Positions 1 to 64,000 of a stretch of DNA of 64,000 nt are shown here, in pieces. Every line of letters begins with the position of its first letter. The first letter of the stretch is position 1. The translations under genes and the position numbers were made by a program. The DNA is taken from contig CAVTAM010000002.1 in the NCBI GenBank assembly GCA_963732625.1, positions 31,807 to 95,806 on the forward strand, read 5' to 3'. The notes under the pieces are model-generated. The model worked only from the letters and a program-made list of their open reading frames with translations, made no database searches and had not been told where the DNA came from. The DNA comes from an uncultured beta proteobacterium (lineage in GTDB: Bacteria; Pseudomonadota; Gammaproteobacteria; Burkholderiales; Burkholderiaceae_C).

Positions 1-1271
1 CCACCGTGCTCTCGCGCTGTCTGCAGTTCAACCTGCGGCCGATGGCGCCCGACACGGTGGCCGAACATCTGGTGCACGTGTTGACTGCGGAGAGCGTGAG
101 CCACGACGAGACTTCGATCCGCCTGCTCGCGCGCGCCGCGCGCGGCTCGATGCGCGATGCACTGTCGCTCACCGACCAGGCCATCGCCTACGCCGGCGGC
201 TCGCTCAACGCCGACGCCGTGCGCGCGATGCTCGGCAGCGTCGATCGCAGCCATGCCGAGCGCTTCGTGCGCGCGCTCGCTGCGCGCGACGGGCGCGCCG
301 TGCTGGCCGGCGTCGATGGCTTGCGCGAGCATGGCCTGTCGGCGGCCGGCGCGCTCGAAGAGCTGAGCGCGCTGTTGCAGCAGATGGCCATCGAGCAGGC
401 CGTGCCCGGCGCGCTGCCCGAGACCGACCCGGACACGCCGGTGACACGTGAGCTGTCGGCCCTGTTGCCGCCCGACGAAACACAACTGCTCTACAGCTTT
501 GCGCTGCACGGCCGCCAGGAGTTGACGCTGGCGCCGGATGCGTATGCCGGCTTGTCGATGGTGCTGCTGCGCCTGCTCGCCTTCGCACCCGGTGGCGGCC
601 CTGGCGCGCCGCTGAAGACCGCGCCGCCGGTGGCCGCGTCGCCTGCGCCTGCCGCCCCCAAGGCTGCACCGGTCAGCGCCGCGCTGGCCAAGCCGGTGCC
701 GCGCACGAGCTACGCGCCGACGGCGCCGGCCACGGTGCTGCACGTGCGTGAGCAGGAGCCGCCGGCGTGGCTCGACGATGCGCCGCTCGAAGAGCGTGTC
801 GTTGCGCCGCCTTCGGTGAAGACAGCGTCAGCGCCGATCGCTGCGCCGTTGCAGCCCACAGCGCTCGGCGAACGCTGGGTCGCGCTGGTGACGATGCTCA
901 ACCAGCGCCAATCGATCAGCGCGCTCGTGCGCGAGCTGGCGATGCAGGCCCAGCTCGTCGAGCAGCGCGACGGTGCCGAGCCGCTGTGGCGCCTGCGTGT
1001 CGAGCGCGAGTCGCTGCGTGCGCCGGCACATGTCGAGAAGCTGCGCGCCGCGCTCGCCGAAGCGCTCGGCATCGCGCCGCTGAAACTCGAGGTCGAGGCG
1101 GGTGCTGTCACCGACTGCGTCGCCAAGCGCGAGGCCGCCGAGCGCGAGCGCCTTCAGCGCGAGGCCGACGAGATCATTCGCAACGATCCGCTGGTCAGGG
1201 ACATGCTGGCCCAATTTCCATCGGCACGCATCGTGCCGGGATCCATCAAACCCAGGAGCCCCACACCATGA
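1..1271 (+). CDS. dnaX: DNA polymerase III subunit gamma/tau, C-terminal part (5' end lies outside the window)
   Basis: The frame of ORF 6..1271 is open to the window edge. Clamp-loader motifs are present ([32 protein letters not shown]), followed by a Pro/Ala-rich linker and a tau-like C-terminus. It sits in the conserved dnaX-ybaB-recR order. Confidence 0.9.
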
Positions 1272-1594
1272 TGAAGCAACAACTGGCCGGCCTGATGAAG
1301 CAGGCCCAGCAGATGCAGGACAACATGAAGCGCGCGCAGGACGAGCTCGCGCTGATGGAAGTCGAGGGCGTCTCCGGCGCCGGTCTCGTCAAAGTCGTGA
1401 TGACGTGCAAGCACGACGTGAAGCGCATCACGATCGACCCGAGCCTGCTCGCCGACGACAAGGACATGCTCGAAGACCTCGTCGCCGCCGCGTTCAACGA
1501 CGGTGTGCGGCGCGCCGAAGAGGTGAGCACGGAGAAGATGGGCAAACTGACGGCCGGCATGCCGCTGCCGCCGGGCATGAAATTCCCGTTCTGA
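1268..1594 (+). CDS. ybaB: Nucleoid-associated protein YbaB/EbfC
   Basis: The ATG at 1268 overlaps the dnaX stop (ATGA). Translation [27 protein letters not shown]...[20 protein letters not shown] is typical of YbaB. It is in frame inside ORF 767..1594. Confidence 0.9.
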
Positions 1595-1612
1595 TCGTGA
1601 TGGCCCACCCCC

Positions 1613-1642
1613 GAGCGGCTGCGCCGCTCCCCCTCAAGGGGG
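1613..1642. repeat. GC-rich double hairpin (REP-like) in the ybaB-recR spacer
   Basis: gagcggc-tgc-gccgctc is followed directly by ccccc-tcaa-ggggg. The CCCC(N3-4)GGGG core resembles the elements at 16005-16055 and 46920-46973. Confidence 0.35.
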
Positions 1643-1705
1643 CACCGCCAGCGGCCCGGCAAAGCCGCATCCGCGGCGGTCGCTTGGAAGCTCGCGCTGG
1701 TCGAC

Positions 1706-2296
1706 GTGAGCTCTGAGCCGTCGCTCTCTGCGCTCATCGAAGCCCTGCGCCGCTTGCCCGGCGTCGGCATCAAGTCGGCGCAGCGCATGGCGTTTCATTT
1801 GCTGCAGCACGACCGTGACGGCGCGTTGAAGCTGGCTGCTGCGTTGTCGGGCGCGGTGGCGCAGGTGCACCACTGCGAGCGCTGCCACACCTTCAGCGAG
1901 AAGAGCTTGTGCGATGTCTGCGCCGATGCGCAGCGTGATGCGAGCAAACTCGCTGTCGTCGAAACGCCGGCCGACCAGGCGGCATTGGAGCGCACCGGCA
2001 GCTACCGCGGCTACTACTTCGTGCTGATGGGGCGGCTGTCGCCGATCGACGGCGTCGGCGTGCGCGACATCGGTGTGGCCGAGCTGCTCGAACGCGCGGC
2101 CGACCCCGCTGTGCAGGAGGTCATCCTGGCGCTCGGCTTCTCGGCCGAAGGCGAGGCCACCGCGCACGCGCTGGCGCAGGCGCTGCGCGTGCGCGGCAAG
2201 ACGGTGACGCGCCTGGCGCGTGGCGTGCCGGTGGGCAGCGAGCTCGAGTACGTCGACCTGTCGACGATCGCGCATGCGATGAGCGATCGCCGGTAA
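1706..2296 (+). CDS. recR: Recombination protein RecR
   Basis: ORF 1706..2296. It has the helix-hairpin-helix segment [17 protein letters not shown], the C4 zinc finger ([14 protein letters not shown]) and a Toprim region. Confidence 0.95.
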
Positions 2297-2550
2297 CGAT
2301 CAAGGCGACGCGGCGTCGCACGCGATGAGCGTGGCCGACAGCGCGGCGGTGAACGCGATGTGCAGGATGCGAATGCGCTGCGGATCGAACGACATGGCAC
2401 AACGCCGAGGGGAATAGGCGTGCCGCACACGCACGCAGCTGCGCACGAGCCCCCTGACGATCAAGGGGCTCGTGCGTTCGACTCGGTGATTTATCGCCGA
2501 GGCAGCGGCCTGCAAGTCAGCGCCGCTGCCAGCTTGTCGCGCGCTCGGGT

Positions 2551-4363
2551 TCAGCTCCCCGCCGGCCAGGTGTAGACCGTGTTGTATTTGATGACCCTGA
2601 ACTTCCTCAGGTCGATCTTGTCGCGCAGCTCGTAAGTGCCGAGCACGCCGGAGTTCCAGTAGGCGCGGGCGTCCGGTGTGTTTTCGGCGTACATCGACAG
2701 CGCGCCCGAGTAGTCGCCGACGTAGGCGCCGTACTGCTGCAGCGCGCGCATGATCGTCACGCCGGCCGGCGACAGGCCGAGCTTCGTGACGTTGACGCTC
2801 GGATCGAACTGGATGCGGCCGCCGCAAGGGATGCCGTTTTCGGTGCCGATGTCGCTGTTGGTGCTGGCCGGCGGCGTGAAGCGGTTGCGGCGCAAGCCCG
2901 GGTAGGCGACGACGAGTGCGTGGTCGATGCGGCCGGCGCGAATCTCGTCGGCGCGGATCAGGCCGGCCACCAGCGGGAAGCCGCACGCCCGCGGGCCATG
3001 CGCGGCGAACCACGGATTGGCCACGGTCGTCGGTGGGCGCACGCCGCTGCCGGTGAGGTCGGTGATGGCGCACAGATCGGCATACCACGCGCCGGCACGC
3101 GCGCGGTTGAAGTTCATGTTGAAGCAGCCATATTCCCGGGTCCGATCGGCCGTGATCACCGCCATGTGGGCGTCGGTCGATTCGTCCGGCGTGGCACCGC
3201 TCGGGATCGGCATCTGCCCGACGGCGCCGATGCCGCCCTGGCCCCAGCCCTCGCCGCCGACGCCGACGGCGACGGCCTGCAGCGCGGTGCCGGCGCTGGC
3301 CTGGTAGAGCGGAATCGAGAAGCGCGAGATGTTGACGTCGAGGTGATCGCCGAACGGCGTGCTGCGGACGAAGGCATCGATCAGCGCGGCGCTGTCGGCC
3401 TCGAGCGCGGGACCGGCGCCGATCGGCGTGTTCCACGGGCTCGACGCGTTGAACGGCCGCCAGACGCCGGCAGACGGTGCGGGTGCGGGCGCAGGCGCAG
3501 GTGCCGGTGCGCGGTGCAGCAGGTGCCGGTGCAGCCGTACCGCCGGCGACGACGATGATCTCGCGCGTCGTCGCGTCCCAGGCATAACCCGGATAACGCG
3601 TCGCGTATTCGACGCGGTAGGTTCCCGGTGTGCTGTAGCGGTGCTGGGTCTGCGCCGCCGGCGTGTTGGCGTTCCAGCCGCCGATGATGGCGGTGGACGT
3701 GCCGTCACCCCAGTAGATGACGCTCGCGTCGGCGCCGCTGGTGGCTGGTGCGACCGTCAACGTACTGCTCGTGTCGAGCGTGAACGGCGCCGCCAGCGCT
3801 GCGCCGTTGACGAGAAAGTTGAACGTGCGATTGGGGCTGGCCGGCGCGGCTGCCGCCGTGCTGGTGCCGCCGCTCCTCACCGTGACCTGGAGGAGGCGCG
3901 CGTCCCAGCCCTGGCTCGGGTGTTTCGTCGCGTACTCGATCTGGTAGCTGCCGGCGCCGCCGTAGCGGTGGCTCATCAGCTCAGCCGATGTGCCCGTGTT
4001 CCAACCGCCGGGGACGTTGGTATAGGTGCCGTCACCCCAATAGACGACGCTCCACTGCGCGCCCGAGGCGTCGGGCAAAACGCGCAACGCATCGGCGGTG
4101 TTGATCGTTGCCGGTGCATCGATGCGCCGCTCGCCGACCTGCAGCGTGAAGTCGCGCATCGTCCCCGTGCCGGTGCCCACGGGCGCGAAGCCCTGCGCCG
4201 CTTCCTGCCGCGGCGAAGGCATGTCGGCCGATGCCGAGCCCACGACGGCGGCGCCTTGCACGTCCGCATCCGCCGCACCACCACCACCGCCGCCGCAAGC
4301 CACGAGAGCTGAGCAGCTCACGCACGCCACGACGCTGAAAAATTGATAACCCCAACGTTGCAT
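2551..4363 (-). CDS. Secreted lipoprotein: two PKD-type repeats, an (Ala-Pro)n linker and an unassigned ~330-aa C-terminal domain. Interrupted by a 1-nt frame change near 3507-3515.
   Basis: The frame of ORF 2300..4402 gives a lipobox signal (MQRWGYQFFSVVACVSCSALVAC) and two ~90-aa repeats with the signature YWGDGT..HRY..G.Y.VEY. The frame of ORF 2551..3708 continues after APAPAPAP with a long conserved-looking domain (VWRPFNASSPWNTPIG...). Confidence 0.7.
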
Positions 4364-4617
4364 TACCTGACCCCTTTTCGCTTGTCTTGATACCACCACC
4401 ATTCGAGTGGGCCGGCGAGTCTAGAAGCGCAAGGGTGCCGATGCGGCGCGTCGATTCTGTAATGCGTAAGGGCATGCAGCCGCAACCTGCACTGCACGTA
4501 GCACTTCGAAACCGACGCGACGGCACTACGCCACTTCGCTGCGCAGCCAATCAGAAAAGACGAGTGGTGCCGTGGGTGCGCCGCGGCGCGCGCACCCGGC
4601 GTTGCAGCTGCTTGGAC

Positions 4618-6240
4618 TCAGCGCTTGCGCGTCTGATGGCCGCTGGCCACGTTGACCGGCTTGCCGCTGCGCTTGGCGCTGGCCTTGGCACGCGGCGGCG
4701 GCGTTGCCTTCGCCACGCGCACGCTGCTCCTGCTGCTCGGCGCGCCGCGTGTGTTGGGCACGTACACCACCACCGTGCTGCCGGCGGCGAGCTTGCCGTT
4801 GGCCGAGACGCGGTTCCACTGCGCCACCTGCTGCGCACTGACGGCGTAACGCTTGGCCAGCGCGGCCACGCTGTCGCCGCCCTTGCCGACCTTGAGCGCG
4901 ACGCGCTTCAACGCCGGGCCATCGGGCGAGAACGAGATCATCGCCGTGTCGGCCATGCGCACGGAGACATCGCCGTCGCGATTGCGGCTGCGCGCCACCA
5001 GGAGCGTCGAGCCGGCCTGCACCAGCATGCGCGGCGGGATCGCATTGATCTCGCGCAGCTCGTCTTCTTCCATGCCCACGGCCTGCGCCGCATCGGCGGC
5101 CTTCATCGTCTTGGGCACCGTCCACGCCGTCCAGCTCGACAGCGGCCCCTTGTGCAGCGGCAGCGCCTTGACGAACGCATTGGCGTTGTCGTACGGCAGC
5201 AGCAACTGCGGCGTGCCCGCGGCCACGATCACCGGCTTGTTCATCTGCGGGTTGAGGGCGCGGAACTGGTCGAGCGGCAGGCCCGAGAGCTGGGTCACCA
5301 GCGCCACGTCGATGTCGCGCGAAATCGGCACGGCGAGGAAGTACGGGTGGTTCTCGAGCAGCGGCAGCGTGAGCGCATAGTCGGCGGGGCGCAGCACGAT
5401 GTTCTTGATCGCCTGCAGCTTGGGCACGTAGTCGCGTGTCTCGTGCGGCATCTTCAGGCTCTCGTAGCCGGCGGCGCGGCCGGCCGCGCGGTTGGCGCGC
5501 ACGGCACGCTGCACGTTGCCTTCGCCCCAGTTGTAGGCCGCCAGTGCCAGGTGCCAGTCGCCGAACATCTTGTGCAGGCGCGTCAGGTAGTCGAGCGCGG
5601 CGCTGGTCGAGGCCAGTACGTCGCGCCGGTCATCGCGAAACAGGTTCTGCGTCAGTTCGTAGTGGCGGCCGGTGGCCGGCATGAACTGCCACATGCCGGC
5701 GGCGCGCGCCGACGACATCGCTTCCGGATTGAACGCGCTCTCGATGAAGGGCAGCAGCGCCAGCTCCGTCGGCAGGCCGCGGCGCTGCACCTCTTCGACG
5801 ATGTGGAACAGGTAGCGCGAACCGCGGTCGGTCATGCGCGCCATGTACTCGGGCTGGCCCGCGAAGTACTTCTCACGTTGCTTGACGTAGCGGTCGTCGA
5901 TGTCGCGAATGGCAAAGCCGTTGCGGATGCGCTGCCACAGGTCGATGCGCGCGCTGCGGTCGTCGAGGTCGATGCGCGCGTCGGGGCGCACCGGGTCGAT
6001 CGGCGGCGCCACCGCAGTGGCTGGGTCATCCTTGTCCGCGGCCACTGCGGCGCTGGTGGCGAAGGCCGCCGGCGCCGGCGTGCCGTCATCCAGGCGCACG
6101 ACGTTGGGGGTGAGCGTGACCACCGGCGCCTGGGCGCACGCCGGCAAAGCCAGCAGCGCGGTCAGCAGCGCGATGGCGGTGCACAGCAGGCGGCAATGCC
6201 GCGGGTTCAGAGCGTGGTTCATCGAGGTTGCTTCTTCCAT
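4618..6240 (-). CDS. mltD: Membrane-bound lytic murein transglycosylase D-like (SLT domain plus LysM repeats)
   Basis: ORF 4618..6405. SLT motif ESAFNPEAMSSARAAGMWQFMPATG, a signal/lipobox-like N-terminus (ALLALPAC) and C-terminal LysM-like segments. Start taken at Met 6240 (alternative 6222). Confidence 0.85.
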   Translation of the reverse strand: MEEATSMNHALNPRHCRLLCTAIALLTALLALPACAQAPVVTLTPNVVRLDDGTPAPAAFATSAAVAADKDDPATAVAPPIDPVRPDARIDLDDRSARIDLWQRIRNGFAIRDIDDRYVKQREKYFAGQPEYMARMTDRGSRYLFHIVEEVQRRGLPTELALLPFIESAFNPEAMSSARAAGMWQFMPATGRHYELTQNLFRDDRRDVLASTSAALDYLTRLHKMFGDWHLALAAYNWGEGNVQRAVRANRAAGRAAGYESLKMPHETRDYVPKLQAIKNIVLRPADYALTLPLLENHPYFLAVPISRDIDVALVTQLSGLPLDQFRALNPQMNKPVIVAAGTPQLLLPYDNANAFVKALPLHKGPLSSWTAWTVPKTMKAADAAQAVGMEEDELREINAIPPRMLVQAGSTLLVARSRNRDGDVSVRMADTAMISFSPDGPALKRVALKVGKGGDSVAALAKRYAVSAQQVAQWNRVSANGKLAAGSTVVVYVPNTRGAPSSRSSVRVAKATPPPRAKASAKRSGKPVNVASGHQTRKR

Positions 6241-6473
6241 TCGCGCGAACGTGCGCCGGGACGGGGCGAATAGAATCGCGCCGAAGTTGCGTTGCCGTGC
6301 CTGCAGCGCTTGCTGCACGACCGCAGCTCGTTCATCTCGATCTGCGCCGGACCGCGTGCACCGTGCAACCACCAGAGGTGTTGTGCGAGGAGGCAGGCGA
6401 GGCAACGGGTTTCATCGGCGAGCGATTATAGGAAGGCGCTCTCAACGCCACTCCCACGAGCGCAAGCCGTTTA

Positions 6474-7289
6474 TTGCAAGCGAATGTCTGCATGTCTGAT
6501 ACCCAACCCGGCATCGAAGCACTGACCGCCTGGCTCGAGACGCCGCCCGGCCAGTACCTGCTGGCGTGGGAGCAGGCGCAGCTCGACCGCGTGGTCAGCG
6601 ATGTCTTCGGCTTTCATGCGCTGCAGATCGGCCTGCCCGAAATCGATGCATTGCGCGCCAACCGCATGCCGCACCGCTGGGTGGCGCTCGATGCCGGCCA
6701 CGCGCCGCCTGATCCAACCAGGAGAGCGGCGGTGTTCGCGCAGGGCGACGCGCTGCCGTTTGCCGAACGCAGCCTCGACCTCGTCGTGCTGCCGCACACC
6801 CTCGAGCTGGCGCGCGACCCGCACCGCACGCTGGCCGAAGTCGAGCGCGTGCTGATGCCCGAAGGCCGCGTCGTCATCCTCGGCTTCAACGCCGCCAGCC
6901 TGTGGGGCTTGAGTCAACGCCTGGGCCGCATGCGGCGCCTCGTCGGCGGCAAAGGCTCGTCGTTCCTGCCGCGGCCGGGCGAGTTCATCGGCTACTGGCG
7001 GCTGCGCGATTGGCTGCGCCTGCTCAGCTTCGAAGTCGAAGGCGGCCGCTTCGGCGCTTACCGCCCGGCGCTCGGCGCGCAGCGCTGGCTCGACCGCTTT
7101 GCCTGGATGGACCGCATCGGCGACCGCTGGTGGCCGGTCTTCGGCGCGGTCTACATGGTGGTGGCCGTCAAGCGCGTGCGCGGCATGCGCCTGGTCGGGC
7201 TGGCCAAGCGCGAACGCACGAAGGTGGTGGCCGCTCCGGCCGTGGTGACGAACATTCAACGTAAAGAAAAGCGAAGTACGGATCGATGA
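6474..7289 (+). CDS. Class I SAM-dependent methyltransferase (conserved partner of rnhA)
   Basis: ORF 6474..7289. Motifs [18 protein letters not shown]...[20 protein letters not shown]. The stop overlaps the rnhA start. Alternative start at 6492. Confidence 0.8.
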
Positions 7290-7747
7290 CAACCACGACG
7301 AAAACCACGAAGACAACGACGATCACGATCTACACCGACGGCGCCTGCAAAGGCAACCCCGGCCCCGGCGGCTGGGGCGCGTGGCTGAAGACCGGCGCGC
7401 ACGAGAAGGAACTCTGGGGCGGCGAGGCAGTCACCACCAACAACCGCATGGAGTTGACGGCGGTGATCGAAGCCCTGACTGCGTTGAAGCGCAACAGCCA
7501 TGTTCAGCTCTACACCGACAGCCAGTACGTCCGCCAAGGCATCACGACATGGATCCACAACTGGAAGCAGCGCGGCTGGAAGACGGCGGACCGGCAGCCG
7601 GTGAAGAACATCGACCTCTGGCAGCGCCTCGACGCGCTGGCCGCGTTGCACCAGGTCGATTGGCGCTGGGTCAAGGGCCACGCCGGTGATCCCGGCAACG
7701 AGCGCGCGGATGCGCTGGCCAACCGCGGTGCCGCCGAGCAGGTGTGA
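7286..7747 (+). CDS. rnhA: Ribonuclease HI
   Basis: ORF 7286..7747. [18 protein letters not shown]...[14 protein letters not shown]...LYTDSQYV...[18 protein letters not shown] matches the RNase H catalytic DEDD pattern. Confidence 0.92.
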
Positions 7748-7804
7748 AGGCCGGGCAGTAGCCGACCCGATTCACGACCTGCAAGCAAAGACTACAGTGA
7801 CTGC

Positions 7805-9043
7805 ATGGCAATGAGAAAACTCCACACCGTGGTGGCCGTGGTCGGCATCGTCGCGGTGGGCGCTGCGGCGTGGTGGTGGCAGCGCGGCGGTGCGGCGGTG
7901 GAGCGCAAGGAGGCCGGCGCGGTTGCCAGTGCAGCAGCACCTGGCGCGAGCGGCACCGCGCGCGGCCAAGGTGCCGGCGGCGGCGCGCCAAGCGGCCCTG
8001 CGGCGGTCGAAGTCGGCAAGGTCCTGGTGCTGCGCATCGAAGACGACGCGCAGGCCGTGGGCAGCCTGCGCGCGGTGCAGAACGTGATCGTGCGGCCCGA
8101 GGTCAGCGGGCGCATCACCAAGCTCGGCTTCACCGACGGTGGCCGGGTGAAGAAGGGCCAGTTGCTGGTGCAGCTCGACAACACGCTGCAGGCCGCGCAG
8201 TTGCAGCAGGCGCTGGCGCAGATGAGCATCGCCCGCACCAACCTGCAACGCAGCCGCGAGCTGCAGGCCGAGAACTTCGTCAGTCAAAGCGCCGTGGACC
8301 AGAACGCCGCGGCGATGCAGGTCGCGCAAGCGCAGGTCGCGCTGGCGCGCGCGCAGCTGTCGCGGCTGGCGATCATGGCGCCGTTCGACGGCGTCGTCGG
8401 CATCCGCAGCGTCGCACTCGGCGACTACGTGAAAGACGGCGCCGATCTGGTCAGCCTCGAAGACCGCTCGCGGATGTGGGTCGATTTCCGGCTGCCCGAG
8501 CGCTTCGTCGGCCAGACCCGGGTTGGCCAGACGGTGGAGGTGTCGCTCGACGCGATGCCGGGCCAACCGTTGATCGCCAAGGTCGAAGCGCTCGACGCGC
8601 TGGTTGACGCCAACGGCCGCTCGCTGCTCGTGCGCGCGCGCATCGATCAACCGGGCGAAGCGCTGAAGTCCGGCATGTTCGCCCGCGCCCGCGTCGTCTT
8701 CGCCGTGCGCGAGCGTGCGCTGATGGTGCCGGAAGAAGCGCTGGTGCCGCAGGGCGGCAAGCAGTACCTGATCAAGGCGGTGCCGGCGCCGGGCAGTGCG
8801 GCGGGCAATGGCACGGGGCCATCGCTGGTATCGCAACGCCTGGAGGCCAAGCTCGGCGTGCGCCAGGCCGGCAAGGTGGAGATTCTCGAAGGCTTGTCGC
8901 CGGGCGATCTGATCGTCACGGCTGGGCAGGCGCGGGTGATGCGCGGCGATGCATTGCCGCTGCGGGTGATCGACATCGACAAGCCGCAGGCGGCGAAGAA
9001 ACCCGCCGCGGCGGCATCGGGCAGCGCGTCGGCCCCGGCTTGA
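7805..9043 (+). CDS. RND efflux periplasmic adaptor (membrane fusion protein)
   Basis: ORF 7805..9043. N-terminal TM anchor, then the typical adaptor pattern (VRPEVSGRITKLGFTDGGRVKKGQLLVQLD, coiled-coil AQLQQALAQ...LQRSREL, IMAPFDGVVG). Confidence 0.85.
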   Translation: MAMRKLHTVVAVVGIVAVGAAAWWWQRGGAAVERKEAGAVASAAAPGASGTARGQGAGGGAPSGPAAVEVGKVLVLRIEDDAQAVGSLRAVQNVIVRPEVSGRITKLGFTDGGRVKKGQLLVQLDNTLQAAQLQQALAQMSIARTNLQRSRELQAENFVSQSAVDQNAAAMQVAQAQVALARAQLSRLAIMAPFDGVVGIRSVALGDYVKDGADLVSLEDRSRMWVDFRLPERFVGQTRVGQTVEVSLDAMPGQPLIAKVEALDALVDANGRSLLVRARIDQPGEALKSGMFARARVVFAVRERALMVPEEALVPQGGKQYLIKAVPAPGSAAGNGTGPSLVSQRLEAKLGVRQAGKVEILEGLSPGDLIVTAGQARVMRGDALPLRVIDIDKPQAAKKPAAAASGSASAPA

Positions 9044-9068
9044 CGCAACGCCATGGACAGAGTTTGCA

Positions 9069-9500
9069 GTGGCGTCTGATCCTCGCTTCACGACGATCGA
9101 GGTTCACATGAGCCCGTGGGACGCGCACGTCAGCCGGGGCTTGATGGAGTCGGAGGGCATCCCCGCGTTTCTGGCCAGCGAGCACCACGTGGGGGCGCAT
9201 TGGCCGCTGTCGCTGGCGCTGGGCGGCGTGCGATTGCAGGTGCCGACCGAGCAGGCCGCTCGGGCGCGCGACATCCTGGCCCAGCGCAGCCAGGGCGAGT
9301 TCGAAGCCGCGCTGATCGAGCAAACAGGGATCGCTGCGCCGGCCTGTCGGCAGTGCGGCGCGAGCGCAGTGCGAGAACAACGCGATTGGTTTTCCGTTCT
9401 GCTGTCGTTTGTTTTCATCGCCTTCGGCAACGCGATCTTTCCGCCCGGCAAACGGCTGATGTGCGCGGCCTGCGGCAGCACGGCGCGCGGCGAAGCCTGA
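9069..9500 (+). CDS. DUF2007-like small protein with a C-terminal Cys-pair / TM / Cys-pair tail
   Basis: ORF 9069..9500 (GTG start; alternative ATG at 9108). DAHVSRGLMESEGIPAFLASEHH...VRLQVPTEQAARARDIL fits the DUF2007 fold. It is followed by CRQCG, a hydrophobic helix (FSVLLSFVFIAFGNAIF) and CAACG. Confidence 0.6.
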   Translation: MASDPRFTTIEVHMSPWDAHVSRGLMESEGIPAFLASEHHVGAHWPLSLALGGVRLQVPTEQAARARDILAQRSQGEFEAALIEQTGIAAPACRQCGASAVREQRDWFSVLLSFVFIAFGNAIFPPGKRLMCAACGSTARGEA

Positions 9501-9522
9501 ACCACCTCCACCGGACCACGCC

Positions 9523-12500
9523 ATGCGCATCTCCGAACTGACCATCCGCCGCCCGGTGCTGGCTTGCGTGATGTCGCTGCTGATCGTGCTCGTCGGCATC
9601 GTTTCGTACAACCAGCTCACGGTGCGCGAATACCCACGCATCGACGAGCCGGTGGTCACGGTGAGCACGCGCCTGGTCGGCGCGTCGTCGGAGGTGATCG
9701 AGTCGCAGATCACCAAGCCGCTCGAAGATTCGATTGCGGGCATCGACGGCGTGGACATCCTGACGTCCATCTCCCGCGCCGAGCAGAGCCAGATCACGGT
9801 GCGCTTCAAGCTCAGCAAACCGCCGGAAGCCGCCGCCGCCGACGTGCGCGACCGCGTGGCGCGTGTGCGCAACCGCCTGCCCGAGGCCGCCGACGAGCCG
9901 CAGGTCTCGAAGGTGGAGGCCGATGCCTCGCCGGTGATCTGGCTGGCCTTCACCAGCGAGACGATGAGCGCCGCTCGAAGTGACCGACATCATCAACCGC
10001 GTCGTCAAGCCGCGGCTGCAGACCATCCCCGGCGTGGCCGACGTGCAGATCGGCGGCGACCGCCGCTACGCGATGCGCATCTGGCTCGACCCCGACCGCC
10101 TGGCGGCGTATCGCATCACCGTGGCCGATGTCGAAGACGCGCTGCGCCGGCAGAACCTCGAGGTGCCGGCCGGCCGCATCGAAAGCCAGCAGCGCGAGTT
10201 CAGCGTCACCTCGCGCACCGATCTCAACACCGTGCCGCAGTTCGCCGACATCGCGTTGAAGCAAGCCGGCAACTACACGGTGCGCCTGCGCGACGTTGGC
10301 CGTGTCGAAGAGTCCGCCGCCAGCGAGCGCAGCTACGTGCGATTGAACGGCGTGCCTTCGGTCTCGACCGGCATCATCCGCAACGCCACCGCGAATCCGC
10401 TCGAAGTCTCGCAAGGCGTGCGCGACCTGATGCCGCAGATCCAGCGCGACATCCCGCCGCAGTTGAAGGTGATCCAGGCCAACGACAACTCGGTCTTCAT
10501 CGACCGTTCGATCAAGAGCGTCTACACGACGATCGCCGAAGCCGTTGCGCTGGTCGCGCTCGTCGTGTTCGTGTTCTTGCGCACGCTGCGCGCGTCGATC
10601 ATTCCGCTGGTGACGATTCCGGTGAGCCTGATCGGCGCGTTCGCGCTGATGGCGGTGGCTGGTTTCACGGTCAACACGCTCACGTTGTTGGCGCTGGTGC
10701 TGGCGATCGGCCTCGTCGTCGACGACGCGATCGTCGTGCTGGAGAACATCTTCCGCCACATCGAGGAAGGGCTGCCGCCATTTCAAGCGGCGATCAAGGG
10801 CGCGCGCGAGATTGCCTTCGCCGTGGTCGCGATGACGCTGACGCTGGCCGCGGTGTTTGCGCCGCTGGCGTTCACCCCCGGCCGCACCGGCCGCCTCTTC
10901 GCCGAGTTCGCCTTGACGCTCGCCGGCGCGGTGATCGTCTCCGGCTTCGTCGCGCTCACGCTGACGCCGATGATGTGCAGCAAGCTGCTGCGCCACAACG
11001 CCAACCCGGGCTGGTTCGACCGCACGATGGAGCGCGTGCTCGTCGGCATGACCGGCGCCTACCGCAGCGCGCTCGGCGCGGTGCTCAACCAGCGCTGGAT
11101 CGTGCTCGTCGTCATGCTGGCCAGTGGCGTCGGCAGCTGGTGGCTGTTTTCCACCACCAAGAGCGAACTCTCGCCGATGGAAGACCGCGGCGTGATCCTG
11201 CTGCCGGTGTCGGCGCCCGAAGGCTCGTCGCTCGAGTACACGCGCCGCTATCTCGATGCGGTGGGCAACATCGCCATGCAGCAGCCGGACTTCGACCGTG
11301 TCTTCGTCTTTCTCGGCGGCGGTGGCAACAACAGCGTTGCCCAGGGCACTGTGATCCTGCGCGCCAAGGACTGGAGCGAACGCACGCGCAGCACGCAGGA
11401 GGCGGCGCGGGCGATGCAGCCGCAACTCTCGGCGCTGCCCGGCGTGAACGCGTTCCCGATCACGCCGCCGAGCCTGGGCCAGGGCTTTCGCTCGCAGCCG
11501 ATCAACTTCGTCGTCGTCACCAACGAGTCGTACGAGAACCTGCAGCGCGCCACGCAGGCCATCGTCGCCGAGATGCAGAAAAACCCCGGCTTCGTGCAGC
11601 CCGACACCGACCTGCGGCTGAACAAACCCGAGTTGCTGATCGAGGTCGATCGTGACCGCGCGGCCGACCAGGGCGTGGCGGTGGATCAGGTGGCGCGCAC
11701 GGTGGAGACGATGCTCGGCGGGCGCAACGTCACGCGCTACAAGCGCGGCTCGGATCAGTACGACGTCATCGTGCAGACGGTGGCCGCGGGCCGCGCGACG
11801 CCGGACGACATTGCAAAACTCTTCGTGCGCACGCGCAACGACACCATGGTGCCGCTGTCGTCACTGGTCAAGGTCAGCGAGTCGGTAGCGGCGCGCGAGT
11901 TGAACCACTTCAACCAGCGCCGCTCGGTGACGATCACCGCCAACCTGGCGCCGAACTTCGCGCTCGGCGAAGCGCTGGCCTTCATGGACGCCACCGCGGC
12001 CAAGGTGCTCGAGCCCGGCTACGCGACCGAGTTGAACGGCGTCAGCCGCGAGTTCCGTGCCTCGTCGGGCGCGCTCGGCCTGGTCTTCGTGCTGGCGCTG
12101 GTCTTCATCTTCTTGGTACTCGCCGCGCAGTTCGAAAGTTTTGTCGATCCGTTCATCATCCTGCTCGCGGTGCCGCTGTCGATGGTCGGCGCGCTCGCAG
12201 CATTGCAACTCTCGGGCGGCACGCTCAACGTCTATTCGCAGATCGGCCTGGTGACGCTGATCGGCCTGATCACCAAACACGGCATCCTCATCGTCGAGTT
12301 CAGCAACCAGTTGCGGCAGCAGGGCCGCGACGTCCGCGACGCGGTGATGCAAGCCGCCACGCTGCGCCTGCGCCCGATCCTGATGACCACCGGCGCGATG
12401 GTGCTCGGCGCGCTGCCGCTGGCGCTGGCCACCGGCGCCGGTGCCGAGAGCCGCCAGCAGATCGGCTGGGTCATCGTCGGCGGCATGAGCGTCGGCACGC

Positions 12501-12607
12501 TGCTGACGATCTTCGTCGTGCCGACGGTCTACACCTGGTTCGCAAGGGCGCGTGTGCCGGGCGAGATCACCGAGCTGGCGAGCGCGGACGCGGTTGCGGC
12601 GAAGTAG
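9523..12607 (+). CDS. RND multidrug efflux permease (AcrB/MdtB family). One 1-nt frame change near 9968-9972.
   Basis: The N-terminus lies in the frame of ORF 9523..11655 (MRISELTIRRPVLACVMSLLIVLVGIVSYNQL...). The rest lies in ORF 9980..12607 (TDIINRVVKPRLQTIPGVADVQIGG...). Together they give a roughly 1027-aa 12-TM RND protein. Confidence 0.9.
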
Positions 12608-12971
12608 CTGGGGGCGCGGCCCGGCCGCTCCTTCGGGGCTGCGCGGCCACCCATTGCTTCAACGCATCGTCCATGCGCGTCTGCCAGCCTTCGCCGCCCG
12701 CGCGGAAGAACTCCAGCACCTCTGCGCTGTAGCGCACGCTGACGAGTTGTTTGGTGGGCGCAACCTGCGGCCCACGCTGGCCCGGCTTGCGCTTCGCGGC
12801 CACGGCATCACGCACCGCAGCGTAGCCGCCGCCCTTGACGACGACAGCGTCTTTCCATTTCGCGGCTTCCTTCGGGTTGAGGACGCGGTCTTTGCCCGGC
12901 GCACGAGCAATGACTTCTTCCCATTCCAAAGGCTTAGCGGGCCGTTTCTTTGACGTAATTCCTGACTTCAT
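12567..12971 (-). CDS. brnA: BrnA-type antitoxin (DUF4415-like)
   Basis: ORF 12567..12971. The C-terminal motif VSVRYSAEVLEFFRAGGEGWQTRMDDALKQWV is characteristic. It lies immediately downstream of, and overlapping, brnT. Confidence 0.7.
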   Translation of the reverse strand: MKSGITSKKRPAKPLEWEEVIARAPGKDRVLNPKEAAKWKDAVVVKGGGYAAVRDAVAAKRKPGQRGPQVAPTKQLVSVRYSAEVLEFFRAGGEGWQTRMDDALKQWVAAQPRRSGRAAPPATSPQPRPRSPAR

Positions 12972-13206
12972 GTTTCTCTGCCTTTCGCAGGCTGATAGCG
13001 TGGAAGTCGTCGTCTCGTTCCGTGTAGGTCAGGTGGACGACTTCCCCGTGGAGCCAACCGATGGCGTTGAGACGAAGCTCGCCATATCGGTCGCGTTTGT
13101 CTTCAAACACCACGACCGGTCCGTCGAACAACTGCTCGCAACCCTCGAAGTCGAGACCGTGTTCGCGCAGGTTCTTGCGGCGTTTGGCCTCGTCCCAGGT
13201 CGGCAT
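12934..13206 (-). CDS. brnT: BrnT-family toxin (DUF497)
   Basis: ORF 12934..13206. WDEAKRRKNLREHGLDFEGCEQLFDGPVVVFEDKRDRYGELRLNAIG...VHLTYTERDDDFHAISLRKAEKHE matches the BrnT pattern. Confidence 0.8.
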   Translation of the reverse strand: MPTWDEAKRRKNLREHGLDFEGCEQLFDGPVVVFEDKRDRYGELRLNAIGWLHGEVVHLTYTERDDDFHAISLRKAEKHEVRNYVKETAR

Positions 13207-13248
13207 GGTTTGATTGTAGCTACGAAAAACCTCGCTGGCGAGTCGCTT

Positions 13249-13596
13249 TCACCCCGCCCGCGACGCCGCATGCACCCCGAACACGCCGACGACGATCAGC
13301 CCGATGCTGACCAGCTTCAACGCCGTCGCCGGCTCCTTGAAGTACCAGAAGCCGATGGCCGCGGTGGCGACGGTGCCGACGCCGGACCAGACGGCATAGA
13401 CGACCGACAGGCCGAGCACGCGGATGACGAAGGTGTTGAGCGCGAACGAAACGGCATAGAAGACGAAGATCATCACCGACGGTGTCAGGCGCGTGAAGCC
13501 GTCGGACAGGCGCATGCAGACCGTGCCGCCGATCTCGAAGACGATCGCGGCGGCGAGCAGCCACCAGGCTTGTGCAAAGGTCGGCGTGAAGCTCAC
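13249..13596 (-). CDS. SMR-family small multidrug/quaternary-cation efflux protein
   Basis: ORF 13249..13596. 115 aa with four TM segments, a conserved membrane Glu (AAIVFEIGGT) and YAVWSGVGTV. Confidence 0.85.
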   Translation of the reverse strand: MSFTPTFAQAWWLLAAAIVFEIGGTVCMRLSDGFTRLTPSVMIFVFYAVSFALNTFVIRVLGLSVVYAVWSGVGTVATAAIGFWYFKEPATALKLVSIGLIVVGVFGVHAASRAG

Positions 13597-14868
13597 ACGA
13601 GGCCGTCGAACGGGATCACGTCGACTTCATCGCCCGCATTCACGTTGCCTTGCTCGTGGTGCAGCACGACCATGCCGTTGGCCGCGCTCATCGATGACAG
13701 GATGCCGGAGCCCTGGCTGCCGGTGATGGCGACCTGCCAGCGGCCATCTGCGTCGCGGGTGACGATGCCGCGCTGGTATTCGGTGCGGCCGGGCTTCTTG
13801 CGCAGCGGCGTGGTGCAGGCGGCGCGCAGCAGCGGCTGAGCGGCTTCGGTCATGCCGCTCATCGCGCGCAGGGCGTCGCGCACGAAGGCGTAGAAGGTCA
13901 CCATCACGGCCACCGGGTTGCCGGGCAGGCCGAAGAGGATGGCGTTGTCGATGCGCCCAATCGCCATCGGCCGGCCCGGCCGCATCGCGATGCGCCAGAA
14001 CAGCACGTCGCCGAGCTCGGCCATGATCTTCTTCGTGTGGTCGGCCTCGCCGACGGAGACGCCGCCGGAGGTGATGACGGCGTCGGCGCTCGCCGCCGCT
14101 TCGCTGAACGCGGCGCGCAGCGCGGCCGGGTCGTCGCGCACGACGCCGAGGTCGATCACGTCGCAGCCCAGGCGCTGCAACATGCCCCAGATGGTGTAGC
14201 GGTTGCTGTCGTAGACGCAGCCGGCGGGCAGCGGCTCGCCGATCGAGCGCAGCTCGTCGCCGGTGGAAAAGAAGGCGACGCGCAGCTTGCGAAACACCGG
14301 CACTTCGGCCTGGCCAAGCGAGGCCAGCAGGCCAAGATCGGCAGGGCGCAGCAGGCGGCCGGCGCGCAGCGCCGACGAGCCGCGGGCGAGGTCTTCGCCT
14401 TTGAGCCGGCGGTTGTCGCCCGCGCAAACGACATTCGCGGGGATGCGCACGGCGTTGTCGCCGTCGAGCTTGGTGAACTCCTGCGGCACGACGGTGTCGA
14501 GGCCGTCCGGCATCACCGCGCCGGTCATGATGCGCACGCAGTGGCCGGCCGGCACCGTGCCGCTGAAGTTCTGCCCGGCGAAGCCGGTGCCGGCGATGCG
14601 CAGCACCGAGTCGGCGTCGCTGGCCAGGTCCGCGCCGCGCAGCGCATAGCCGTCCATCGCCGAGTTGTCGTGAGAGGGCACGTCGATCTGCGAGACGATG
14701 TCGCGTGCCAGCACGCGGCCGAGTGATGCGCGCAGGGCGATGCTCTCGACGGCCGTCACGCGCGGCACCAGGCGCGCGATGAACTCCTGCGCCTGTGCCA
14801 CCGGCAGCGCGTTCGGGTCGTAGCCGGCAACGCAGGAGGCGATCTGTTCGAGGGTCTGCGAGCTCATC
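13593..14868 (-). CDS. moeA: Molybdopterin molybdenumtransferase MoeA (copy 1)
   Basis: Lower part of ORF 13593..15716, starting at [12 protein letters not shown]. Motifs SHDNSAMDGYAL, FFSTGDEL, TSGGVSVGEADH, LPGNPVA. The stop overlaps the SMR gene start (ATGA). Confidence 0.9.
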
Positions 14869-15389
14869 TCAGATTCAGCAGCATGTGGTGCTTGTCGAAG
14901 AACTTGCCGCCGACGCGGATCGCGCGCGGCAGCGTGCCGTAGCGCACGAAGCCGCTGCGCTCGTACAGGCCGCTCGGCCGCCGCATTGCCGGCGGTGACG
15001 TTGAGCGTGAGCTGGTGCAACTCAGCGTCGGCGCTGGCGCGCTCGATCAGCGCATCGATCAACGCGCGGCCGACGCCGCGGCCCTGTTCGTCGGTGTGCA
15101 CCATCATGCCGATGATGTGGCCGATGTGCTGCACCTTGATGCGCGCATCGTGCTCGCAGGTGGCAGCGCCGACGAGCCGGTCGCCGCGGAAGGCGCCGAG
15201 CGTGAAGGACCGCGAGTCGTCGCTGCCCAGGCGCGCCGCATAGCTTTGCGCGGTGCGCAGGGCTTCTGTCGCCGCGTCCGAGGTGAAGGCCTCTTCATGC
15301 TGAGACATCACATGAACGCGCAGCGCCTTGTAGGCGTCGAGGTCGCTGGCTTGCAGCGCGCGCACGACGAGACCGGGTTGCAGCGTCAT
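14865..15389 (-). CDS. GNAT-family N-acetyltransferase. One 1-nt frame change near 14968-14973.
   Basis: [23 protein letters not shown]...[27 protein letters not shown]...[13 protein letters not shown]. After a 1-nt correction it continues [35 protein letters not shown] and stops at a TGA overlapping the moeA ATG. Its own ATG overlaps the mobA stop. Confidence 0.75.
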
Positions 15390-15982
15390 CTTTGAAGCTG
15401 CGCCAGTTCCTGCGCCGTGTTGGCGTTGAAGAACGCCTTGGCATCGGCAAAGCGCACCGGCACCGCCTTGTGCTGCGCAAACCAGGCGTCGATCTTGCGG
15501 CCGCCGCCCTGCATGAAGGCGACGAGGCTTTCCATCAACTCGCTTTTCAGCAGGCAGAACACCGGATGCGTCTGCTCGCGGCCGTCGGCTTCTGTCGTCA
15601 CGGCGTAGGCGATGTCGGCTTGCTGCTCTTCGGCGGCGCGGGCGAGTTGCGCCACCAGGTCGAGCGGAAAGTCCGGCGTGTCGCAGGGCACGGTGACGAG
15701 CCACGGCGTTTGACATTGCTCGAGCCCGACGAGCACGCCGGCCAGCGGCCCGGCAAAGTTGTCGATCGAGTCCGGATACACCGGCGCGCCGAGCGCTTCG
15801 TAAGCACCGAGGTTGCGGTTGGCGTTGATCAGCATCGCGCCGACCTGCGGCTGCAAGCGCATCAGCGCGTGCATCGCCAGCGGCAGGCCGCGGTGGTTCT
15901 GCAAGCCTTTGTCGACGCCGCCCATGCGGCTGCCGCGGCCGCCGGCGAGGATGAGGCCGGTGATGCCGGTGGCAGCAATCAT
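15386..15982 (-). CDS. mobA: Molybdenum cofactor guanylyltransferase MobA
   Basis: ORF 15386..16051. Start placed at [22 protein letters not shown] (the typical N-terminus). Upstream in-frame codons are the REP-like element. DKGLQ and PCDTP motifs are present. Confidence 0.85.
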
Positions 15983-16004
15983 CGCTGGCCAGCGCCGGGC
16001 CGCT

Positions 16005-16055
16005 CCCAAGCAGCCAGCGCTCCCCTGGGGGGATGCGAGCGAAGCGAGCAAGGGG
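16005..16055. repeat. REP-like GC-rich palindromic element (family shared with 46920-46973)
   Basis: cccaag...gcgctcccctgggggg...gcgaagcgagcaagggg. Its reverse complement aligns at about 80% by eye over ~55 nt with the element inside thrC. Confidence 0.5.
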
Positions 16056-16062
16056 CCGTCAT

Positions 16063-17238
16063 CTAGCCTCCGATGTAGTGCATCTCGACCTTGCGCTCCA
16101 GGCTCGGCGCGGCACCGGCGCTGCGCAACTCGGAGTAGCGGTCGCTGCGCTGCGTCCAGATCTCGGCCAGTGCGCCGGCAATCTGCCCGTCGCTCGCATT
16201 GGTTTCACGCAGCAGGTGCCGCAGGTCATGGCCCTGGGTCGCGAACAGGCACAGGTACAGCTTGCCCTCGGTGGACAGCCGTGCGCGGTTGCAGTCGCGG
16301 CAGAAGGCTTGCGTGACGCTCGAGATGACGCCGATCTCGCCGCCGCCGTCGGCGTAGCGCCAGCGCTCGGCCGTCTCGCCTTCGCTCTGCGCGCCGATCG
16401 GCTGCAGCGGGTACACGCGGCCGATGCGCTCGATCAGCTCGCGCGACGGCAGCACATGGTCCATGCGCCAGCCGTTGGTCTGGCCGACGTCCATGTACTC
16501 GATGAAGCGCAGCACGACCGCGCCGCCGTAGTGCTCGCGGAACCAGCGCGCCATCGGCAGCACTTCGCCGTCGTTGGTGCCGCGCTTGACGACCATGTTG
16601 ACCTTGACCGGGCTCAAGCCCGCAGCCAATGCCGCGTCGATGCCGGCCAGCACATCGGCCACCGGGAAGCCGACGTCGTTCATGCGCTGGAAGATCGCGT
16701 CGTCGAGCGCGTCGAGGCTGACGGTGATGCGCTTGAGGCCGGCGTCGGCGAGCGCTTGCGCTTTCTTCGTCAGCAAGGAGCCGTTGGTGGTGAGCGTCAG
16801 GTCGAGCGCCTGGCCGTCGGCGCTGCGCAGTTCGGCCAGCATGCCGACCAGCACTTCGAGGTGCTTGCGCAGCGTCGGCTCGCCGCCGGTGAGGCGAATC
16901 TTCTTCACGCCGTGCGATGCGAAGACGCGCGCCAGCCGCGTGATCTCTTCGAAGCTGAGCAGCGAGGTCTGCGGCAGGAAGGCGTAGTCGCGGTCGAAGA
17001 CTTCCTTGGGCATGCAGTAGCTGCAGCGGAAATTGCAGCGGTCGGTGACCGAGATGCGCAGGTCGCGCAGCGGCCGGCCGAGCGTGTCGGCGAGCAGGCC
17101 GTTGGGTGCGCGCACGTCGGCGGGCAGGCGCGGCACGAGCGCAGGGTGGCGCTGCTCGGCGATCGGGATCACGCCAGCCTTGCGGCTTTGCGTCGAGGGT
17201 GGCAGTGAGGCTTCGCCCATGCGGCGATTGTGCTGCAC
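16063..17238 (-). CDS. moaA: GTP 3',8-cyclase MoaA (radical SAM)
   Basis: ORF 16063..17238. [18 protein letters not shown] radical-SAM cluster motif, and C-terminal [21 protein letters not shown]. The start codon is uncertain (17238 or 17220). Confidence 0.9.
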
Positions 17239-17251
17239 GGCCGAAGCCTGT

Positions 17252-17794
17252 TCAGCCGCCGGGGGCAGGGAGTGCGTTGGCGATCACCAGCCGCCGTGCG
17301 CCGTCGAAGCGCTGCAGCCAGTAGCTGCTGCGCATCGGCTCCAGCCGCACCACGGCGCCGGTGCGCGGCGCATGGATGAAACGGCCGTCGCCGATGTAGA
17401 TGCCGACATGCGAGTTGGTGCGCTGCAGCGTGTTGAAGAAGACGAGGTCGCCGGGCTGCAACTCGAAGCCCGGCACATCGACAAAGCGCGCCGCGCCGGC
17501 CTGCTCGTGCGAGCGCCGCGGCAGCGCGACGCCCAGGTGCGTATGGAACAGGTGGCGCGTGAAGCCGCTGCAATCGAAGCCGTTTTCGATGTCGTTGCCG
17601 CCCAGCCGATAGGGCACGCCGACCAGGCCGATCGCCGACACCAGCAGCCCGGCGACGCGCGGGTCCGGCGCCGTCTCGACGGTCGTGCGGCGGTCGAACG
17701 GCGTGCGCCGCAGCGCAGCGGGCGGCGTCGCGCAGCCCCACAGGCCGCTCAAAAGGGCCAGCGTGGCGAGGTGGGTGGCGCGGCGGGTCGGCAT
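17252..17794 (-). CDS. NlpC/P60 (C40) cell-wall peptidase lipoprotein
   Basis: Lower part of ORF 17252..18133. Start at [21 protein letters not shown] (lipobox). Catalytic motif [16 protein letters not shown] and [15 protein letters not shown]. Confidence 0.85.
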
Positions 17795-17868
17795 CGGATT
17801 GAGGGTATCCGCAATTGCGCCGATTCTCAATACCGACAAGGGTTTACGGTCTTTATTGCATGTGAAAT

Positions 17869-18140
17869 CTAGGGTGTGCTGACATATCAATCGTGCCCGC
17901 GCCGGGGTGGCCAAGGGCACTGGCGTAGGCGCGCCGCGCGGCCCGGGCTCGACGCCCGGGCAAGCGGCGCAACACCCGCCAGTGCCCTTGGGTACCCCGG
18001 CCCTTCGGGTGGGACCCCAGAAAGGGCCCACTCGGTGTTGCAAGGCTTCGCCGGGGCCCAACCCCGGCTGTGCCTTGCGCCTGGATTGGGCCCTTTCTGG
18101 GGTCCCACGCGGGCACGATTCATATGTCAACACACCCTAG
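17869..18140. mobile_element. 272-bp MITE-like foldback element with 33-bp terminal inverted repeats
   Basis: 17869-17901 (ctagggtgtgctgacatatcaatcgtgcccgcg) matches the reverse complement of 18108-18140 at 31/33 positions. Nested inner inverted repeats: 17911-17925/17977-17991 and a perfect 20-mer at 18011-18030/18087-18106. It is intergenic with no coherent ORF. The TA dinucleotide next to each GGGTGTG end is a possible target-site duplication. Confidence 0.55.
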
Positions 18141-18230
18141 ATGCCGGCGAGGTCCGCCCGCGTCAGCACCTGCGGCGCCAATGGCCGCGCGCCGCGCGCG
18201 CACACACAATGCGAGCAAGGAGACAACGTC

Positions 18231-19238
18231 ATGTTCAAAGCACTCTGGTTGCAGAAGGATGACGCCGGCTTTCGCGCCGGTGTCGAATCGCTGGCCGACG
18301 ATCGGCTGCCGGCGCTGGGCGACGGCGATGTGCTGCTCGCCGTCGAGTACTCGACGCTGAACTACAAGGATGGCCTGGCGATCACCAACAAGGGTCCGGT
18401 GGTGCGCACGTGGCCGATGGTGCCGGGCATCGACGGTGCGGGCACGGTCATCGACAGCCGGCATGCGAAGTGGAAGGCCGGCGACCGTGTGATCCACAAC
18501 GGCTGGGGTGTCGGCGAAACGCGCTGGGGCTGCCTGGCCGAACGCGCCGTGCTTTCGGGCCACGGCCTGGTGCGCTTGCCGGCGAACTTCACGCCGCGGC
18601 AGGCGATGGCGATCGGCACCGCGGGCTACACCGCGATGCTGTGCCTGCTGGCGATCGAGCGTCATGGCGCCACGCCCGCCGAGGGTGAGGTGCTCGTCAC
18701 CGGCGCCACCGGCGGCGTCGGCAGCGTCGCCGTGGCGCTGCTCTCGAAGCTGGGCTGGCGCGTCGTCGCCTCGACCGGCAAGGCGCACGAAGCGGCGTAC
18801 CTGACGTCGCTCGGCGCCGCCGAAGTCATCGACCGCGCCGCGCTCGGCGCCGCCGGCAAGCCGTTGCAGAAAGAGCGCTGGGCCGCCGTGGTCGACACGC
18901 TGGGCTCGCACACCCTGGCCAACGCCTGCGCGCAAACGCGCTACGGCGGCGTGGTGGCGGCGTGCGGCCTGGCGCAGGGCATGGACCTGCCATCGAGCGT
19001 GGCGCCGTTCATCCTGCGCGGCGTCACGCTGGCTGGTGTGGACAGCGTGATGTGCCCGCTGCCGCAGCGCGAACAGGCGTGGCAGCGCCTGGCGCGCGAC
19101 CTCGATGCGAAGCTGCTCGAATCGATGACCACCGAAGTCGGCCTCGATCAGGCCATCGCCAAGGCCGACGCGCTGATGCAGGGTCAACTGCGCGGGCGCG
19201 TCGTCGTGCGCACCGGCATCTCCACCATCACCGCCTGA
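18231..19238 (+). CDS. acuI: Acrylyl-CoA reductase / YhdH-family MDR oxidoreductase
   Basis: ATG at 18231 preceded by AAGGAG. MFKALWLQKDD...STLNYKDGLAITNKGPVVRTWPMVPGIDGAGTV...GWGVGETRWGCLAE aligns along its length with E. coli YhdH as I remember it. Confidence 0.85.
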   Translation: MFKALWLQKDDAGFRAGVESLADDRLPALGDGDVLLAVEYSTLNYKDGLAITNKGPVVRTWPMVPGIDGAGTVIDSRHAKWKAGDRVIHNGWGVGETRWGCLAERAVLSGHGLVRLPANFTPRQAMAIGTAGYTAMLCLLAIERHGATPAEGEVLVTGATGGVGSVAVALLSKLGWRVVASTGKAHEAAYLTSLGAAEVIDRAALGAAGKPLQKERWAAVVDTLGSHTLANACAQTRYGGVVAACGLAQGMDLPSSVAPFILRGVTLAGVDSVMCPLPQREQAWQRLARDLDAKLLESMTTEVGLDQAIAKADALMQGQLRGRVVVRTGISTITA

Positions 19239-19322
19239 CCCGGCGCCGTGCAGCCGCTGTCGCAGCAGCGGCCGGGTTGGCGGTTCTTCGTGATCGCGCG
19301 TGTCTCGTCGCTCGTTTGGCGC

Positions 19323-20825
19323 CAGCACACCACGCTCGAGCAGGCGTTCGACCAGCTCGACCTTGCTGCCCAGCGGGTAGTGGCGCCAGATCTCCTGCTT
19401 CATCGCCGCCGGCGAGCCGCCGCCGTGCAGGCTGATCAGCGAGTACCAGCCGCCCTGGTACGACGCCGTCAGGTCTTCGATGAAGCGCGCGACTTCGATG
19501 CGCTTGTCGTACGGCACGTTCGGGTTGGCGCGCAGCACCTCGGCCAGCGTCGCCGCGGTGGCCGGGTTGTGGTCTTCGTCGGGGCCGGGCAGGGCCACGA
19601 TCAAACCGCCCGAGACCTCGTGCGCCAGGCGGTGCATGTCGTAGATCTGCGTGGCCAACAGCAGCTTGCCGATGTTGGCGAACACCGGCTCGGGCATGAA
19701 GTTGCCGGCATGCGCATCGGCCGTGGCATAAACGCTCGCCGCCACGCCACAAGCGTAGAAGCCCTCGACGATCTTGATCAGCTCGACCATCGGCTCGCGC
19801 AGGTTGCTCTTGTCGCCGGGGTCGAAGCCGTTGGCCTCGCACATCAACGCGCCGGCGCCGATCAGCAGGTCGCCGAAGCCGGCGCGCGCGGCGATGCAAC
19901 TGTGGCGGTGGTGCGTGGCGTAGCTGTAGGTCAGGGTGCTGCTGTGCTCCCAGTCACCGGCATAGAACACGCGCTCCCACGGCACCGCCACGCGGTCGAA
20001 GATCAGCACCGCTGTGCACTGGCCGTACTTGCGCGAGAACAGGGCACTGCCATGTTCCAACTTGTCGCCCGGCCGGCCCGCCGGGCGCGAGACCATCGTC
20101 AGGCCCGGCGCATCGACCGGCAGCGCGCAGCAGACCGCGAAGTCGGCGTCTTCCGCGCCCATGTTGCGGCTCGGCATGACGAGGATCTCGTGCATGTACG
20201 GCGCGCCGGTGACGATCGCCTTGGTGCCCGAGATGACGATGCCGCGGGCGTTGCGCTCGACCACATGCACGTAGGTGTCCGGCACGGCCTGCTGGTGCGG
20301 CTTCTTGCTGCGGTCGCCCTTGGCGTCGGTCATGGCGATGCCGAGCGTCAGGTCGTCGTCCTGCATGCGCGCAAGAAAGGCGTCGAAGCGCGCGCGGTGT
20401 TCGCTGCCGCCGCGGGCGTCGTCGATGCGCGCCGTGACCTGCGCCAGCGCATTGAGCGCGTCGTGCGCCAGGTAGCGCTGCGCGCAGCCGGTTTCCTGGC
20501 ACAGCAGGCGCACCGCTTCGAGCTTGTTGAGCAGGTCGCCCGCCGACTCGTTGACATGCAGCATGCGGTTGACGCTGCGGCCGCGGCGGGCCTGCGTCGC
20601 CAGCGCGATCGGTGCATGACGGGCGTCGCGCGCGAAGTCGTAGGTGTAGGCCAGCGCGTTGACGCCGGGTGCGAGCGCCGGCGCGTCGGCCACCGACTCG
20701 ATGCGCTGTCCGTCCACATAGACCGTCGGCTTGAAGCGGCGCAGCGACTCGCGGTAGTCGGCGCCGGACATCAGCGTGGCCGGCGTGGCGGTGGCAGTGG
20801 CGGTGGTGGGCAGTGCGGCATTCAT
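19323..20825 (-). CDS. 4-hydroxybutyryl-CoA dehydratase / HpaB-family flavoenzyme; 3' boundary unresolved
   Basis: Upper part of ORF 18120..20897, from MNAALP (alternative Met at 20771, MSGADYRESLRRFKPTVYVDGQRI). About 485 aa of family-like sequence run up to ...HGGGSPAAMKQEIWRHYPLGSKVELVERLLERGVL at 19323. There is no in-frame stop until 18120 (antisense of acuI), so a stop was probably lost to an indel or substitution near 19230-19320. Confidence 0.7.
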
Positions 20826-20871
20826 GCCCGCATTGAAGCACCACCGCGGCACGAAGGCTACATTTCCGCCC

Positions 20872-21420
20872 ATGCCCGCCGACCTGATTTCGCCCACCCG
20901 CTGCGTGCTGGTGCTGGTGGACTACCAGCAGCGCCTGATGCCGCTCATCGACCGCGGCGAACAGGCCGTGGCACACGCACTGCGGCTGGCCGATGCGGCG
21001 CGCGGGCTGGGCATCACCGTCATCGGCACCGAGCAGAACCCGGCCGGGCTCGGGCCCAACCTCGAGGCGATCCGTCAGCGCTGCGCAAGCACGATCGTGA
21101 AAATGCACTTCGATGCCTGCGAGGACGGGCTGCTCGATCCGATCGCGGATCATGACCAGGTGGTGATCGCCGGCTGCGAAGCGCATGTCTGCCTGATGCA
21201 GACCGCCCTGGGCCTGTTGCGCAGCGGGCGCCGCGTCTGGGTGGTCGCGCCGGCGTGCGGCTCGCGCTCGGCGACAGATCAGGCACTGGCGATGCAGCGC
21301 CTGCAGACGGCGGGTGCGACGCTCGTCAGCAGCGAGATGGTGGTGTTCGAATGGTTGCGCAGTTGCCGCCACGAGCGGTTCAAGACGGTGCTGCCGCTGC
21401 TGAAAACCCGGATCGATTGA
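20872..21420 (+). CDS. Isochorismatase-family hydrolase
   Basis: In frame in ORF 20776..21420. Start at MPADLISPTRCVLVLVDYQ. Catalytic-type pattern VVIAGCEAHVCLMQTA. Confidence 0.8.
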   Translation: MPADLISPTRCVLVLVDYQQRLMPLIDRGEQAVAHALRLADAARGLGITVIGTEQNPAGLGPNLEAIRQRCASTIVKMHFDACEDGLLDPIADHDQVVIAGCEAHVCLMQTALGLLRSGRRVWVVAPACGSRSATDQALAMQRLQTAGATLVSSEMVVFEWLRSCRHERFKTVLPLLKTRID

Positions 21421-21432
21421 GGAGACATCTTG

Positions 21433-23313
21433 ATGAACTACGCCGACTTCTACCGCCGCTCGATCGAGCAACCCGAGGCCTTCTGGGCCGAGCAGGCCCA
21501 ACTGATCGACTGGCAGCGCCCGTTCACCAAAGTCTGCGACTACAGCAAGCCGCCGTTCGCGAACTGGTTCGTCGGCGGGCAGACCAACCTGTGCCACAAC
21601 GCGGTGGATCGGCATGCGGCCACGCACCCGGACCGCAACGCGCTGATCTGGGTGTCGACGGAAGTCGATCAAGAAAAGATCTACACCTTCGCGCAATTGC
21701 AGCGCGAGGTCGAGTGCATGGCATCCATGCTGCTCGCCCTGGGCGTCAAGCAGGGCGACCGCGTGCTGCTCTACATGCCGATGATCCCCGAGGCCGCGTT
21801 TGCGATGCTGGCCTGCGCGCGCATCGGCGCCATCCACTCGGTGGTCTTCGGCGGCTTTGCGAGCCACAGCCTGGCCAGCCGCATCGAGGACGCGCAGCCC
21901 GTCGTCGTCGTCAGTGCCGATGCCGGCTCGCGCGCCGGCAAGGTGGTGCCGTACAAGGGCCTGCTCGACGAGGCGCTTCGCTTGTCGTCGCACAAACCAG
22001 GCAAGGTGCTGCTGGTCGATCGCGGCCTGGCGCCGATGCCGCGCACCGCCGACCGCGACGTCGAGTACACGCTGCTGCGCGAACAGCACAAGGACGCCAG
22101 GGTGCCGTGCGCCTGGCTCGACGCCACGCACCCGAGCTACACGCTCTACACCAGCGGCACGACAGGCACGCCCAAGGGCGTGCAGCGCGACACCGGCGGC
22201 TACGCGGTGGCGTTGGCGGCGAGCATGAAGCACATCTTTCTCGGCCAGCCGGGCGAGACGTACTTCAGCACCAGCGACATCGGCTGGGTCGTCGGCCACT
22301 CGTACATCGTCTATGGGCCGCTGATCGCCGGCATGGCGACGATCATGTACGAAGGTTTGCCGATCCGCCCCGACGCCGGCGTCTGGTGGCAACTGGTCGA
22401 GCGCTTCAAGGTGACGTCGATGTTCTCGGCGCCGACCGCCGTTCGCGTGTTGAAGAAGCACGACCCGGCGTTTCTGAAAAAGTACGACCTGTCATCGCTG
22501 CGCGCGCTGTTCCTCGCCGGCGAGCCGCTCGACGAGACGACCGCGCAGTGGATCGCCGACGGCCTGGGCCGGCCGATCATCGACAACTACTGGCAGACCG
22601 AGACCGGCTGGCCGATCTTGAGCCTGTGCAACGGCGTCGAAAAGGCGCACAGCAAGTTCGGCTCGCCGGGCAAAGCGGTCTATGGCTACGACGTGAAACT
22701 GCTCGACGAAAACACCGGCGAGGAGTTGAAGGGCGCGAACCAGAAAGGCGTGGTCGTGATCGAAGGCCCGCTGCCGCCGGGCTGCATGCAGACCGTGTGG
22801 CGCGACGACGCGCGCTTCGTCAGCACCTACTGGAAGAGCATTCCGGGCAAGCAGGTGTACTCGACGTTCGACTGGGGCATCCGCGACGAAGACGGCTACT
22901 TCTTCATCCTCGGCCGCACCGACGACGTCATCAACGTCGCCGGGCATCGGCTGGGCACGCGCGAGATCGAGGAGAGCATTTCGTCGCATCCGAACGTGGC
23001 CGAGGTGGCGGTGGTCGGCGTCGCCGATCAGTTGAAGGGCCAGGTGGCGATGGCCTTCGTGGTGCTGAAGTCACCGACCGACGAGCCGCTGAAGTTGGAA
23101 GGCGAGATCATGAAAGTGGTCGATGGGCAGCTCGGCGCCGTCGCGCGGCCGAGCCGCGTGCGCTTCGTCACCGTGCTGCCGAAGACGCGCTCGGGCAAGC
23201 TCTTGCGCCGCGCCATCCAGGCCGTGTGCGAAGGGCGTGATCCGGGCGACCTGACGACGATCGAAGATCCGTCGGCGCTGCAGCAGGTCAAGGATCTCGT
23301 CGCCGCGGGCTGA
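21433..23313 (+). CDS. prpE: Propionate--CoA ligase (acetyl/propionyl-CoA synthetase family)
   Basis: ORF 21430..23313. GGAGA Shine-Dalgarno 6 nt before the ATG at 21433. MNYADFYRRSIEQPEAFWAEQAQLIDW...TNLCHNAVDRH, YTSGTTGTPKGV, and C-terminal LPKTRSGKLLRR. Confidence 0.85.
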   Translation: MNYADFYRRSIEQPEAFWAEQAQLIDWQRPFTKVCDYSKPPFANWFVGGQTNLCHNAVDRHAATHPDRNALIWVSTEVDQEKIYTFAQLQREVECMASMLLALGVKQGDRVLLYMPMIPEAAFAMLACARIGAIHSVVFGGFASHSLASRIEDAQPVVVVSADAGSRAGKVVPYKGLLDEALRLSSHKPGKVLLVDRGLAPMPRTADRDVEYTLLREQHKDARVPCAWLDATHPSYTLYTSGTTGTPKGVQRDTGGYAVALAASMKHIFLGQPGETYFSTSDIGWVVGHSYIVYGPLIAGMATIMYEGLPIRPDAGVWWQLVERFKVTSMFSAPTAVRVLKKHDPAFLKKYDLSSLRALFLAGEPLDETTAQWIADGLGRPIIDNYWQTETGWPILSLCNGVEKAHSKFGSPGKAVYGYDVKLLDENTGEELKGANQKGVVVIEGPLPPGCMQTVWRDDARFVSTYWKSIPGKQVYSTFDWGIRDEDGYFFILGRTDDVINVAGHRLGTREIEESISSHPNVAEVAVVGVADQLKGQVAMAFVVLKSPTDEPLKLEGEIMKVVDGQLGAVARPSRVRFVTVLPKTRSGKLLRRAIQAVCEGRDPGDLTTIEDPSALQQVKDLVAAG

Positions 23314-23363
23314 TCCGCCCGCGCGGGCACAATCGCCGCCTCGTCAAGCCACCTCGAGGCGAC

Positions 23364-25331
23364 ATGCGCACCCGCATCATCTTCCTGACCCTCGCCCTGG
23401 CCGCCACGAGCGGCTCTGCGGCGGCTTCCCCTTTGCCAGGCCCGGCGTTTGCGCAGTACGCCGACGCCGCCGCGCTCGAAGCGGCATGCACGAAGAACCT
23501 GGCCACCGTGCAGTCTGCCGTGCGCAAGCTCGAAGCGCAGAAACCCGGCCCGCGCTGGCTCGCCGCCTACGACGACATCAACGCGCTGGCTGAAGATCTG
23601 GCCGGGCCGATCTACCTGCTCTCCAACGTGCACCCGGACAAGCCGATGCGCGACGCCAGCGAGGCCTGCGAGCTGCGCTGGCAGGACTTCTTCTCCACGC
23701 TCGGCCAGAACGAAAAGCTCTACAAGGCAGTCAGGCAACTGAAGCCCCGTGACGCGATCGACCGCGAGCTGGTGAAGAACACGCAGGAAGGCTTCGAGGA
23801 CGCCGGTGTCAGCTTGCCGCCCGAGCAGCGCCAACGCGCCAAAGCGATTCAGGACCGCATCACCGAACTCAGCCAGAGCTTCGACAAGAACGTGCGCGAA
23901 GCCGGCATCCAGGTGGCTTTCACCGAATCCGAGTTGAAGGGCGTGCCCGAGGGCGTGTGGAAGAACGCCCAGCGCGACGCCGAAGGCCGCGTGCTGCTCG
24001 GCCTCGACTACCCGACGTACGGCCCGGTGATGGACCAGGCGCAGAGCGGCGCCGCGCGCGAGCGCCTGTGGCGCGCCAAGCAGACCGAGGGTGGCCAGGT
24101 CAACTTGAAGCTGCTCGCCGAGATCGCCAAGCTGCGCCTCGAATACGCACGACTCTTCGGCTTCAACAGCTTTGCCGACTTCACGCTGCGCCGTCGCATG
24201 GCCGAGAGCACCGACAAGGCCAAGCGCTTTCTCGAAGACGTTCGCCTGGCGGTGACCGAGCGCGAGAAGCGCGAGCTCGACGAGTTGCGCGAGGCCAAGG
24301 CCAAGGACCTCGGCAAGCCGGTGGCCGATGTGAAGCTCGAACGCTGGGACGTCGGCTACTACAGCGAGCGCACGAAGCGCGAGCGCTACAGCGTCGATCA
24401 GGACGCCTTGCGCCCCTACTTCCCGCCGCAGGAGAGCCTGGCGCTCGTCATGCGCATCATCGAAAAGACGATGGGCGTGAAGTACACGCGCGTGCCCGGC
24501 GTGAAACTCTGGCACCCGGATGCACAGGCCTTCGTTGCCAGCGACGTGAAGAGCGGCAAGGCGCTGGCCACGCTGTACATCGACGCGTATCCGCGCGAGG
24601 GCAAGTACAACCATGCGGCGGTGTGGCCGATCCGCAGCGCCTCGACGCGGCTGAGACGCGCGCCGCAAGCCGCGCTCGTCGTCAACATCGACCGCAAGGG
24701 CCTGAACCTCGACGAGATGAACACGCTGCTGCACGAGTTCGGCCACGCGGTGCACAACAACCTCGGCGCCACGCGCTACTCGTCGGGCAACGTGCTGCGC
24801 GACTTTGTCGAAGCGCCTTCGCAGATGCTCGAAGAGTGGATCTACGAGCCGCGCGTGATGGCGTTGATGCGGGACGTCTGCGCCACGTGCAAGCTGGTGC
24901 CCGGCGAGTTGCTCGCCAAGGCCAAGGTGGCCGAGCGCTACGGCAAGGGCGTGCGCTACGCACGCCAGCAGTTCTATGCCAGCTTCGACCTGGCGCTGCA
25001 TGGCGCCGATGCGCCCGAGCCGATGGCGCTGTGGTCGAAGATGGAAGAAGCCACCGTGCTCGGCCATGTGCCGGGCACGCTCGGCCCGGCCGGCTTTGGC
25101 CATGTCGCCAGCGGCTACGCCGCCGGCTACTACGGCTACCTGTGGAGCGAAGTCGTCGCCGCCGATCTGCGCACCGCTTTCGGCAACGACAAGCTCGATG
25201 CCAAGGTGGGCCGGCGCTACCGCGACACCGTGCTCGCCAACGGCGCGCAGCTGCCGCCGCAGCAACTGGTGCGCGCGTTCCTCGGCCGCGACAGCAACTC
25301 GAAGGCGTTCTTCGAGGAGTTGAAGCGCTAG
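23364..25331 (+). CDS. Secreted M3-family zinc metallopeptidase (oligopeptidase/dipeptidyl carboxypeptidase-like)
   Basis: ORF 23364..25331. Signal peptide MRTRIIFLTLALAATSGSAAAS and HEFGHAVH zinc motif. Confidence 0.85.
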   Translation: MRTRIIFLTLALAATSGSAAASPLPGPAFAQYADAAALEAACTKNLATVQSAVRKLEAQKPGPRWLAAYDDINALAEDLAGPIYLLSNVHPDKPMRDASEACELRWQDFFSTLGQNEKLYKAVRQLKPRDAIDRELVKNTQEGFEDAGVSLPPEQRQRAKAIQDRITELSQSFDKNVREAGIQVAFTESELKGVPEGVWKNAQRDAEGRVLLGLDYPTYGPVMDQAQSGAARERLWRAKQTEGGQVNLKLLAEIAKLRLEYARLFGFNSFADFTLRRRMAESTDKAKRFLEDVRLAVTEREKRELDELREAKAKDLGKPVADVKLERWDVGYYSERTKRERYSVDQDALRPYFPPQESLALVMRIIEKTMGVKYTRVPGVKLWHPDAQAFVASDVKSGKALATLYIDAYPREGKYNHAAVWPIRSASTRLRRAPQAALVVNIDRKGLNLDEMNTLLHEFGHAVHNNLGATRYSSGNVLRDFVEAPSQMLEEWIYEPRVMALMRDVCATCKLVPGELLAKAKVAERYGKGVRYARQQFYASFDLALHGADAPEPMALWSKMEEATVLGHVPGTLGPAGFGHVASGYAAGYYGYLWSEVVAADLRTAFGNDKLDAKVGRRYRDTVLANGAQLPPQQLVRAFLGRDSNSKAFFEELKR

Positions 25332-25340
25332 TCCACCGAG

Positions 25341-26378
25341 TCAGTCGAAACTGAGCAGCACCTTCATCGACTGCGTGCGGTCGGCCGCGAGCGCGAAGGC
25401 GCGGCCGGCGTCGCGGTAGGGCAGCGTCGCCGACACCAGCGGCTTCAAATCGACCAGGCCCTGGTTGATCAGCGCCACGGCCACCGCGAACTCCTCGTGG
25501 AAGCGGAAGGCGCCGCGAATGTCGAACTCCTTGCCGACCACGGTGTTGAACGGCAGCGTGAGTTCGCTGCCCGACAGCCCGAGCTGCACGATGATGCCGC
25601 GCGGGCGCACCACGTCGAAGGCCGCACGCAGTGCGCGCTCGTTGCCGCTGCACTCGAACAGCACGTCGAACTGGCCTTTGTCGGCGGCGTAGCGCGACAG
25701 CGCGGCCGCGTCTTCAGCGACGTTGATCGTCTCATCGGCGCCGATCTTTTCCACCTTGCGCAGCGGCTGCGACACGACATCGGTGGCGACGATGTGCGTC
25801 GCGCCGGCACGGCGCGCGGCGATGATCGTCATCGCGCCGATCGGTCCGCAGCCGGTGACGAGCACCTTGCGCCCGAGCAGCGGCCCGGCGCGGTTGACCG
25901 CGTGCAGCGCAACGGCCAGCGGCTCGGCCATCGCGCCTTCGGCGTCGCTGACGCCATCCGCCAGTTTGTGCGCCTGATGCGTTTCGATGACGAGCTCCTT
26001 GCGGAACGCGCCCTGCACGTGCGGCATGCGCATCGCGCTGCCGAAGTAGCGCATGTCCAGGCAGTGGTTCTGCAGGCCGAGCTGGCAGAAGCGGCAGACG
26101 CTGCACGGCCGGCTCGGGCTGACGGCGATGCGCTCGCCGACCGCGAAGCCCGCCACACCGGCGCCGACCTCTTCGACCACTCCCGACACCTCGTGGCCCA
26201 GCACCATCGGCTCCTTGATGCGGATCGTGCCGAAGCCGCCATGCTGGAAGTAGTGCAGGTCCGAGCCGCAGATGCCGCCGGTGCGCACGCGGATGCGCAT
26301 CTGGCCGGCGCCGACCTCGGGCGTGGCAACGTCTTCGACGCGAAGGTCGCCGGCGGCGTGAATGACGAGTGCGTCCAT
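25341..26378 (-). CDS. Zn-dependent alcohol/polyol dehydrogenase (L-idonate 5-dehydrogenase-like)
   Basis: ORF 25341..26378. GICGSDLHYFQHGGFG, GHEVSGVV, and the structural-Zn Cys cluster CSVCRFCQLGLQNHC. Confidence 0.8.
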   Translation of the reverse strand: MDALVIHAAGDLRVEDVATPEVGAGQMRIRVRTGGICGSDLHYFQHGGFGTIRIKEPMVLGHEVSGVVEEVGAGVAGFAVGERIAVSPSRPCSVCRFCQLGLQNHCLDMRYFGSAMRMPHVQGAFRKELVIETHQAHKLADGVSDAEGAMAEPLAVALHAVNRAGPLLGRKVLVTGCGPIGAMTIIAARRAGATHIVATDVVSQPLRKVEKIGADETINVAEDAAALSRYAADKGQFDVLFECSGNERALRAAFDVVRPRGIIVQLGLSGSELTLPFNTVVGKEFDIRGAFRFHEEFAVAVALINQGLVDLKPLVSATLPYRDAGRAFALAADRTQSMKVLLSFD

Positions 26379-26405
26379 GAAATCAGTCCGTGTGAGTGAG
26401 AAGGA

Positions 26406-27687
26406 TCAGCCGGTCAGGAACTTCAGCGGCACCATGACGATGGCCGGAAACGCGATCAGCAGCCCGAGCACGACGAGTTGCGACAGCAGGAACGGCCACA
26501 CGCCTTTGATCACGTCGTGCATCGGCACACGGCCGACGCCGCAGACGACGTTCAACACCGTGCCCACCGGCGGCGTCAGCAGGCCGATGGCGTTGTTGAT
26601 GATGAAGAGCACGCCGAAGTACACCGGGTCGATGCCGGCCTGGCGCACCAGCGGCATCAGCACGGGGGTGAGGATCAACACCGTCGGCGCGAAGTCGAGC
26701 GCGGTGCCGACCACCACGACGAGCAGCATCAGCATCACCATCAACAGCGTCTTGTTGTCGATGAAGGGCGCCATCAGCGTGGCGATCTGGTTCGGGATGT
26801 TGGCCACGGTGATCAGCCAGGCCGAGACCAGCGCCGCGGCGACGAGGAACATCACGATCGCCGAGGTCTTGCCGGCGGCCAGCACGATCGCGTAGAGCTG
26901 GTGGACCTTGATCTCGCGGTAGATGAACAGGCCGACGAGCAGCGAGTACACGACGGCCACGACTGCCGCCTCGGTCGGCGTGAAGATGCCGGCCTTCATG
27001 CCGCCGATGATCGTGAAGGCGAGCAGGTAGCTCCAGAACGCATCGGCCGTGACGCGCAGGCGCTCGCGCATCGGCACCTTGGGTGCGACCTCGACCTTGT
27101 CGTTGTGGGCGACGAGCCACCAGGTGACGATCAGCGCCGCGCCCATCATCAGGCCGGGCACGATGCCGGCCATGAACAGCTTGCTGATGGAAACGCCGCC
27201 GATCACGCCGAAGAGGATGAAGCCGATCGACGGCGGGATCACCGGCGCGATGATGCCGCCGGCGGCGATCGAGGCCCGCCGAGCGGTCCATGCGGTAGCC
27301 GGCCTTGCGCATCATCGGCATCAGCACGGCGGCGAGCGCGGCGGTGTCGGCGACCGCCGAGCCCGACAGGCTCGCCATCACGAGTGCCGCGAACACCGCG
27401 ACGTAGCCGAGGCCGCCGCGGAAGTGGCCGACCCAGACCATCGCCGAGTTGACGATGCGCCGGCTCATGCCGCCGGCGTTCATCAGCTCGCCGGCGAGCA
27501 TGAAGAAGGGCACCGCCATCAGCGGAAAGTTGTCGGCGCCGCTGATCAGGTTCTGCGACACGATCTGCGTGTCGAACTGGTCGAGGTGCAGCATCAGCGC
27601 GACGCCGCTGACGAGCAGCGAGAACGCGAGCGGCATGCCGAGCGCCATCGCGCCGAGCAGCGAGACGACAAAGACGAGGATCGTCAT
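26406..27687 (-). CDS. dctM: TRAP transporter large permease DctM (system 1). One 1-nt frame change near 27270.
   Basis: N-terminus in ORF 26383..27687 (MTILVFVVSLLGAMALGMPLAF...PFFMLAGELMNAGGMS). C-terminal two thirds in ORF 26406..27242 (IPPSIGFILFGV...VMVPLKFLTG). Confidence 0.85.
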
Positions 27688-28235
27688 TTCGGCGCCTGTT
27701 TCAGGTCGGCAGGCACATGCGCGAGCGCATCGTCTTCCGAATCATGGACTTGAATCAAGTCGCTGTCGGCGATGCGGCCCGTCGCGAGCTTGACCAGGTT
27801 GCCGAGGATGATGAGCCCCATCGCGCCGCTGGCGAGATAGCCGACGCCATACACCCAGATCATCGGCAGGCTGGTCACGGGCGACATCGTCGTTGCATTG
27901 ATCTGGTGCTGGCGCCAGGTGCCATAGAACATCAGGCAGCAGCAGCCGAACATCAACAGGTGCGACAGGCCGAAGCAGAAGCGCTTGCCGGCGCGCGGCA
28001 GCACGCGGATCAGCGTGTCCAGGCCCAGGTGCGCCTTCTCGCGCATGGCGATGATGGCGCCGAGGAACGTGATCCAGATGAAGAAGAACCGCGACAGCTC
28101 TTCCGAGAAGTCGAGGCCCGAGTTGAATCCGTAGCGCAGCACGACGTTGCCGAACACCATGACCACCATGGCGCTGAGCATCAGCACCAGCAGCGCCTCG
28201 GCGAGCCGGAAGAAGAGATCGTTGAGGGTCTTCAT
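27684..28235 (-). CDS. dctQ: TRAP transporter small permease DctQ (system 1)
   Basis: ORF 27684..28235. Four TM segments with EELSRFFFIWITFLGA. ATGA overlap with dctM. Confidence 0.85.
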   Translation of the reverse strand: MKTLNDLFFRLAEALLVLMLSAMVVMVFGNVVLRYGFNSGLDFSEELSRFFFIWITFLGAIIAMREKAHLGLDTLIRVLPRAGKRFCFGLSHLLMFGCCCLMFYGTWRQHQINATTMSPVTSLPMIWVYGVGYLASGAMGLIILGNLVKLATGRIADSDLIQVHDSEDDALAHVPADLKQAPK

Positions 28236-28259
28236 GCGGCTCGCCTGCTGATGCGCTGC

Positions 28260-29242
28260 TTACTTCGCGGCTTCGATGGCTTGCAGCAGCGCCGCGCCGT
28301 TCTTTTCGGCGAAGGCTTTGGCGATCGGCTCCGAGACGATTTTCTGGAACGGCGTCATGTCCACCGTTTCGACGATCTGCATGCCCGACTTCTTCAGCTC
28401 GGCCACGACCTTGGCGGCGTTGCCGGCGTTCAGCTCGCGCTGGTACTTCGCGGCGTCGCGCGCGGCCTGCGACGACGATGCCCTGCACGTCGGCCGGCAG
28501 GCTGTCGAACTTGGCCTTGTTCATCACCAGCATCAGCGGCGAATAGACATGGTTGCTGATCGTCAGGTGCTTCTGCACTTCGTAGAACTTGGAAGACCAG
28601 GTGACGTTGATCGGGTGCTCCTGCGCGTCGAAGGTGCCGGTCTCGAGCGCGGTGTAGAGCTCGGCGATCGCCATCGGCGACGGGTTCATGCCGAGCAGCT
28701 TGAAGGCCTGGATGTGATACGGATTGCCGGTGCGAGCGGATCTTCAGGCCCTTCACGTCCTCGGGCGTCTTGATCGGCCGCTTGTTGTTGGTGAAGGCGC
28801 GCCAGCCGTTCTCCCAGTAGGCCAGGCCCTTCAGGCCGTGCGGCGACAACTCGTTCAAGACGCCGGTGCCGACCGGGCCGTCGAGCACGGTGTAGGCATG
28901 CTGCGCGCTGCGGAAGACGAAGGGCAGCTCCATCGCCGCGGTGTTGGCGACGATGCCGTTGTAGTTGGACGCGCCGCTGGAGACGATGTCGATCGTGCCG
29001 CCGCGCACGCCGTTGATCATCGCCGCGTCGTTGCCGAGCTGGTTGGCCGGGAAGATCGTGATCTCGACGTCGCCCTTGGTGCGCTCCTTGACCAGCTCGG
29101 CCATCTTCACCGCGGCGGCGTGCTGGCCGTCGGTGGTGTTGACGGCGTGGCCGAGCTTCAAGTTGAACTTGGCGGCAAAGGCGGTGGGGGCCAGGCAGGC
29201 GAGGGCGGCTGCGGTGACCAGTAGGCGTCGGGAAAAGTTCAT
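28260..29242 (-). CDS. dctP: TRAP substrate-binding protein DctP (system 1). Two 1-nt frame changes (about 28470 and 28733).
   Basis: GGAG followed by the ATG at 29242. MNFSRRLLVTAAALACLAPTAFAAKFNLKLGH.... Continues in the frame of ORF 27742..28689 (NPYHIQAFKLLGMNPSPMAIAELYTALETGTFDAQEHP), then in a third frame to ...AIEAAK and the TAA at 28260. Confidence 0.8.
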
Positions 29243-29259
29243 CGTCTGTCTCCGTGGGT

Positions 29260-30240
29260 TCATGAAGTGGATGCGGGCTTGAGCACGTTGTGCAATGGCC
29301 GCCCTGTGGCCAGTCGTTCGATGTTGTCTGCCATCGTCTGCTGGCGCCTCAGCACTGTCCCTGATGTCCAGCCGGACATGTGCGGCGTCATGACAACGTT
29401 GTCGAGTGCGGCGAAGTCGAGCTTCGACGGTGCGCATTCGGGCTGATCGGCCGTCGGGTACTGGTACCAGGTGTCGATGACGGCGCCGCCGAGGCGCTTC
29501 GAACGCAGCGCTTCGTAGAGTGCCTGCTCGGCCACCACCGGCCCGCGGCCGACGTTGACGAGCCACGCCGACGGCCGCATCGCGTTCAGTGCGGCGGCAT
29601 CGACGATGCCTTGCGTCTCTCGCGTCAGCGGCAGCGTGACGACGACGACATCGCAGTCGGCGAGGAAGGCCTGCAGGTCCGACAGCGCATACGCGCGATC
29701 GACAAACTCGCTCGTCACCGCGCTGCGGTTGGCCGCGTGCACGCGCATGCCGAAGGCCTTGGCGCGCAAGGCGATGGCCTTGGCGATGTGGCCGAAGCCG
29801 AGCAGGCCGATCGTCTGGCTGCCAAGCTCGGTGCGCAGCGCGTTGGGTCGGCCGGCAAAGTAGGTCCACCGGCCGCGGCGCAGGTCGGTATCGGCCTGCA
29901 CCAACGGCACATGCCGCGTCAGCAACGCGGCGAAGACGTATTCGGCGATCGCGTCTTCGTGGCCGTGGCAGTTGCACAGCGCGCTCGATGCCGGCAGCAG
30001 CGACAGATCGATCGCGTCGGTGCCCGCGGCCGGTGCCTGGTACAGGCGAAGGTGCTGCGGCCGCGGCATCGTCGCATCGAGCTTGATGCCGACGATGACG
30101 TCGGCCGATGCGAAGTGCTCGGCCTCGCCTGGCGCCGACAGCGCATCGCTGACATCGACGATGGTGTGCGCCGGATCGATCAAACGATCGAAGCCGTCGC
30201 GGAAGTTGGTGGCGTTCTGGCCGTGGAAGAGGATTTTCAA
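29260..30240 (-). CDS. D-isomer-specific 2-hydroxyacid dehydrogenase (glyoxylate/hydroxypyruvate-reductase-like)
   Basis: Lower part of ORF 29260..30534. Probable TTG start giving MKILFHG. NAD-binding motif GLLGFGHIAKAIALRAKAFGMRV and catalytic-region motif NVGRGPVV...TPHMSG. Confidence 0.75.
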   Translation of the reverse strand: MKILFHGQNATNFRDGFDRLIDPAHTIVDVSDALSAPGEAEHFASADVIVGIKLDATMPRPQHLRLYQAPAAGTDAIDLSLLPASSALCNCHGHEDAIAEYVFAALLTRHVPLVQADTDLRRGRWTYFAGRPNALRTELGSQTIGLLGFGHIAKAIALRAKAFGMRVHAANRSAVTSEFVDRAYALSDLQAFLADCDVVVVTLPLTRETQGIVDAAALNAMRPSAWLVNVGRGPVVAEQALYEALRSKRLGGAVIDTWYQYPTADQPECAPSKLDFAALDNVVMTPHMSGWTSGTVLRRQQTMADNIERLATGRPLHNVLKPASTS

Positions 30241-30254
30241 GAGGGCCTCAGGTG

Positions 30255-31259
30255 TCAGCGCTTGGCAGCGCGGTACTTCTTCAGCTCGCCGTAGAACGAC
30301 TGTACGAACTCGCTGCCGATCGCTTCGGCGTTCTTGTCCACGACCGGTTGCACCGCGACGCGGATCTTGTCGAGCTCGGCGGCCGGCATCTCGGTGACCG
30401 ACATGCCCTTGGCCTTCAGCTCGCCCACCACCTCGCCGGCCTGCTTCAACTCGGCCTGGCGTTGGAAGGCGCGTGTCTCCTCGGCCGCTTTCTGCACCGC
30501 CTGCTGCTGCTCGGGCGCGAGGCTGCCCCACCACTTCTTCGACGCCACCAGCGCCACCGGGGTGTAGACGTGGTTGGTGATCGTCAGGTACTTCTGCACC
30601 TCGTACATCTTGTTGGCGTGCATGTCGACCACCGGATGCTCGTAGCCGTCCAACGCCTTGGTCTCGAGGGCGGGATAGACCTCGGTGAAGGCCATCGGCA
30701 CCGCGTTCATGCCCATCGCGTTGAAGCTGGCCAGCGCCATCGGGCTTTGCATCACGCGCACTTTCAAGCCCTTCATGTCGGCCATCGTGCCCAGCGGCCG
30801 CTTGCTGTTGCTCATGTTGCGGAAGGCGCCGCCCGACCAGACGAGGCCTTGCAGGCTCATGTCGGCCAGGCCTTCGAGCATCTTGCGGCCGACGGCGCCG
30901 TCGAGCACATAGGCGGCCTCGGCGTCGCTGGCGAAGACGAAGGGCACGTCGAAGATCTGCAGCTCCTTCTTGCGCGCCGAGATCGGCGAGAGCGCGCCCA
31001 TGTACAGATCCTGCGTGCCGCTCTGCGTGGCGATCAGCATCTTGTCTTCCGAGCCGAGCTGCGCGCTGCCGAAGACCTCGATCACGACCTTGCCGGCGGT
31101 GGCCTTTTCGACCGCCGCGGCGAACTGCTTCATCGCTGCCGCGCGAGGGTGCGTGTCGGCAAACGAGTGGCCGAGCTTGGCGCGTTTGGCATCCTGCGCC
31201 AGGGCGCTGCCCAGCATGAACACGGTCACGGCCGCAACGGCCAAAAATCGAACGCTCAT
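30255..31259 (-). CDS. dctP: TRAP substrate-binding protein DctP (system 2, downstream copy)
   Basis: GGAGA Shine-Dalgarno then the ATG at 31259. MSVRFLAVAAVTVFMLGSALAQDAKRAKLGHSF... to KKYRAAKR. It is the last segment of the 1324-aa composite ORF 30255..34229. Confidence 0.85.
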   Translation of the reverse strand: MSVRFLAVAAVTVFMLGSALAQDAKRAKLGHSFADTHPRAAAMKQFAAAVEKATAGKVVIEVFGSAQLGSEDKMLIATQSGTQDLYMGALSPISARKKELQIFDVPFVFASDAEAAYVLDGAVGRKMLEGLADMSLQGLVWSGGAFRNMSNSKRPLGTMADMKGLKVRVMQSPMALASFNAMGMNAVPMAFTEVYPALETKALDGYEHPVVDMHANKMYEVQKYLTITNHVYTPVALVASKKWWGSLAPEQQQAVQKAAEETRAFQRQAELKQAGEVVGELKAKGMSVTEMPAAELDKIRVAVQPVVDKNAEAIGSEFVQSFYGELKKYRAAKR

Positions 31260-31276
31260 CGAAGTCTCCTGTAGGT

Positions 31277-32558
31277 TCAACGGGTCATCCACTGCAGCGG
31301 CCACATCACGATCTGCGGGAACAGCACGAGCAGCGAACATGACGATGGCCTGCGCCACCATGAACGGCAGCACGCCCTTGATGGCGCCGCTCATCGGAAT
31401 CTTGGCGACGCCGCAGACGACGTTGAGCACCGTGCCCACCGGCGGCGTGACCAGGCCGATGGCGTTGTTCATGATGAACAGCACGCCGAAATACACCGGG
31501 TCGATGCCGGCTTGCTTCAGCACCGGCATCAGCACCGGCGTCATGATCAGCACCGTCGGCGTGAAGTCCAGGGCGGTGCCGACGAGCAGCACCATGATCA
31601 TCAGCGCGAACACGAGCAGCTTCGGGCTGTCCATCAGCGGCTGCACCAGCTCGGCCAGTTGCTGCGGGATGCTGGCGGTGGTGATCAGCCAGGCCGAGAC
31701 GCCGGCGGCCGAGACCAGGAACATGATCACCGCGGTGGTCTCGGCTGCGCGGTAGAAGAGGTGGAAGAGTTGCGACGGCTTGATCTCGCGATAGACGACG
31801 AGGCCGACGAGCAGCGAGTACACCGCGGCGATCACCGCCGCTTCGGTCGGCGTGAAGATGCCGAACTTCAGCCCGCCGATGATGACGATGGGCAGCACCA
31901 GCGCCCACAGCGCCTCGCGCGTGGCCTTGATTCGCTCGGGCATCGTGCGTTTCGCCTCGACCTTGACGTTCTCGCGCCCGATCGACCAGCGCCACGCCAT
32001 CATGATCGCCACGCCCATCAGGATGCCGGGCACGATGCCGGCGATGAACAGCTTGGTGATCGAGACGCCGCCGGTGACGCCGTAGAGGATCATCGCGATC
32101 GACGGCGGGATCACCGGCGCGATGATGCCGCCGCAGGCGATCAGGCCGCACGAGCGGTTGATGTTGTAGCCGGCGTTGCGCATCATCGGCACCAGCACGG
32201 CGGCCAGCGCGGCGGTGTCGGCCACGGCCGAGCCCGACAGCGAGGCCATGATCACGGCCGCCAACACCGCCACGTAGCCGAGGCCGCCGCGGATGTGGCC
32301 GATCCACGACATCGCCATCAGGATGATGCGCCGCGTCATGCCGCCGGCGTTCATGAACTCGCCCGCCAGCATGAAGAACGGCACCGCCAGCAGCGGAAAG
32401 CTGTTCGCGCCGTCCCACATGTTCTGGATCACGATCTGCGGATCGGTGACGCCCATGTAGAGCATCATCGACAGGCCGCAGGCGATCAGCGCGAAGGCCA
32501 CCGGCATGCCGAGTGCCATGAAGCCGAGCAGCGAGGCAATGAAGATGAAGATGATCAT
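31277..32558 (-). CDS. dctM: TRAP large permease DctM (system 2). One frame change near 31331-31337.
   Basis: MIIFIFIASLLGFMALGMPVAF...VLPFMVAQAIVMF. After a 1-nt correction the tail reads LLVLFPQIVMWPLQWMTR-stop (TGA at 31277), parallel to the system-1 tail LLIAFPAIVMVPLKFLTG. Confidence 0.85.
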
Positions 32559-33137
32559 GGCTTGGCGCTTGCCGTTGAGCGGATGCGCCGCCATTTCCTT
32601 CTCGGCTTCGAGCGCGTCGGCCATGCCTTCTTCATGCACGTCGATCAGCTCGTCGTCGCCGACTTTGCCGGCGAACAAGCGCAGCAGGTTCGACGCGCAG
32701 ATGAGGCCGATCGCCGTGCCGGTGATGTAGCTCACGCCGAACACCCAGAGCATGCTGAGCTGCGCCACCGGCGAGGCGTTGCCCTTGATGATGTCGTGCT
32801 GCAGGTACGTGCCATAGACGATGTAGAAGCAGCAGACCAGCATCACCGCCTGGCTGATGCCCCAGCAGATGCGGCGGCCGAGTGCGGGCAGCAACTGCAC
32901 GACGATATCGACGCCGAGGTGCGCGCGCCGGCGCATGCCGACCACCGCGCCGAGAAACGTCATCCAGACGAAGGCGAAGCGCGGGATCTCTTCGGACAGG
33001 TCGATGCCGGTGTTGAAGAACAGGCGCAGGATGACGTTGCCGAACACCATCACCAGCATCACTGCCAGGCACAGCACCATCACCGCTTCGAGCACGCGCG
33101 TCAGCGCGTCGGCGATGGCCTTCAAGGGGGTGCCCAT
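32555..33137 (-). CDS. dctQ: TRAP small permease DctQ (system 2); 3' end inferred
   Basis: MGTPLKAIADALTRVLEAVMVLCLAVMLVMVFGNVILR...EEIPRFAFVWMTFLGA. As given it reads straight into dctM. A TGA overlapping the dctM ATG (ATGA at 32555-32558) exists in the +1 frame, as in system 1. Confidence 0.7.
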
Positions 33138-33157
33138 GCCTGTCTTGCGCTGCGGTC

Positions 33158-34160
33158 TTACTTCGCTGCGCGCGCTGCTGTCGATCTCGGCCTGGAAGCC
33201 CTTCACAAAGTCTTCGCCGATCTGCGGCGCGAACTTGGTCATCACCGGCTTGACCTTGTCCTGGATCTTCGTCAGCTCGGCCGGCGGGATCGCATCGACC
33301 GTCACGCCCGCGGCCTTGAACTTGGCGATGACGTCGGCGTTGCCGTCGTCGAGCAGCTTGCGTTGCAGCGCGCCGGCTTCGGTGGCGGCCTTCTGCACGC
33401 CGGCCTTGTCGTCGGCCGACAGCGCGTCCCAGAACTTCTTCGAAGCCACCAGCGCGACCGGCGTGTAGACGTGATTCGTCAGCGAGATGTGCTTCTGCAC
33501 TTCCTGCATCTTGTTCGAGTACATGTGCAGCAGCGGGTTCTCCTGGCCGTCGAGCGCCTTGATCTCGAGCGCGGGGAAGACTTCGGCAAAAGCCATCGGC
33601 GTGGCGTTGGCGCCGAGCGTCTTCCAGGTGTCCAGGGCCACCGGATTGGTCATCACTCGCACCTTCAGGCCGCTCACGTCTTCGAGCTTGGTCACGCTGC
33701 GCTTGCTGTTCGACAGGTTGCGAAAGCCCATGCCGGTCCACGTCAGGCCGACCAGGCCGCTCGGCTCGATGGCCTGGAAGATCTTCTTCGACGACGGGCC
33801 GTTCAACACCGCATAGACCTCTTTCTCGTTGGCGAAGAGGAACGGCAAGTCCCAGACCTGCACTTCCTTGACCTTGGCTGACAGCGGCGCCAGCGTGCCG
33901 ATGTAGAGCTCTTGCGTGCCGGACTGCACCGCCTGCAACTGCTTCTCGTCGCTGCCGAGCACGGCGCTGTGGAAGGCCTGCACCTTGACGTTGCCCTTGG
34001 TGTAGGTGTTCACCAGTTCGGCGAACTTGTTCATCGCCGCGGCCTGCGGATGCGTCTCCGGCATGGCGTGGCCGATCTTGGCTTTGACTTCGGCGAAGGC
34101 GGCGCCGCAGGCCAGCAACAGGGCGGCCACGAGGGCCAGGGGCTTGAAGAGGGAACGCAT
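33158..34160 (-). CDS. dctP: TRAP substrate-binding protein DctP (system 2, upstream copy); likely 1-nt deletion near 33168-33175
   Basis: GGAG then the ATG at 34160. MRSLFKPLALVAALLLACGAAFAEVKAKIGHAM.... In the adjacent frame the end reads ...AAK-TAA (33158-33160), like the other DctP C-termini. Confidence 0.8.
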
Positions 34161-34197
34161 GGTGAAAGTCTCCTGTTGAATAGGTGGCGGATCGTCT

Positions 34198-34967
34198 TCA
34201 GAGGACCGCGAGAAAGCCACCGTCGACATACACGACCTGTCCGTTGACGAAGTCGGATGCGCGCGAGGCGAGGAAGATGGCCGCGCCCACCAGCTCGTCG
34301 GGCTGGCCCCAACGCTGCGCGGGCGTGCGGTCCTTGACCCAGGCGTCGAACTTGGGATCGTTCATCAGCGCGGTGTTCATCTCGGTGGCCATGTAGCCGG
34401 GGCCGATGGCGTTGGCCTGGATGCCGTGGATCGCCCACTCGGCCGTCATCGCGCGCGTCAGCATCTTGATGCCGCCCTTGGCCGCCGTGTAGGGCGCCAC
34501 CGTGGCGCGTGCGCCTTCGCTCGTCAGCGAGGCGATGTTGATGACCTTGCCGCCGCGCTGCGCGCGATCATGCGGCGCGCGGCTTCGCGGCCGACGAGAA
34601 ACGCGCTGGTGAGGTTGACGTCGATCACGCGCTGCCAGTCGGCGAGAGCGAGCTCGACCATCGGCTTGCGGAACTGGATGCCGGCGTTGTTGACGAGGAT
34701 GTCGATCTCGACGCCCTGCGCGTCGAGCGCCGCGAACGCGCCGACCACTGCTGCTTCGTCGACCACGTTGAACGGCGCTTCGAACACGGTGTGGCCCAAC
34801 GCGCGCAGCGCCTGCGCGGATTGCCCGACGCGTTTGGCGTCGGTGCCGTTCAACACCACGCGCGCGCCGGCCGCGGCCATGCCGGCCGCGATGCCCTGGC
34901 CCAGACCTCGCGACGAGCCGGTGACGAGCGCGGTGCGGCCTTCGAGGCTGAAGAGTTGTGTGGACAT
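34198..34967 (-). CDS. Short-chain dehydrogenase/reductase (gluconate 5-dehydrogenase-like). 1-nt deletion near 34556-34562.
   Basis: GAGGAG then the ATG at 34967. MSTQLFSLEGRTALVTGSSRGLGQGIA... (frame of ORF 34524..35582) continues in ORF 34198..34500 (YTAAKGGIKMLTRAMTAEWAIHGIQANAIGPGY...). Confidence 0.8.
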
Positions 34968-34975
34968 GACGCTCC

Positions 34976-36175
34976 TCAAGCCGCGCTGCGGCGCACGATC
35001 AAGTCGCTGCGCTCGAACACGGCAGGTTGCAGATCGACGCCGAGGCCGGGCCCGTCCATCGGATAGACATAACCGCCTTCGATGCGCGGCACGGCGGTGA
35101 CGAGTTCGTTGTACCAGCCCTTGTAGAAGGCGCGCACCGATTCCTGGATCAGCGTGTTGGGCTGGCTGAAGGACATGTGGATCGCCGCCGCAAAGCCGAC
35201 CGGCCCGATGCAATCGTGCGGCGCAAATGGGCGGTGATAGGTCTCGGCCATCGAGGCGATCTTGCGGCCTTCGGTCAGGCCGCCGCTCCAGCACAGATCG
35301 ACCATCACGACATGCATCGCGTCGCGATCGAGCATGTCCTTGTACGGCCAGCGTGAGCCCAGCGTCTCGCTGGCGCAGACCCAGACGTCGGTCGAGCGCG
35401 CGTACTCGGCCAGCGCCTGCGGCGAGTTCATGCGGATCGGGTCTTCGTACCAGCGCGGCTTGTAGGGCTCCAACGCGCGCGCGATTTCCTTGGCGGCCGG
35501 CAGGTTCCACAGCGAGTGGAACTCGACCATGATCTCCATGCGGTCGCCGACGGCCTTGCGGATTTTCTCGAACGGCTCGCACGCCTTTTTCATTTGCGCT
35601 GCGGTGATGTAGAGACCCTTGGTCTCAGCGGCGTGCGGATCGAACGGCCAGATCTTCATCGCGCCGATGCCGTTGGCCAGCAGGTCTTCGGCCAGCGCGT
35701 CGGCGCGGTTCATGAAGCCGTCGAGGTCTTCGTACGGGCCTTGCGTCTGGCCGAGCGCCCAGTTCGACACCGGCTTGATGTTCTTCGAGCGCACGTAGCC
35801 GGTGCCGGCGCAGGTGTTGTAGACGCGCAGCTTGTCGTGGCACAGGCCGCCGAGCATCTGGTGCACGGGCTGGTTGCAGACCTTGCCGAACAAGTCCCAC
35901 AGCGCGATGTCGATGGCCGACGCGGCGCGGTACTCGACGCCGGTGGACGACTGCGCCATCGGCAGGTTCAGCATCTCCTTGTGCAGCGCCTCGATGTGCA
36001 GCGGGTCGCGGCCGAGCAGGCGGGCGGCGAGCGTGTCGTGGATGTGCGCTTCAACCGCGCCGGCGCCGTAGAAGGTTTCGCCGAGGCCGATGACGCCGGC
36101 GTCGGTGTGCACGCGGGCCCAGATGACGTTGGAGAACTCTTCGGTGCGAAGGGTCTCGATGGCCGTGATCTTCAT
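34976..36175 (-). CDS. Enolase-superfamily (mandelate racemase/muconate lactonizing family) sugar-acid dehydratase-like enzyme
   Basis: Lower part of ORF 34976..36277, starting at MKITAIETLRTEEFSNVIWARVHTDAGVIGLGE. Also ...AIDIALWDLFGK...MVEFHSLW...YEDP. Confidence 0.8.
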   Translation of the reverse strand: MKITAIETLRTEEFSNVIWARVHTDAGVIGLGETFYGAGAVEAHIHDTLAARLLGRDPLHIEALHKEMLNLPMAQSSTGVEYRAASAIDIALWDLFGKVCNQPVHQMLGGLCHDKLRVYNTCAGTGYVRSKNIKPVSNWALGQTQGPYEDLDGFMNRADALAEDLLANGIGAMKIWPFDPHAAETKGLYITAAQMKKACEPFEKIRKAVGDRMEIMVEFHSLWNLPAAKEIARALEPYKPRWYEDPIRMNSPQALAEYARSTDVWVCASETLGSRWPYKDMLDRDAMHVVMVDLCWSGGLTEGRKIASMAETYHRPFAPHDCIGPVGFAAAIHMSFSQPNTLIQESVRAFYKGWYNELVTAVPRIEGGYVYPMDGPGLGVDLQPAVFERSDLIVRRSAA

Positions 36176-36208
36176 GCGCTTCCGTGGAGATGAATCAGCA
36201 CAAGAATA

Positions 36209-36244
36209 TGGTGATATTTCACGATCGACATCGGTGATTCCACC
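36209..36244. promoter_or_regulatory. Candidate GntR operator pair in the divergent promoter region
   Basis: An unusually AT-rich spacer holds two short palindromes that both start GGTGAT: gtgatatttcac (36211-36222) and ggtgattccacc (36233-36244), about two helical turns apart. GntR/FadR-type operators are short GT..AC palindromes. Confidence 0.25.
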
Positions 36245-36310
36245 TATGGCGGGAGGTCGGAGGCGAGCGGCCTGCAATCGACGCTGATGAGCCGTTGACA
36301 GGCTTCTAAT

Positions 36311-37153
36311 ATGTCAGCGATTCACCTACCATGCGATGACATGCAAAGCCGACGAAGCACAGGCAAGACGATGCCCAGCAAAGCCCAGAAACGGCCGCGA
36401 TTGATCGAGGTGCCTCGGCTGGTGCCGGCGGCCAAGCCCAAAGCGGCGCCGCGCACCGCGAGCCCGCTGAACCAGTTCGAGCAGGCCTACGAGGCGATCG
36501 AGGAGCGGCTCGTGAGTTGCGAGCTGCAGCCCGGCCGCTACCTGGCATTGCAGGAGCTGCAGCAGATGGTCGGCTTCGGCCGCACGCCGGTGCACCAGGC
36601 GGTGAGCCGGCTGGCGGCCGACACGCTGATCACCGTGCATCCGCGGCGCGGCTTGCAAGTCGCGCCGATCGATCTGGCGCGGGAGCGCGTGTTGCTGCAA
36701 CTGCGTCGCGACATGGAGCGCTTCGTCATCCGTCTGGCCTGCGAACGGTCGAGTGCGATGCACCGCAACCAGATGCTGCACCTGAAGCGCCAGTTGTCCG
36801 AGGGACGCGCCGCGATCACGCTCGAATCGTTCAACAGCGTCGACCGGCGCCTCGACCGGCTGTTCCTGGCCATCGCCGGCGAGCCCTTCGTCGACAACAC
36901 GCTGCGGCCGCTGCACACGATCTTTCGCCGCATCGGCTGGCTCTACCACGCCAAGACCACCGCGCACAACGATCTGCAAGGCACCGTCGACGCGCACCTC
37001 GCTTTGCTCGACGCGGTGGCCAACCGTCAGACCGACGCGGCGATCAAAGCGTCGGACGGACTCATCGACTGGGTCGACGGCATGTTCGAAGCGCTCGAGC
37101 GCGAGATCGATCCAAGCCTGCTCGACTGCAGCCTCGGCGACCTCGCGGTTTAA
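36311..37153 (+). CDS. GntR-family transcriptional regulator (FadR/FCD-type)
   Basis: ORF 36311..37153. Winged-helix segment LALQELQQMVGFGRTPVHQAVSRLAADTLITVHPRRGLQVAPI followed by an all-helical effector domain. Alternative starts at 36341 and 36371. Confidence 0.8.
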   Translation: MSAIHLPCDDMQSRRSTGKTMPSKAQKRPRLIEVPRLVPAAKPKAAPRTASPLNQFEQAYEAIEERLVSCELQPGRYLALQELQQMVGFGRTPVHQAVSRLAADTLITVHPRRGLQVAPIDLARERVLLQLRRDMERFVIRLACERSSAMHRNQMLHLKRQLSEGRAAITLESFNSVDRRLDRLFLAIAGEPFVDNTLRPLHTIFRRIGWLYHAKTTAHNDLQGTVDAHLALLDAVANRQTDAAIKASDGLIDWVDGMFEALEREIDPSLLDCSLGDLAV

Positions 37154-38793
37154 AGCACCTCGCTCGCGAAATCCGCCAGCCGCGAACGCTCGCCGCGCGC
37201 TAACGTCAGGTGGCCGCTGTGCGGCCAGCCCTTGAATCGATCGACGGCAAACGTCAGGCCCGATGAGCCTTCCGTCAAGTACGGCGTGTCGATCTGCGCC
37301 AGGTTGCCCAGGCAGATGATCTTCGTGCCCGGCCCGGCGCGCGTGATCAGGGTCTTCATCTGCTTGGGCGTCAGGTTCTGCGCTTCGTCGATGATGACGA
37401 ACTTGTTCAGGAACGTGCGGCCGCGCATGAAGTTCAGGCTCTTGATCTTGATCTTGCTGCGCACCAGGTCGTTGGTCGCGGCGCGGCCCCAGTCACCGGC
37501 GGCCGAGTCGCTGCGCGCCAGCACTTCCAGGTTGTCGTCGAGTGCGCCCATCCACGGCCCCATCTTTTCCTCTTCGGTGCCAGGCAAAAAGCCGATGTCT
37601 TCGCCCACCGGCACGGTGACGCGGGTGACGAGGATCTCGGCATAGCGGCGGTCGTCGAGCACTTGGCTCAAGCCCGCGGCGAGCGTGAGCAGCGTCTTGC
37701 CGGTGCCGGCCGTTCCGGTCAGCGTGACGAAATCGCACTCCGGGTCCATCAGCAGGTTGAGCGCAAAGTTCTGCTCGCGGTTGCGCGCCGTCACGCCCCA
37801 GACGGCGTTCTTCTGGTGCGTGTAGTCCTTCAACGTTTTCAGCAGCGCCGTCTTGCCGGTGATCTCGGTGACGCGCGCGTACAGCGGCGCCGCGCCCGGC
37901 GTTTCGAGGTAGACGAACTGGTTGACCATCAGCACCGGCACCATCGGCCCGGCGATGCGATAGAAGGTGTGGCCGCCTTGCTGCCAGCTCTCCATCGTCT
38001 TGCCGTGGCGCTCCCAGAAGTCGGCCGGCAGCGGCAGGATGCCGGTGTAGAGCAGGTCGCCGTCTTCGAGCGTCTTGTCGTTGAAGTAGTCCTCGGCGGC
38101 CAGGCCCAACGCGCGCGCCTTGACGCGCATGTTGATGTCCTTGGACACCAGCACCACCTCGCGTTGCGGCTGCTGCTGGCGCAGGCTCATCACCACGCCG
38201 AGGATCTGGTTGTCGGCCTTGCCCTGCGGCAAGCCTTCAGGCAATTTCGCGTCGAGGAAGGTGGTCTGGAAGAACAGCTTGCCGCCGGCCTCGCGCTTGC
38301 CGGTCTTGGCCAGCGGGATGCCTTCCTTGGGGTCGGCAAAACCTTGCGCGGCCATCGCGTCGAGCTCGCGGCTGACCTGGCGCACGTTGCGCGAGACCTC
38401 GCTCATGCCCTTCTTGTGGCCGTCGAGTTCTTCGAGCGTGATCATCGGCAGATAGATGTCGTGCTCTTCGAAGCGAAACAGGCAGGTCGGGTCGTGCATC
38501 AGCACGTTGGTGTCGAGCACGAACAGTTTGGCCGGGCCGGTGCCGCGCGGCTTGCGCGGTTTGGGTTGCGGCGCCGGCAGGCGCGCCGGCGCTGCCACAA
38601 CGGCGCGCAGCGGCGCGGCGGCTTCGGTCTGGCTGCTGTCGAACAGGTCGAGCACACCGGGGCCGGCTTCGGGCTCGGTGTGGCTCGTCGTTTTGGGGTT
38701 GTCGCGGCGCGCCGGTTTGGGCGCGGCCTGGGATTCGTAGTCGGCGGGGGCGAGAAGGGCGGCTTTGCGAGCGGGGGGCTTGGGCAGTGGCAT
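37150..38793 (-). CDS. PhoH-like ATPase with N-terminal PIN domain (YlaK-type)
   Basis: ORF 37150..38793. PIN motif LFVLDTNVLMHDP...LPMITLEELD, Walker A LTGTAGTGKT, Walker B FVIIDEAQNLT. Confidence 0.85.
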   Translation of the reverse strand: MPLPKPPARKAALLAPADYESQAAPKPARRDNPKTTSHTEPEAGPGVLDLFDSSQTEAAAPLRAVVAAPARLPAPQPKPRKPRGTGPAKLFVLDTNVLMHDPTCLFRFEEHDIYLPMITLEELDGHKKGMSEVSRNVRQVSRELDAMAAQGFADPKEGIPLAKTGKREAGGKLFFQTTFLDAKLPEGLPQGKADNQILGVVMSLRQQQPQREVVLVSKDINMRVKARALGLAAEDYFNDKTLEDGDLLYTGILPLPADFWERHGKTMESWQQGGHTFYRIAGPMVPVLMVNQFVYLETPGAAPLYARVTEITGKTALLKTLKDYTHQKNAVWGVTARNREQNFALNLLMDPECDFVTLTGTAGTGKTLLTLAAGLSQVLDDRRYAEILVTRVTVPVGEDIGFLPGTEEEKMGPWMGALDDNLEVLARSDSAAGDWGRAATNDLVRSKIKIKSLNFMRGRTFLNKFVIIDEAQNLTPKQMKTLITRAGPGTKIICLGNLAQIDTPYLTEGSSGLTFAVDRFKGWPHSGHLTLARGERSRLADFASEVL

Positions 38794-38813
38794 CGGTTCT
38801 CGATATAGGAATC

Positions 38814-38848
38814 AGAAAACAAAAAGCCGCACAGCAAGCTGTGCGGCT
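38814..38848 (-). terminator. Rho-independent terminator downstream of bcp
   Basis: On the minus strand, an agccgcacagc / gctgtgcggct hairpin (38825-38848) is followed by TTTTTGTTTTCT (complement of 38814-38825). It starts 54 nt after the bcp stop. Confidence 0.55.
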
Positions 38849-38901
38849 CTTAGCGAGGTGGGGTCGGGACTCGACTCACAAAACGATTATGCGCGGATCG
38901 T

Positions 38902-39378
38902 TCAGGCGGCTTTCTTCAAAAGCTTGACGGCTTTGAGGACTTCGTCCACATGGCCAGCGACCTTGATGCCGCGCCACTCGCCGCGCAGCGTGCCGCCGGC
39001 GTCGATCAGGAAGGTGCTGCGCTCGATGCCCTTGACCTTCTTGCCGTACATGATCTTGTTCTTGACCACGCCGAACATGTGACACAACTTTTCTTCTGTG
39101 TCGGCGATCAGCTCGAAAGGCAACTCGAGGTTGGCCTTGAACTTTTCGTGCGAGGCCATGTTGTCGCGCGACACGCCGAGGATCAGCGCGCCGGCCTTGA
39201 CGAAATCCTTGTAGCGATCGCGGAATTGCATCGCTTCGGTGGTGCAGCCGGGCGTGTGGTCCTTCGGGTAGAAGTACAGCACGACCGCCTGGCCGCGGAA
39301 GGTATCGGGCCCGATCTTCAGGCCGCCTGTGGCGACGGCTTCAAACTCGGGCAGGGGTTTGTTGATGGCTGGCGTCAT
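38902..39378 (-). CDS. bcp: Thiol peroxidase / peroxiredoxin Bcp
   Basis: ORF 38902..39378. VVLYFYPKDHTPGCTTEA active-site motif. Confidence 0.9.
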   Translation of the reverse strand: MTPAINKPLPEFEAVATGGLKIGPDTFRGQAVVLYFYPKDHTPGCTTEAMQFRDRYKDFVKAGALILGVSRDNMASHEKFKANLELPFELIADTEEKLCHMFGVVKNKIMYGKKVKGIERSTFLIDAGGTLRGEWRGIKVAGHVDEVLKAVKLLKKAA

Positions 39379-39489
39379 GAGGTGCTGAAAGCTCGTGTTG
39401 CCTGCGGTTGCAAGCGCGGTGGCGAATTATAAAGGCTAGGATAGAGCGGGCCGCCGCTGTCCCACTACCTGGGGCCAAGGCCCGCCGAT

Positions 39490-39870
39490 TCAATCGGCAA
39501 GTGCCGGCAACAAGGCCGCAATCACCGATCGGCCCTCGGCAGCGAGCACGTTGTAGGTGCGGCAGGCCGCGGCGGTGTCCATCGTTTCCAGGCCGATGCG
39601 CGCATCGATCAGGCGCCGGTACAACGCAGCCGAAACGAAGCGCAGGCGCGCGCCGCTGCCGAAGATCACCAGTTCCGGCTTGAGCGCAAGCAGCGGTTCG
39701 AAATGCTCTGCCGTGAGCGCGGCGTGATTCAACGCCGACCACGCTTGCACCTCGCCCTTCCACGGCACGAGCAAGCTGCCTTCGAAACGCTGATTGTTGA
39801 CCCACACGGCGCCGCTCTCGTGGCGCGAGATGGCGTTGCTGCCGGCGAAGGTGTCGGGCTGGAACTTCAT
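39490..39870 (-). CDS. Mth938/DUF498-domain protein (NDUFAF3-like)
   Basis: ORF 39490..39885, start likely at MKFQPDTF (39870). PELVIFGSGARLRF...GLETMDTAAACRTYNVLAAEGRSV is the family signature. Confidence 0.7.
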   Translation of the reverse strand: MKFQPDTFAGSNAISRHESGAVWVNNQRFEGSLLVPWKGEVQAWSALNHAALTAEHFEPLLALKPELVIFGSGARLRFVSAALYRRLIDARIGLETMDTAAACRTYNVLAAEGRSVIAALLPALAD

Positions 39871-39894
39871 GGGGCGTGTGTTCAAATTCTAGAC

Positions 39895-41127
39895 ATGAAG
39901 CCCGTTCTCAAGTCCAGCAAGCTCGCCAACGTCGGCTACGACATCCGCGGGCCGGTGCTCGACAAGGCGCGCCAGATGGAGGAAGAGGGCCACAAGATCA
40001 TCAAGTTGAACATCGGCAACATCGCCGCGTTCGGCCTGGAGCCGCCCGACGAGATCGTGCAGGACATGATCCGCAACCTCGGCTCGCAGGTGGCCGCGGG
40101 CTACACCGACAGCAAGGGCCTGTTCGCGCCGCGCAAGGCGGTGGTGCACTACACGCAGCAAAAACACGTGGCGGGGGTCGACGGTCGATGACGTCTACCT
40201 CGGCAACGGCGCCTCCGAGCTGATCGCGATGAGCATGAACGCGCTGCTCGACGCCGGCGACGAGGTGCTGATCCCGTCGCCGGACTATCCGCTGTACACC
40301 GCGGTGGTGTCGCTGTCGGGCGGCACGCCGGTGCACTACCAGTGCGACGAAGGCACGGGCTGGTTGCCCGACATCGCCGACATCAGGAAGAAGGTGACGC
40401 CGCGGACCAAGGCGATCGTCGTCATCAACCCGAACAACCCGACCGGCGCGCTGTACCCGGTGGAGTTGCTGCGCGAGATCGTCGAGGTGGCGCGCGCGCA
40501 CCAGTTGATCGTCGTCGCCGACGAGATCTACGACAAGACGCTGTACGACGGCGCCGAGCACACGAGCATCGCCTCGCTGGCCGACGACGTGCTGTACCGT
40601 CACCTTCAACGGCCTGTCGAAGAACTACCGCGCGTGCGGCTACCGCGCCGGCTGGATGGTGGTCTCGGGCGACAAGCGGCATGCGCGCGACTACATCGAG
40701 GGCCTGAACATGCTGGCCTCGATGCGCTTGTGCGCAAACACGCCGGGGCAGCTCGCGATCCAGACGGCGCTCGGCGGCTACCAGAGCATCAACGACCTGG
40801 TCGCGCCCGGCGGCCGCCTGTGCCGGCAGCGCGATCTGGCGTACGAGCTGCTGACGCAGATTCCGGGCGTGTCGCGTCGTCAAGCCGAAGGCGGCGCTGT
40901 ACATGTTCCCGCGCCTCGATCCGAAGCTCTACCCGGTCGCCGACGACCAGCAGTTCGCCTATGAACTGCTGGCCGAAGAAAAGGTGCTGATCGTGCAGGG
41001 CTCGGGCTTCAACGTGCCGGACAGCCAGCACTTTCGCGTCGTCTTTCTGCCGCACACCGACGACCTCACCGATGCGATCGGCCGCATCGCGCGCTTCCTC
41101 GATCACTACAGAAAACGACACTCATGA
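39895..41127 (+). CDS. alaA: Glutamate-pyruvate (alanine) aminotransferase AlaA. Three 1-nt insertions (about 40182, 40596, 40875).
   Basis: Four collinear frame segments reconstruct a full-length homolog of E. coli AlaA: MKPVLKSSKLANVGYDIRGPVL.. / ..DDVYLGNGASELI..INPNNPTGA.. / ..TFNGLSKNYRACGYRAGW..ASMRLCAN.. / ..KPKAALYMFPRLD... Confidence 0.9.
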
Positions 41128-42477
41128 TGAAACCGATTCAAGTCGGCCTGCTTGGCATCGGCACCGTCGGCAGCGGCACCTTTGCCGTGCTCGCGCGCAA
41201 CCAGGAAGAGATTCGCCGCCGCGCCGGCCGCGGCATCGAGATTGCGATGGTGGCCGACCTCGACACGGCGCGCGCCGAGAAGATCGTCGCCGGCCGCGCC
41301 AAGGTGGTCGCCGATGCGCGCGCGGTGATCGCCGACAAGAGCGATCGACATCGTCGTCGAGCTGATCGGCGGCTACGGCATCGCCAAGACGCTGGTGCTG
41401 GAAGCCATCGCCGCCGGCAAGCATGTCGTCACCGCCAACAAGGCGCTGCTCGCGGTGCATGGCAACGAGATCTTCGCCGCGGCGCAGAAGCAGCGCGTGA
41501 TGGTGGCCTTCGAGGCCGCGGTGGCCGGCGGCATCCCGATCATCAAGGCGCTGCGCGAGGGCCTGACGGCGAACCGCATCGAGTGGGTGGCCGGCATCAT
41601 CAACGGCACGACGAATTTCATCCTCTCGGAGATGCGCGCCAAGGGCTCGGACTTCGCGACGGTGCTGAAAGAAGCGCAGCGCCTCGGTTATGCCGAGGCC
41701 GACCCGACCTTCGACATCGAAGGTGTCGATGCGGCGCACAAGGCGACCATCCTGTCGGCGATCGCCTTCGGCGTGCCGGTGCAGTTCGACAAGGCGTATG
41801 TCGAAGGCATCACGAAGCTGCAGGCGGTGGACATCCGCTATGCCGAGCAGCTCGGCTACCGCATCAAGCTGCTCGGCATCACGCGCCGCCGTGACATGGG
41901 CATCGAGCTGCGCGTGCATCCGACGCTGATTCCGAGCAAGCGCCTGATCGCCAATGTCGAAGGCGCGATGAACGCCGTGCTCGTGCAGGCCGACGCCGTC
42001 GGCACGACGCTGTACTACGGCAAGGGTGCCGGCGCGGAACCGACGGCCAGCGCCGTGGTCGCAGACCTGGTGGACATCACCCGCCTGGCAACCGCCGACC
42101 CCGATCACCGCGTGCCGCACCTCGCGTTCCAGCCCGACGCGATGGCGGACACGCCGATCCTTGCGATCGAGCAGGTGGTCACCGCGTTTTACCTGCGCCT
42201 GGTCGTCGCCGACGAAGCCGGCGTGTTGTCGCGCATCACGACGATCCTCGCCGAGCACGAGATCTCGATCGATGCCGTGTTGCAGCGTGAATCGGCCGAA
42301 GGCGAGCGCCAGACCGACCTCATCATCCTGACGCACGACACCGTCGAAGGCCGCATGCGGCAGGCGCTGGCGAAGATGCAGGCGCTGCCGACGGTGCTGG
42401 CGCCGATCGTCTCCATCCGCAAGGAAGAGTTGGCTGAAGTACGTGGCTTCCCGCCGCGAGGAACACTCCATGCCTGA
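41124..42477 (+). CDS. hom: Homoserine dehydrogenase. One 1-nt insertion near 41343.
   Basis: The ATG at 41124 overlaps the alaA stop (ATGA). MMKPIQVGLLGIGTVGSG... continues in ORF 41395..42477 (..IDIVVELIGG..VVTANKALLA..AVAGGIPIIKAL.. and a C-terminal ACT domain). About 14 extra residues follow ..SIRKEEL. Confidence 0.9.
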
Positions 42478-43804
42478 AGTCCCGTCCTACGACGCGCTCT
42501 ACGACGCCCTCGAAACCGAGCGGCCGCTCGACTACAGCGTCAAGGCCGACAAAGCATCGTATGTGGAAGGCCTGCACAAGGTCGAGGGCATCAATCCCGC
42601 CGACGAGATGTTGCTGCAGATCAAGCGCGCCAAGGCCGGCGGCGTTTGGTTTTTTACCGGCCATCGCGGCGTCGGCAAATCAACCGAGCTGTTGCGCGTG
42701 GCGCATGAGCTTCGACAGGACAACCGCATCGTCGTCTTCGCCGACATGGGCCGGTACATGAACTTGGCCGACGAGATCAGTATCGAACTGCTGCTCCTGA
42801 CGATGACCTATGCCTTGTCGCTGGAAGCCGAGCGCTTGCTGGGCGCCAATCCGCTGGCGCGCGGATATGTCCAGCGCCTGAAAGATTTCTTCACCGGCAC
42901 GAAAGTGGAGTTGTCGGAACTGGGGTTGTCGGTGGGCACCGACGCGGCCAAAGCCGAGGCCAAGTTCCGCCTGCGTGACGACCCGGGCTTGCGCGAGCGT
43001 GTGGTCGAGGCGGCACAAGCTTCCTTGGGTGCGTTCGTGACCGATGTCCGAACCTATGTCGCCGACTTGCTCGCCAACCTGAACCTGGCACACCCGAAAC
43101 GAAAGGTCGTGCTTATCCTGGACTCGCTGGAGAAGTTGCGCATCAGCGGCACCGACGCGGAGCAGCGTTACGACGCCATCCAGAAGACCTTCGCCGTCTA
43201 TGCCGATCACCTGAAGTTCGACGGCATTTCGGTGGTCTACAGCATTCCGCCTTACTTGCCTTATCTGGTGCCGGGCATCGGCTCGTACTTCGGTGTCAGC
43301 GTGTGCACGTTGCCGCATGTCAAGGTGTTCGAGCGTCCGACGGCCGGTGCACCTCGCGACGCCCGACACCAGCCGGGTGTCGATTTCATGGTCGAGAGCC
43401 TGCGTCGTCGCTATGTGGCTTGCGAATCTGTGATCGATCGCTCACACCTCGAAGAGCTGGCCTTGGCGTCGAGCGGCAGTCTGCGCGACTTTTACCGCTT
43501 GGTGCGATCCCTGCGCACCAAGGCGCCACTGGCCAAAGAGCCGATTCCGATGCGCAATTCGAAGTGGACCGAGGCGGTGCAGAACGACTTGCGCAGCGAG
43601 ATGCCCCTGGCCCGTGAAGACATTGTCTGGCTCAAGGAAGTTCGGCTGTCGTTCGACACAGGCCTGCAGAAGCCCGAAGACCTTCCCAAGCTGGCGCGTA
43701 TGTTCGACAACAGCTTGATCCTCGGCTATCGCAACAGTCGTGAGTGGTGCGACGTGCACTACCTTCTGCGCCAGCAGGTTGACGACGCACCGGGGGCCGC
43801 CTGA
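42470..43804 (+). CDS. P-loop NTPase of unknown family (cassette gene 1)
   Basis: ORF 42443..43804. The ATG at 42470 follows GAGGA and overlaps the hom stop (ATGCCTGA). Walker A FFTGHRGVGKSTELL and a Walker-B-like KVVLILDSLEKL. I recognise no other domain. Confidence 0.6.
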   Translation: MPEVPSYDALYDALETERPLDYSVKADKASYVEGLHKVEGINPADEMLLQIKRAKAGGVWFFTGHRGVGKSTELLRVAHELRQDNRIVVFADMGRYMNLADEISIELLLLTMTYALSLEAERLLGANPLARGYVQRLKDFFTGTKVELSELGLSVGTDAAKAEAKFRLRDDPGLRERVVEAAQASLGAFVTDVRTYVADLLANLNLAHPKRKVVLILDSLEKLRISGTDAEQRYDAIQKTFAVYADHLKFDGISVVYSIPPYLPYLVPGIGSYFGVSVCTLPHVKVFERPTAGAPRDARHQPGVDFMVESLRRRYVACESVIDRSHLEELALASSGSLRDFYRLVRSLRTKAPLAKEPIPMRNSKWTEAVQNDLRSEMPLAREDIVWLKEVRLSFDTGLQKPEDLPKLARMFDNSLILGYRNSREWCDVHYLLRQQVDDAPGAA

Positions 43805-43824
43805 GACGGGCTGCCCTGCCAGCG

Positions 43825-44433
43825 ATGAGCCAGGACGACTTCTACGCTGCGGCCGATACTCAGAGCGCTGACTCGGTATGGGCCGAGTTCAACCTGCACT
43901 TGCAACGCAGCAAGGGCTTCTGCCTGGTGTTTCTTTGCTCCGACTCGCCGCGCACGCTCGAATGGTTGCGCGTGCGTCTGGATGACACGTGGACGTGGCG
44001 CACGGCGCCGTTGGTGCTGCTGAGGCCCGAGTCGGCTTCGGGGGCTGCGCGGGAAATTCTTCTGCGCCTTCAACAGGAGGTGGGCGACCGTCCCGCGGTG
44101 CGCTCGCCTGTGTGGATCGATCTGGCGACGGTGGACAGCGCGCAAGGGCACGACTGGAACACCGCTCGCGGTGAAGTGATGTCGCGCCTGAATGAGTGGC
44201 GCAGTTGGCTGCAGGCGGAATTCAAGCGCCCCCTGGTCTTTGCGTTGCCGTTGGTTTGGCGGCGTCGAATGGCGCAGGTGGCGCCCGATTTGTGGCACGT
44301 GCGCACGTACAGCGCGGCAGTGGCGCATCTGCCCGCCATCGAGGCAAGAGACAGCGGGCCGCAGCATGCGGCGATCGGCGAGGCGCTGGATCGCCTGGCT
44401 CATCACGGCTCGCGTTCCGAGGCGTTGGAATAG
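43825..44433 (+). CDS. Hypothetical protein (cassette gene 2), possibly the N-terminal domain of the downstream repeat protein
   Basis: ORF 43825..44433. It is in the same reading frame as ORF 44446.., separated only by TAG (44431-44433) and four codons. No motif recognised with certainty. Confidence 0.5.
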   Translation: MSQDDFYAAADTQSADSVWAEFNLHLQRSKGFCLVFLCSDSPRTLEWLRVRLDDTWTWRTAPLVLLRPESASGAAREILLRLQQEVGDRPAVRSPVWIDLATVDSAQGHDWNTARGEVMSRLNEWRSWLQAEFKRPLVFALPLVWRRRMAQVAPDLWHVRTYSAAVAHLPAIEARDSGPQHAAIGEALDRLAHHGSRSEALE

Positions 44434-44445
44434 GCTGGCTCGACC

Positions 44446-46195
44446 GTGCAGTCATTGCTCGAACGCGGGGATGCGGCGTCCGCGCTGGCGTTGGCGCAAG
44501 GCATGGTGGCGAGGTCGCGTGGTGACCTCGATACCGGCACCAAGCCAGGGACTCGCCGCGATCTGTCGGTGAGTCTGAACAAGCTGGGCGATGCGCAGCG
44601 CGACGCCGGGCAAACCGGCGACGCGCTGGCGGCGTACCGCGAGAGCTTGGAGATCAGCCGCGAGCTGCGGCGCAACTCGGCGACAGCCCGGCGTGCTGCG
44701 CGACCTGTCGGTGAGCCTTGAGAAGCTGGGCAATGCGCGGCGCGGCGCAGGGCAAACCGGCGAGGCGCTGGCCGCGTACCGGGAGAGCCTGGAGATCAGA
44801 CGCGAGCTGCGGCGCCAACTCGGCGACAGCCCCGGCGTGCTGCGCGATCTGTCGGTGAGTCTGAGCAAGCTTGGCGATGCGCAGCGCGACGCCGGGCGAA
44901 CCGGCGACGCGCTGGCGGCGTACCGGGAGAGCTTGGAGATCAGCCGCGAGCTGCGGCGCCAACTCGGCGACAGCCCGGGTGTGCTGCGCGATCTGTCGGT
45001 GAGCCTTGAGAAGCTGGGCAATGCGCGGCGCGGCGCCGGGCAAACCGGCGAGGCGCTGGTCGCGTACCGCGAGAGCCTGGAGATCAGCCGCGAGCTGCGG
45101 CGCCAACTCGGCGACAGCCCCGGCGTGCTGCGCGATCTGTCGGTGAGCCTGAACAAGCTGGGTGATGCGCAGCGCGACGCCGGGCAAACCGGCGAGGCGC
45201 TGGCCGCGTACCGCGAGAGCCTGGAGATCGGCCGCGAGCTGCGGCGCCAACTCGGCGACAGCCCGGGTGTGCTGCGCGATCTGTCGGTGAGTCTGGTCAA
45301 GCTGGGCGATGCGCAGAGCGATGCCGGGAAAGCCGGCGAGGCGCTGGCAGCGTACCGGGAGAGCCTGGAGATCAGCCGCGAGCTGCGGCGCCAACTCGGC
45401 GACAGCCCCGGCGTGCTGCGCGATCTGTCGGTGAGTCTGGTCAACGTGGGTGATGTGCAGAGCGATGCCGGGCAAGCCGGCGAGGCGCTGGCAGCGTACC
45501 GGGAGAGCCTGGAGATCAGCCGCGAGCTGCGGCGCCAACTCGGCGACAGCCCCGGCGTGCTGCGCGATCTGTCGGTGAGTCTGGTCAAGCTGGGCGACGC
45601 GCAACACGACGCAGGGCAAGCCGGCGAGGCGCTGGCCGCGTACCGCGAGAGCCTGGAGATCGGCCGCGAGCTGCGGCGCCAACTCGGCGACAGCCCGGGT
45701 GCGCTGCGCGATCTGTCGGTGAGCTTGATCCGGCTGGGCGATGCGCAGAGCGATGCCGGGAAAGCCGGCGAGGCGCTGGCAGCGTACCGGGAGAGCCTGG
45801 AGATCAGCCGCGAGCTGCGGCGCCAACTAGGCGACCGCCCCGGCGTCCTGCGCGATCTGTCGATGAGCCTTGAGAAGCTGGGCGATGCGCAGCGCGACGC
45901 CGGGCCAGCCGGCGAAGCGCTGGCCGCGTACCGGGAGAGCCTGGAGATCAGGCGCGAGCTGCGGCGCCAACTCGGCGACAGCCCTGGCGTGCTCGACGAT
46001 TTGGCGGTGAGCTTGGAGCGGATTGCCGCGTTTGGTGGGGCTGGCGCTGATGCGCCGGCGTTGATTGCGGAGGCGGTGGCGCTGCGTGAGCGCTTGGCGC
46101 AAGCGTTTGCAGGGGTAGAGCGCTGGCACAAGCGCTTGGCCGTGGCACGATCGATTCAGCAGCGAATTCAACAGCCAACCTCGAAGGTGACGTAG
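44446..46195 (+). CDS. TPR-like helical-repeat protein, about 10.5 tandem 48-aa units (cassette gene 3). Two 1-nt deletions (about 44673 and 44689).
   Basis: The frame of ORF 44446..44721 joins ORF 44591..46195. The unit LGDSPGVLRDLSVSLxKLGDAQxDAGxxGEALAAYRESLEIxRELRRQ resembles kinesin-light-chain-type TPRs but is 48 aa long. GTG start with no obvious Shine-Dalgarno. Confidence 0.7.
44556..46010 (+). repeat. Tandem 144-bp coding repeat array (about 10 units)
   Basis: The CTCGGCGAC unit marker recurs at 44819, 44963, 45107, 45251, 45395, 45539, 45683, 45827 and 45971, an exact 144-bp period. Units are near-identical at the DNA level. Confidence 0.95.
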
Positions 46196-47651
46196 TTGCG
46201 ATACCTCAGACGCGCGGCGACACAACCGAGCGGGCGTTCTGCGACATCCTGCTCGAAGGCCTCGCGCCCGATGGCGGCTTGTACATGCCGGTTTCGTACC
46301 CGCAGGTCAATGCTGCGACGCTCGCGCGTTGGCGCGATCTGCCGTATGCCGACCTGGCGTTCGAGATCCTCTCGCTCTACATCGACGACATTCCTGCCGA
46401 CGATCTGCGTGCGATTTGCCGGCGCGTGTATTCAAAGGCGATCTTCGGCACCGACGCGATCACGCCGCTGAAGCCGCTCGACAACGGCGTCGCGCTGGTT
46501 GCCTTGTCCAACGGCCCGACGCTCGCCTTCAAGGACATGGCGATGCAGCTGCTCGGCGCGCTGTTCGAATACGAGCTGGCGCGCCGCGGTGCAAACGCTG
46601 AACATCCTCGGCGCGACGTCGGGCGACACCGGCAGCGCGGCCGAGTACGCGATGCGCGGCAAGCGCGGCATCAACGTCTTCATGCTGAGCCCGAACGGCC
46701 GCATGAGCCCATTCCAGCAGGCACAGATGTTCAGCCTGCAGGACGCCAACATCCACAACCTCGCGGTCGAGGGCGTGTTCGACGATTGCCAGGACATCGT
46801 CAAGGCGGTCGGCAACGATCTGCCGTTCAAGCGCACGCATCGCATCGGCACGGTGAACTCGATCAACTGGGCGCGGCTGATGGCGCAGGTCGTGTACTAC
46901 TTTGCGGCGTACTTCATGACCCCAAGCTCAGCTTCGCTTCGCGGCCCCCCGAGGGGGCGTCGCCGCCTTGGGGCGGCCCGGCGGCGGCGGGCAAGGCGGA
47001 GCAGGTGGACTTCGCCGTGCCGAGCGGCAACTTCGGCAACATCTGCGCCGGCCATGTCGCGCGCATGATGGGCCTGCCGATCGGGCACCTCATCTGCGCG
47101 ACCAACGAGAACGACGTGCTCGACGAGTTCTTCCGCAGCGGCGTCTACCGCCCACGCGGTGCGGCCAGCAGACACACGAGACCTCGAGCCCGTCGATGGA
47201 TATTTCCAAGGCGAGCAACTTCGAGCGCTTCGTGTTCGACCTGCTCGGCCGCGACGGCGCGCGCATCAAGCAGCTCTTCACGCAGCCGAGCTTCACGTTG
47301 ACGCCACAAGAACACGCGCGCGTCGCCGAATTCGGCTTCGTCTCCGGCCGCAGCACCCATGCCGACCGCCTGGCGACGATCCGCGAGACGTGGCAGCGCT
47401 CGCAGACGGTGATCGACACGCACACCGCCGACGGCTTGAAGGTCGCGCGCCAGCACCAGCGCGCCGGCGTGCCGATGCTCGTGCTCGAAACCGCGCTGCC
47501 GGCGAAGTTCGCGGCAACGATCCGCGAGGCGCTCGGCCGAGAGCCCGATCGGCCAGCCGGATTCGAAGGGATCGAGAACCTACCCAAGCGCTTCACCGTA
47601 CTGCCGGCCGATGTCAGCGTCATCAAGCGCTACATCGAAACCCATGTCTAG
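46196..47651 (+). CDS. thrC: Threonine synthase. Four frame changes (about 46209, 46590, 46915-46995, 47168).
   Basis: The TTG at 46196 directly follows the TAG of the repeat gene and is preceded by GAAGGTGA. Segments MRYL/STRGDTTERAFCDILLEGLAPDGGLYMP..SNGPTLAFKDMAMQLLG / TLNILGATSGDTGSAAEYA..INWARLMAQVVYYF / VDFAVPSGNFGNICAGHVARMMGLPI..ATNENDVLDEFF / THETSSPSMDISKASNFERF.. reconstruct ThrC. Confidence 0.85.
46920..46973. repeat. REP-like GC-rich palindrome embedded in the thrC reading frame
   Basis: ccccaagctcagcttcgcttcgcggccccccgagggggcgtcgccgccttgggg has an outer stem ccccaag/cttgggg and an inner stem gccccc/gggggc. It is homologous to the reverse complement of 16005-16055. It occupies the short linker between YYF.. 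and ..VPSGNFGN of ThrC. Confidence 0.55.
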
Positions 47652-48879
47652 CCTATTGCCGCTTGACGAAGCGCTGGCGCGTTTGATCGATGGCGCGCAC
47701 GCGGCGCGCATCACTGACACCGAAGCCGTCTCCACCTTCGACGCGCTCGGCCGCGTGCTGGCGCAAGACGTGGTCTCGCCGATCGACGTGCCGCCGCAGG
47801 ACAACACGTCGATGGATGGCTATGCGCTGCGCGCCGCCGACGTTCGCACCGCCGGCACGGTGCTGCCGGTGTCGCAGCGCATCGCGGCCGGGCATGTCGG
47901 CGCCGCGTTGCTGTCCGGAACAGCCGCGCGCATCTTTACCGGCGCACAGGTGCCCGCAGGCGCCGACGCGATCGTGATGCAGGAACAGTGCGAGCTGGCG
48001 GGCGACAACAGCGTGCGCGTCAACGCTGTGCCGCAAGCAGGGCAGTGGATTCGCCGCCGCGGTGAAGACGTGCGCGCTGGCTCGACGGTGCTGGCGCGCG
48101 GTACGCGCATCACACCGCAGGCGCAGGGCCTTGCTGCCACGGTCGGCGCCGCCGCGCTGCAAGTCGTGCGCCGGCCGCGCGTCGCGCTGTTCTCCACCGG
48201 CGACGAACTCGTCATGCCCGGCACCGTGGCGCCGCAGGACCTGCCGCCGGGTGCCATCTACAACTCCAACCGCTACACGCTGCGCGGTCTGCTGCAAGCC
48301 GCGGGTTGCGAGGTCACCGATCTCGGCATCGTGCCGGATCAGCTCGACGCCACACGCGAGGCATTGCGTACCGCGGCGAAAGACAATGACCTGATCCTCA
48401 CCTCCGGCGGTGTCTCCGTCGGCGAGGAGGATCACATCCGCCCCGCGCTCGATGCCGAAGGCCGCGTCGCGTTGTGGCAGGTCGCCATCAAACCCGGCAA
48501 GCCGCTGGCGTTCGGCGCGGTGCGCCGCGATGGGACCAGCGAGGCGCTGTTCGTCGGCCTGCCCGGCAACCCGGTGTCGAGTTTCGTGACCTTCCTTCTT
48601 GCCGTGGCGCCGCTGTTGCGCGCACTGCAAGGCGCCGACGCGGCGCTGCCGCGCGCGTTGCCGATGCGCGCCGACTTCGACTGGGCGCGCCCGGACAAGC
48701 GCCGCGAATTCCTGCGCGTGCGTTGCAATGCAGACGGCGGGCTCGACCTGTTCGCCAACCAGAGTTCGGGCGTGCTCACCTCGGCGGTGTGGGCCGACGG
48801 CCTGCTCGACAACCCGCCGCTGCAGCCGATCGCGCGTGGCGACAGCGTGCGCTACCTGCCGATGAGCGCGCTGATCTGA
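47644..48879 (+). CDS. moeA: Molybdopterin molybdenumtransferase MoeA (copy 2)
   Basis: In ORF 47611..48879. The ATG at 47644 overlaps the thrC stop (ATGTCTAG). MSSLLPLDEALARL..PPQDNTSMDGYAL..FSTGDEL..TSGGVSVGEEDH..LPGNPVS. Confidence 0.9.
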   Translation: MSSLLPLDEALARLIDGAHAARITDTEAVSTFDALGRVLAQDVVSPIDVPPQDNTSMDGYALRAADVRTAGTVLPVSQRIAAGHVGAALLSGTAARIFTGAQVPAGADAIVMQEQCELAGDNSVRVNAVPQAGQWIRRRGEDVRAGSTVLARGTRITPQAQGLAATVGAAALQVVRRPRVALFSTGDELVMPGTVAPQDLPPGAIYNSNRYTLRGLLQAAGCEVTDLGIVPDQLDATREALRTAAKDNDLILTSGGVSVGEEDHIRPALDAEGRVALWQVAIKPGKPLAFGAVRRDGTSEALFVGLPGNPVSSFVTFLLAVAPLLRALQGADAALPRALPMRADFDWARPDKRREFLRVRCNADGGLDLFANQSSGVLTSAVWADGLLDNPPLQPIARGDSVRYLPMSALI

Positions 48880-48881
48880 AG

Positions 48882-49133
48882 ATGTTGATCCAACTGCGCT
48901 ACTTCGCCTCGCTGCGCGAGGCCCTCGGCCAAGGCGAGACGATCGAGTTGCCGCCCGGCTCAACGGTGGCCAGCGCGCGCGACGCGCTGATCGCGCGCGG
49001 CGGCGCGCACGCGCAGCTGCTGGCGCGTGGCCGCGCGCTGCGCTGCGCACTCGACCAGCAGATGGCCGACGAACATCAGCCGCTGCATGCCGACGCCGAG
49101 TTGGCCTTCTTTCCTCCCGTTACCGGCGGCTGA
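48882..49133 (+). CDS. moaD: Molybdopterin synthase sulfur-carrier subunit MoaD
   Basis: In frame in ORF 48474..49133. MLIQLRYFASLREALG... ends in FFPPVTGG (the Gly-Gly C-terminus). Confidence 0.85.
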   Translation: MLIQLRYFASLREALGQGETIELPPGSTVASARDALIARGGAHAQLLARGRALRCALDQQMADEHQPLHADAELAFFPPVTGG

Positions 49134-49195
49134 CGAGGGGCGAGCGCTTTGCCCGATCAGCTACCCTTGCCACCGTCGCTACTGCTGCCCGTTCG

Positions 49196-51064
49196 ATGAC
49201 CACGACCCCTCTGCCTTTTCCGCACGCCACGTCCACGCCGGTGGGCCCGGTGGTGCCGTTGCCGGTGGGCGTGCGCATCGACCGCTTCGTCGTCGAGCAG
49301 ACGCTGCACCAGGGGCCGCATGGTTTTGCCTACCGCGTGCGCGAGCCGGGCCACCAGCAGCCGCTGGTGCTGATCGAATGTTTCCCGCGCGCGCTGGCCA
49401 TCCGCCAGCCGGACGGTGCCGTGCGCGCGCGCCAGGCCGGCGACGCGATCGCGCTGTCGGTGGTCTGCGAGGCCTTCGTGCAGGACGCGCGCGCGCTGGC
49501 GGTGGTCGAGCATCCCGGTGTGATCAAGGTCTTCGGCGTCATCAACGCCAACCGCACGGTCTACCGGCTGATGCCTTACATCGAAGGGCAGACGCTCGAA
49601 GAGCAGCGCCTGGAGCGCTCCGACGCGCCCACCGTCGGTGGCCTGGTGCGCCTGTACGACAAGCTGCTCGATGCGCTCGAGGCGCTGCACAAGGCCGGCT
49701 TCGTGCACGGTCTCGTGCAGCCGGACCAGATCCTGATGAAGGCCGACGACAACGCGCCGCTGCTGCTGGGCATGGACGGCGTGGCGATGGAACTCGGCGA
49801 GATGACGATGAGCCCGTGGGCCGCGCCGGAGCAGCAGCAGACGACGCGCTTCGAGCGCATCAACGCCTCGGCCGACCTCTACATGCTGGCGGCGACGATG
49901 TGCTTTGCCGCCACCGGCGCCGCGCCGCCGCGCGCCGAGGAGCGCTTGGCCAGCGGCGCCTGGGACCCGGCCGCGCTGCTCGCCGACGTGCCGCTCGGCG
50001 GCGGCGATTCGGTGGCGCTGCGCGACGCTTTCATCCAGGCCGTGGTGGCATCGCTGGCGCTGGCCGCGCCGGCGCGCCCGCACAGCGCCGACGACGTGCG
50101 CCACATCCTGCATCCGCAAGGCCGCAGCGCCTTCGTCGCCAGCACCGGCCCGGCGCCGTTGTGGGTCGGCGAGGTGCCGGATCGAGATTCGCAATGGGAG
50201 ACGCTCGAAGGCATGAGCGGCCCGCTGCCCTTGCGCGACAACGTCGACAACATCGACACGCAGATCGTCATGCAGCCGGCGGTCGAGCCGGGCCTGCCGG
50301 CCGAGCCGCCGCGCGCGGTGCGTCAGGCGGTGCGTGCCGAGCCGAGCCTCGACCCGGCAGCGATGTCCGGTCGCCGGGCGGCCGATGTCGGCGTGCGGAC
50401 CCAGCGCCGCGGCCTGACGATGACGCTGGTGGCGGCTGCGGCCACCGCCCTCGCGGCGCTGGTCTGGTGGAGCCAGACGCCGCCCTCGAACCTGGCGCTG
50501 CCGGCGTCGGCGCCGCCCGTTGAAGTGATCCCGCCGGTGGCGCCGCCCGCGGCGCCACCGGTTGCGCAAGCCACGCCGCCGGCGGCGGCGCCGATTGCAG
50601 TGCCGGCCGCACGCGAAGAGCCCAAGCAAGCGCCCGTGCCGACAACGCAAGCCAAAGCCGAGGCCGAACCCGCACCGCCGCCGCCCGTGCCGGCGGTCGC
50701 ACCACCGGCCGCGGTGCCGCCCGCGGTGGTGCCGGCGAAGGTGGCAACACCGGCGGCGCCGGCACCAGCACCCGCCGCGGCGGTGGTGAAAGCCGCGCCG
50801 CCGAGCGCGCCGGCGCCGAAGGCGGCTGCGGCACCGGTCAAAGCCGTGCCCAAGCCGGCAGCCGCCAAAGCCGTGGCCAAGAGCAACGGCAAGCCGGCGC
50901 CTGCCGCGCCCAAAGCCGCGCAGCGCACGGTGCCCCCTGAAACGCTGTGCGGCAACCGCACGCAGTTCGCCTACCTGTACTGCATGCAGGAGCAATGCGC
51001 GCGCGCCGCGCAGCGCAACAGCGCGCAGTGCACGGCTCTGCGGCGCACGGGTGAAATCAGATGA
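49196..51064 (+). CDS. Membrane-anchored protein-kinase-like protein (predicted pseudokinase) with a Pro/Ala-rich region and a C-terminal 4-Cys motif
   Basis: ORF 49196..51064. Kinase-like fold markers are present (..YRLMPYIEGQTLEE.., ..SPWAAPEQ.., ..DLYMLAATMCF..). Catalytic positions are replaced: VLIE for VAIK, HGLVQPDQ for HRDLKPxN, GMDG for DFG. TM helix LTMTLVAAAATALAALVWW, about 150 aa of P/A/K-rich sequence, and the end CGNRTQFAYLYCMQEQCARAAQRNSAQC. Confidence 0.65.
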   Translation: MTTTPLPFPHATSTPVGPVVPLPVGVRIDRFVVEQTLHQGPHGFAYRVREPGHQQPLVLIECFPRALAIRQPDGAVRARQAGDAIALSVVCEAFVQDARALAVVEHPGVIKVFGVINANRTVYRLMPYIEGQTLEEQRLERSDAPTVGGLVRLYDKLLDALEALHKAGFVHGLVQPDQILMKADDNAPLLLGMDGVAMELGEMTMSPWAAPEQQQTTRFERINASADLYMLAATMCFAATGAAPPRAEERLASGAWDPAALLADVPLGGGDSVALRDAFIQAVVASLALAAPARPHSADDVRHILHPQGRSAFVASTGPAPLWVGEVPDRDSQWETLEGMSGPLPLRDNVDNIDTQIVMQPAVEPGLPAEPPRAVRQAVRAEPSLDPAAMSGRRAADVGVRTQRRGLTMTLVAAAATALAALVWWSQTPPSNLALPASAPPVEVIPPVAPPAAPPVAQATPPAAAPIAVPAAREEPKQAPVPTTQAKAEAEPAPPPPVPAVAPPAAVPPAVVPAKVATPAAPAPAPAAAVVKAAPPSAPAPKAAAAPVKAVPKPAAAKAVAKSNGKPAPAAPKAAQRTVPPETLCGNRTQFAYLYCMQEQCARAAQRNSAQCTALRRTGEIR

Positions 51065-51596
51065 CCCCCCCGCAGCGGCTGCGGGTCATGCCGAGCCGCG
51101 CGTGCGCATTCAGGTCGAAGACTTCGACGCCGCGCGCGAAGTGGCGGCGCTGCGCGGCGGCGATGCGCGGGTCGGTGCGGTGGCCAGCTTCATCGGCACG
51201 GTGCGTGACCGCAGCAGCGGCAGCGGCGCAGCCGACACCACGCGCATGGAGCTGGAGCACTACCCGGGCATGACCGAGGCCTCGATCGAAGCCATGATCG
51301 ACGCGGCGATGGCGCGCTTTGCGATCCTCGGTGCGCGCGTCGTGCACCGCGTCGGGCCGCTCGAGCCCGGCGCGCAGATCGTGCTCGTCGCCGTCACCTC
51401 GTCGCACCGCGGCGACGCCTTCGCGGCCTGCGAGTTCTTGATGGACTACCTGAAGACCCAGGCGCCATTCTGGAAAAAAGAACACCGCCCCGACGGCAGC
51501 GCGCAATGGGTCGACGCGCGTGTGGCCGACGACGCGGCAGCCAAGCGCTGGGGACTCGCCGGCGCCAACGCCGCCACGGCAGCGCCGCCGCGGTGA
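51051..51596 (+). CDS. moaE: Molybdopterin synthase catalytic subunit MoaE
   Basis: ORF 51051..51596 (GTG start; alternative GTG at 51102). RIQVEDFDAAREVAALR..VGAVASFIGTVRD..LEHYPGMTE..SSHRGDAFAACEFLMDYLKTQAPFWKKE. Confidence 0.85.
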   Translation: MKSDDPPAAAAGHAEPRVRIQVEDFDAAREVAALRGGDARVGAVASFIGTVRDRSSGSGAADTTRMELEHYPGMTEASIEAMIDAAMARFAILGARVVHRVGPLEPGAQIVLVAVTSSHRGDAFAACEFLMDYLKTQAPFWKKEHRPDGSAQWVDARVADDAAAKRWGLAGANAATAAPPR

Positions 51597-51981
51597 GCAC
51601 AGCCGCTGCGTTGCTTGCCGTCTTCGTCGGCGCCGGACTCGGCGCCTGTGCGCGCCACGGCCTCAACGAAGCGTTCAACCGCTGGCTGCCGCAGATGGCG
51701 CTCGGCACCCTGGCCGCCAACCTGATCGGCGGCTACCTGGTCGGCGTGGCGATCGCGTTGGCTGGCCTGGCGCAGCGAGCTCTCGCCGCTGTGGCGCCTG
51801 TTCTGCATCACCGGTGTGCTCGGCGGCCTGACGACGTTCTCGAGCTTTTCGGCCGAGGTCGGTGCTGTCGCTGGAGCGCGGCCAGCCCGGCTGGGCGCTG
51901 GCCACCGCGGCGGCGCATCTGCTGGGCTCGCTGGCGTTGACGGCGCTGGGCCTGTGGACCGTTCGCGCCGCCCTCAGTTGA
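51593..51981 (+). CDS. crcB: Fluoride ion channel CrcB. Two 1-nt insertions (about 51760 and 51869).
   Basis: The GTG at 51593 overlaps the moaE stop (GTGA). [39 protein letters not shown].. / ..[20 protein letters not shown].. / ..[16 protein letters not shown]... Removing 2 nt gives 129 codons. Confidence 0.75.
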
Positions 51982-52510
51982 GCACGCGCGCGCTCGGCTC
52001 GGCGGCCGGCGCGGCGGCTTCGAGCGCCACGCCCCAGTCGGCCTGACGCAGTGCTGCCACCATCAGCTCGCGCACCGCGGTGCCGAGCGCCGCGTCGAGC
52101 ACGAGCTGCACATTGCGTTTGTTCGCGTCGCTGATCGACACCTGCAGCATGCCGCCGGCTTGCGGCGTCAACTGCACCGTGTGCGCGAGCATCGGCTCGG
52201 GGCCCAGCGGCTGCTGCGCTGTCGTGCCTTGAAAAGGCTGCGAGAAGTCGGCCTGTTCGAGCGTGCGTTGGCGCGCCGACTCGGCAAGCATCGCCGCGGC
52301 ATCGGCCGTCGGCGTGGCATGCGGCACGGCCTGGGCCACCGCCCGCGTCGTGCCGGCCTGCTGCGCCAGCGCCGACAGATGCGGCCACAGGCGCAGGCAC
52401 AGGCGCCGCGTCATCCAGACCGCAAACACCTTGTCGTCCGACGAGCGCACACGCAGCAGCAGCCGGTCGGCTTCCGGGTGATAGTGCAGCGCGAGTTGGC
52501 GGATGTGCAT
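51974..52510 (-). CDS. Hypothetical protein
   Basis: Lower part of ORF 51974..52732, from [25 protein letters not shown]. Coding-like composition; no motif recognised. Confidence 0.45.
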
Positions 52511-52671
52511 GCGCCCGATTCTATGGATCGCCCCTGCGGCTGGCTGAATGCGGCCGGCGCTCGGTACATCTACGCGCCGCGGCGCGTGCCCGTACGCATG
52601 CCGGGGCCGGCGCGCGCTGGCTACAGTGTTCTTGCGGCCGGTTGGTGGCCGCGATCGAACGGAGACACACC

Positions 52672-53598
52672 ATGAACACCTCGGCACGTTTGGGCGCCCT
52701 GACTTTGACCCTCGCTCTCGGCCTGGCCGCATCCCCGGCGCAGGCGCAGACCCGTTTCGGCTACGACCTGCCCAGCGCCGGCGTCCTGCTCGAAGGCATC
52801 GGCTACGACCCGCAGCGCGAAATCTTCTACGTCAGCGGTGTCAACGATGGCGGGCGCATCTATCGCGGCCGCGTCCATGAAGAAGCGCTCGAGGTCTGGC
52901 AGCCGGGCGGCGTGGACGGGCGCACCACGGCACGCGGCATCGACGTCGACAGCGCCGGCCGCGTCTTCGTCGCCGGCGGGCCGAGTGGCCGGCTGTGGGT
53001 GTTCTCCGCCGACGGCGCAACGCTGGCCTCGCTGGCCACCCCGGCCGGCACGTTCCTCAACGACGTCGCCGTCGGCGCCGATGGCGCGGCTTACTTCACC
53101 GACTCCAACCAGGCCCGCATCTGGCGTGTCGCGCAGGGCGCGGCAGGCGCATGGCAGGCCGAGCTCTGGCTCGATGCCAGCGCCACGGTGCCGGTCGTGC
53201 TGCCGGGCTTCAACCTCGGCGGCATCGTCGCCACGCCCGACGGCCGCTGGCTGCTGGTCGCGCAGGGCACCACCGGGCGGCTGTGGCGCATCGACACGGC
53301 CACCAAGGCCATCACGCCGGTCGATCTGGGCACGGCGTCGATCGTCAACGCCGACGGCATCGTCTTGCGCGGCCACCGCTTGTGGGTGGTGCAGAACTTC
53401 ACGCGCCAGATCACCGAGCTGGCGCTCGACGGTCAGTGGGGCGCGGCGTCTGTCGTCTCGGTAACGCCGACGCCGGCCGACCGCACCTTCACCACGGCCA
53501 AGATCGCCAAGGGCCGGCTGTTGATCGTCGACAGCCAGTTCGGCTTCGCGCCGCCCTTCGCGGCCGAGGACCGGGTCGTCGTTACCAAGCTGCCGTAG
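52672..53598 (+). CDS. Secreted beta-propeller protein (SMP-30/gluconolactonase/NHL-like repeats)
   Basis: In ORF 52642..53598. Signal peptide MNTSARLGALTLTLALGLAASPAQA. Repeated blade-like segments (GIDVDSAGRVFVAG, NDVAVGADGAAYFTD, GGIVATPDGRWLLVA, ADGIVLRGHRLWVV). Confidence 0.55.
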   Translation: MNTSARLGALTLTLALGLAASPAQAQTRFGYDLPSAGVLLEGIGYDPQREIFYVSGVNDGGRIYRGRVHEEALEVWQPGGVDGRTTARGIDVDSAGRVFVAGGPSGRLWVFSADGATLASLATPAGTFLNDVAVGADGAAYFTDSNQARIWRVAQGAAGAWQAELWLDASATVPVVLPGFNLGGIVATPDGRWLLVAQGTTGRLWRIDTATKAITPVDLGTASIVNADGIVLRGHRLWVVQNFTRQITELALDGQWGAASVVSVTPTPADRTFTTAKIAKGRLLIVDSQFGFAPPFAAEDRVVVTKLP

Positions 53599-53614
53599 CG
53601 CGCGCGCCGGCCGG

Positions 53615-54169
53615 GTGCGCCGCGGCGGGCATCGCGGCGCATCGGCGCCTCGCCTATATAGTGCGCGCGTGAGCCCAGCCCAAGATGCCGCCTTCGATCA
53701 TCGAACCCTGCGCGCGGCACTCGGCGCTTTTGCCACCGGCGTCACGGTGGTCACCTGCCGCGGCGCCGACGGCGTGGCCCTCGGCCTGACGGTCAACTCG
53801 TTCAACGCGCTGTCGCTCGAGCCGCCGCTGGTGCTGTGGTCGTTGCGCCTGGCCAGCCCGAGCCTGGCGGCGTTCGATGCGGCAACGCACTTCGCCGTCA
53901 ACGTGCTCGCCGAAGGCCAGGTCGATGTCTCGCGCCGTTTTGCCTCGCCCGTTGACCAGAAGTTCGACGAAGGGCAGTGGCACGAAGGCTTGCACCGCGT
54001 GCCCGTGCTCGGCGGCAGCGCTGCGGTGTTCGAGTGCGAACGCGTGTCGCAGCAGACGGCCGGCGACCATCGCCTTTACATCGGCCGCGTGTTGAAGCTG
54101 CAGCAGCAGGCGGTGCCGCCGCTGGTCTATCACGGCGGGCACTACCACCTCCTGGGCGAGGTGCTGTGA
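53615..54169 (+). CDS. Flavin reductase (NAD(P)H:flavin oxidoreductase, HpaC/NtaB-like)
   Basis: ORF 53615..54169. FRAALGAFATGVTVVT....GLTVNSFNALSLEPPLVLWSL and C-terminal GDHRLYIGRV..PLVYHGGHY. The start is uncertain. Confidence 0.8.
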   Translation: MRRGGHRGASAPRLYSARVSPAQDAAFDHRTLRAALGAFATGVTVVTCRGADGVALGLTVNSFNALSLEPPLVLWSLRLASPSLAAFDAATHFAVNVLAEGQVDVSRRFASPVDQKFDEGQWHEGLHRVPVLGGSAAVFECERVSQQTAGDHRLYIGRVLKLQQQAVPPLVYHGGHYHLLGEVL

Positions 54170-55188
54170 TGCTCGAAGCACGTTGGCTCGCTGCATTCGC
54201 CGAGGTGTTCAGCCGCTGCGGTGTGAAGGCCGGCGATGCATGCGCGGTGTTGGCGGAGACGCAGTCGCGGCCGGTGCTGGTGCAGCTGGCGTCACTGGCG
54301 CTGCAGCAACTCGGCGCGCGTGCGTTCGTGCTGACGGTGCCGTCAGTGGCCGCAGGCGCTGTTCCCGTGCGCTCGACCGGCGCCTCGACCGCGCTTGCCG
54401 GTCACGACGCGGCCGTGTCGTCGCTGTCGCGTTGCGCGCTGGTTGTCGATTGCACCGTGGAGGGCTTGCAGCACGCGGCCGAGTTGCCGGCGATTCTTTC
54501 CGGCGGCGCGCGCGTGCTCGTCGTCAGCAACGAGCATCCGGAAATCCTCGAGCGCTGCCTGCCGCGCGCCGAAGACGAGGTGACGGTGCGCGATGCCATG
54601 CGGCGCCTGAAGGCCGCCCAACGCATGAGCGTTTTTTCGCGTGCCGGCACCGATTTGCGCATCGACCTTGCCGGCGCGCGCGTCGGCGGCGTCTGGGGCT
54701 TCACCAGCAAGCCCGGCACGCTGACGCATTGGCCCGGCGGCCTGGCCCTCGCGTTCCCCGCGGCCGGCTGCGTCAACGGCACGCTGGTGCTGGACCGCGG
54801 CGACGTCAACCTCACTTTCAAGCGCTACCTCGCCGATGCCGTGCGATTGCAGATCGAAGACGATCATGTCGTCGATGTGATCGGCGATTCACCGGACGCC
54901 GAGCTGATGCGCGGCCACTTCGCCGCCTGGGGCGACCCTGCGGCGTACGCGGTGTCGCATGTCGGCTGGGGACTGAATTCACGCGCGCGCTGGGACGCGA
55001 TGGCGTTCTACGACAAGAGCGACTTCAACGGCACCGAGCTGCGCGCCTTCGCCGGCAACTTTCTCTACTCGACCGGTGCCAATGAAGTGGCCGGCCGCCA
55101 CACCGCGGGGCACTTCGACCTGCCGCTGCGCGGCTGCACGGTGGAGCTCGATGGGCAGGCGGTGGTGCGCGACGGGCGCCTGTCATGA
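54169..55188 (+). CDS. 2,5-dihydroxypyridine 5,6-dioxygenase (NicX)-like / aminopeptidase-T-fold protein
   Basis: In ORF 53977..55188. The ATG at 54169 overlaps the flavin reductase stop (TGATG). ...VSHVGWGLN...FLYSTGANEVAGRHTAGHFDLPLRGCTVELDG resembles the NicX C-terminal metal-site region as I remember it. Confidence 0.55.
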   Translation: MLEARWLAAFAEVFSRCGVKAGDACAVLAETQSRPVLVQLASLALQQLGARAFVLTVPSVAAGAVPVRSTGASTALAGHDAAVSSLSRCALVVDCTVEGLQHAAELPAILSGGARVLVVSNEHPEILERCLPRAEDEVTVRDAMRRLKAAQRMSVFSRAGTDLRIDLAGARVGGVWGFTSKPGTLTHWPGGLALAFPAAGCVNGTLVLDRGDVNLTFKRYLADAVRLQIEDDHVVDVIGDSPDAELMRGHFAAWGDPAAYAVSHVGWGLNSRARWDAMAFYDKSDFNGTELRAFAGNFLYSTGANEVAGRHTAGHFDLPLRGCTVELDGQAVVRDGRLS

Positions 55189-55241
55189 GACCGTGCGCTT
55201 TCGGCCCATTGCGGCTGTTGGCGACGGTCGGCTTCTCCACC

Positions 55242-55413
55242 CCGTTCGCCCTGAGGTATCGAAGGGCCAGGCTGAGCTCGTCGAAGCCTTCTTGCCACAC
55301 GCCAGGGGCTTCGATACCTCAGCCCGAACGGGACTCTTCTTTCCGAACGGGGACAAAACGCGGCTTCCTTCGATACCTCAGGACGGTCGGAACAGCCACC
55401 TCAGCCCGAACGG
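55242..55413. repeat. Cluster of REP-type palindromic units (GAGGTATCGAAGG / CCTTCGATACCTCAGCCCGAACGG family)
   Basis: 55242-55265 is the inverted copy of 55309-55331 (2 mismatches). Further partial copies lie at 55367-55382 and 55399-55413, and a related gctgagctcgtcgaagcc at 55271-55288. Confidence 0.7.
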
Positions 55414-55506
55414 TTCTGTTGCGGACCTTGAACGTCGCCAACGGGCCGCAAGCAAACGCCCGTGCACAGCGTCGCGGGTCGCGCGCAGCGCGCTGGAGCC
55501 ACTGAG

Positions 55507-56337
55507 ATGACCGCGCCGTCCCTCGTCACGGACGCTCCGCTGGCCTACCAGTATTGGGGCGACCTCGAGCGAAGCGAGCGCCTGGTCGTGCTGCTGCACG
55601 GCGTCGGCGGCAGCCGCGAGTCGTGGAGCGATGCGCTGTCGGGCACGGGCAGCGCGATCGGTGAGGCCGGGTTCTGCGCCGTCGCCGTCGATCTGCCGGG
55701 CTACGGCCAGTCGCCGCTGCCGCAGTCGCTGGACATGCAGCGCATGTCGGCGCTGGTGTTGGAAACGCTGTGGTCCTTGCCCCGTCATTGCGCCGCCAAA
55801 GTGGCCCTCGTGGGGCACAGCATGGGCGGCATGGTGGCGCTCGATCTGATCGCCGGCGCGCCGCAGGAAGTCGATGCGATGGTGCTGCTCGCCACCTCGC
55901 CGGCTTTCGGCCGGCCCGACGGCGCCTGGCAGCGCGAGTACCTGGCGCAGCGCCTGTCGTCGCTCGATGCCGGCCGCGGCATGGCCCAGCTCGCGCCGGG
56001 CCTCGTCAAGGGCATGGCCTCGGCCAACGCAGCGCACGATGTGGTCGCGCGCGCAGCGCTGCTGATGAGCGCGGTGCCCGAGCAGACCTACCGCAGCGCC
56101 CTGCATGCCATCGTCGGTTTCGACCGCCGTGCGGCGCTGGCCGACATCCGCGTGCCCGTGCTGTGCCTGGCCGGCGAGGACGACCGCAACGCGCCGCCGT
56201 CGGTGATGTCGGCCATGGCGTCGCGCATCCAAGGCGCCACGTACCGCTGCCTGCCCGGTGTGGGCCATCTGGCGCACATGGAGGCGCCGAAGCTGATCAA
56301 TCCGATGCTGGTTTCATTTTTGTTGACCCATCTGTGA
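55507..56337 (+). CDS. Alpha/beta-fold hydrolase (NicD/N-formylmaleamate-deformylase-like by context)
   Basis: In ORF 55462..56337. LVVLLHGVGGS, nucleophile elbow GHSMGG, and a C-terminal GVGHLAHME. Confidence 0.8.
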   Translation: MTAPSLVTDAPLAYQYWGDLERSERLVVLLHGVGGSRESWSDALSGTGSAIGEAGFCAVAVDLPGYGQSPLPQSLDMQRMSALVLETLWSLPRHCAAKVALVGHSMGGMVALDLIAGAPQEVDAMVLLATSPAFGRPDGAWQREYLAQRLSSLDAGRGMAQLAPGLVKGMASANAAHDVVARAALLMSAVPEQTYRSALHAIVGFDRRAALADIRVPVLCLAGEDDRNAPPSVMSAMASRIQGATYRCLPGVGHLAHMEAPKLINPMLVSFLLTHL

Positions 56338-56345
56338 GGCTTGCC

Positions 56346-57602
56346 ATGGCCGACCCTTCCTCGATCGCCGGCGATGTCTCGGCACTGACGACACAACAGC
56401 GCGATCTGCTCGCGCTGGCGTCGTCGCTCGGCCGCGAAAAGTTTGCCGGCCGCGCTGCGCGCTGGGACCGCGAGGCGAGTTTTCCGTTCGACAACTACGC
56501 CGACCTGCGCGCGGCCGGGCTGCTCGGCATCTGCGTGCCCAAGGCGCATGGCGGCCTCGGCGCCGACTTCACGACTTACGTCATGGTGGCGGCCGAGCTC
56601 GGCCGCCATTGCGGCTCGACCGCGCTGTCGTTCAACATGCACGTCTGCTCGACGCTGTGGGCCGGCGCGATCGCCGATGCGCTCGACATGACGGCCGCGC
56701 AGCGCGCCGACCACGAGCGCATCCGCGCCGTGCACTTCGCGCGCATCGTCGAGGAAGGCCGCATCTACTCGCAGCCGTTCTCCGAAGGTGGCGCGGCCGC
56801 GGCCGGCAAGGCGCCGTGGGGCACGCGGGCGATCAAGGTCCCAGGCGGCTACCGCGTCGTCGGCAAGAAGATTTTTGCGTCGCTGTCGGGCGCGGCCGAC
56901 TACTACGGCGTGCTGTGCACGCTGGAGCGCGAAGACGGCGAAGCTGGCACGCTGCGCGATTCGCTCTACCTCGCGGTGCCGGCCAAAGCAGACGGCGTGG
57001 CCGTCAGCGGCGAGTGGGACCCGCTGGGCATGCGCGGCACCGTCAGCCGCACGCTGACCTTCGACAACGTGCAGGTCGGTGACGACGCGCGGCTGATGCC
57101 CGAGGGCCTGTACTTCCAGGCCGCGTCACGCTATCCGCACATGTTTGCCACGCTGTCGCCGACTTACATGGGCATCGCGCAGGCGGCTTACGACTTCACG
57201 GTCGCCTACCTGCGCGGCGAGGTGCCGGGCACGCCGCCGGTGAAGCGCCGCATGTACACGACCAAGCAGATTGCGCTGGCGCAGATGCGCGTCATGCTCG
57301 AACAGACGCGTGCGCTGTTTTTGCAGACCGCGCGCGAAGCGAAGGTCGATCCCGACAAGGACGCGCGCATGCGCCTGTACGCCGCGCACTACACGATCAT
57401 GGAGAACGCCAACGAGATCTGCCAGTTGGCAGTGCGCACCTGCGGCGGCCAGTCGATGTTGAAGACGCTGCCGCTCGAACGCCTGTACCGCGATTCACGC
57501 TGCGGCTCGCTGATGCTGCCGTGGACGGCAGAGCTGTGCATCGACCGGCTGGGGCGCGAGTGCCTGTACGAATCGGGCGAGCGCGACGAAGTCATCGAAT
57601 GA
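56346..57602 (+). CDS. Acyl-CoA dehydrogenase-fold flavoenzyme (dehydrogenase, or the oxygenase of a two-component monooxygenase)
   Basis: In ORF 55770..57602 from MADPSSIAG. ..DNYADLRAAGLLGICVPKAHGGLG.., ..GEWDPLGMRGTVSRTLTFDNV.., ..RLYRDSRCGSLMLPWTAE... Confidence 0.8.
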   Translation: MADPSSIAGDVSALTTQQRDLLALASSLGREKFAGRAARWDREASFPFDNYADLRAAGLLGICVPKAHGGLGADFTTYVMVAAELGRHCGSTALSFNMHVCSTLWAGAIADALDMTAAQRADHERIRAVHFARIVEEGRIYSQPFSEGGAAAAGKAPWGTRAIKVPGGYRVVGKKIFASLSGAADYYGVLCTLEREDGEAGTLRDSLYLAVPAKADGVAVSGEWDPLGMRGTVSRTLTFDNVQVGDDARLMPEGLYFQAASRYPHMFATLSPTYMGIAQAAYDFTVAYLRGEVPGTPPVKRRMYTTKQIALAQMRVMLEQTRALFLQTAREAKVDPDKDARMRLYAAHYTIMENANEICQLAVRTCGGQSMLKTLPLERLYRDSRCGSLMLPWTAELCIDRLGRECLYESGERDEVIE

Positions 57603-58982
57603 ATGAGTGCCTTGTTGGAGCGGTTGCCGCATGGCAGCGCTCCGGCGCTGGAGGCGGGCTCGCGTGTCTGGAATTACGACGCGCTGCACCGCGAGATCGA
57701 TGCCTGGCGTGTGCGCCTCGCGGAGCGCGGTATCGCGCGCGGCCTGGCCTTCGGTTGGCTCGGATTGAACAGCGTGTCGATGCTGGCCGCGTTGTTCGCC
57801 TGCGCGCGTCTGCATGCGCGCTTCGTGCCGCTGAATTGGCGGCTGGCGGCGCAGGAGCTGCGCACGATCGCCGCGCACGCGGGCCTGGCGGCGTGGCATG
57901 CCGACGCGGCGTTCGGCGCGCTCGACGGCGTGGCGCCGTCCACCGAGCCGCCGCACACCACTCACGACGACCTGCTGCTCGTCTACACCAGCGGCACCAG
58001 CGGCGCACCCAAGGGCGCGCTGCACACGCAGGCGGCGATGGTGGCGAACATCGATGCCGCCATCGATGCGCAGGGTTTCGACGCGACGACGCGCACGCTG
58101 GCCGTGCTGCCGCTGTTTCACGTCGGCGGCTTGTGCATCCAGGTGTTGCCGACGCTGGCCGCCGGCGGGGTCGTGCGCCTGCAGCCGCGCTTCGACGCCC
58201 AAGCGTGGTTCGACGATGTGCAAGCGTGGCGGCCGACGACGAGCCTGCTCGTGCCGGCTGCCATGCGTGCGCTGATCGAACACCCGCGTTGGTCGCAAGC
58301 CGACTTGTCGTCGCTGCGCTTCATCAACTGCGGCTCGCAGATCGTGCCGCGCTCGCTGATCGAAGGCTTTCATGCGCGCGGCGTGCCCGTGGCGCAGGTC
58401 TACGGCGCCACCGAGACCGGGCCGGTGACGCTGGTGCTGCGGCCCGATGAAGCGCTGGCGCATGTGGGCTCGGTCGGCAAGCCGGCATTGAACGTGCAGG
58501 TGCGCCTGGTCAATGGCGAAGTGCAGGTGAGGGCGCCGAACCTCGCCCGCTGCTACCACCACCGGCTGCACGACGAAGCCTTCATCGCCGACGGCTGGTT
58601 TCGCACCGGCGACCTGGCGCGCGTCGATGGCGACGGCTTCTACGAGATCGTCGGCCGCGCCAAGGAGCTGATCATCTCCGGTGGCGAGAACATTTACCCG
58701 GCGGAGATCGAGAACATCGCGCTGGCCGATGCGGCGGTGGCCGAGGCCGCCGTGCTCGGGCTGCCCGATGCGCAGTGGGGCGAGGTGGCGGTGCTGGCCG
58801 TCGTTTCGCGTGCGGGCAGCGAGATCGACCTGGCGCGTCTGCAAGCTGCGTTCGACGCCTCGCTGGCCCGCTTCAAGCACCCGCGCCGCATCGTCGTACT
58901 CGATGCGCTGCCAAAGACCGCACTCGGAAAAGTGCGCAAGGCTGAGCTCGCGCTTGATTTGCAGCAAGTGCGCGATCCTTGA
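57603..58982 (+). CDS. AMP-dependent synthetase/ligase (acyl- or aryl-CoA ligase)
   Basis: ORF 57603..58982. LLVYTSGTSGAPKGA, YGATETG, FRTGDLARVDGDGFYEIVGRAKELIISGGENIYPAEIE, LPKTALGKVRK. Confidence 0.85.
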   Translation: MSALLERLPHGSAPALEAGSRVWNYDALHREIDAWRVRLAERGIARGLAFGWLGLNSVSMLAALFACARLHARFVPLNWRLAAQELRTIAAHAGLAAWHADAAFGALDGVAPSTEPPHTTHDDLLLVYTSGTSGAPKGALHTQAAMVANIDAAIDAQGFDATTRTLAVLPLFHVGGLCIQVLPTLAAGGVVRLQPRFDAQAWFDDVQAWRPTTSLLVPAAMRALIEHPRWSQADLSSLRFINCGSQIVPRSLIEGFHARGVPVAQVYGATETGPVTLVLRPDEALAHVGSVGKPALNVQVRLVNGEVQVRAPNLARCYHHRLHDEAFIADGWFRTGDLARVDGDGFYEIVGRAKELIISGGENIYPAEIENIALADAAVAEAAVLGLPDAQWGEVAVLAVVSRAGSEIDLARLQAAFDASLARFKHPRRIVVLDALPKTALGKVRKAELALDLQQVRDP

Positions 58983-59005
58983 AATGGCCACGATCCGCCC
59001 CACGT
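58978..59005 (+). promoter_or_regulatory. Sigma-32 (RpoH) heat-shock-type promoter for clpB
   Basis: CTTGAAA (58978-58984), a 13-nt spacer, then CCCCACGT (58998-59005). This compares with the consensus CTTGAAA-N13/14-CCCCATNT. It lies about 35 nt upstream of the clpB ATG. Confidence 0.6.
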
Positions 59006-59039
59006 CCAGGGCAATCGAATTCAGCGAGAGAGCACCACC

Positions 59040-61631
<2,592 letters not shown>

Positions 61632-61664
61632 TACGGATGCTGCCTCGCGCGGGTTCGGGCGCAA

Positions 61665-61899
61665 GCAAGGCTTGGGGCCGGCCGGGGTGGGGCTGCGGAT
61701 GCGACGCCCGCTGCGCGGGTTCGCTGCGGTGCTCGCCTTGGGGTCGCACCGCAAAACTCGCTTCACTCGCTGCGCTCGTTTCGCTCAAACAGTTGCGGTG
61801 AGTCAGTTGACGAAGCGCGTGGGTACACGCGCCGACCCCAAGGCTGTGCTCCTCGCCGTTCGCATACGCAGCCCCACCCCGGCCGGCCCCAAGCCTTGC
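61665..61899. repeat. 235-bp foldback palindrome A (33-bp perfect outer arms)
   Basis: 61665-61697 gcaaggcttggggccggccggggtggggctgcg is the perfect inverted repeat of 61867-61899. Inner paired blocks include 61736-61746/61833-61843. The core is homologous to element B in the opposite orientation. Confidence 0.85.
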
Positions 61900-61931
61900 A
61901 GGGACATGAACGTTCTTGGGTAAGTGGGAGC

Positions 61932-62016
61932 GGCAAGACGCGGGCATCGAGCCCGCGTCTTGCCGGCGCGCCGAAGGCGCGCGTCAGCGCGCAGGCCGGG
62001 CTCGATGCCCGGCCTG
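61932..62016. repeat. Three consecutive GC-rich hairpins between the two foldback elements
   Basis: ggcaagacgcgggc-atcga-gcccgcgtcttgcc (61932-61964); gcgcgcc-gaa-ggcgcgc (61966-61982); caggccgggc-tcgat-gcccggcctg (61992-62016). Confidence 0.8.
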
Positions 62017-62049
62017 TGTGCTACTCCCCAAAAGGACTGTCGGTGCTTT

Positions 62050-62297
62050 GCGCAAAGCCGTGGGCGGGTGCGCGGCGGCGCGCCTGTGCGGCGGCGAGGA
62101 GCGCAGGAATTCGGTCGGCGCGTGTACTCACGCGCATCAACAACTGACTCACCGTGTCTGTCCGAACGAAACGAGCGCAGTGAGTGAAGTGAGTTACACG
62201 GTGCGACCGAATTCCGAGCACCGCAGCGAAGTCGGCGCGCCTTTGGCGCCGACCGCCGCAGTGGCGCGCCGCCGCGCACCCGCCCACGGCTTTGCGC
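62050..62297. repeat. 248-bp foldback palindrome B (35-bp perfect outer arms), same family as A but inverted
   Basis: 62050-62084 gcgcaaagccgtgggcgggtgcgcggcggcgcgcc is the perfect inverted repeat of 62263-62297. Inner pair 62106-62117/62204-62215. The reverse complement of the ~95-nt core matches the core of A at roughly 85% by eye. Confidence 0.85.
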
Positions 62298-62341
62298 TCT
62301 TCACAGCGCTCGCAATGCGATCGAACGCGACACCGAACCCG

Positions 62342-63646
62342 CTACCGCGGCGTCGAGTTCTCTTCGAGCAGCAGGTCAAGGCGCTGCAGTTGCAAGCGCA
62401 CCAGCGTCAGATTCGCCTGTGACTTGTCGAGCACGGCGTGCATCGCCAGGCCGCGGCGCGCTGGCACGGTGCGCAGCAGCACGTGGTGCGCGCCGAGCGT
62501 GATGGCCGCATCGGGCGCGGCGTCGCCGAGGTTCAGGGCATGCGCCGCTTCGGCCATCGAAGCCATCAGCGATGCGCCATGCGATGCCAATCCCGCCGGA
62601 CCGGGCCGGGTGCCGGTGTGGCCGAGCGTGCGTTGCGTCGCCAGCTCGAAGACGCAGCAACTGACCATGCCTTTTAACTCGCCGCACTTGCGCAGGTAGG
62701 TGGCGAGCACCGGGTCGGCCACCGCCGCGGCAGGGCCGGCGGCGGTACGCACCGACGGCATCGGCTGCATCGGCAACGGTGAGCGGCCGGCGCTGCCCGA
62801 AGCGGCTGGCGCGGGCGCCGCGGCCTTGGGTACCAGGTCGAAGATCTCGGGGATGTGGATGGCCTCGTCGGCCAGTTGCTCGCGCAGCTTGTTCCACGAC
62901 GCCCGCAGGTAGCCCCAGGCTTCTGCGGGGCGCGTCACCACCGGCGTCGTGCGCACCTTGACCTTGGCGCCGCGCGCCAGATGCGCGGCCTGGCCGCCGA
63001 GCGACGACGCGCCGGCCAGCGGCAGCATCAGCAGCTCCGTGTTGTGCCACGGCCCCTCGACGATGGCATCGCGCAGCGGCATCAGCGCGGTGGCCATGGC
63101 GTGCGGCGGCAGGTCGCTGACCATGACGACGCCCAGCCGGCTGTGCGAGAGCAGCGTGCGCGCCAGACGGCGGCGCTGCGCGGTGTCGGCATCGGTTTCG
63201 GTGGTGTACAGGCGCAGCGGCGGCTGCTCGGCACCGACCGGCAGCTCGACGAACTCGAGGCGCGCCAGCGGCATGCCGACGCCCTGGCGGCGGATGTGCA
63301 ACTGGTGCACCGGCCGCTGCATCGCCGCGGCCAAGCCCTGCAGCATGCGGCGCGACGACTGCGTGCCGACGTCGTGCAGCACCACGTACTCGGGTTGCAG
63401 CGTTTCGAGCTGCTGCTGCAGCGCTTCGGCGGCTTCGCAGGCCACGAAGAGTTCCCACTGGGCGTCGCTGATGCGCCGGCCGACCTGTTGCTGCGACAGC
63501 GGCACGTCGGCCGTCGGGTCGCGCATGACCTGCGTCGCCACGCCGGCTTGCTGCCGCGTCGGCTCCCAGGCCTGTTCTTCTTCGAACACGGGACCCGGGT
63601 GCGCCGAGGCGTCGAAGCTGGTCATCTGATGAAGGGTCTTGGCCAT
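62342..63646 (-). CDS. Hypothetical protein with a C-terminal Roadblock/LC7 (MglB)-like region
   Basis: ORF 62342..63646. The C-terminus ..GMVSCCVFELATQRTLGHTG...LMASMAEAAHALNLGD...ITLGAHHVLLRTVP...MHAVLDKSQANLTLVRLQLQRL has the Roadblock/LC7 pattern. The N-terminal ~270 aa are unassigned. Confidence 0.5.
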   Translation of the reverse strand: MAKTLHQMTSFDASAHPGPVFEEEQAWEPTRQQAGVATQVMRDPTADVPLSQQQVGRRISDAQWELFVACEAAEALQQQLETLQPEYVVLHDVGTQSSRRMLQGLAAAMQRPVHQLHIRRQGVGMPLARLEFVELPVGAEQPPLRLYTTETDADTAQRRRLARTLLSHSRLGVVMVSDLPPHAMATALMPLRDAIVEGPWHNTELLMLPLAGASSLGGQAAHLARGAKVKVRTTPVVTRPAEAWGYLRASWNKLREQLADEAIHIPEIFDLVPKAAAPAPAASGSAGRSPLPMQPMPSVRTAAGPAAAVADPVLATYLRKCGELKGMVSCCVFELATQRTLGHTGTRPGPAGLASHGASLMASMAEAAHALNLGDAAPDAAITLGAHHVLLRTVPARRGLAMHAVLDKSQANLTLVRLQLQRLDLLLEENSTPR

Positions 63647-63741
63647 GCGAGACGGGGGCGGTGATGCCGAAGCGAGCGTCGAGTGACGTCGCGGCCAGTG
63701 TAAGCCGCGTCGAGCGCACCCGCTGCCTAGAATCGGGCGAC

Positions 63742-64000
63742 ATGCGCAAGACTCAACACACTTCCCCGGCGGGCCCCGTGGTCGTCATCGGTGCCGGGCT
63801 GGCCGGCTTGACCGTCGCCCTGCGCCTGGCACAGGACCGGCCGGTCGTCGTCTTGGCCAAGCGCAACCTCGACGAAGCGGCGACGGCCTGGGCGCAGGGC
63901 GGCATCGTCGGCGTGCTCGGCAGCGACGACAGCATCGAGTCGCATGTGCGTGACACGCAGGATGCCGGCGCCGGGCTGGTCGACGAGCACACCGCACGTT
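63742..64000 (+). CDS. nadB: L-aspartate oxidase, N-terminal part (3' end lies outside the window)
   Basis: My own translation from the ATG at 63742: MRKTQHTSPAGPVVVIGAGLAGLTVALRLAQDRPVVVLAKRNLDEAATAWAQGGIVGVLGSDDSIESHVRDTQDAGAGLVDEH. This shows the FAD dinucleotide-binding motif and the NadB/FrdA signature AQGGI. It is not in the ORF track because it runs off the window. Confidence 0.85.
   Translation, partial: MRKTQHTSPAGPVVVIGAGLAGLTVALRLAQDRPVVVLAKRNLDEAATAWAQGGIVGVLGSDDSIESHVRDTQDAGAGLVDEHTAR

Follow-up and report, generated by a model that had tools for sequence, protein, structure and literature searches.

STAND/AAA+ ATPases with TPRs are classic regulators, as exemplified by MalT. 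In the MoxR-vWA ternary conflict systems, which are defined by a MoxR AAA+/vWA pair plus effector domains, a presumed sensor protein is built around a catalytically inactive NTPase-like domain (iSTAND) as its constant element (Kaur et al., 2020, PMC7159879). The WD, ANK and TPR repeats of fungal NLRs show at least 85-90% internal identity and repeat-number polymorphism, with few variable positions per unit, a pattern taken as rapidly diversifying recognition (Dyrka et al., 2014, PMC4986451). Hotspots at which defence or accessory genes integrate are fixed sites flanked by core genes, mostly empty and variable in their cargo (Hochhauser et al., 2023, PMC10121019).

The locus considered here lies in a 64,000-nucleotide stretch of DNA from an uncultured beta proteobacterium (the window), in which an earlier note had described a foreign-looking insert between hom and thrC. 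This insert is present: ~3.7 kb of non-threonine coding DNA separates the two genes, one strand is used throughout, and Pfam names the flanking genes as an aminotransferase, hom, thrC, moeA and a ThiS/MoaD-family gene (Table 1). The gene 1 ATG with its preceding GAGGA was found as described, as was the thrC TTG abutting a TAG, with GAAGGTGA shortly before the start. The lower G+C proposed for gene 1 also holds (61.5% versus 66.9% in hom), and its GC3 lies below that of the flanks (0.80 versus 0.90 in hom). A consensus scan revealed no terminator-like or sigma-70 promoter-like sites between 39141 and 48000; the cassette most likely shares the transcript of the aminotransferase-hom-thrC operon.

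Table 1. Features of the hom-thrC region in the window.
Feature	Coordinates	Strand	Basis
hom (homoserine dehydrogenase), upstream flank	41124..42436	+	Pfam Homoserine_dh, ACT, NAD_binding_3; frameshifted in window assembly
Spacer from hom to gene 1, ~30 nt	42437..42469	+	GAGGA ribosome-binding site; AGTAC at 5' end
Gene 1, 444-aa ORC/Cdc6-like AAA+ ATPase (predicted)	42470..43804	+	AF2 model, Foldseek, Walker motifs
Gene 2 N-terminal domain, ~165 aa	43825..44334	+	Predicted AAA+-like alpha/beta fold without P-loop (AF2, Foldseek)
Gene 2 linker, TPR array and C-terminal cap	44335..46195	+	Pfam TPR_12, 125.8 bits; one ORF with 43825-44334 after repair
Tandem 144-nt (48-aa) TPR-like units	44557..46012	+	TRF: 10.1 copies, ~89% identical
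thrC (threonine synthase), downstream flank	46196..47651	+	Pfam Thr_synth_N, THR4_C; TTG start abuts gene 2 stop

Frameshifts in alaA, hom and thrC (one in thrC being the loss of 1 nt at 46209) indicate that the window derives from a noisy, indel-ridden assembly. The cassette had been read as three genes, yet it comprises two: in two near-identical contigs the supposed second and third genes are one ORF of ~790 aa (790 aa in L001, which is 99.9% identical to the window). The TAG at 44431-44433 of the window is TCG in L001 and GCG in L120, and when this codon is repaired together with two deletions that the note had already noticed (1 nt each, which we place at 44672 and 44686), gene 2 reads as a single ORF. 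A two-ORF cassette is likewise seen in L105 and L114, and the N-terminal domain is fused to the TPRs in all relatives whose sequence was long enough to check, among them L002. The 14-residue extension of hom and its overlap with gene 1 (ATGCCTGA) also disappear on comparison, as the window is short of one base at 42429, which abolishes the hom stop. In relatives hom ends in RKEEL followed by A, N or S and the stop; in L001 and L120 its TGA lies 31-32 nt ahead of the gene 1 ATG, and with the missing base restored the true stop in the window is probably the TGA at ~42434-42436. Set against these relatives, the TAG, the two frameshifts and the hom extension are peculiar to the window assembly.

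The insertion is also not scar-free, as had been supposed, since a spacer of ~30 nt separates hom from gene 1. In the window this spacer retains ..TGAAGTAC, which resembles the overlapping thrC start (GTGAAGTAC) of cassette-free loci, and the AGTAC at its 5' end is a possible remnant of that ancestral start. Related loci agree with the view that hom and thrC are normally direct neighbours: hom stop and thrC start overlap or lie no more than 13 nt apart in 44 of 50 related cassette-free loci, and we regard the ancestral junction as translationally coupled.

Inspection of gene 1 bore out the Walker A (GHRGVGKST, residues 64-72) and Walker-B-like (VVLILDSLEK, with LILDSLE at residues 215-221) motifs noted earlier, both of which are conserved in homologues. 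G64, G69, K70 and D218 are invariant across 111 homologues, and E221 is invariant in 16 and at least 90% conserved in the 111; full-length-type homologues number 107. An SGSxR motif (residues 335-339; S334, G336 and R339 columns invariant) is what we take to be the sensor 2 of the ORC/Cdc6-type clade. The AF2 model (pLDDT 90.6) contains a long helical insert (residues 105-207, ~100 residues) and ends in a winged-helix-like domain. The best Foldseek matches comprise 2qby, Cdc6/Orc1 (E 9e-7), 2fna, RdrA, CED-4, BrxC and TnsC, with TM-scores of only 0.33-0.45, which are weak. Pfam matches of gene 1 to AAA_16, ATPase_2 and nSTAND5 all fall below cut-off, PADLOC returned nothing significant for it (Avs or any other model), and the sole PHROGs match of the cassette is a weak P-loop hit (E 0.008). 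Gene 1 appears to be an ORC/Cdc6-like AAA+ ATPase with intact Walker motifs, and to be catalytically competent.

The N-terminal domain of gene 2 has no Walker A sequence and no match in Pfam, NCBIfam or PADLOC, and it is not detectably homologous in sequence to gene 1. Its AF2 model (pLDDT 88.5) matches NSF-D2, Vps4, CbbX, DnaC, Rif2 and ORC2 in Foldseek (E ~1e-4, TM 0.40-0.48), and the fold resembles, as predicted, a P-loop-less AAA+ core. The earlier suggestion of a degenerate, inactive NTPase module preceding TPRs therefore stands at the level of predicted fold. W97, RLNExR (residues 121-126) and APDLW..R (residues 153-160) are invariant. Searches recovered 1709 cluster representatives of the domain, 899 of them at E<=1e-10, and it is N-terminal in all of the 150 listed; by these counts it defines a large family, one that matches no Pfam family.

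The 48-aa repeat array that follows was confirmed. Per-position counts place the amino-acid variation among its units at positions 16-17, 20-24, 27-28 and 42, and simple counts show that changes in these hypervariable codons are mostly non-synonymous. In relatives the period is unchanged and array lengths differ, and the arrays have been homogenised independently, lineage by lineage. The only significant PADLOC match in the cassette is to a generic TPR model; apart from this, no named or PADLOC family and no effector domain was recognised in it, the latter in agreement with the earlier note. The proposed pairing of an NTPase with a helical-repeat protein is likewise present, but STAND/NLR membership is not established, as the Pfam matches are below cut-off and the best folds are ORC/Cdc6. 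Profile and Foldseek searches thus yield predicted folds (ORC/Cdc6-like for gene 1, AAA+-like for gene 2) and no named family, and neither gene 1 nor the gene 2 N-terminal domain significantly matches a PADLOC defence model.

Far from being a one-off splice, the pair recurs at exactly this junction in ~20 Burkholderiales lineages from many genera. It is nonetheless patchy rather than ancestral throughout the order: among the ~53 metagenomic hom loci that are informative, just 3 contain it (~94% do not), and in the closest hom relatives (88-90% identity) hom joins directly to thrC, which agrees with the accessory, foreign-looking character first ascribed to it. Elsewhere the junction holds a PIN toxin, an AbiEii toxin or a DUF2322 gene, with one cargo type predominating. 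Compared across these loci, the cassette is an accessory two-gene module inserted at the ancestral coupled hom-thrC junction.

The two genes also co-occur in other phyla, where they lie away from hom-thrC and sometimes beside toxin-antitoxin (TA) or known defence genes. The pair is kept in Desantisbacteria (L108), Polyangiaceae (L022) and Rheinheimera, in Chthonomonadaceae (L024; hhalign probability 96.5%) and in L117 (99.7%). TA or defence genes adjoin it in three contexts; its neighbours include two HEC-01 candidate defence systems and MNT/HepT in L108, and an LmuA-like trypsin protease, a Tse2 ADP-ribosyltransferase and ParDE in Rheinheimera, while on an Acidisarcina plasmid they are a CHAT gene, an IS6 transposase and an integrase. 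Outside Burkholderiales, metabolic genes surround it in L117, L024 and L017, the last at a locus other than hom-thrC, and the Burkholderiales neighbours are housekeeping genes with no defence island. TPR_MalT matches occur in several family members, and in a distant cyanobacterial pair (Hormoscilla) the TPR partner combines a gene-2-like N-terminal domain (hhalign 83.5%) with a Sigma70_r4 HTH. Viral contigs yielded no relative.

Between distinct lineages gene 1 is 29-86% identical, versus 76-95% for hom (L075 and L089, which carry the same gene 1, are not counted as distinct), and the two sets of distances correlate poorly (Mantel r = 0.16, p = 0.07). L075/L089 have, at the same insertion site, a gene 1 only ~30% identical to all others, and the L075 hom falls within Comamonadaceae; the L015 hom groups with that of the window (88%), whereas its gene 1 shares ~42% identity with that of the window and 79% with that of Sphaerotilus. 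The Rheinheimera (gammaproteobacterial) gene 1 is nested in the Burkholderiales clade, at 68% identity to Polaromonas. The two trees do share nearest-neighbour pairs (Polaromonas L005/L006, L010/L013, window plus Roseateles) and both largely recover a Comamonadaceae clade; some of the incongruence may be noise, the hom tree being poorly resolved. Identity changes abruptly at the cassette edges. Window and L120 differ by 16% in flank and spacer, 0.3% from the start of gene 1 to its nucleotide 921 and 11% thereafter, and the spacer is ~16% different from L001/L120, against 99.7-100% identity in the gene 1 next to it. From these comparisons, the cassette shows recombination mosaics. Its G+C has ameliorated to the host lineage by lineage, and both ORFs are intact, with conserved catalytic motifs, in lineages only 30-60% identical, indicating purifying selection on function.

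This evolutionary behaviour points to the sensing of foreign or selfish elements, and we put at an even chance the reading of the cassette as a TPR sensor switch in hom-thrC, accessory, dependent on ATP and probably conflict-related. In such a switch, the TPR superhelix of gene 2 would bind a protein or peptide ligand, with specificity set by the few variable positions per unit, and the pseudo-ATPase domain may dock onto the active gene 1 ATPase much as inactive ORC or clamp-loader subunits do. Ligand binding would then gate an ATP-dependent assembly or conformational switch of the hetero-complex; candidate outputs are the gene 1 winged-helix domain, ligand sequestration or an unlinked effector. 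We infer both the defence role and the protection from deletion that the earlier note had seen in the cassette's position. Against a defence reading are the lack of an effector, of significant PADLOC matches for gene 1 and the gene 2 N-terminal domain and of viral-contig relatives, as well as the Burkholderiales housekeeping neighbours and the three metabolic contexts; the cyanobacterial HTH on a TPR partner points to transcriptional regulation. The weak fold matches (TM 0.35-0.48) also count against the explanation we prefer.

The pair might instead be a split MalT/LAL-like signal-transduction ATPase, regulatory and without a conflict role, whose TPR partner would sense a metabolite or host protein and whose ATPase winged helix would act as a switch on transcription or on how active a host pathway is, the hom-thrC position being incidental or loosely tied to amino-acid status. 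This is unlikely, if the strongest competitor. The MalT-like combination of ATPase and TPRs, the TPR_MalT matches, the winged-helix-like end of the gene 1 model, the Hormoscilla HTH and the retention of the pair across phyla, often amid metabolic genes, argue for it; however, Pfam detects no HTH in either window protein, the pair is patchy even in close relatives, extremely divergent and poorly congruent with its flanks, TA/defence neighbours occur in three contexts, and near-identical, length-variable repeats with focused non-synonymous variation are atypical of metabolite-sensing regulators.

We give somewhat less credence to a selfish or neutral hitch-hiker of little or no host benefit, kept between essential, translationally coupled genes where only precise deletion is tolerated and expression is guaranteed, and spread by homologous recombination via the conserved flanks. 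Since the ancestral junction had no spacer, a deletion that is not exact would harm hom or thrC, and the mosaics, the abrupt identity changes, the absence of a recombinase or transposase within or beside the cassette and the addiction-type nature of other occupants (PIN, AbiEii) fit this account. Purifying selection and the retention of the pair in other phyla away from hom-thrC do not, nor is there a recognisable toxin-like activity to enforce addiction. Least probable of all is an ancestral operon component, passed on vertically within the Comamonadaceae/Sphaerotilaceae group, that serves a housekeeping purpose, perhaps as a chaperone or assembly factor, and that was lost many times and looks foreign only through fast evolution. 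The identical site in ~20 lineages, the agreements between the trees and the ameliorated G+C are in its favour, but the cassette is missing from ~94% of the informative close hom loci, L015 and L075 are deeply incongruent, the Burkholderiales clade includes a gammaproteobacterial gene 1 and the L017 pair sits elsewhere.

Among known systems, the antiviral STAND NTPases (Avs/AVAST, bacterial NLR-like) share with the preferred sensor switch an NTPase with lid and winged helix, a C-terminal TPR-type sensor array and a patchy, fast-evolving distribution; AAA_16, nSTAND5 and NPHP3_N are matched weakly, and CED-4 and NLRP3 are among the fold matches. Unlike them, the cassette encodes ATPase and TPR array as separate polypeptides, the latter with its own P-loop-less AAA+-like domain, lacks an effector domain, and has ORC/Cdc6 as its best folds, with STAND-type Pfam matches below cut-off. 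ORC/Cdc6-type AAA+ proteins, including RdrA of RADAR and BrxC of BREX, resemble gene 1 in the predicted AAA+ core, lid and C-terminal winged helix, in the presumed sensor 2 and in the Foldseek list (2qby, 7jgr, 2fna and 1w5s at the top, RdrA 8hra/8hr8 and BrxC 9zll also present), but TM-scores are low, no family matches at sequence level, gene 1 has its helical insert, and a TPR protein takes the place of the RdrB deaminase or BREX partners. MalT/LAL-family STAND regulators likewise combine an ATPase with a TPR-like sensor, and a distant relative of the pair has a Sigma70_r4/LuxR-type HTH; the window's proteins, by contrast, have no detected HTH, are split over two genes and belong to a patchy, fast-evolving family.

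As with iSTAND, a predicted NTPase-like, catalytically inactive domain is in gene 2 the constant portion of a putative sensor protein, a likeness by description, given that this domain has no family match; MoxR AAA+, vWA and effector domains are absent here. The array recalls fungal NLRs in being near-identical and length-variable with few variable positions, selection being gauged by simple counts only, although the cassette is bacterial, two-protein and free of a cell-death effector domain, with a unit of 48 aa versus 42 or 34 aa. Finally, the hom-thrC site differs from integration hotspots in being intra-operonic, where genes overlap by 4 nt or 1 nt, with cargo that carries no integrase or other mobile-element gene and is predominantly of one type; like them, it is mostly empty, and holds either the pair or a PIN, AbiEii or DUF2322 gene.

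The cassette between hom and thrC consists of two genes rather than the three counted in the earlier note: gene 1, which encodes an ATPase, and gene 2, which encodes an N-terminal domain followed by a TPR array. An exact look-up of gene 1 retrieved L001, an independent 3.8-kb ENA contig in which an identical gene 1 precedes a single 790-aa ORF; compared base by base across the cassette, the window and this contig differ by two substitutions and three one-base gaps. At 44431-44433, where the window has TAG, L001 reads TCG, and a third contig, L120, reads GCG and stays open; the N-terminal domain and the TPR array form one ORF, or a frame truncated by the contig end, in the relatives checked. 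Relative to L001, the window is short of a single C at 44672 and 44686, and of a further one at 42429 and 46209; every one of these four deletions, the ones checkable against L001, is thus a missing C. The base lost at 42429 accounts for the 14 extra residues formerly ascribed to hom and for the ATGCCTGA overlap, neither of which is real: hom ends ...RKEEL[A/N/S]-stop in nine relatives examined, and a TGA lies 31-32 nt before the gene 1 ATG in L001 and L120. Likewise, thrC as assembled starts MRYLRRAA..., and restoring one base at 46209 gives MRYLSTRG. The window's ORFs for the aminotransferase, hom and thrC are each broken into several frames, and the many single-base deletions of this region look like homopolymer-type assembly error, not biology. 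A caution attaches to the 'three genes' and the hom extension of this record, which are products of a noisy assembly and do not occur in near-identical contigs.

Other elements of the original description, which was confirmed in part, hold. Gene 1 opens with an ATG preceded by GAGGA and encodes both a Walker A motif (GHRGVGKST) and a Walker-B-like VVLILDSLEK; the thrC TTG at 46196 immediately follows a TAG, with GAAGGTGA lying within the last codons of the cassette; the tandem array is borne out; and G+C is indeed lower in gene 1 (61.5%, GC3 0.80) than in hom (66.9%, 0.90). Pfam matches and ORFs place the aminotransferase, hom, the cassette, thrC, moeA and a ThiS/MoaD-family gene on the + strand between 39.7 and 49.1 kb. 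A consensus scan of 39141-48000 found no terminator-like or sigma-70 promoter-like site, weak evidence that is consistent with the cassette region being carried on one transcript.

Coordinates of features in the window and at related loci
Locus	Positions	Feature	Remarks
Window	39700-47651	Many single-base deletions	Break aminotransferase, hom, thrC and gene 2 into several frames
Window	42431-42440 and 42471-42480	Short direct repeat TGGCTGAAGT / TGCCTGAAGT (10/12 nt)	Brackets the hom-gene 1 spacer
Window	42470-43804	Gene 1	444 aa
Window	43825-46195	Gene 2	N-terminal domain and TPR array
Window	44557-46012	Tandem array in gene 2	144-nt period, 10.1 copies, 89% matches
Window	49196-51064	622-aa ORF, 3' of the MoaD-like gene	Weak Ser/Thr protein-kinase matches (Pkinase E 8e-7, under the Pfam cut-off); moaE and crcB had been expected here
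L120	1-2303	Segment matching window 42382-44680	Recombination breakpoint within gene 1, at about 43390 of the window
L048	2041-2727	AbiEii-type toxin gene after hom	No thrC in the remaining 2.9 kb of the contig
L072	1359-1829	PIN (VapC-like) toxin gene	Between hom and thrC
L088	7056-7373	DUF2322 gene	Between hom and thrC
L105 (Acidovorax sp. GBBC 3334)	9344-12340	Gene 2 homologue	998 aa
L107 (Rheinheimera)	6971-7843	Trypsin-like protease gene	157 nt upstream of the pair, same strand; PADLOC LmuA (Lamassu) E 8e-9
L118 (Hormoscilla, Cyanobacteria)	6001-8903	Distant pair	ATPase 27% identical to gene 1

Searches of gene 1 against PADLOC and NCBIfam returned nothing significant, and its Pfam matches are all sub-threshold (AAA_16, 25.5 bits against a cut-off of 32.6; ATPase_2, 21.4 against 33.2; nSTAND_NTPase5, 17.8 against 34; NPHP3_N, 15.1 against 24.8). 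No match to ORC/Cdc6-type AAA+ families appeared at the sequence level, and both proteins and their profiles gave P-loop-level matches at most (SRP receptor, DnaX), or nothing, against PDB chains. An AF2 model of gene 1 built from 111 homologues (pLDDT 90.6, pTM 0.91) has as its best PDB folds in Foldseek Cdc6/Orc1 (2qby, E 9e-7), Drosophila and yeast ORC/Cdc6, and the archaeal ATPase SSO1545 (2fna), followed by RdrA of RADAR, CED-4, BrxC, TnsC and RuvB; E-values against the ORC/Cdc6 folds run from 9e-7 to 5e-5 at TM scores of 0.35-0.45, and TM scores across the gene 1 fold matches as a whole are just 0.33-0.49. Residues G64, G69, K70, D218 and R339 are invariant in the 111 sequences; E221 does not vary in a set of 16 and is conserved in at least 90% of the 111. 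The Walker A and Walker B motifs and the presumed sensor 2 arginine are present and conserved. We read gene 1, on the strength of this model, as a probable active ORC/Cdc6-like AAA+ ATPase with a predicted lid, a C-terminal winged-helix-like domain and a helical insert of ~100 residues.

The N-terminal domain of gene 2 (~165 aa) has no match in Pfam, NCBIfam, PADLOC or PDB sequences. Its AF2 model (pLDDT 88.5) is a five-stranded alpha/beta domain to which Foldseek aligns the AAA+ cores of NSF-D2, Vps4, CbbX, DnaC, Rif2 and ORC2 (E about 1e-4, TM 0.40-0.48). After the first strand the sequence reads ..VFLCSDSPRT.., with neither a glycine-rich loop nor a lysine, indicating that the domain is at best a pseudo-ATPase. 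Its origin as a degenerate duplicate of gene 1 is unsupported, since hhalign of the N-terminal profile against the gene 1 profile detects no homology. When 1.84 billion cluster representatives were searched with its profile, 1709 proteins proved to carry the domain, and for 899 of these the match reaches E<=1e-10. The domain sits at the N-terminus in 150/150 among the matches listed, and TPRs follow it in all ten long members sampled. This putative pseudo-ATPase domain has no Pfam family, yet defines at least 900 sequence clusters.

The remainder of gene 2 is a TPR repeat protein whose unit is 48 aa, not 34 or 42 aa; TPR_12 scores 125.8 bits against a cut-off of 30.1, and TPR_2, TPR_1, TPR_8 and TPR_10 also exceed their cut-offs. 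The array comprises ten exact-period units with a mean nucleotide identity of 88.7%. Amino-acid differences between units cluster at unit positions 16-17, 20-24, 27-28 and 42, which we infer from established TPR geometry to be the second half of helix A and the A-B turn; at these positions non-synonymous pairwise differences far exceed synonymous ones, and several other codons vary synonymously alone. Across loci, arrays of 144-nt period are 90-100% self-identical in ten cases and degenerate in others, and range from ~0.3 to 2 kb, figures that are qualified by the unreliability of MAG assemblies over TPR-type repeats; self-identity and length range together point to lineage-specific homogenisation and copy-number change. 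The largest and most homogenised array seen is that of Acidovorax sp. GBBC 3334, in which the identity of neighbouring 144-nt units reaches as much as 100% across about 1.9 kb.

Scanning one genome per GTDB species recovered 23 loci with a gene 1 relative. The aminotransferase and hom lie directly upstream in 16 of these, and thrC and moeA lie downstream wherever the contig is long enough. Cassette-bearing loci belong to Roseateles, Rubrivivax, Methylibium, Sphaerotilus, Polaromonas, and Comamonadaceae or Burkholderiales MAGs, and the same gene order recurs in Acidovorax sp. GBBC 3334 and in the metagenome contigs L113 and L114. The site is mostly empty: from 80 metagenome loci with a hom 78-95% identical to that of the window, about 53 were informative, and the pair is present in three. 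Of 50 loci that lack the cassette, 44 have a 4- or 1-nt overlap between the hom stop and the thrC start, or no more than 13 nt between the two, and the junction typically reads ..GCGTGAAGTAC... This indicates that the ancestral state is a translationally coupled hom|thrC. The left spacer of the window still starts TGAAGTAC, and that of L120 has TGAAGAC.

Occasional metagenomic loci carry different small cargo after hom, including toxin-type genes (see table), which indicates that the hom|thrC overlap is a recurrent insertion site. We found no recombinase, transposase or phage ORFs between hom and thrC, only short, chance-level repeats at the cassette edges, and no relatives of the pair in a scan of viral contigs; a PHROGs search gave nothing useful. 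The direct repeat that brackets the hom-gene 1 spacer is itself about chance level, and weaker in L001 and L120. The hom-gene 1 spacers of three cassette lineages (L003, L008 and L015) have in common a TGGCACACT-like motif (GGCACACT), which is found 8-15 nt ahead of where gene 1 begins and is spaced wrongly for a sigma-54 promoter. No description of this pair, or of cargo at the hom-thrC junction, was found in the literature. The 1-4-nt overlap of two essential, translationally coupled genes is an unusual genomic niche, a recurrent site of accessory cargo with no visible mobility gene, and bears on how accessory or defence genes obtain expression and escape loss.

Between distinct cassette lineages, gene 1 identity spans 29-86% and hom identity 76-95% (L075 and L089 share the same gene 1), and distances in one gene are a poor guide to those in the other (Mantel r 0.16, p 0.07). 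Neighbours in the hom and gene 1 trees agree for two Polaromonas loci, for L010 and L013, and for the window and Roseateles. They conflict for L015, whose hom is 88% identical to that of the window and whose gene 1 is ~42% identical to the window's and 79% to that of Sphaerotilus; the gene 1 of L075 and L089 is about 30% identical to all others, yet occupies the same site, and that of Rheinheimera falls within the Burkholderiales clade. On a finer scale, the cassettes of L001 and the window are 99.95% identical, and their flanks (45 + 38 nt) about 80% identical, with 14 of 83 bases differing. L120 has the flank of L001, with a hom flank and spacer 16% divergent from the window; within its gene 1, the first 921 nt are 99.7% identical to the window, and the sequence beyond them is 11% divergent. 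This mosaic indicates that cassette alleles recombine among strains, and we reject site-specific mobility as the main reading, since the second breakpoint of L120, inside gene 1, fits ordinary homologous recombination. The overall pattern fits an accessory module whose catalytic core is under purifying selection and whose recognition part changes rapidly.

The pair also occurs elsewhere. It lies at a locus without hom in a betaproteobacterial MAG (L017), and among ordinary genes in Chthonomonadaceae, Polyangiaceae and the related locus L117. In Rheinheimera it has an LmuA-like trypsin protease gene on one side and a Tse2 ADP-ribosyltransferase/ParDE cluster on the other, and the LmuA-model match makes the protease a possible effector in that context. 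A Desantisbacteria contig (L108) has the pair adjoining two strong HEC-01 candidate defence systems and MNT/HepT; PADLOC gave no match to the relatives of the pair themselves on this contig. The plasmid collection yielded one distant match, on an Acidisarcina plasmid, with CHAT, IS6 and integrase genes nearby. In the distant Hormoscilla pair, the partner protein has TPRs, a C-terminal Sigma70_r4 HTH and a domain that resembles the N-terminal one of gene 2.

We class the pair with systems that combine an NTPase and a repeat sensor; its place inside an operon is unusual. The earlier interpretation is supported in part. An apparently active AAA+ protein, together with a pseudo-AAA+ domain and a TPR array, suggests a hetero-oligomeric, ATP-gated sensor. 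The likeliest single role is one in conflict or defence, to which we give an even chance; against it, the pair has no effector domain by Pfam, NCBIfam or PADLOC, no match to a known system, and no defence island around its Burkholderiales copies. A regulatory role is kept alive by the Sigma70_r4 HTH of the Hormoscilla partner, a hint that the module may control transcription in some of its versions; an HTH of this or the LuxR type, as in MalT/LAL-type STAND regulators, has no match in the window proteins and is present only in that distant relative. Returning to defence, we offer tentatively, as a possibility with the balance against it, that the pair is the core of an undescribed, widespread class of bipartite immune sensor, in which a pseudo-ATPase-TPR receptor, with near-identical repeats that diversify like those of fungal NLRs, gates an active ORC/Cdc6-like AAA+ ATPase, and which in Burkholderiales has been domesticated at a gene overlap in an essential operon, where its position (e.g. 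through thrC translation coupling) may be part of its output. Should the pair prove to be a sensor switch, the NLR/STAND-like repertoire of bacteria would grow by an architecture that is split and effector-less.

Gene 1 does not reach the family threshold of STAND/NLR-like proteins (Avs, bNACHT, NB-ARC), every STAND-type match being below its cut-off, and the tripartite single polypeptide of effector, NOD (NBD-HD-WHD) and repeat sensor is absent, the 444-aa ATPase and the 790-aa TPR protein being separate ORFs in all loci; for these reasons we do not file the pair as a STAND NTPase. Nor is it an iSTAND ternary system, which has MoxR and vWA partners (PMC7159879): neither has a match in the cassette, whose neighbours are hom and thrC. 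In PADLOC-DB 2.0, gene 1 has non-significant matches to mad8 (E 0.006) and PtuA (E 0.03), the N-terminal domain of gene 2 has no match, and the array matches a generic TPR model alone. Neither protein belongs to a toxin or antitoxin family by Pfam, NCBIfam or PADLOC, though either may be a novel toxin. In behaviour, the TPR repeats parallel the repeats of fungal NLRs (PMC4986451), and the fixed, mostly empty hom|thrC site parallels hotspots flanked by core genes (PMC10121019).
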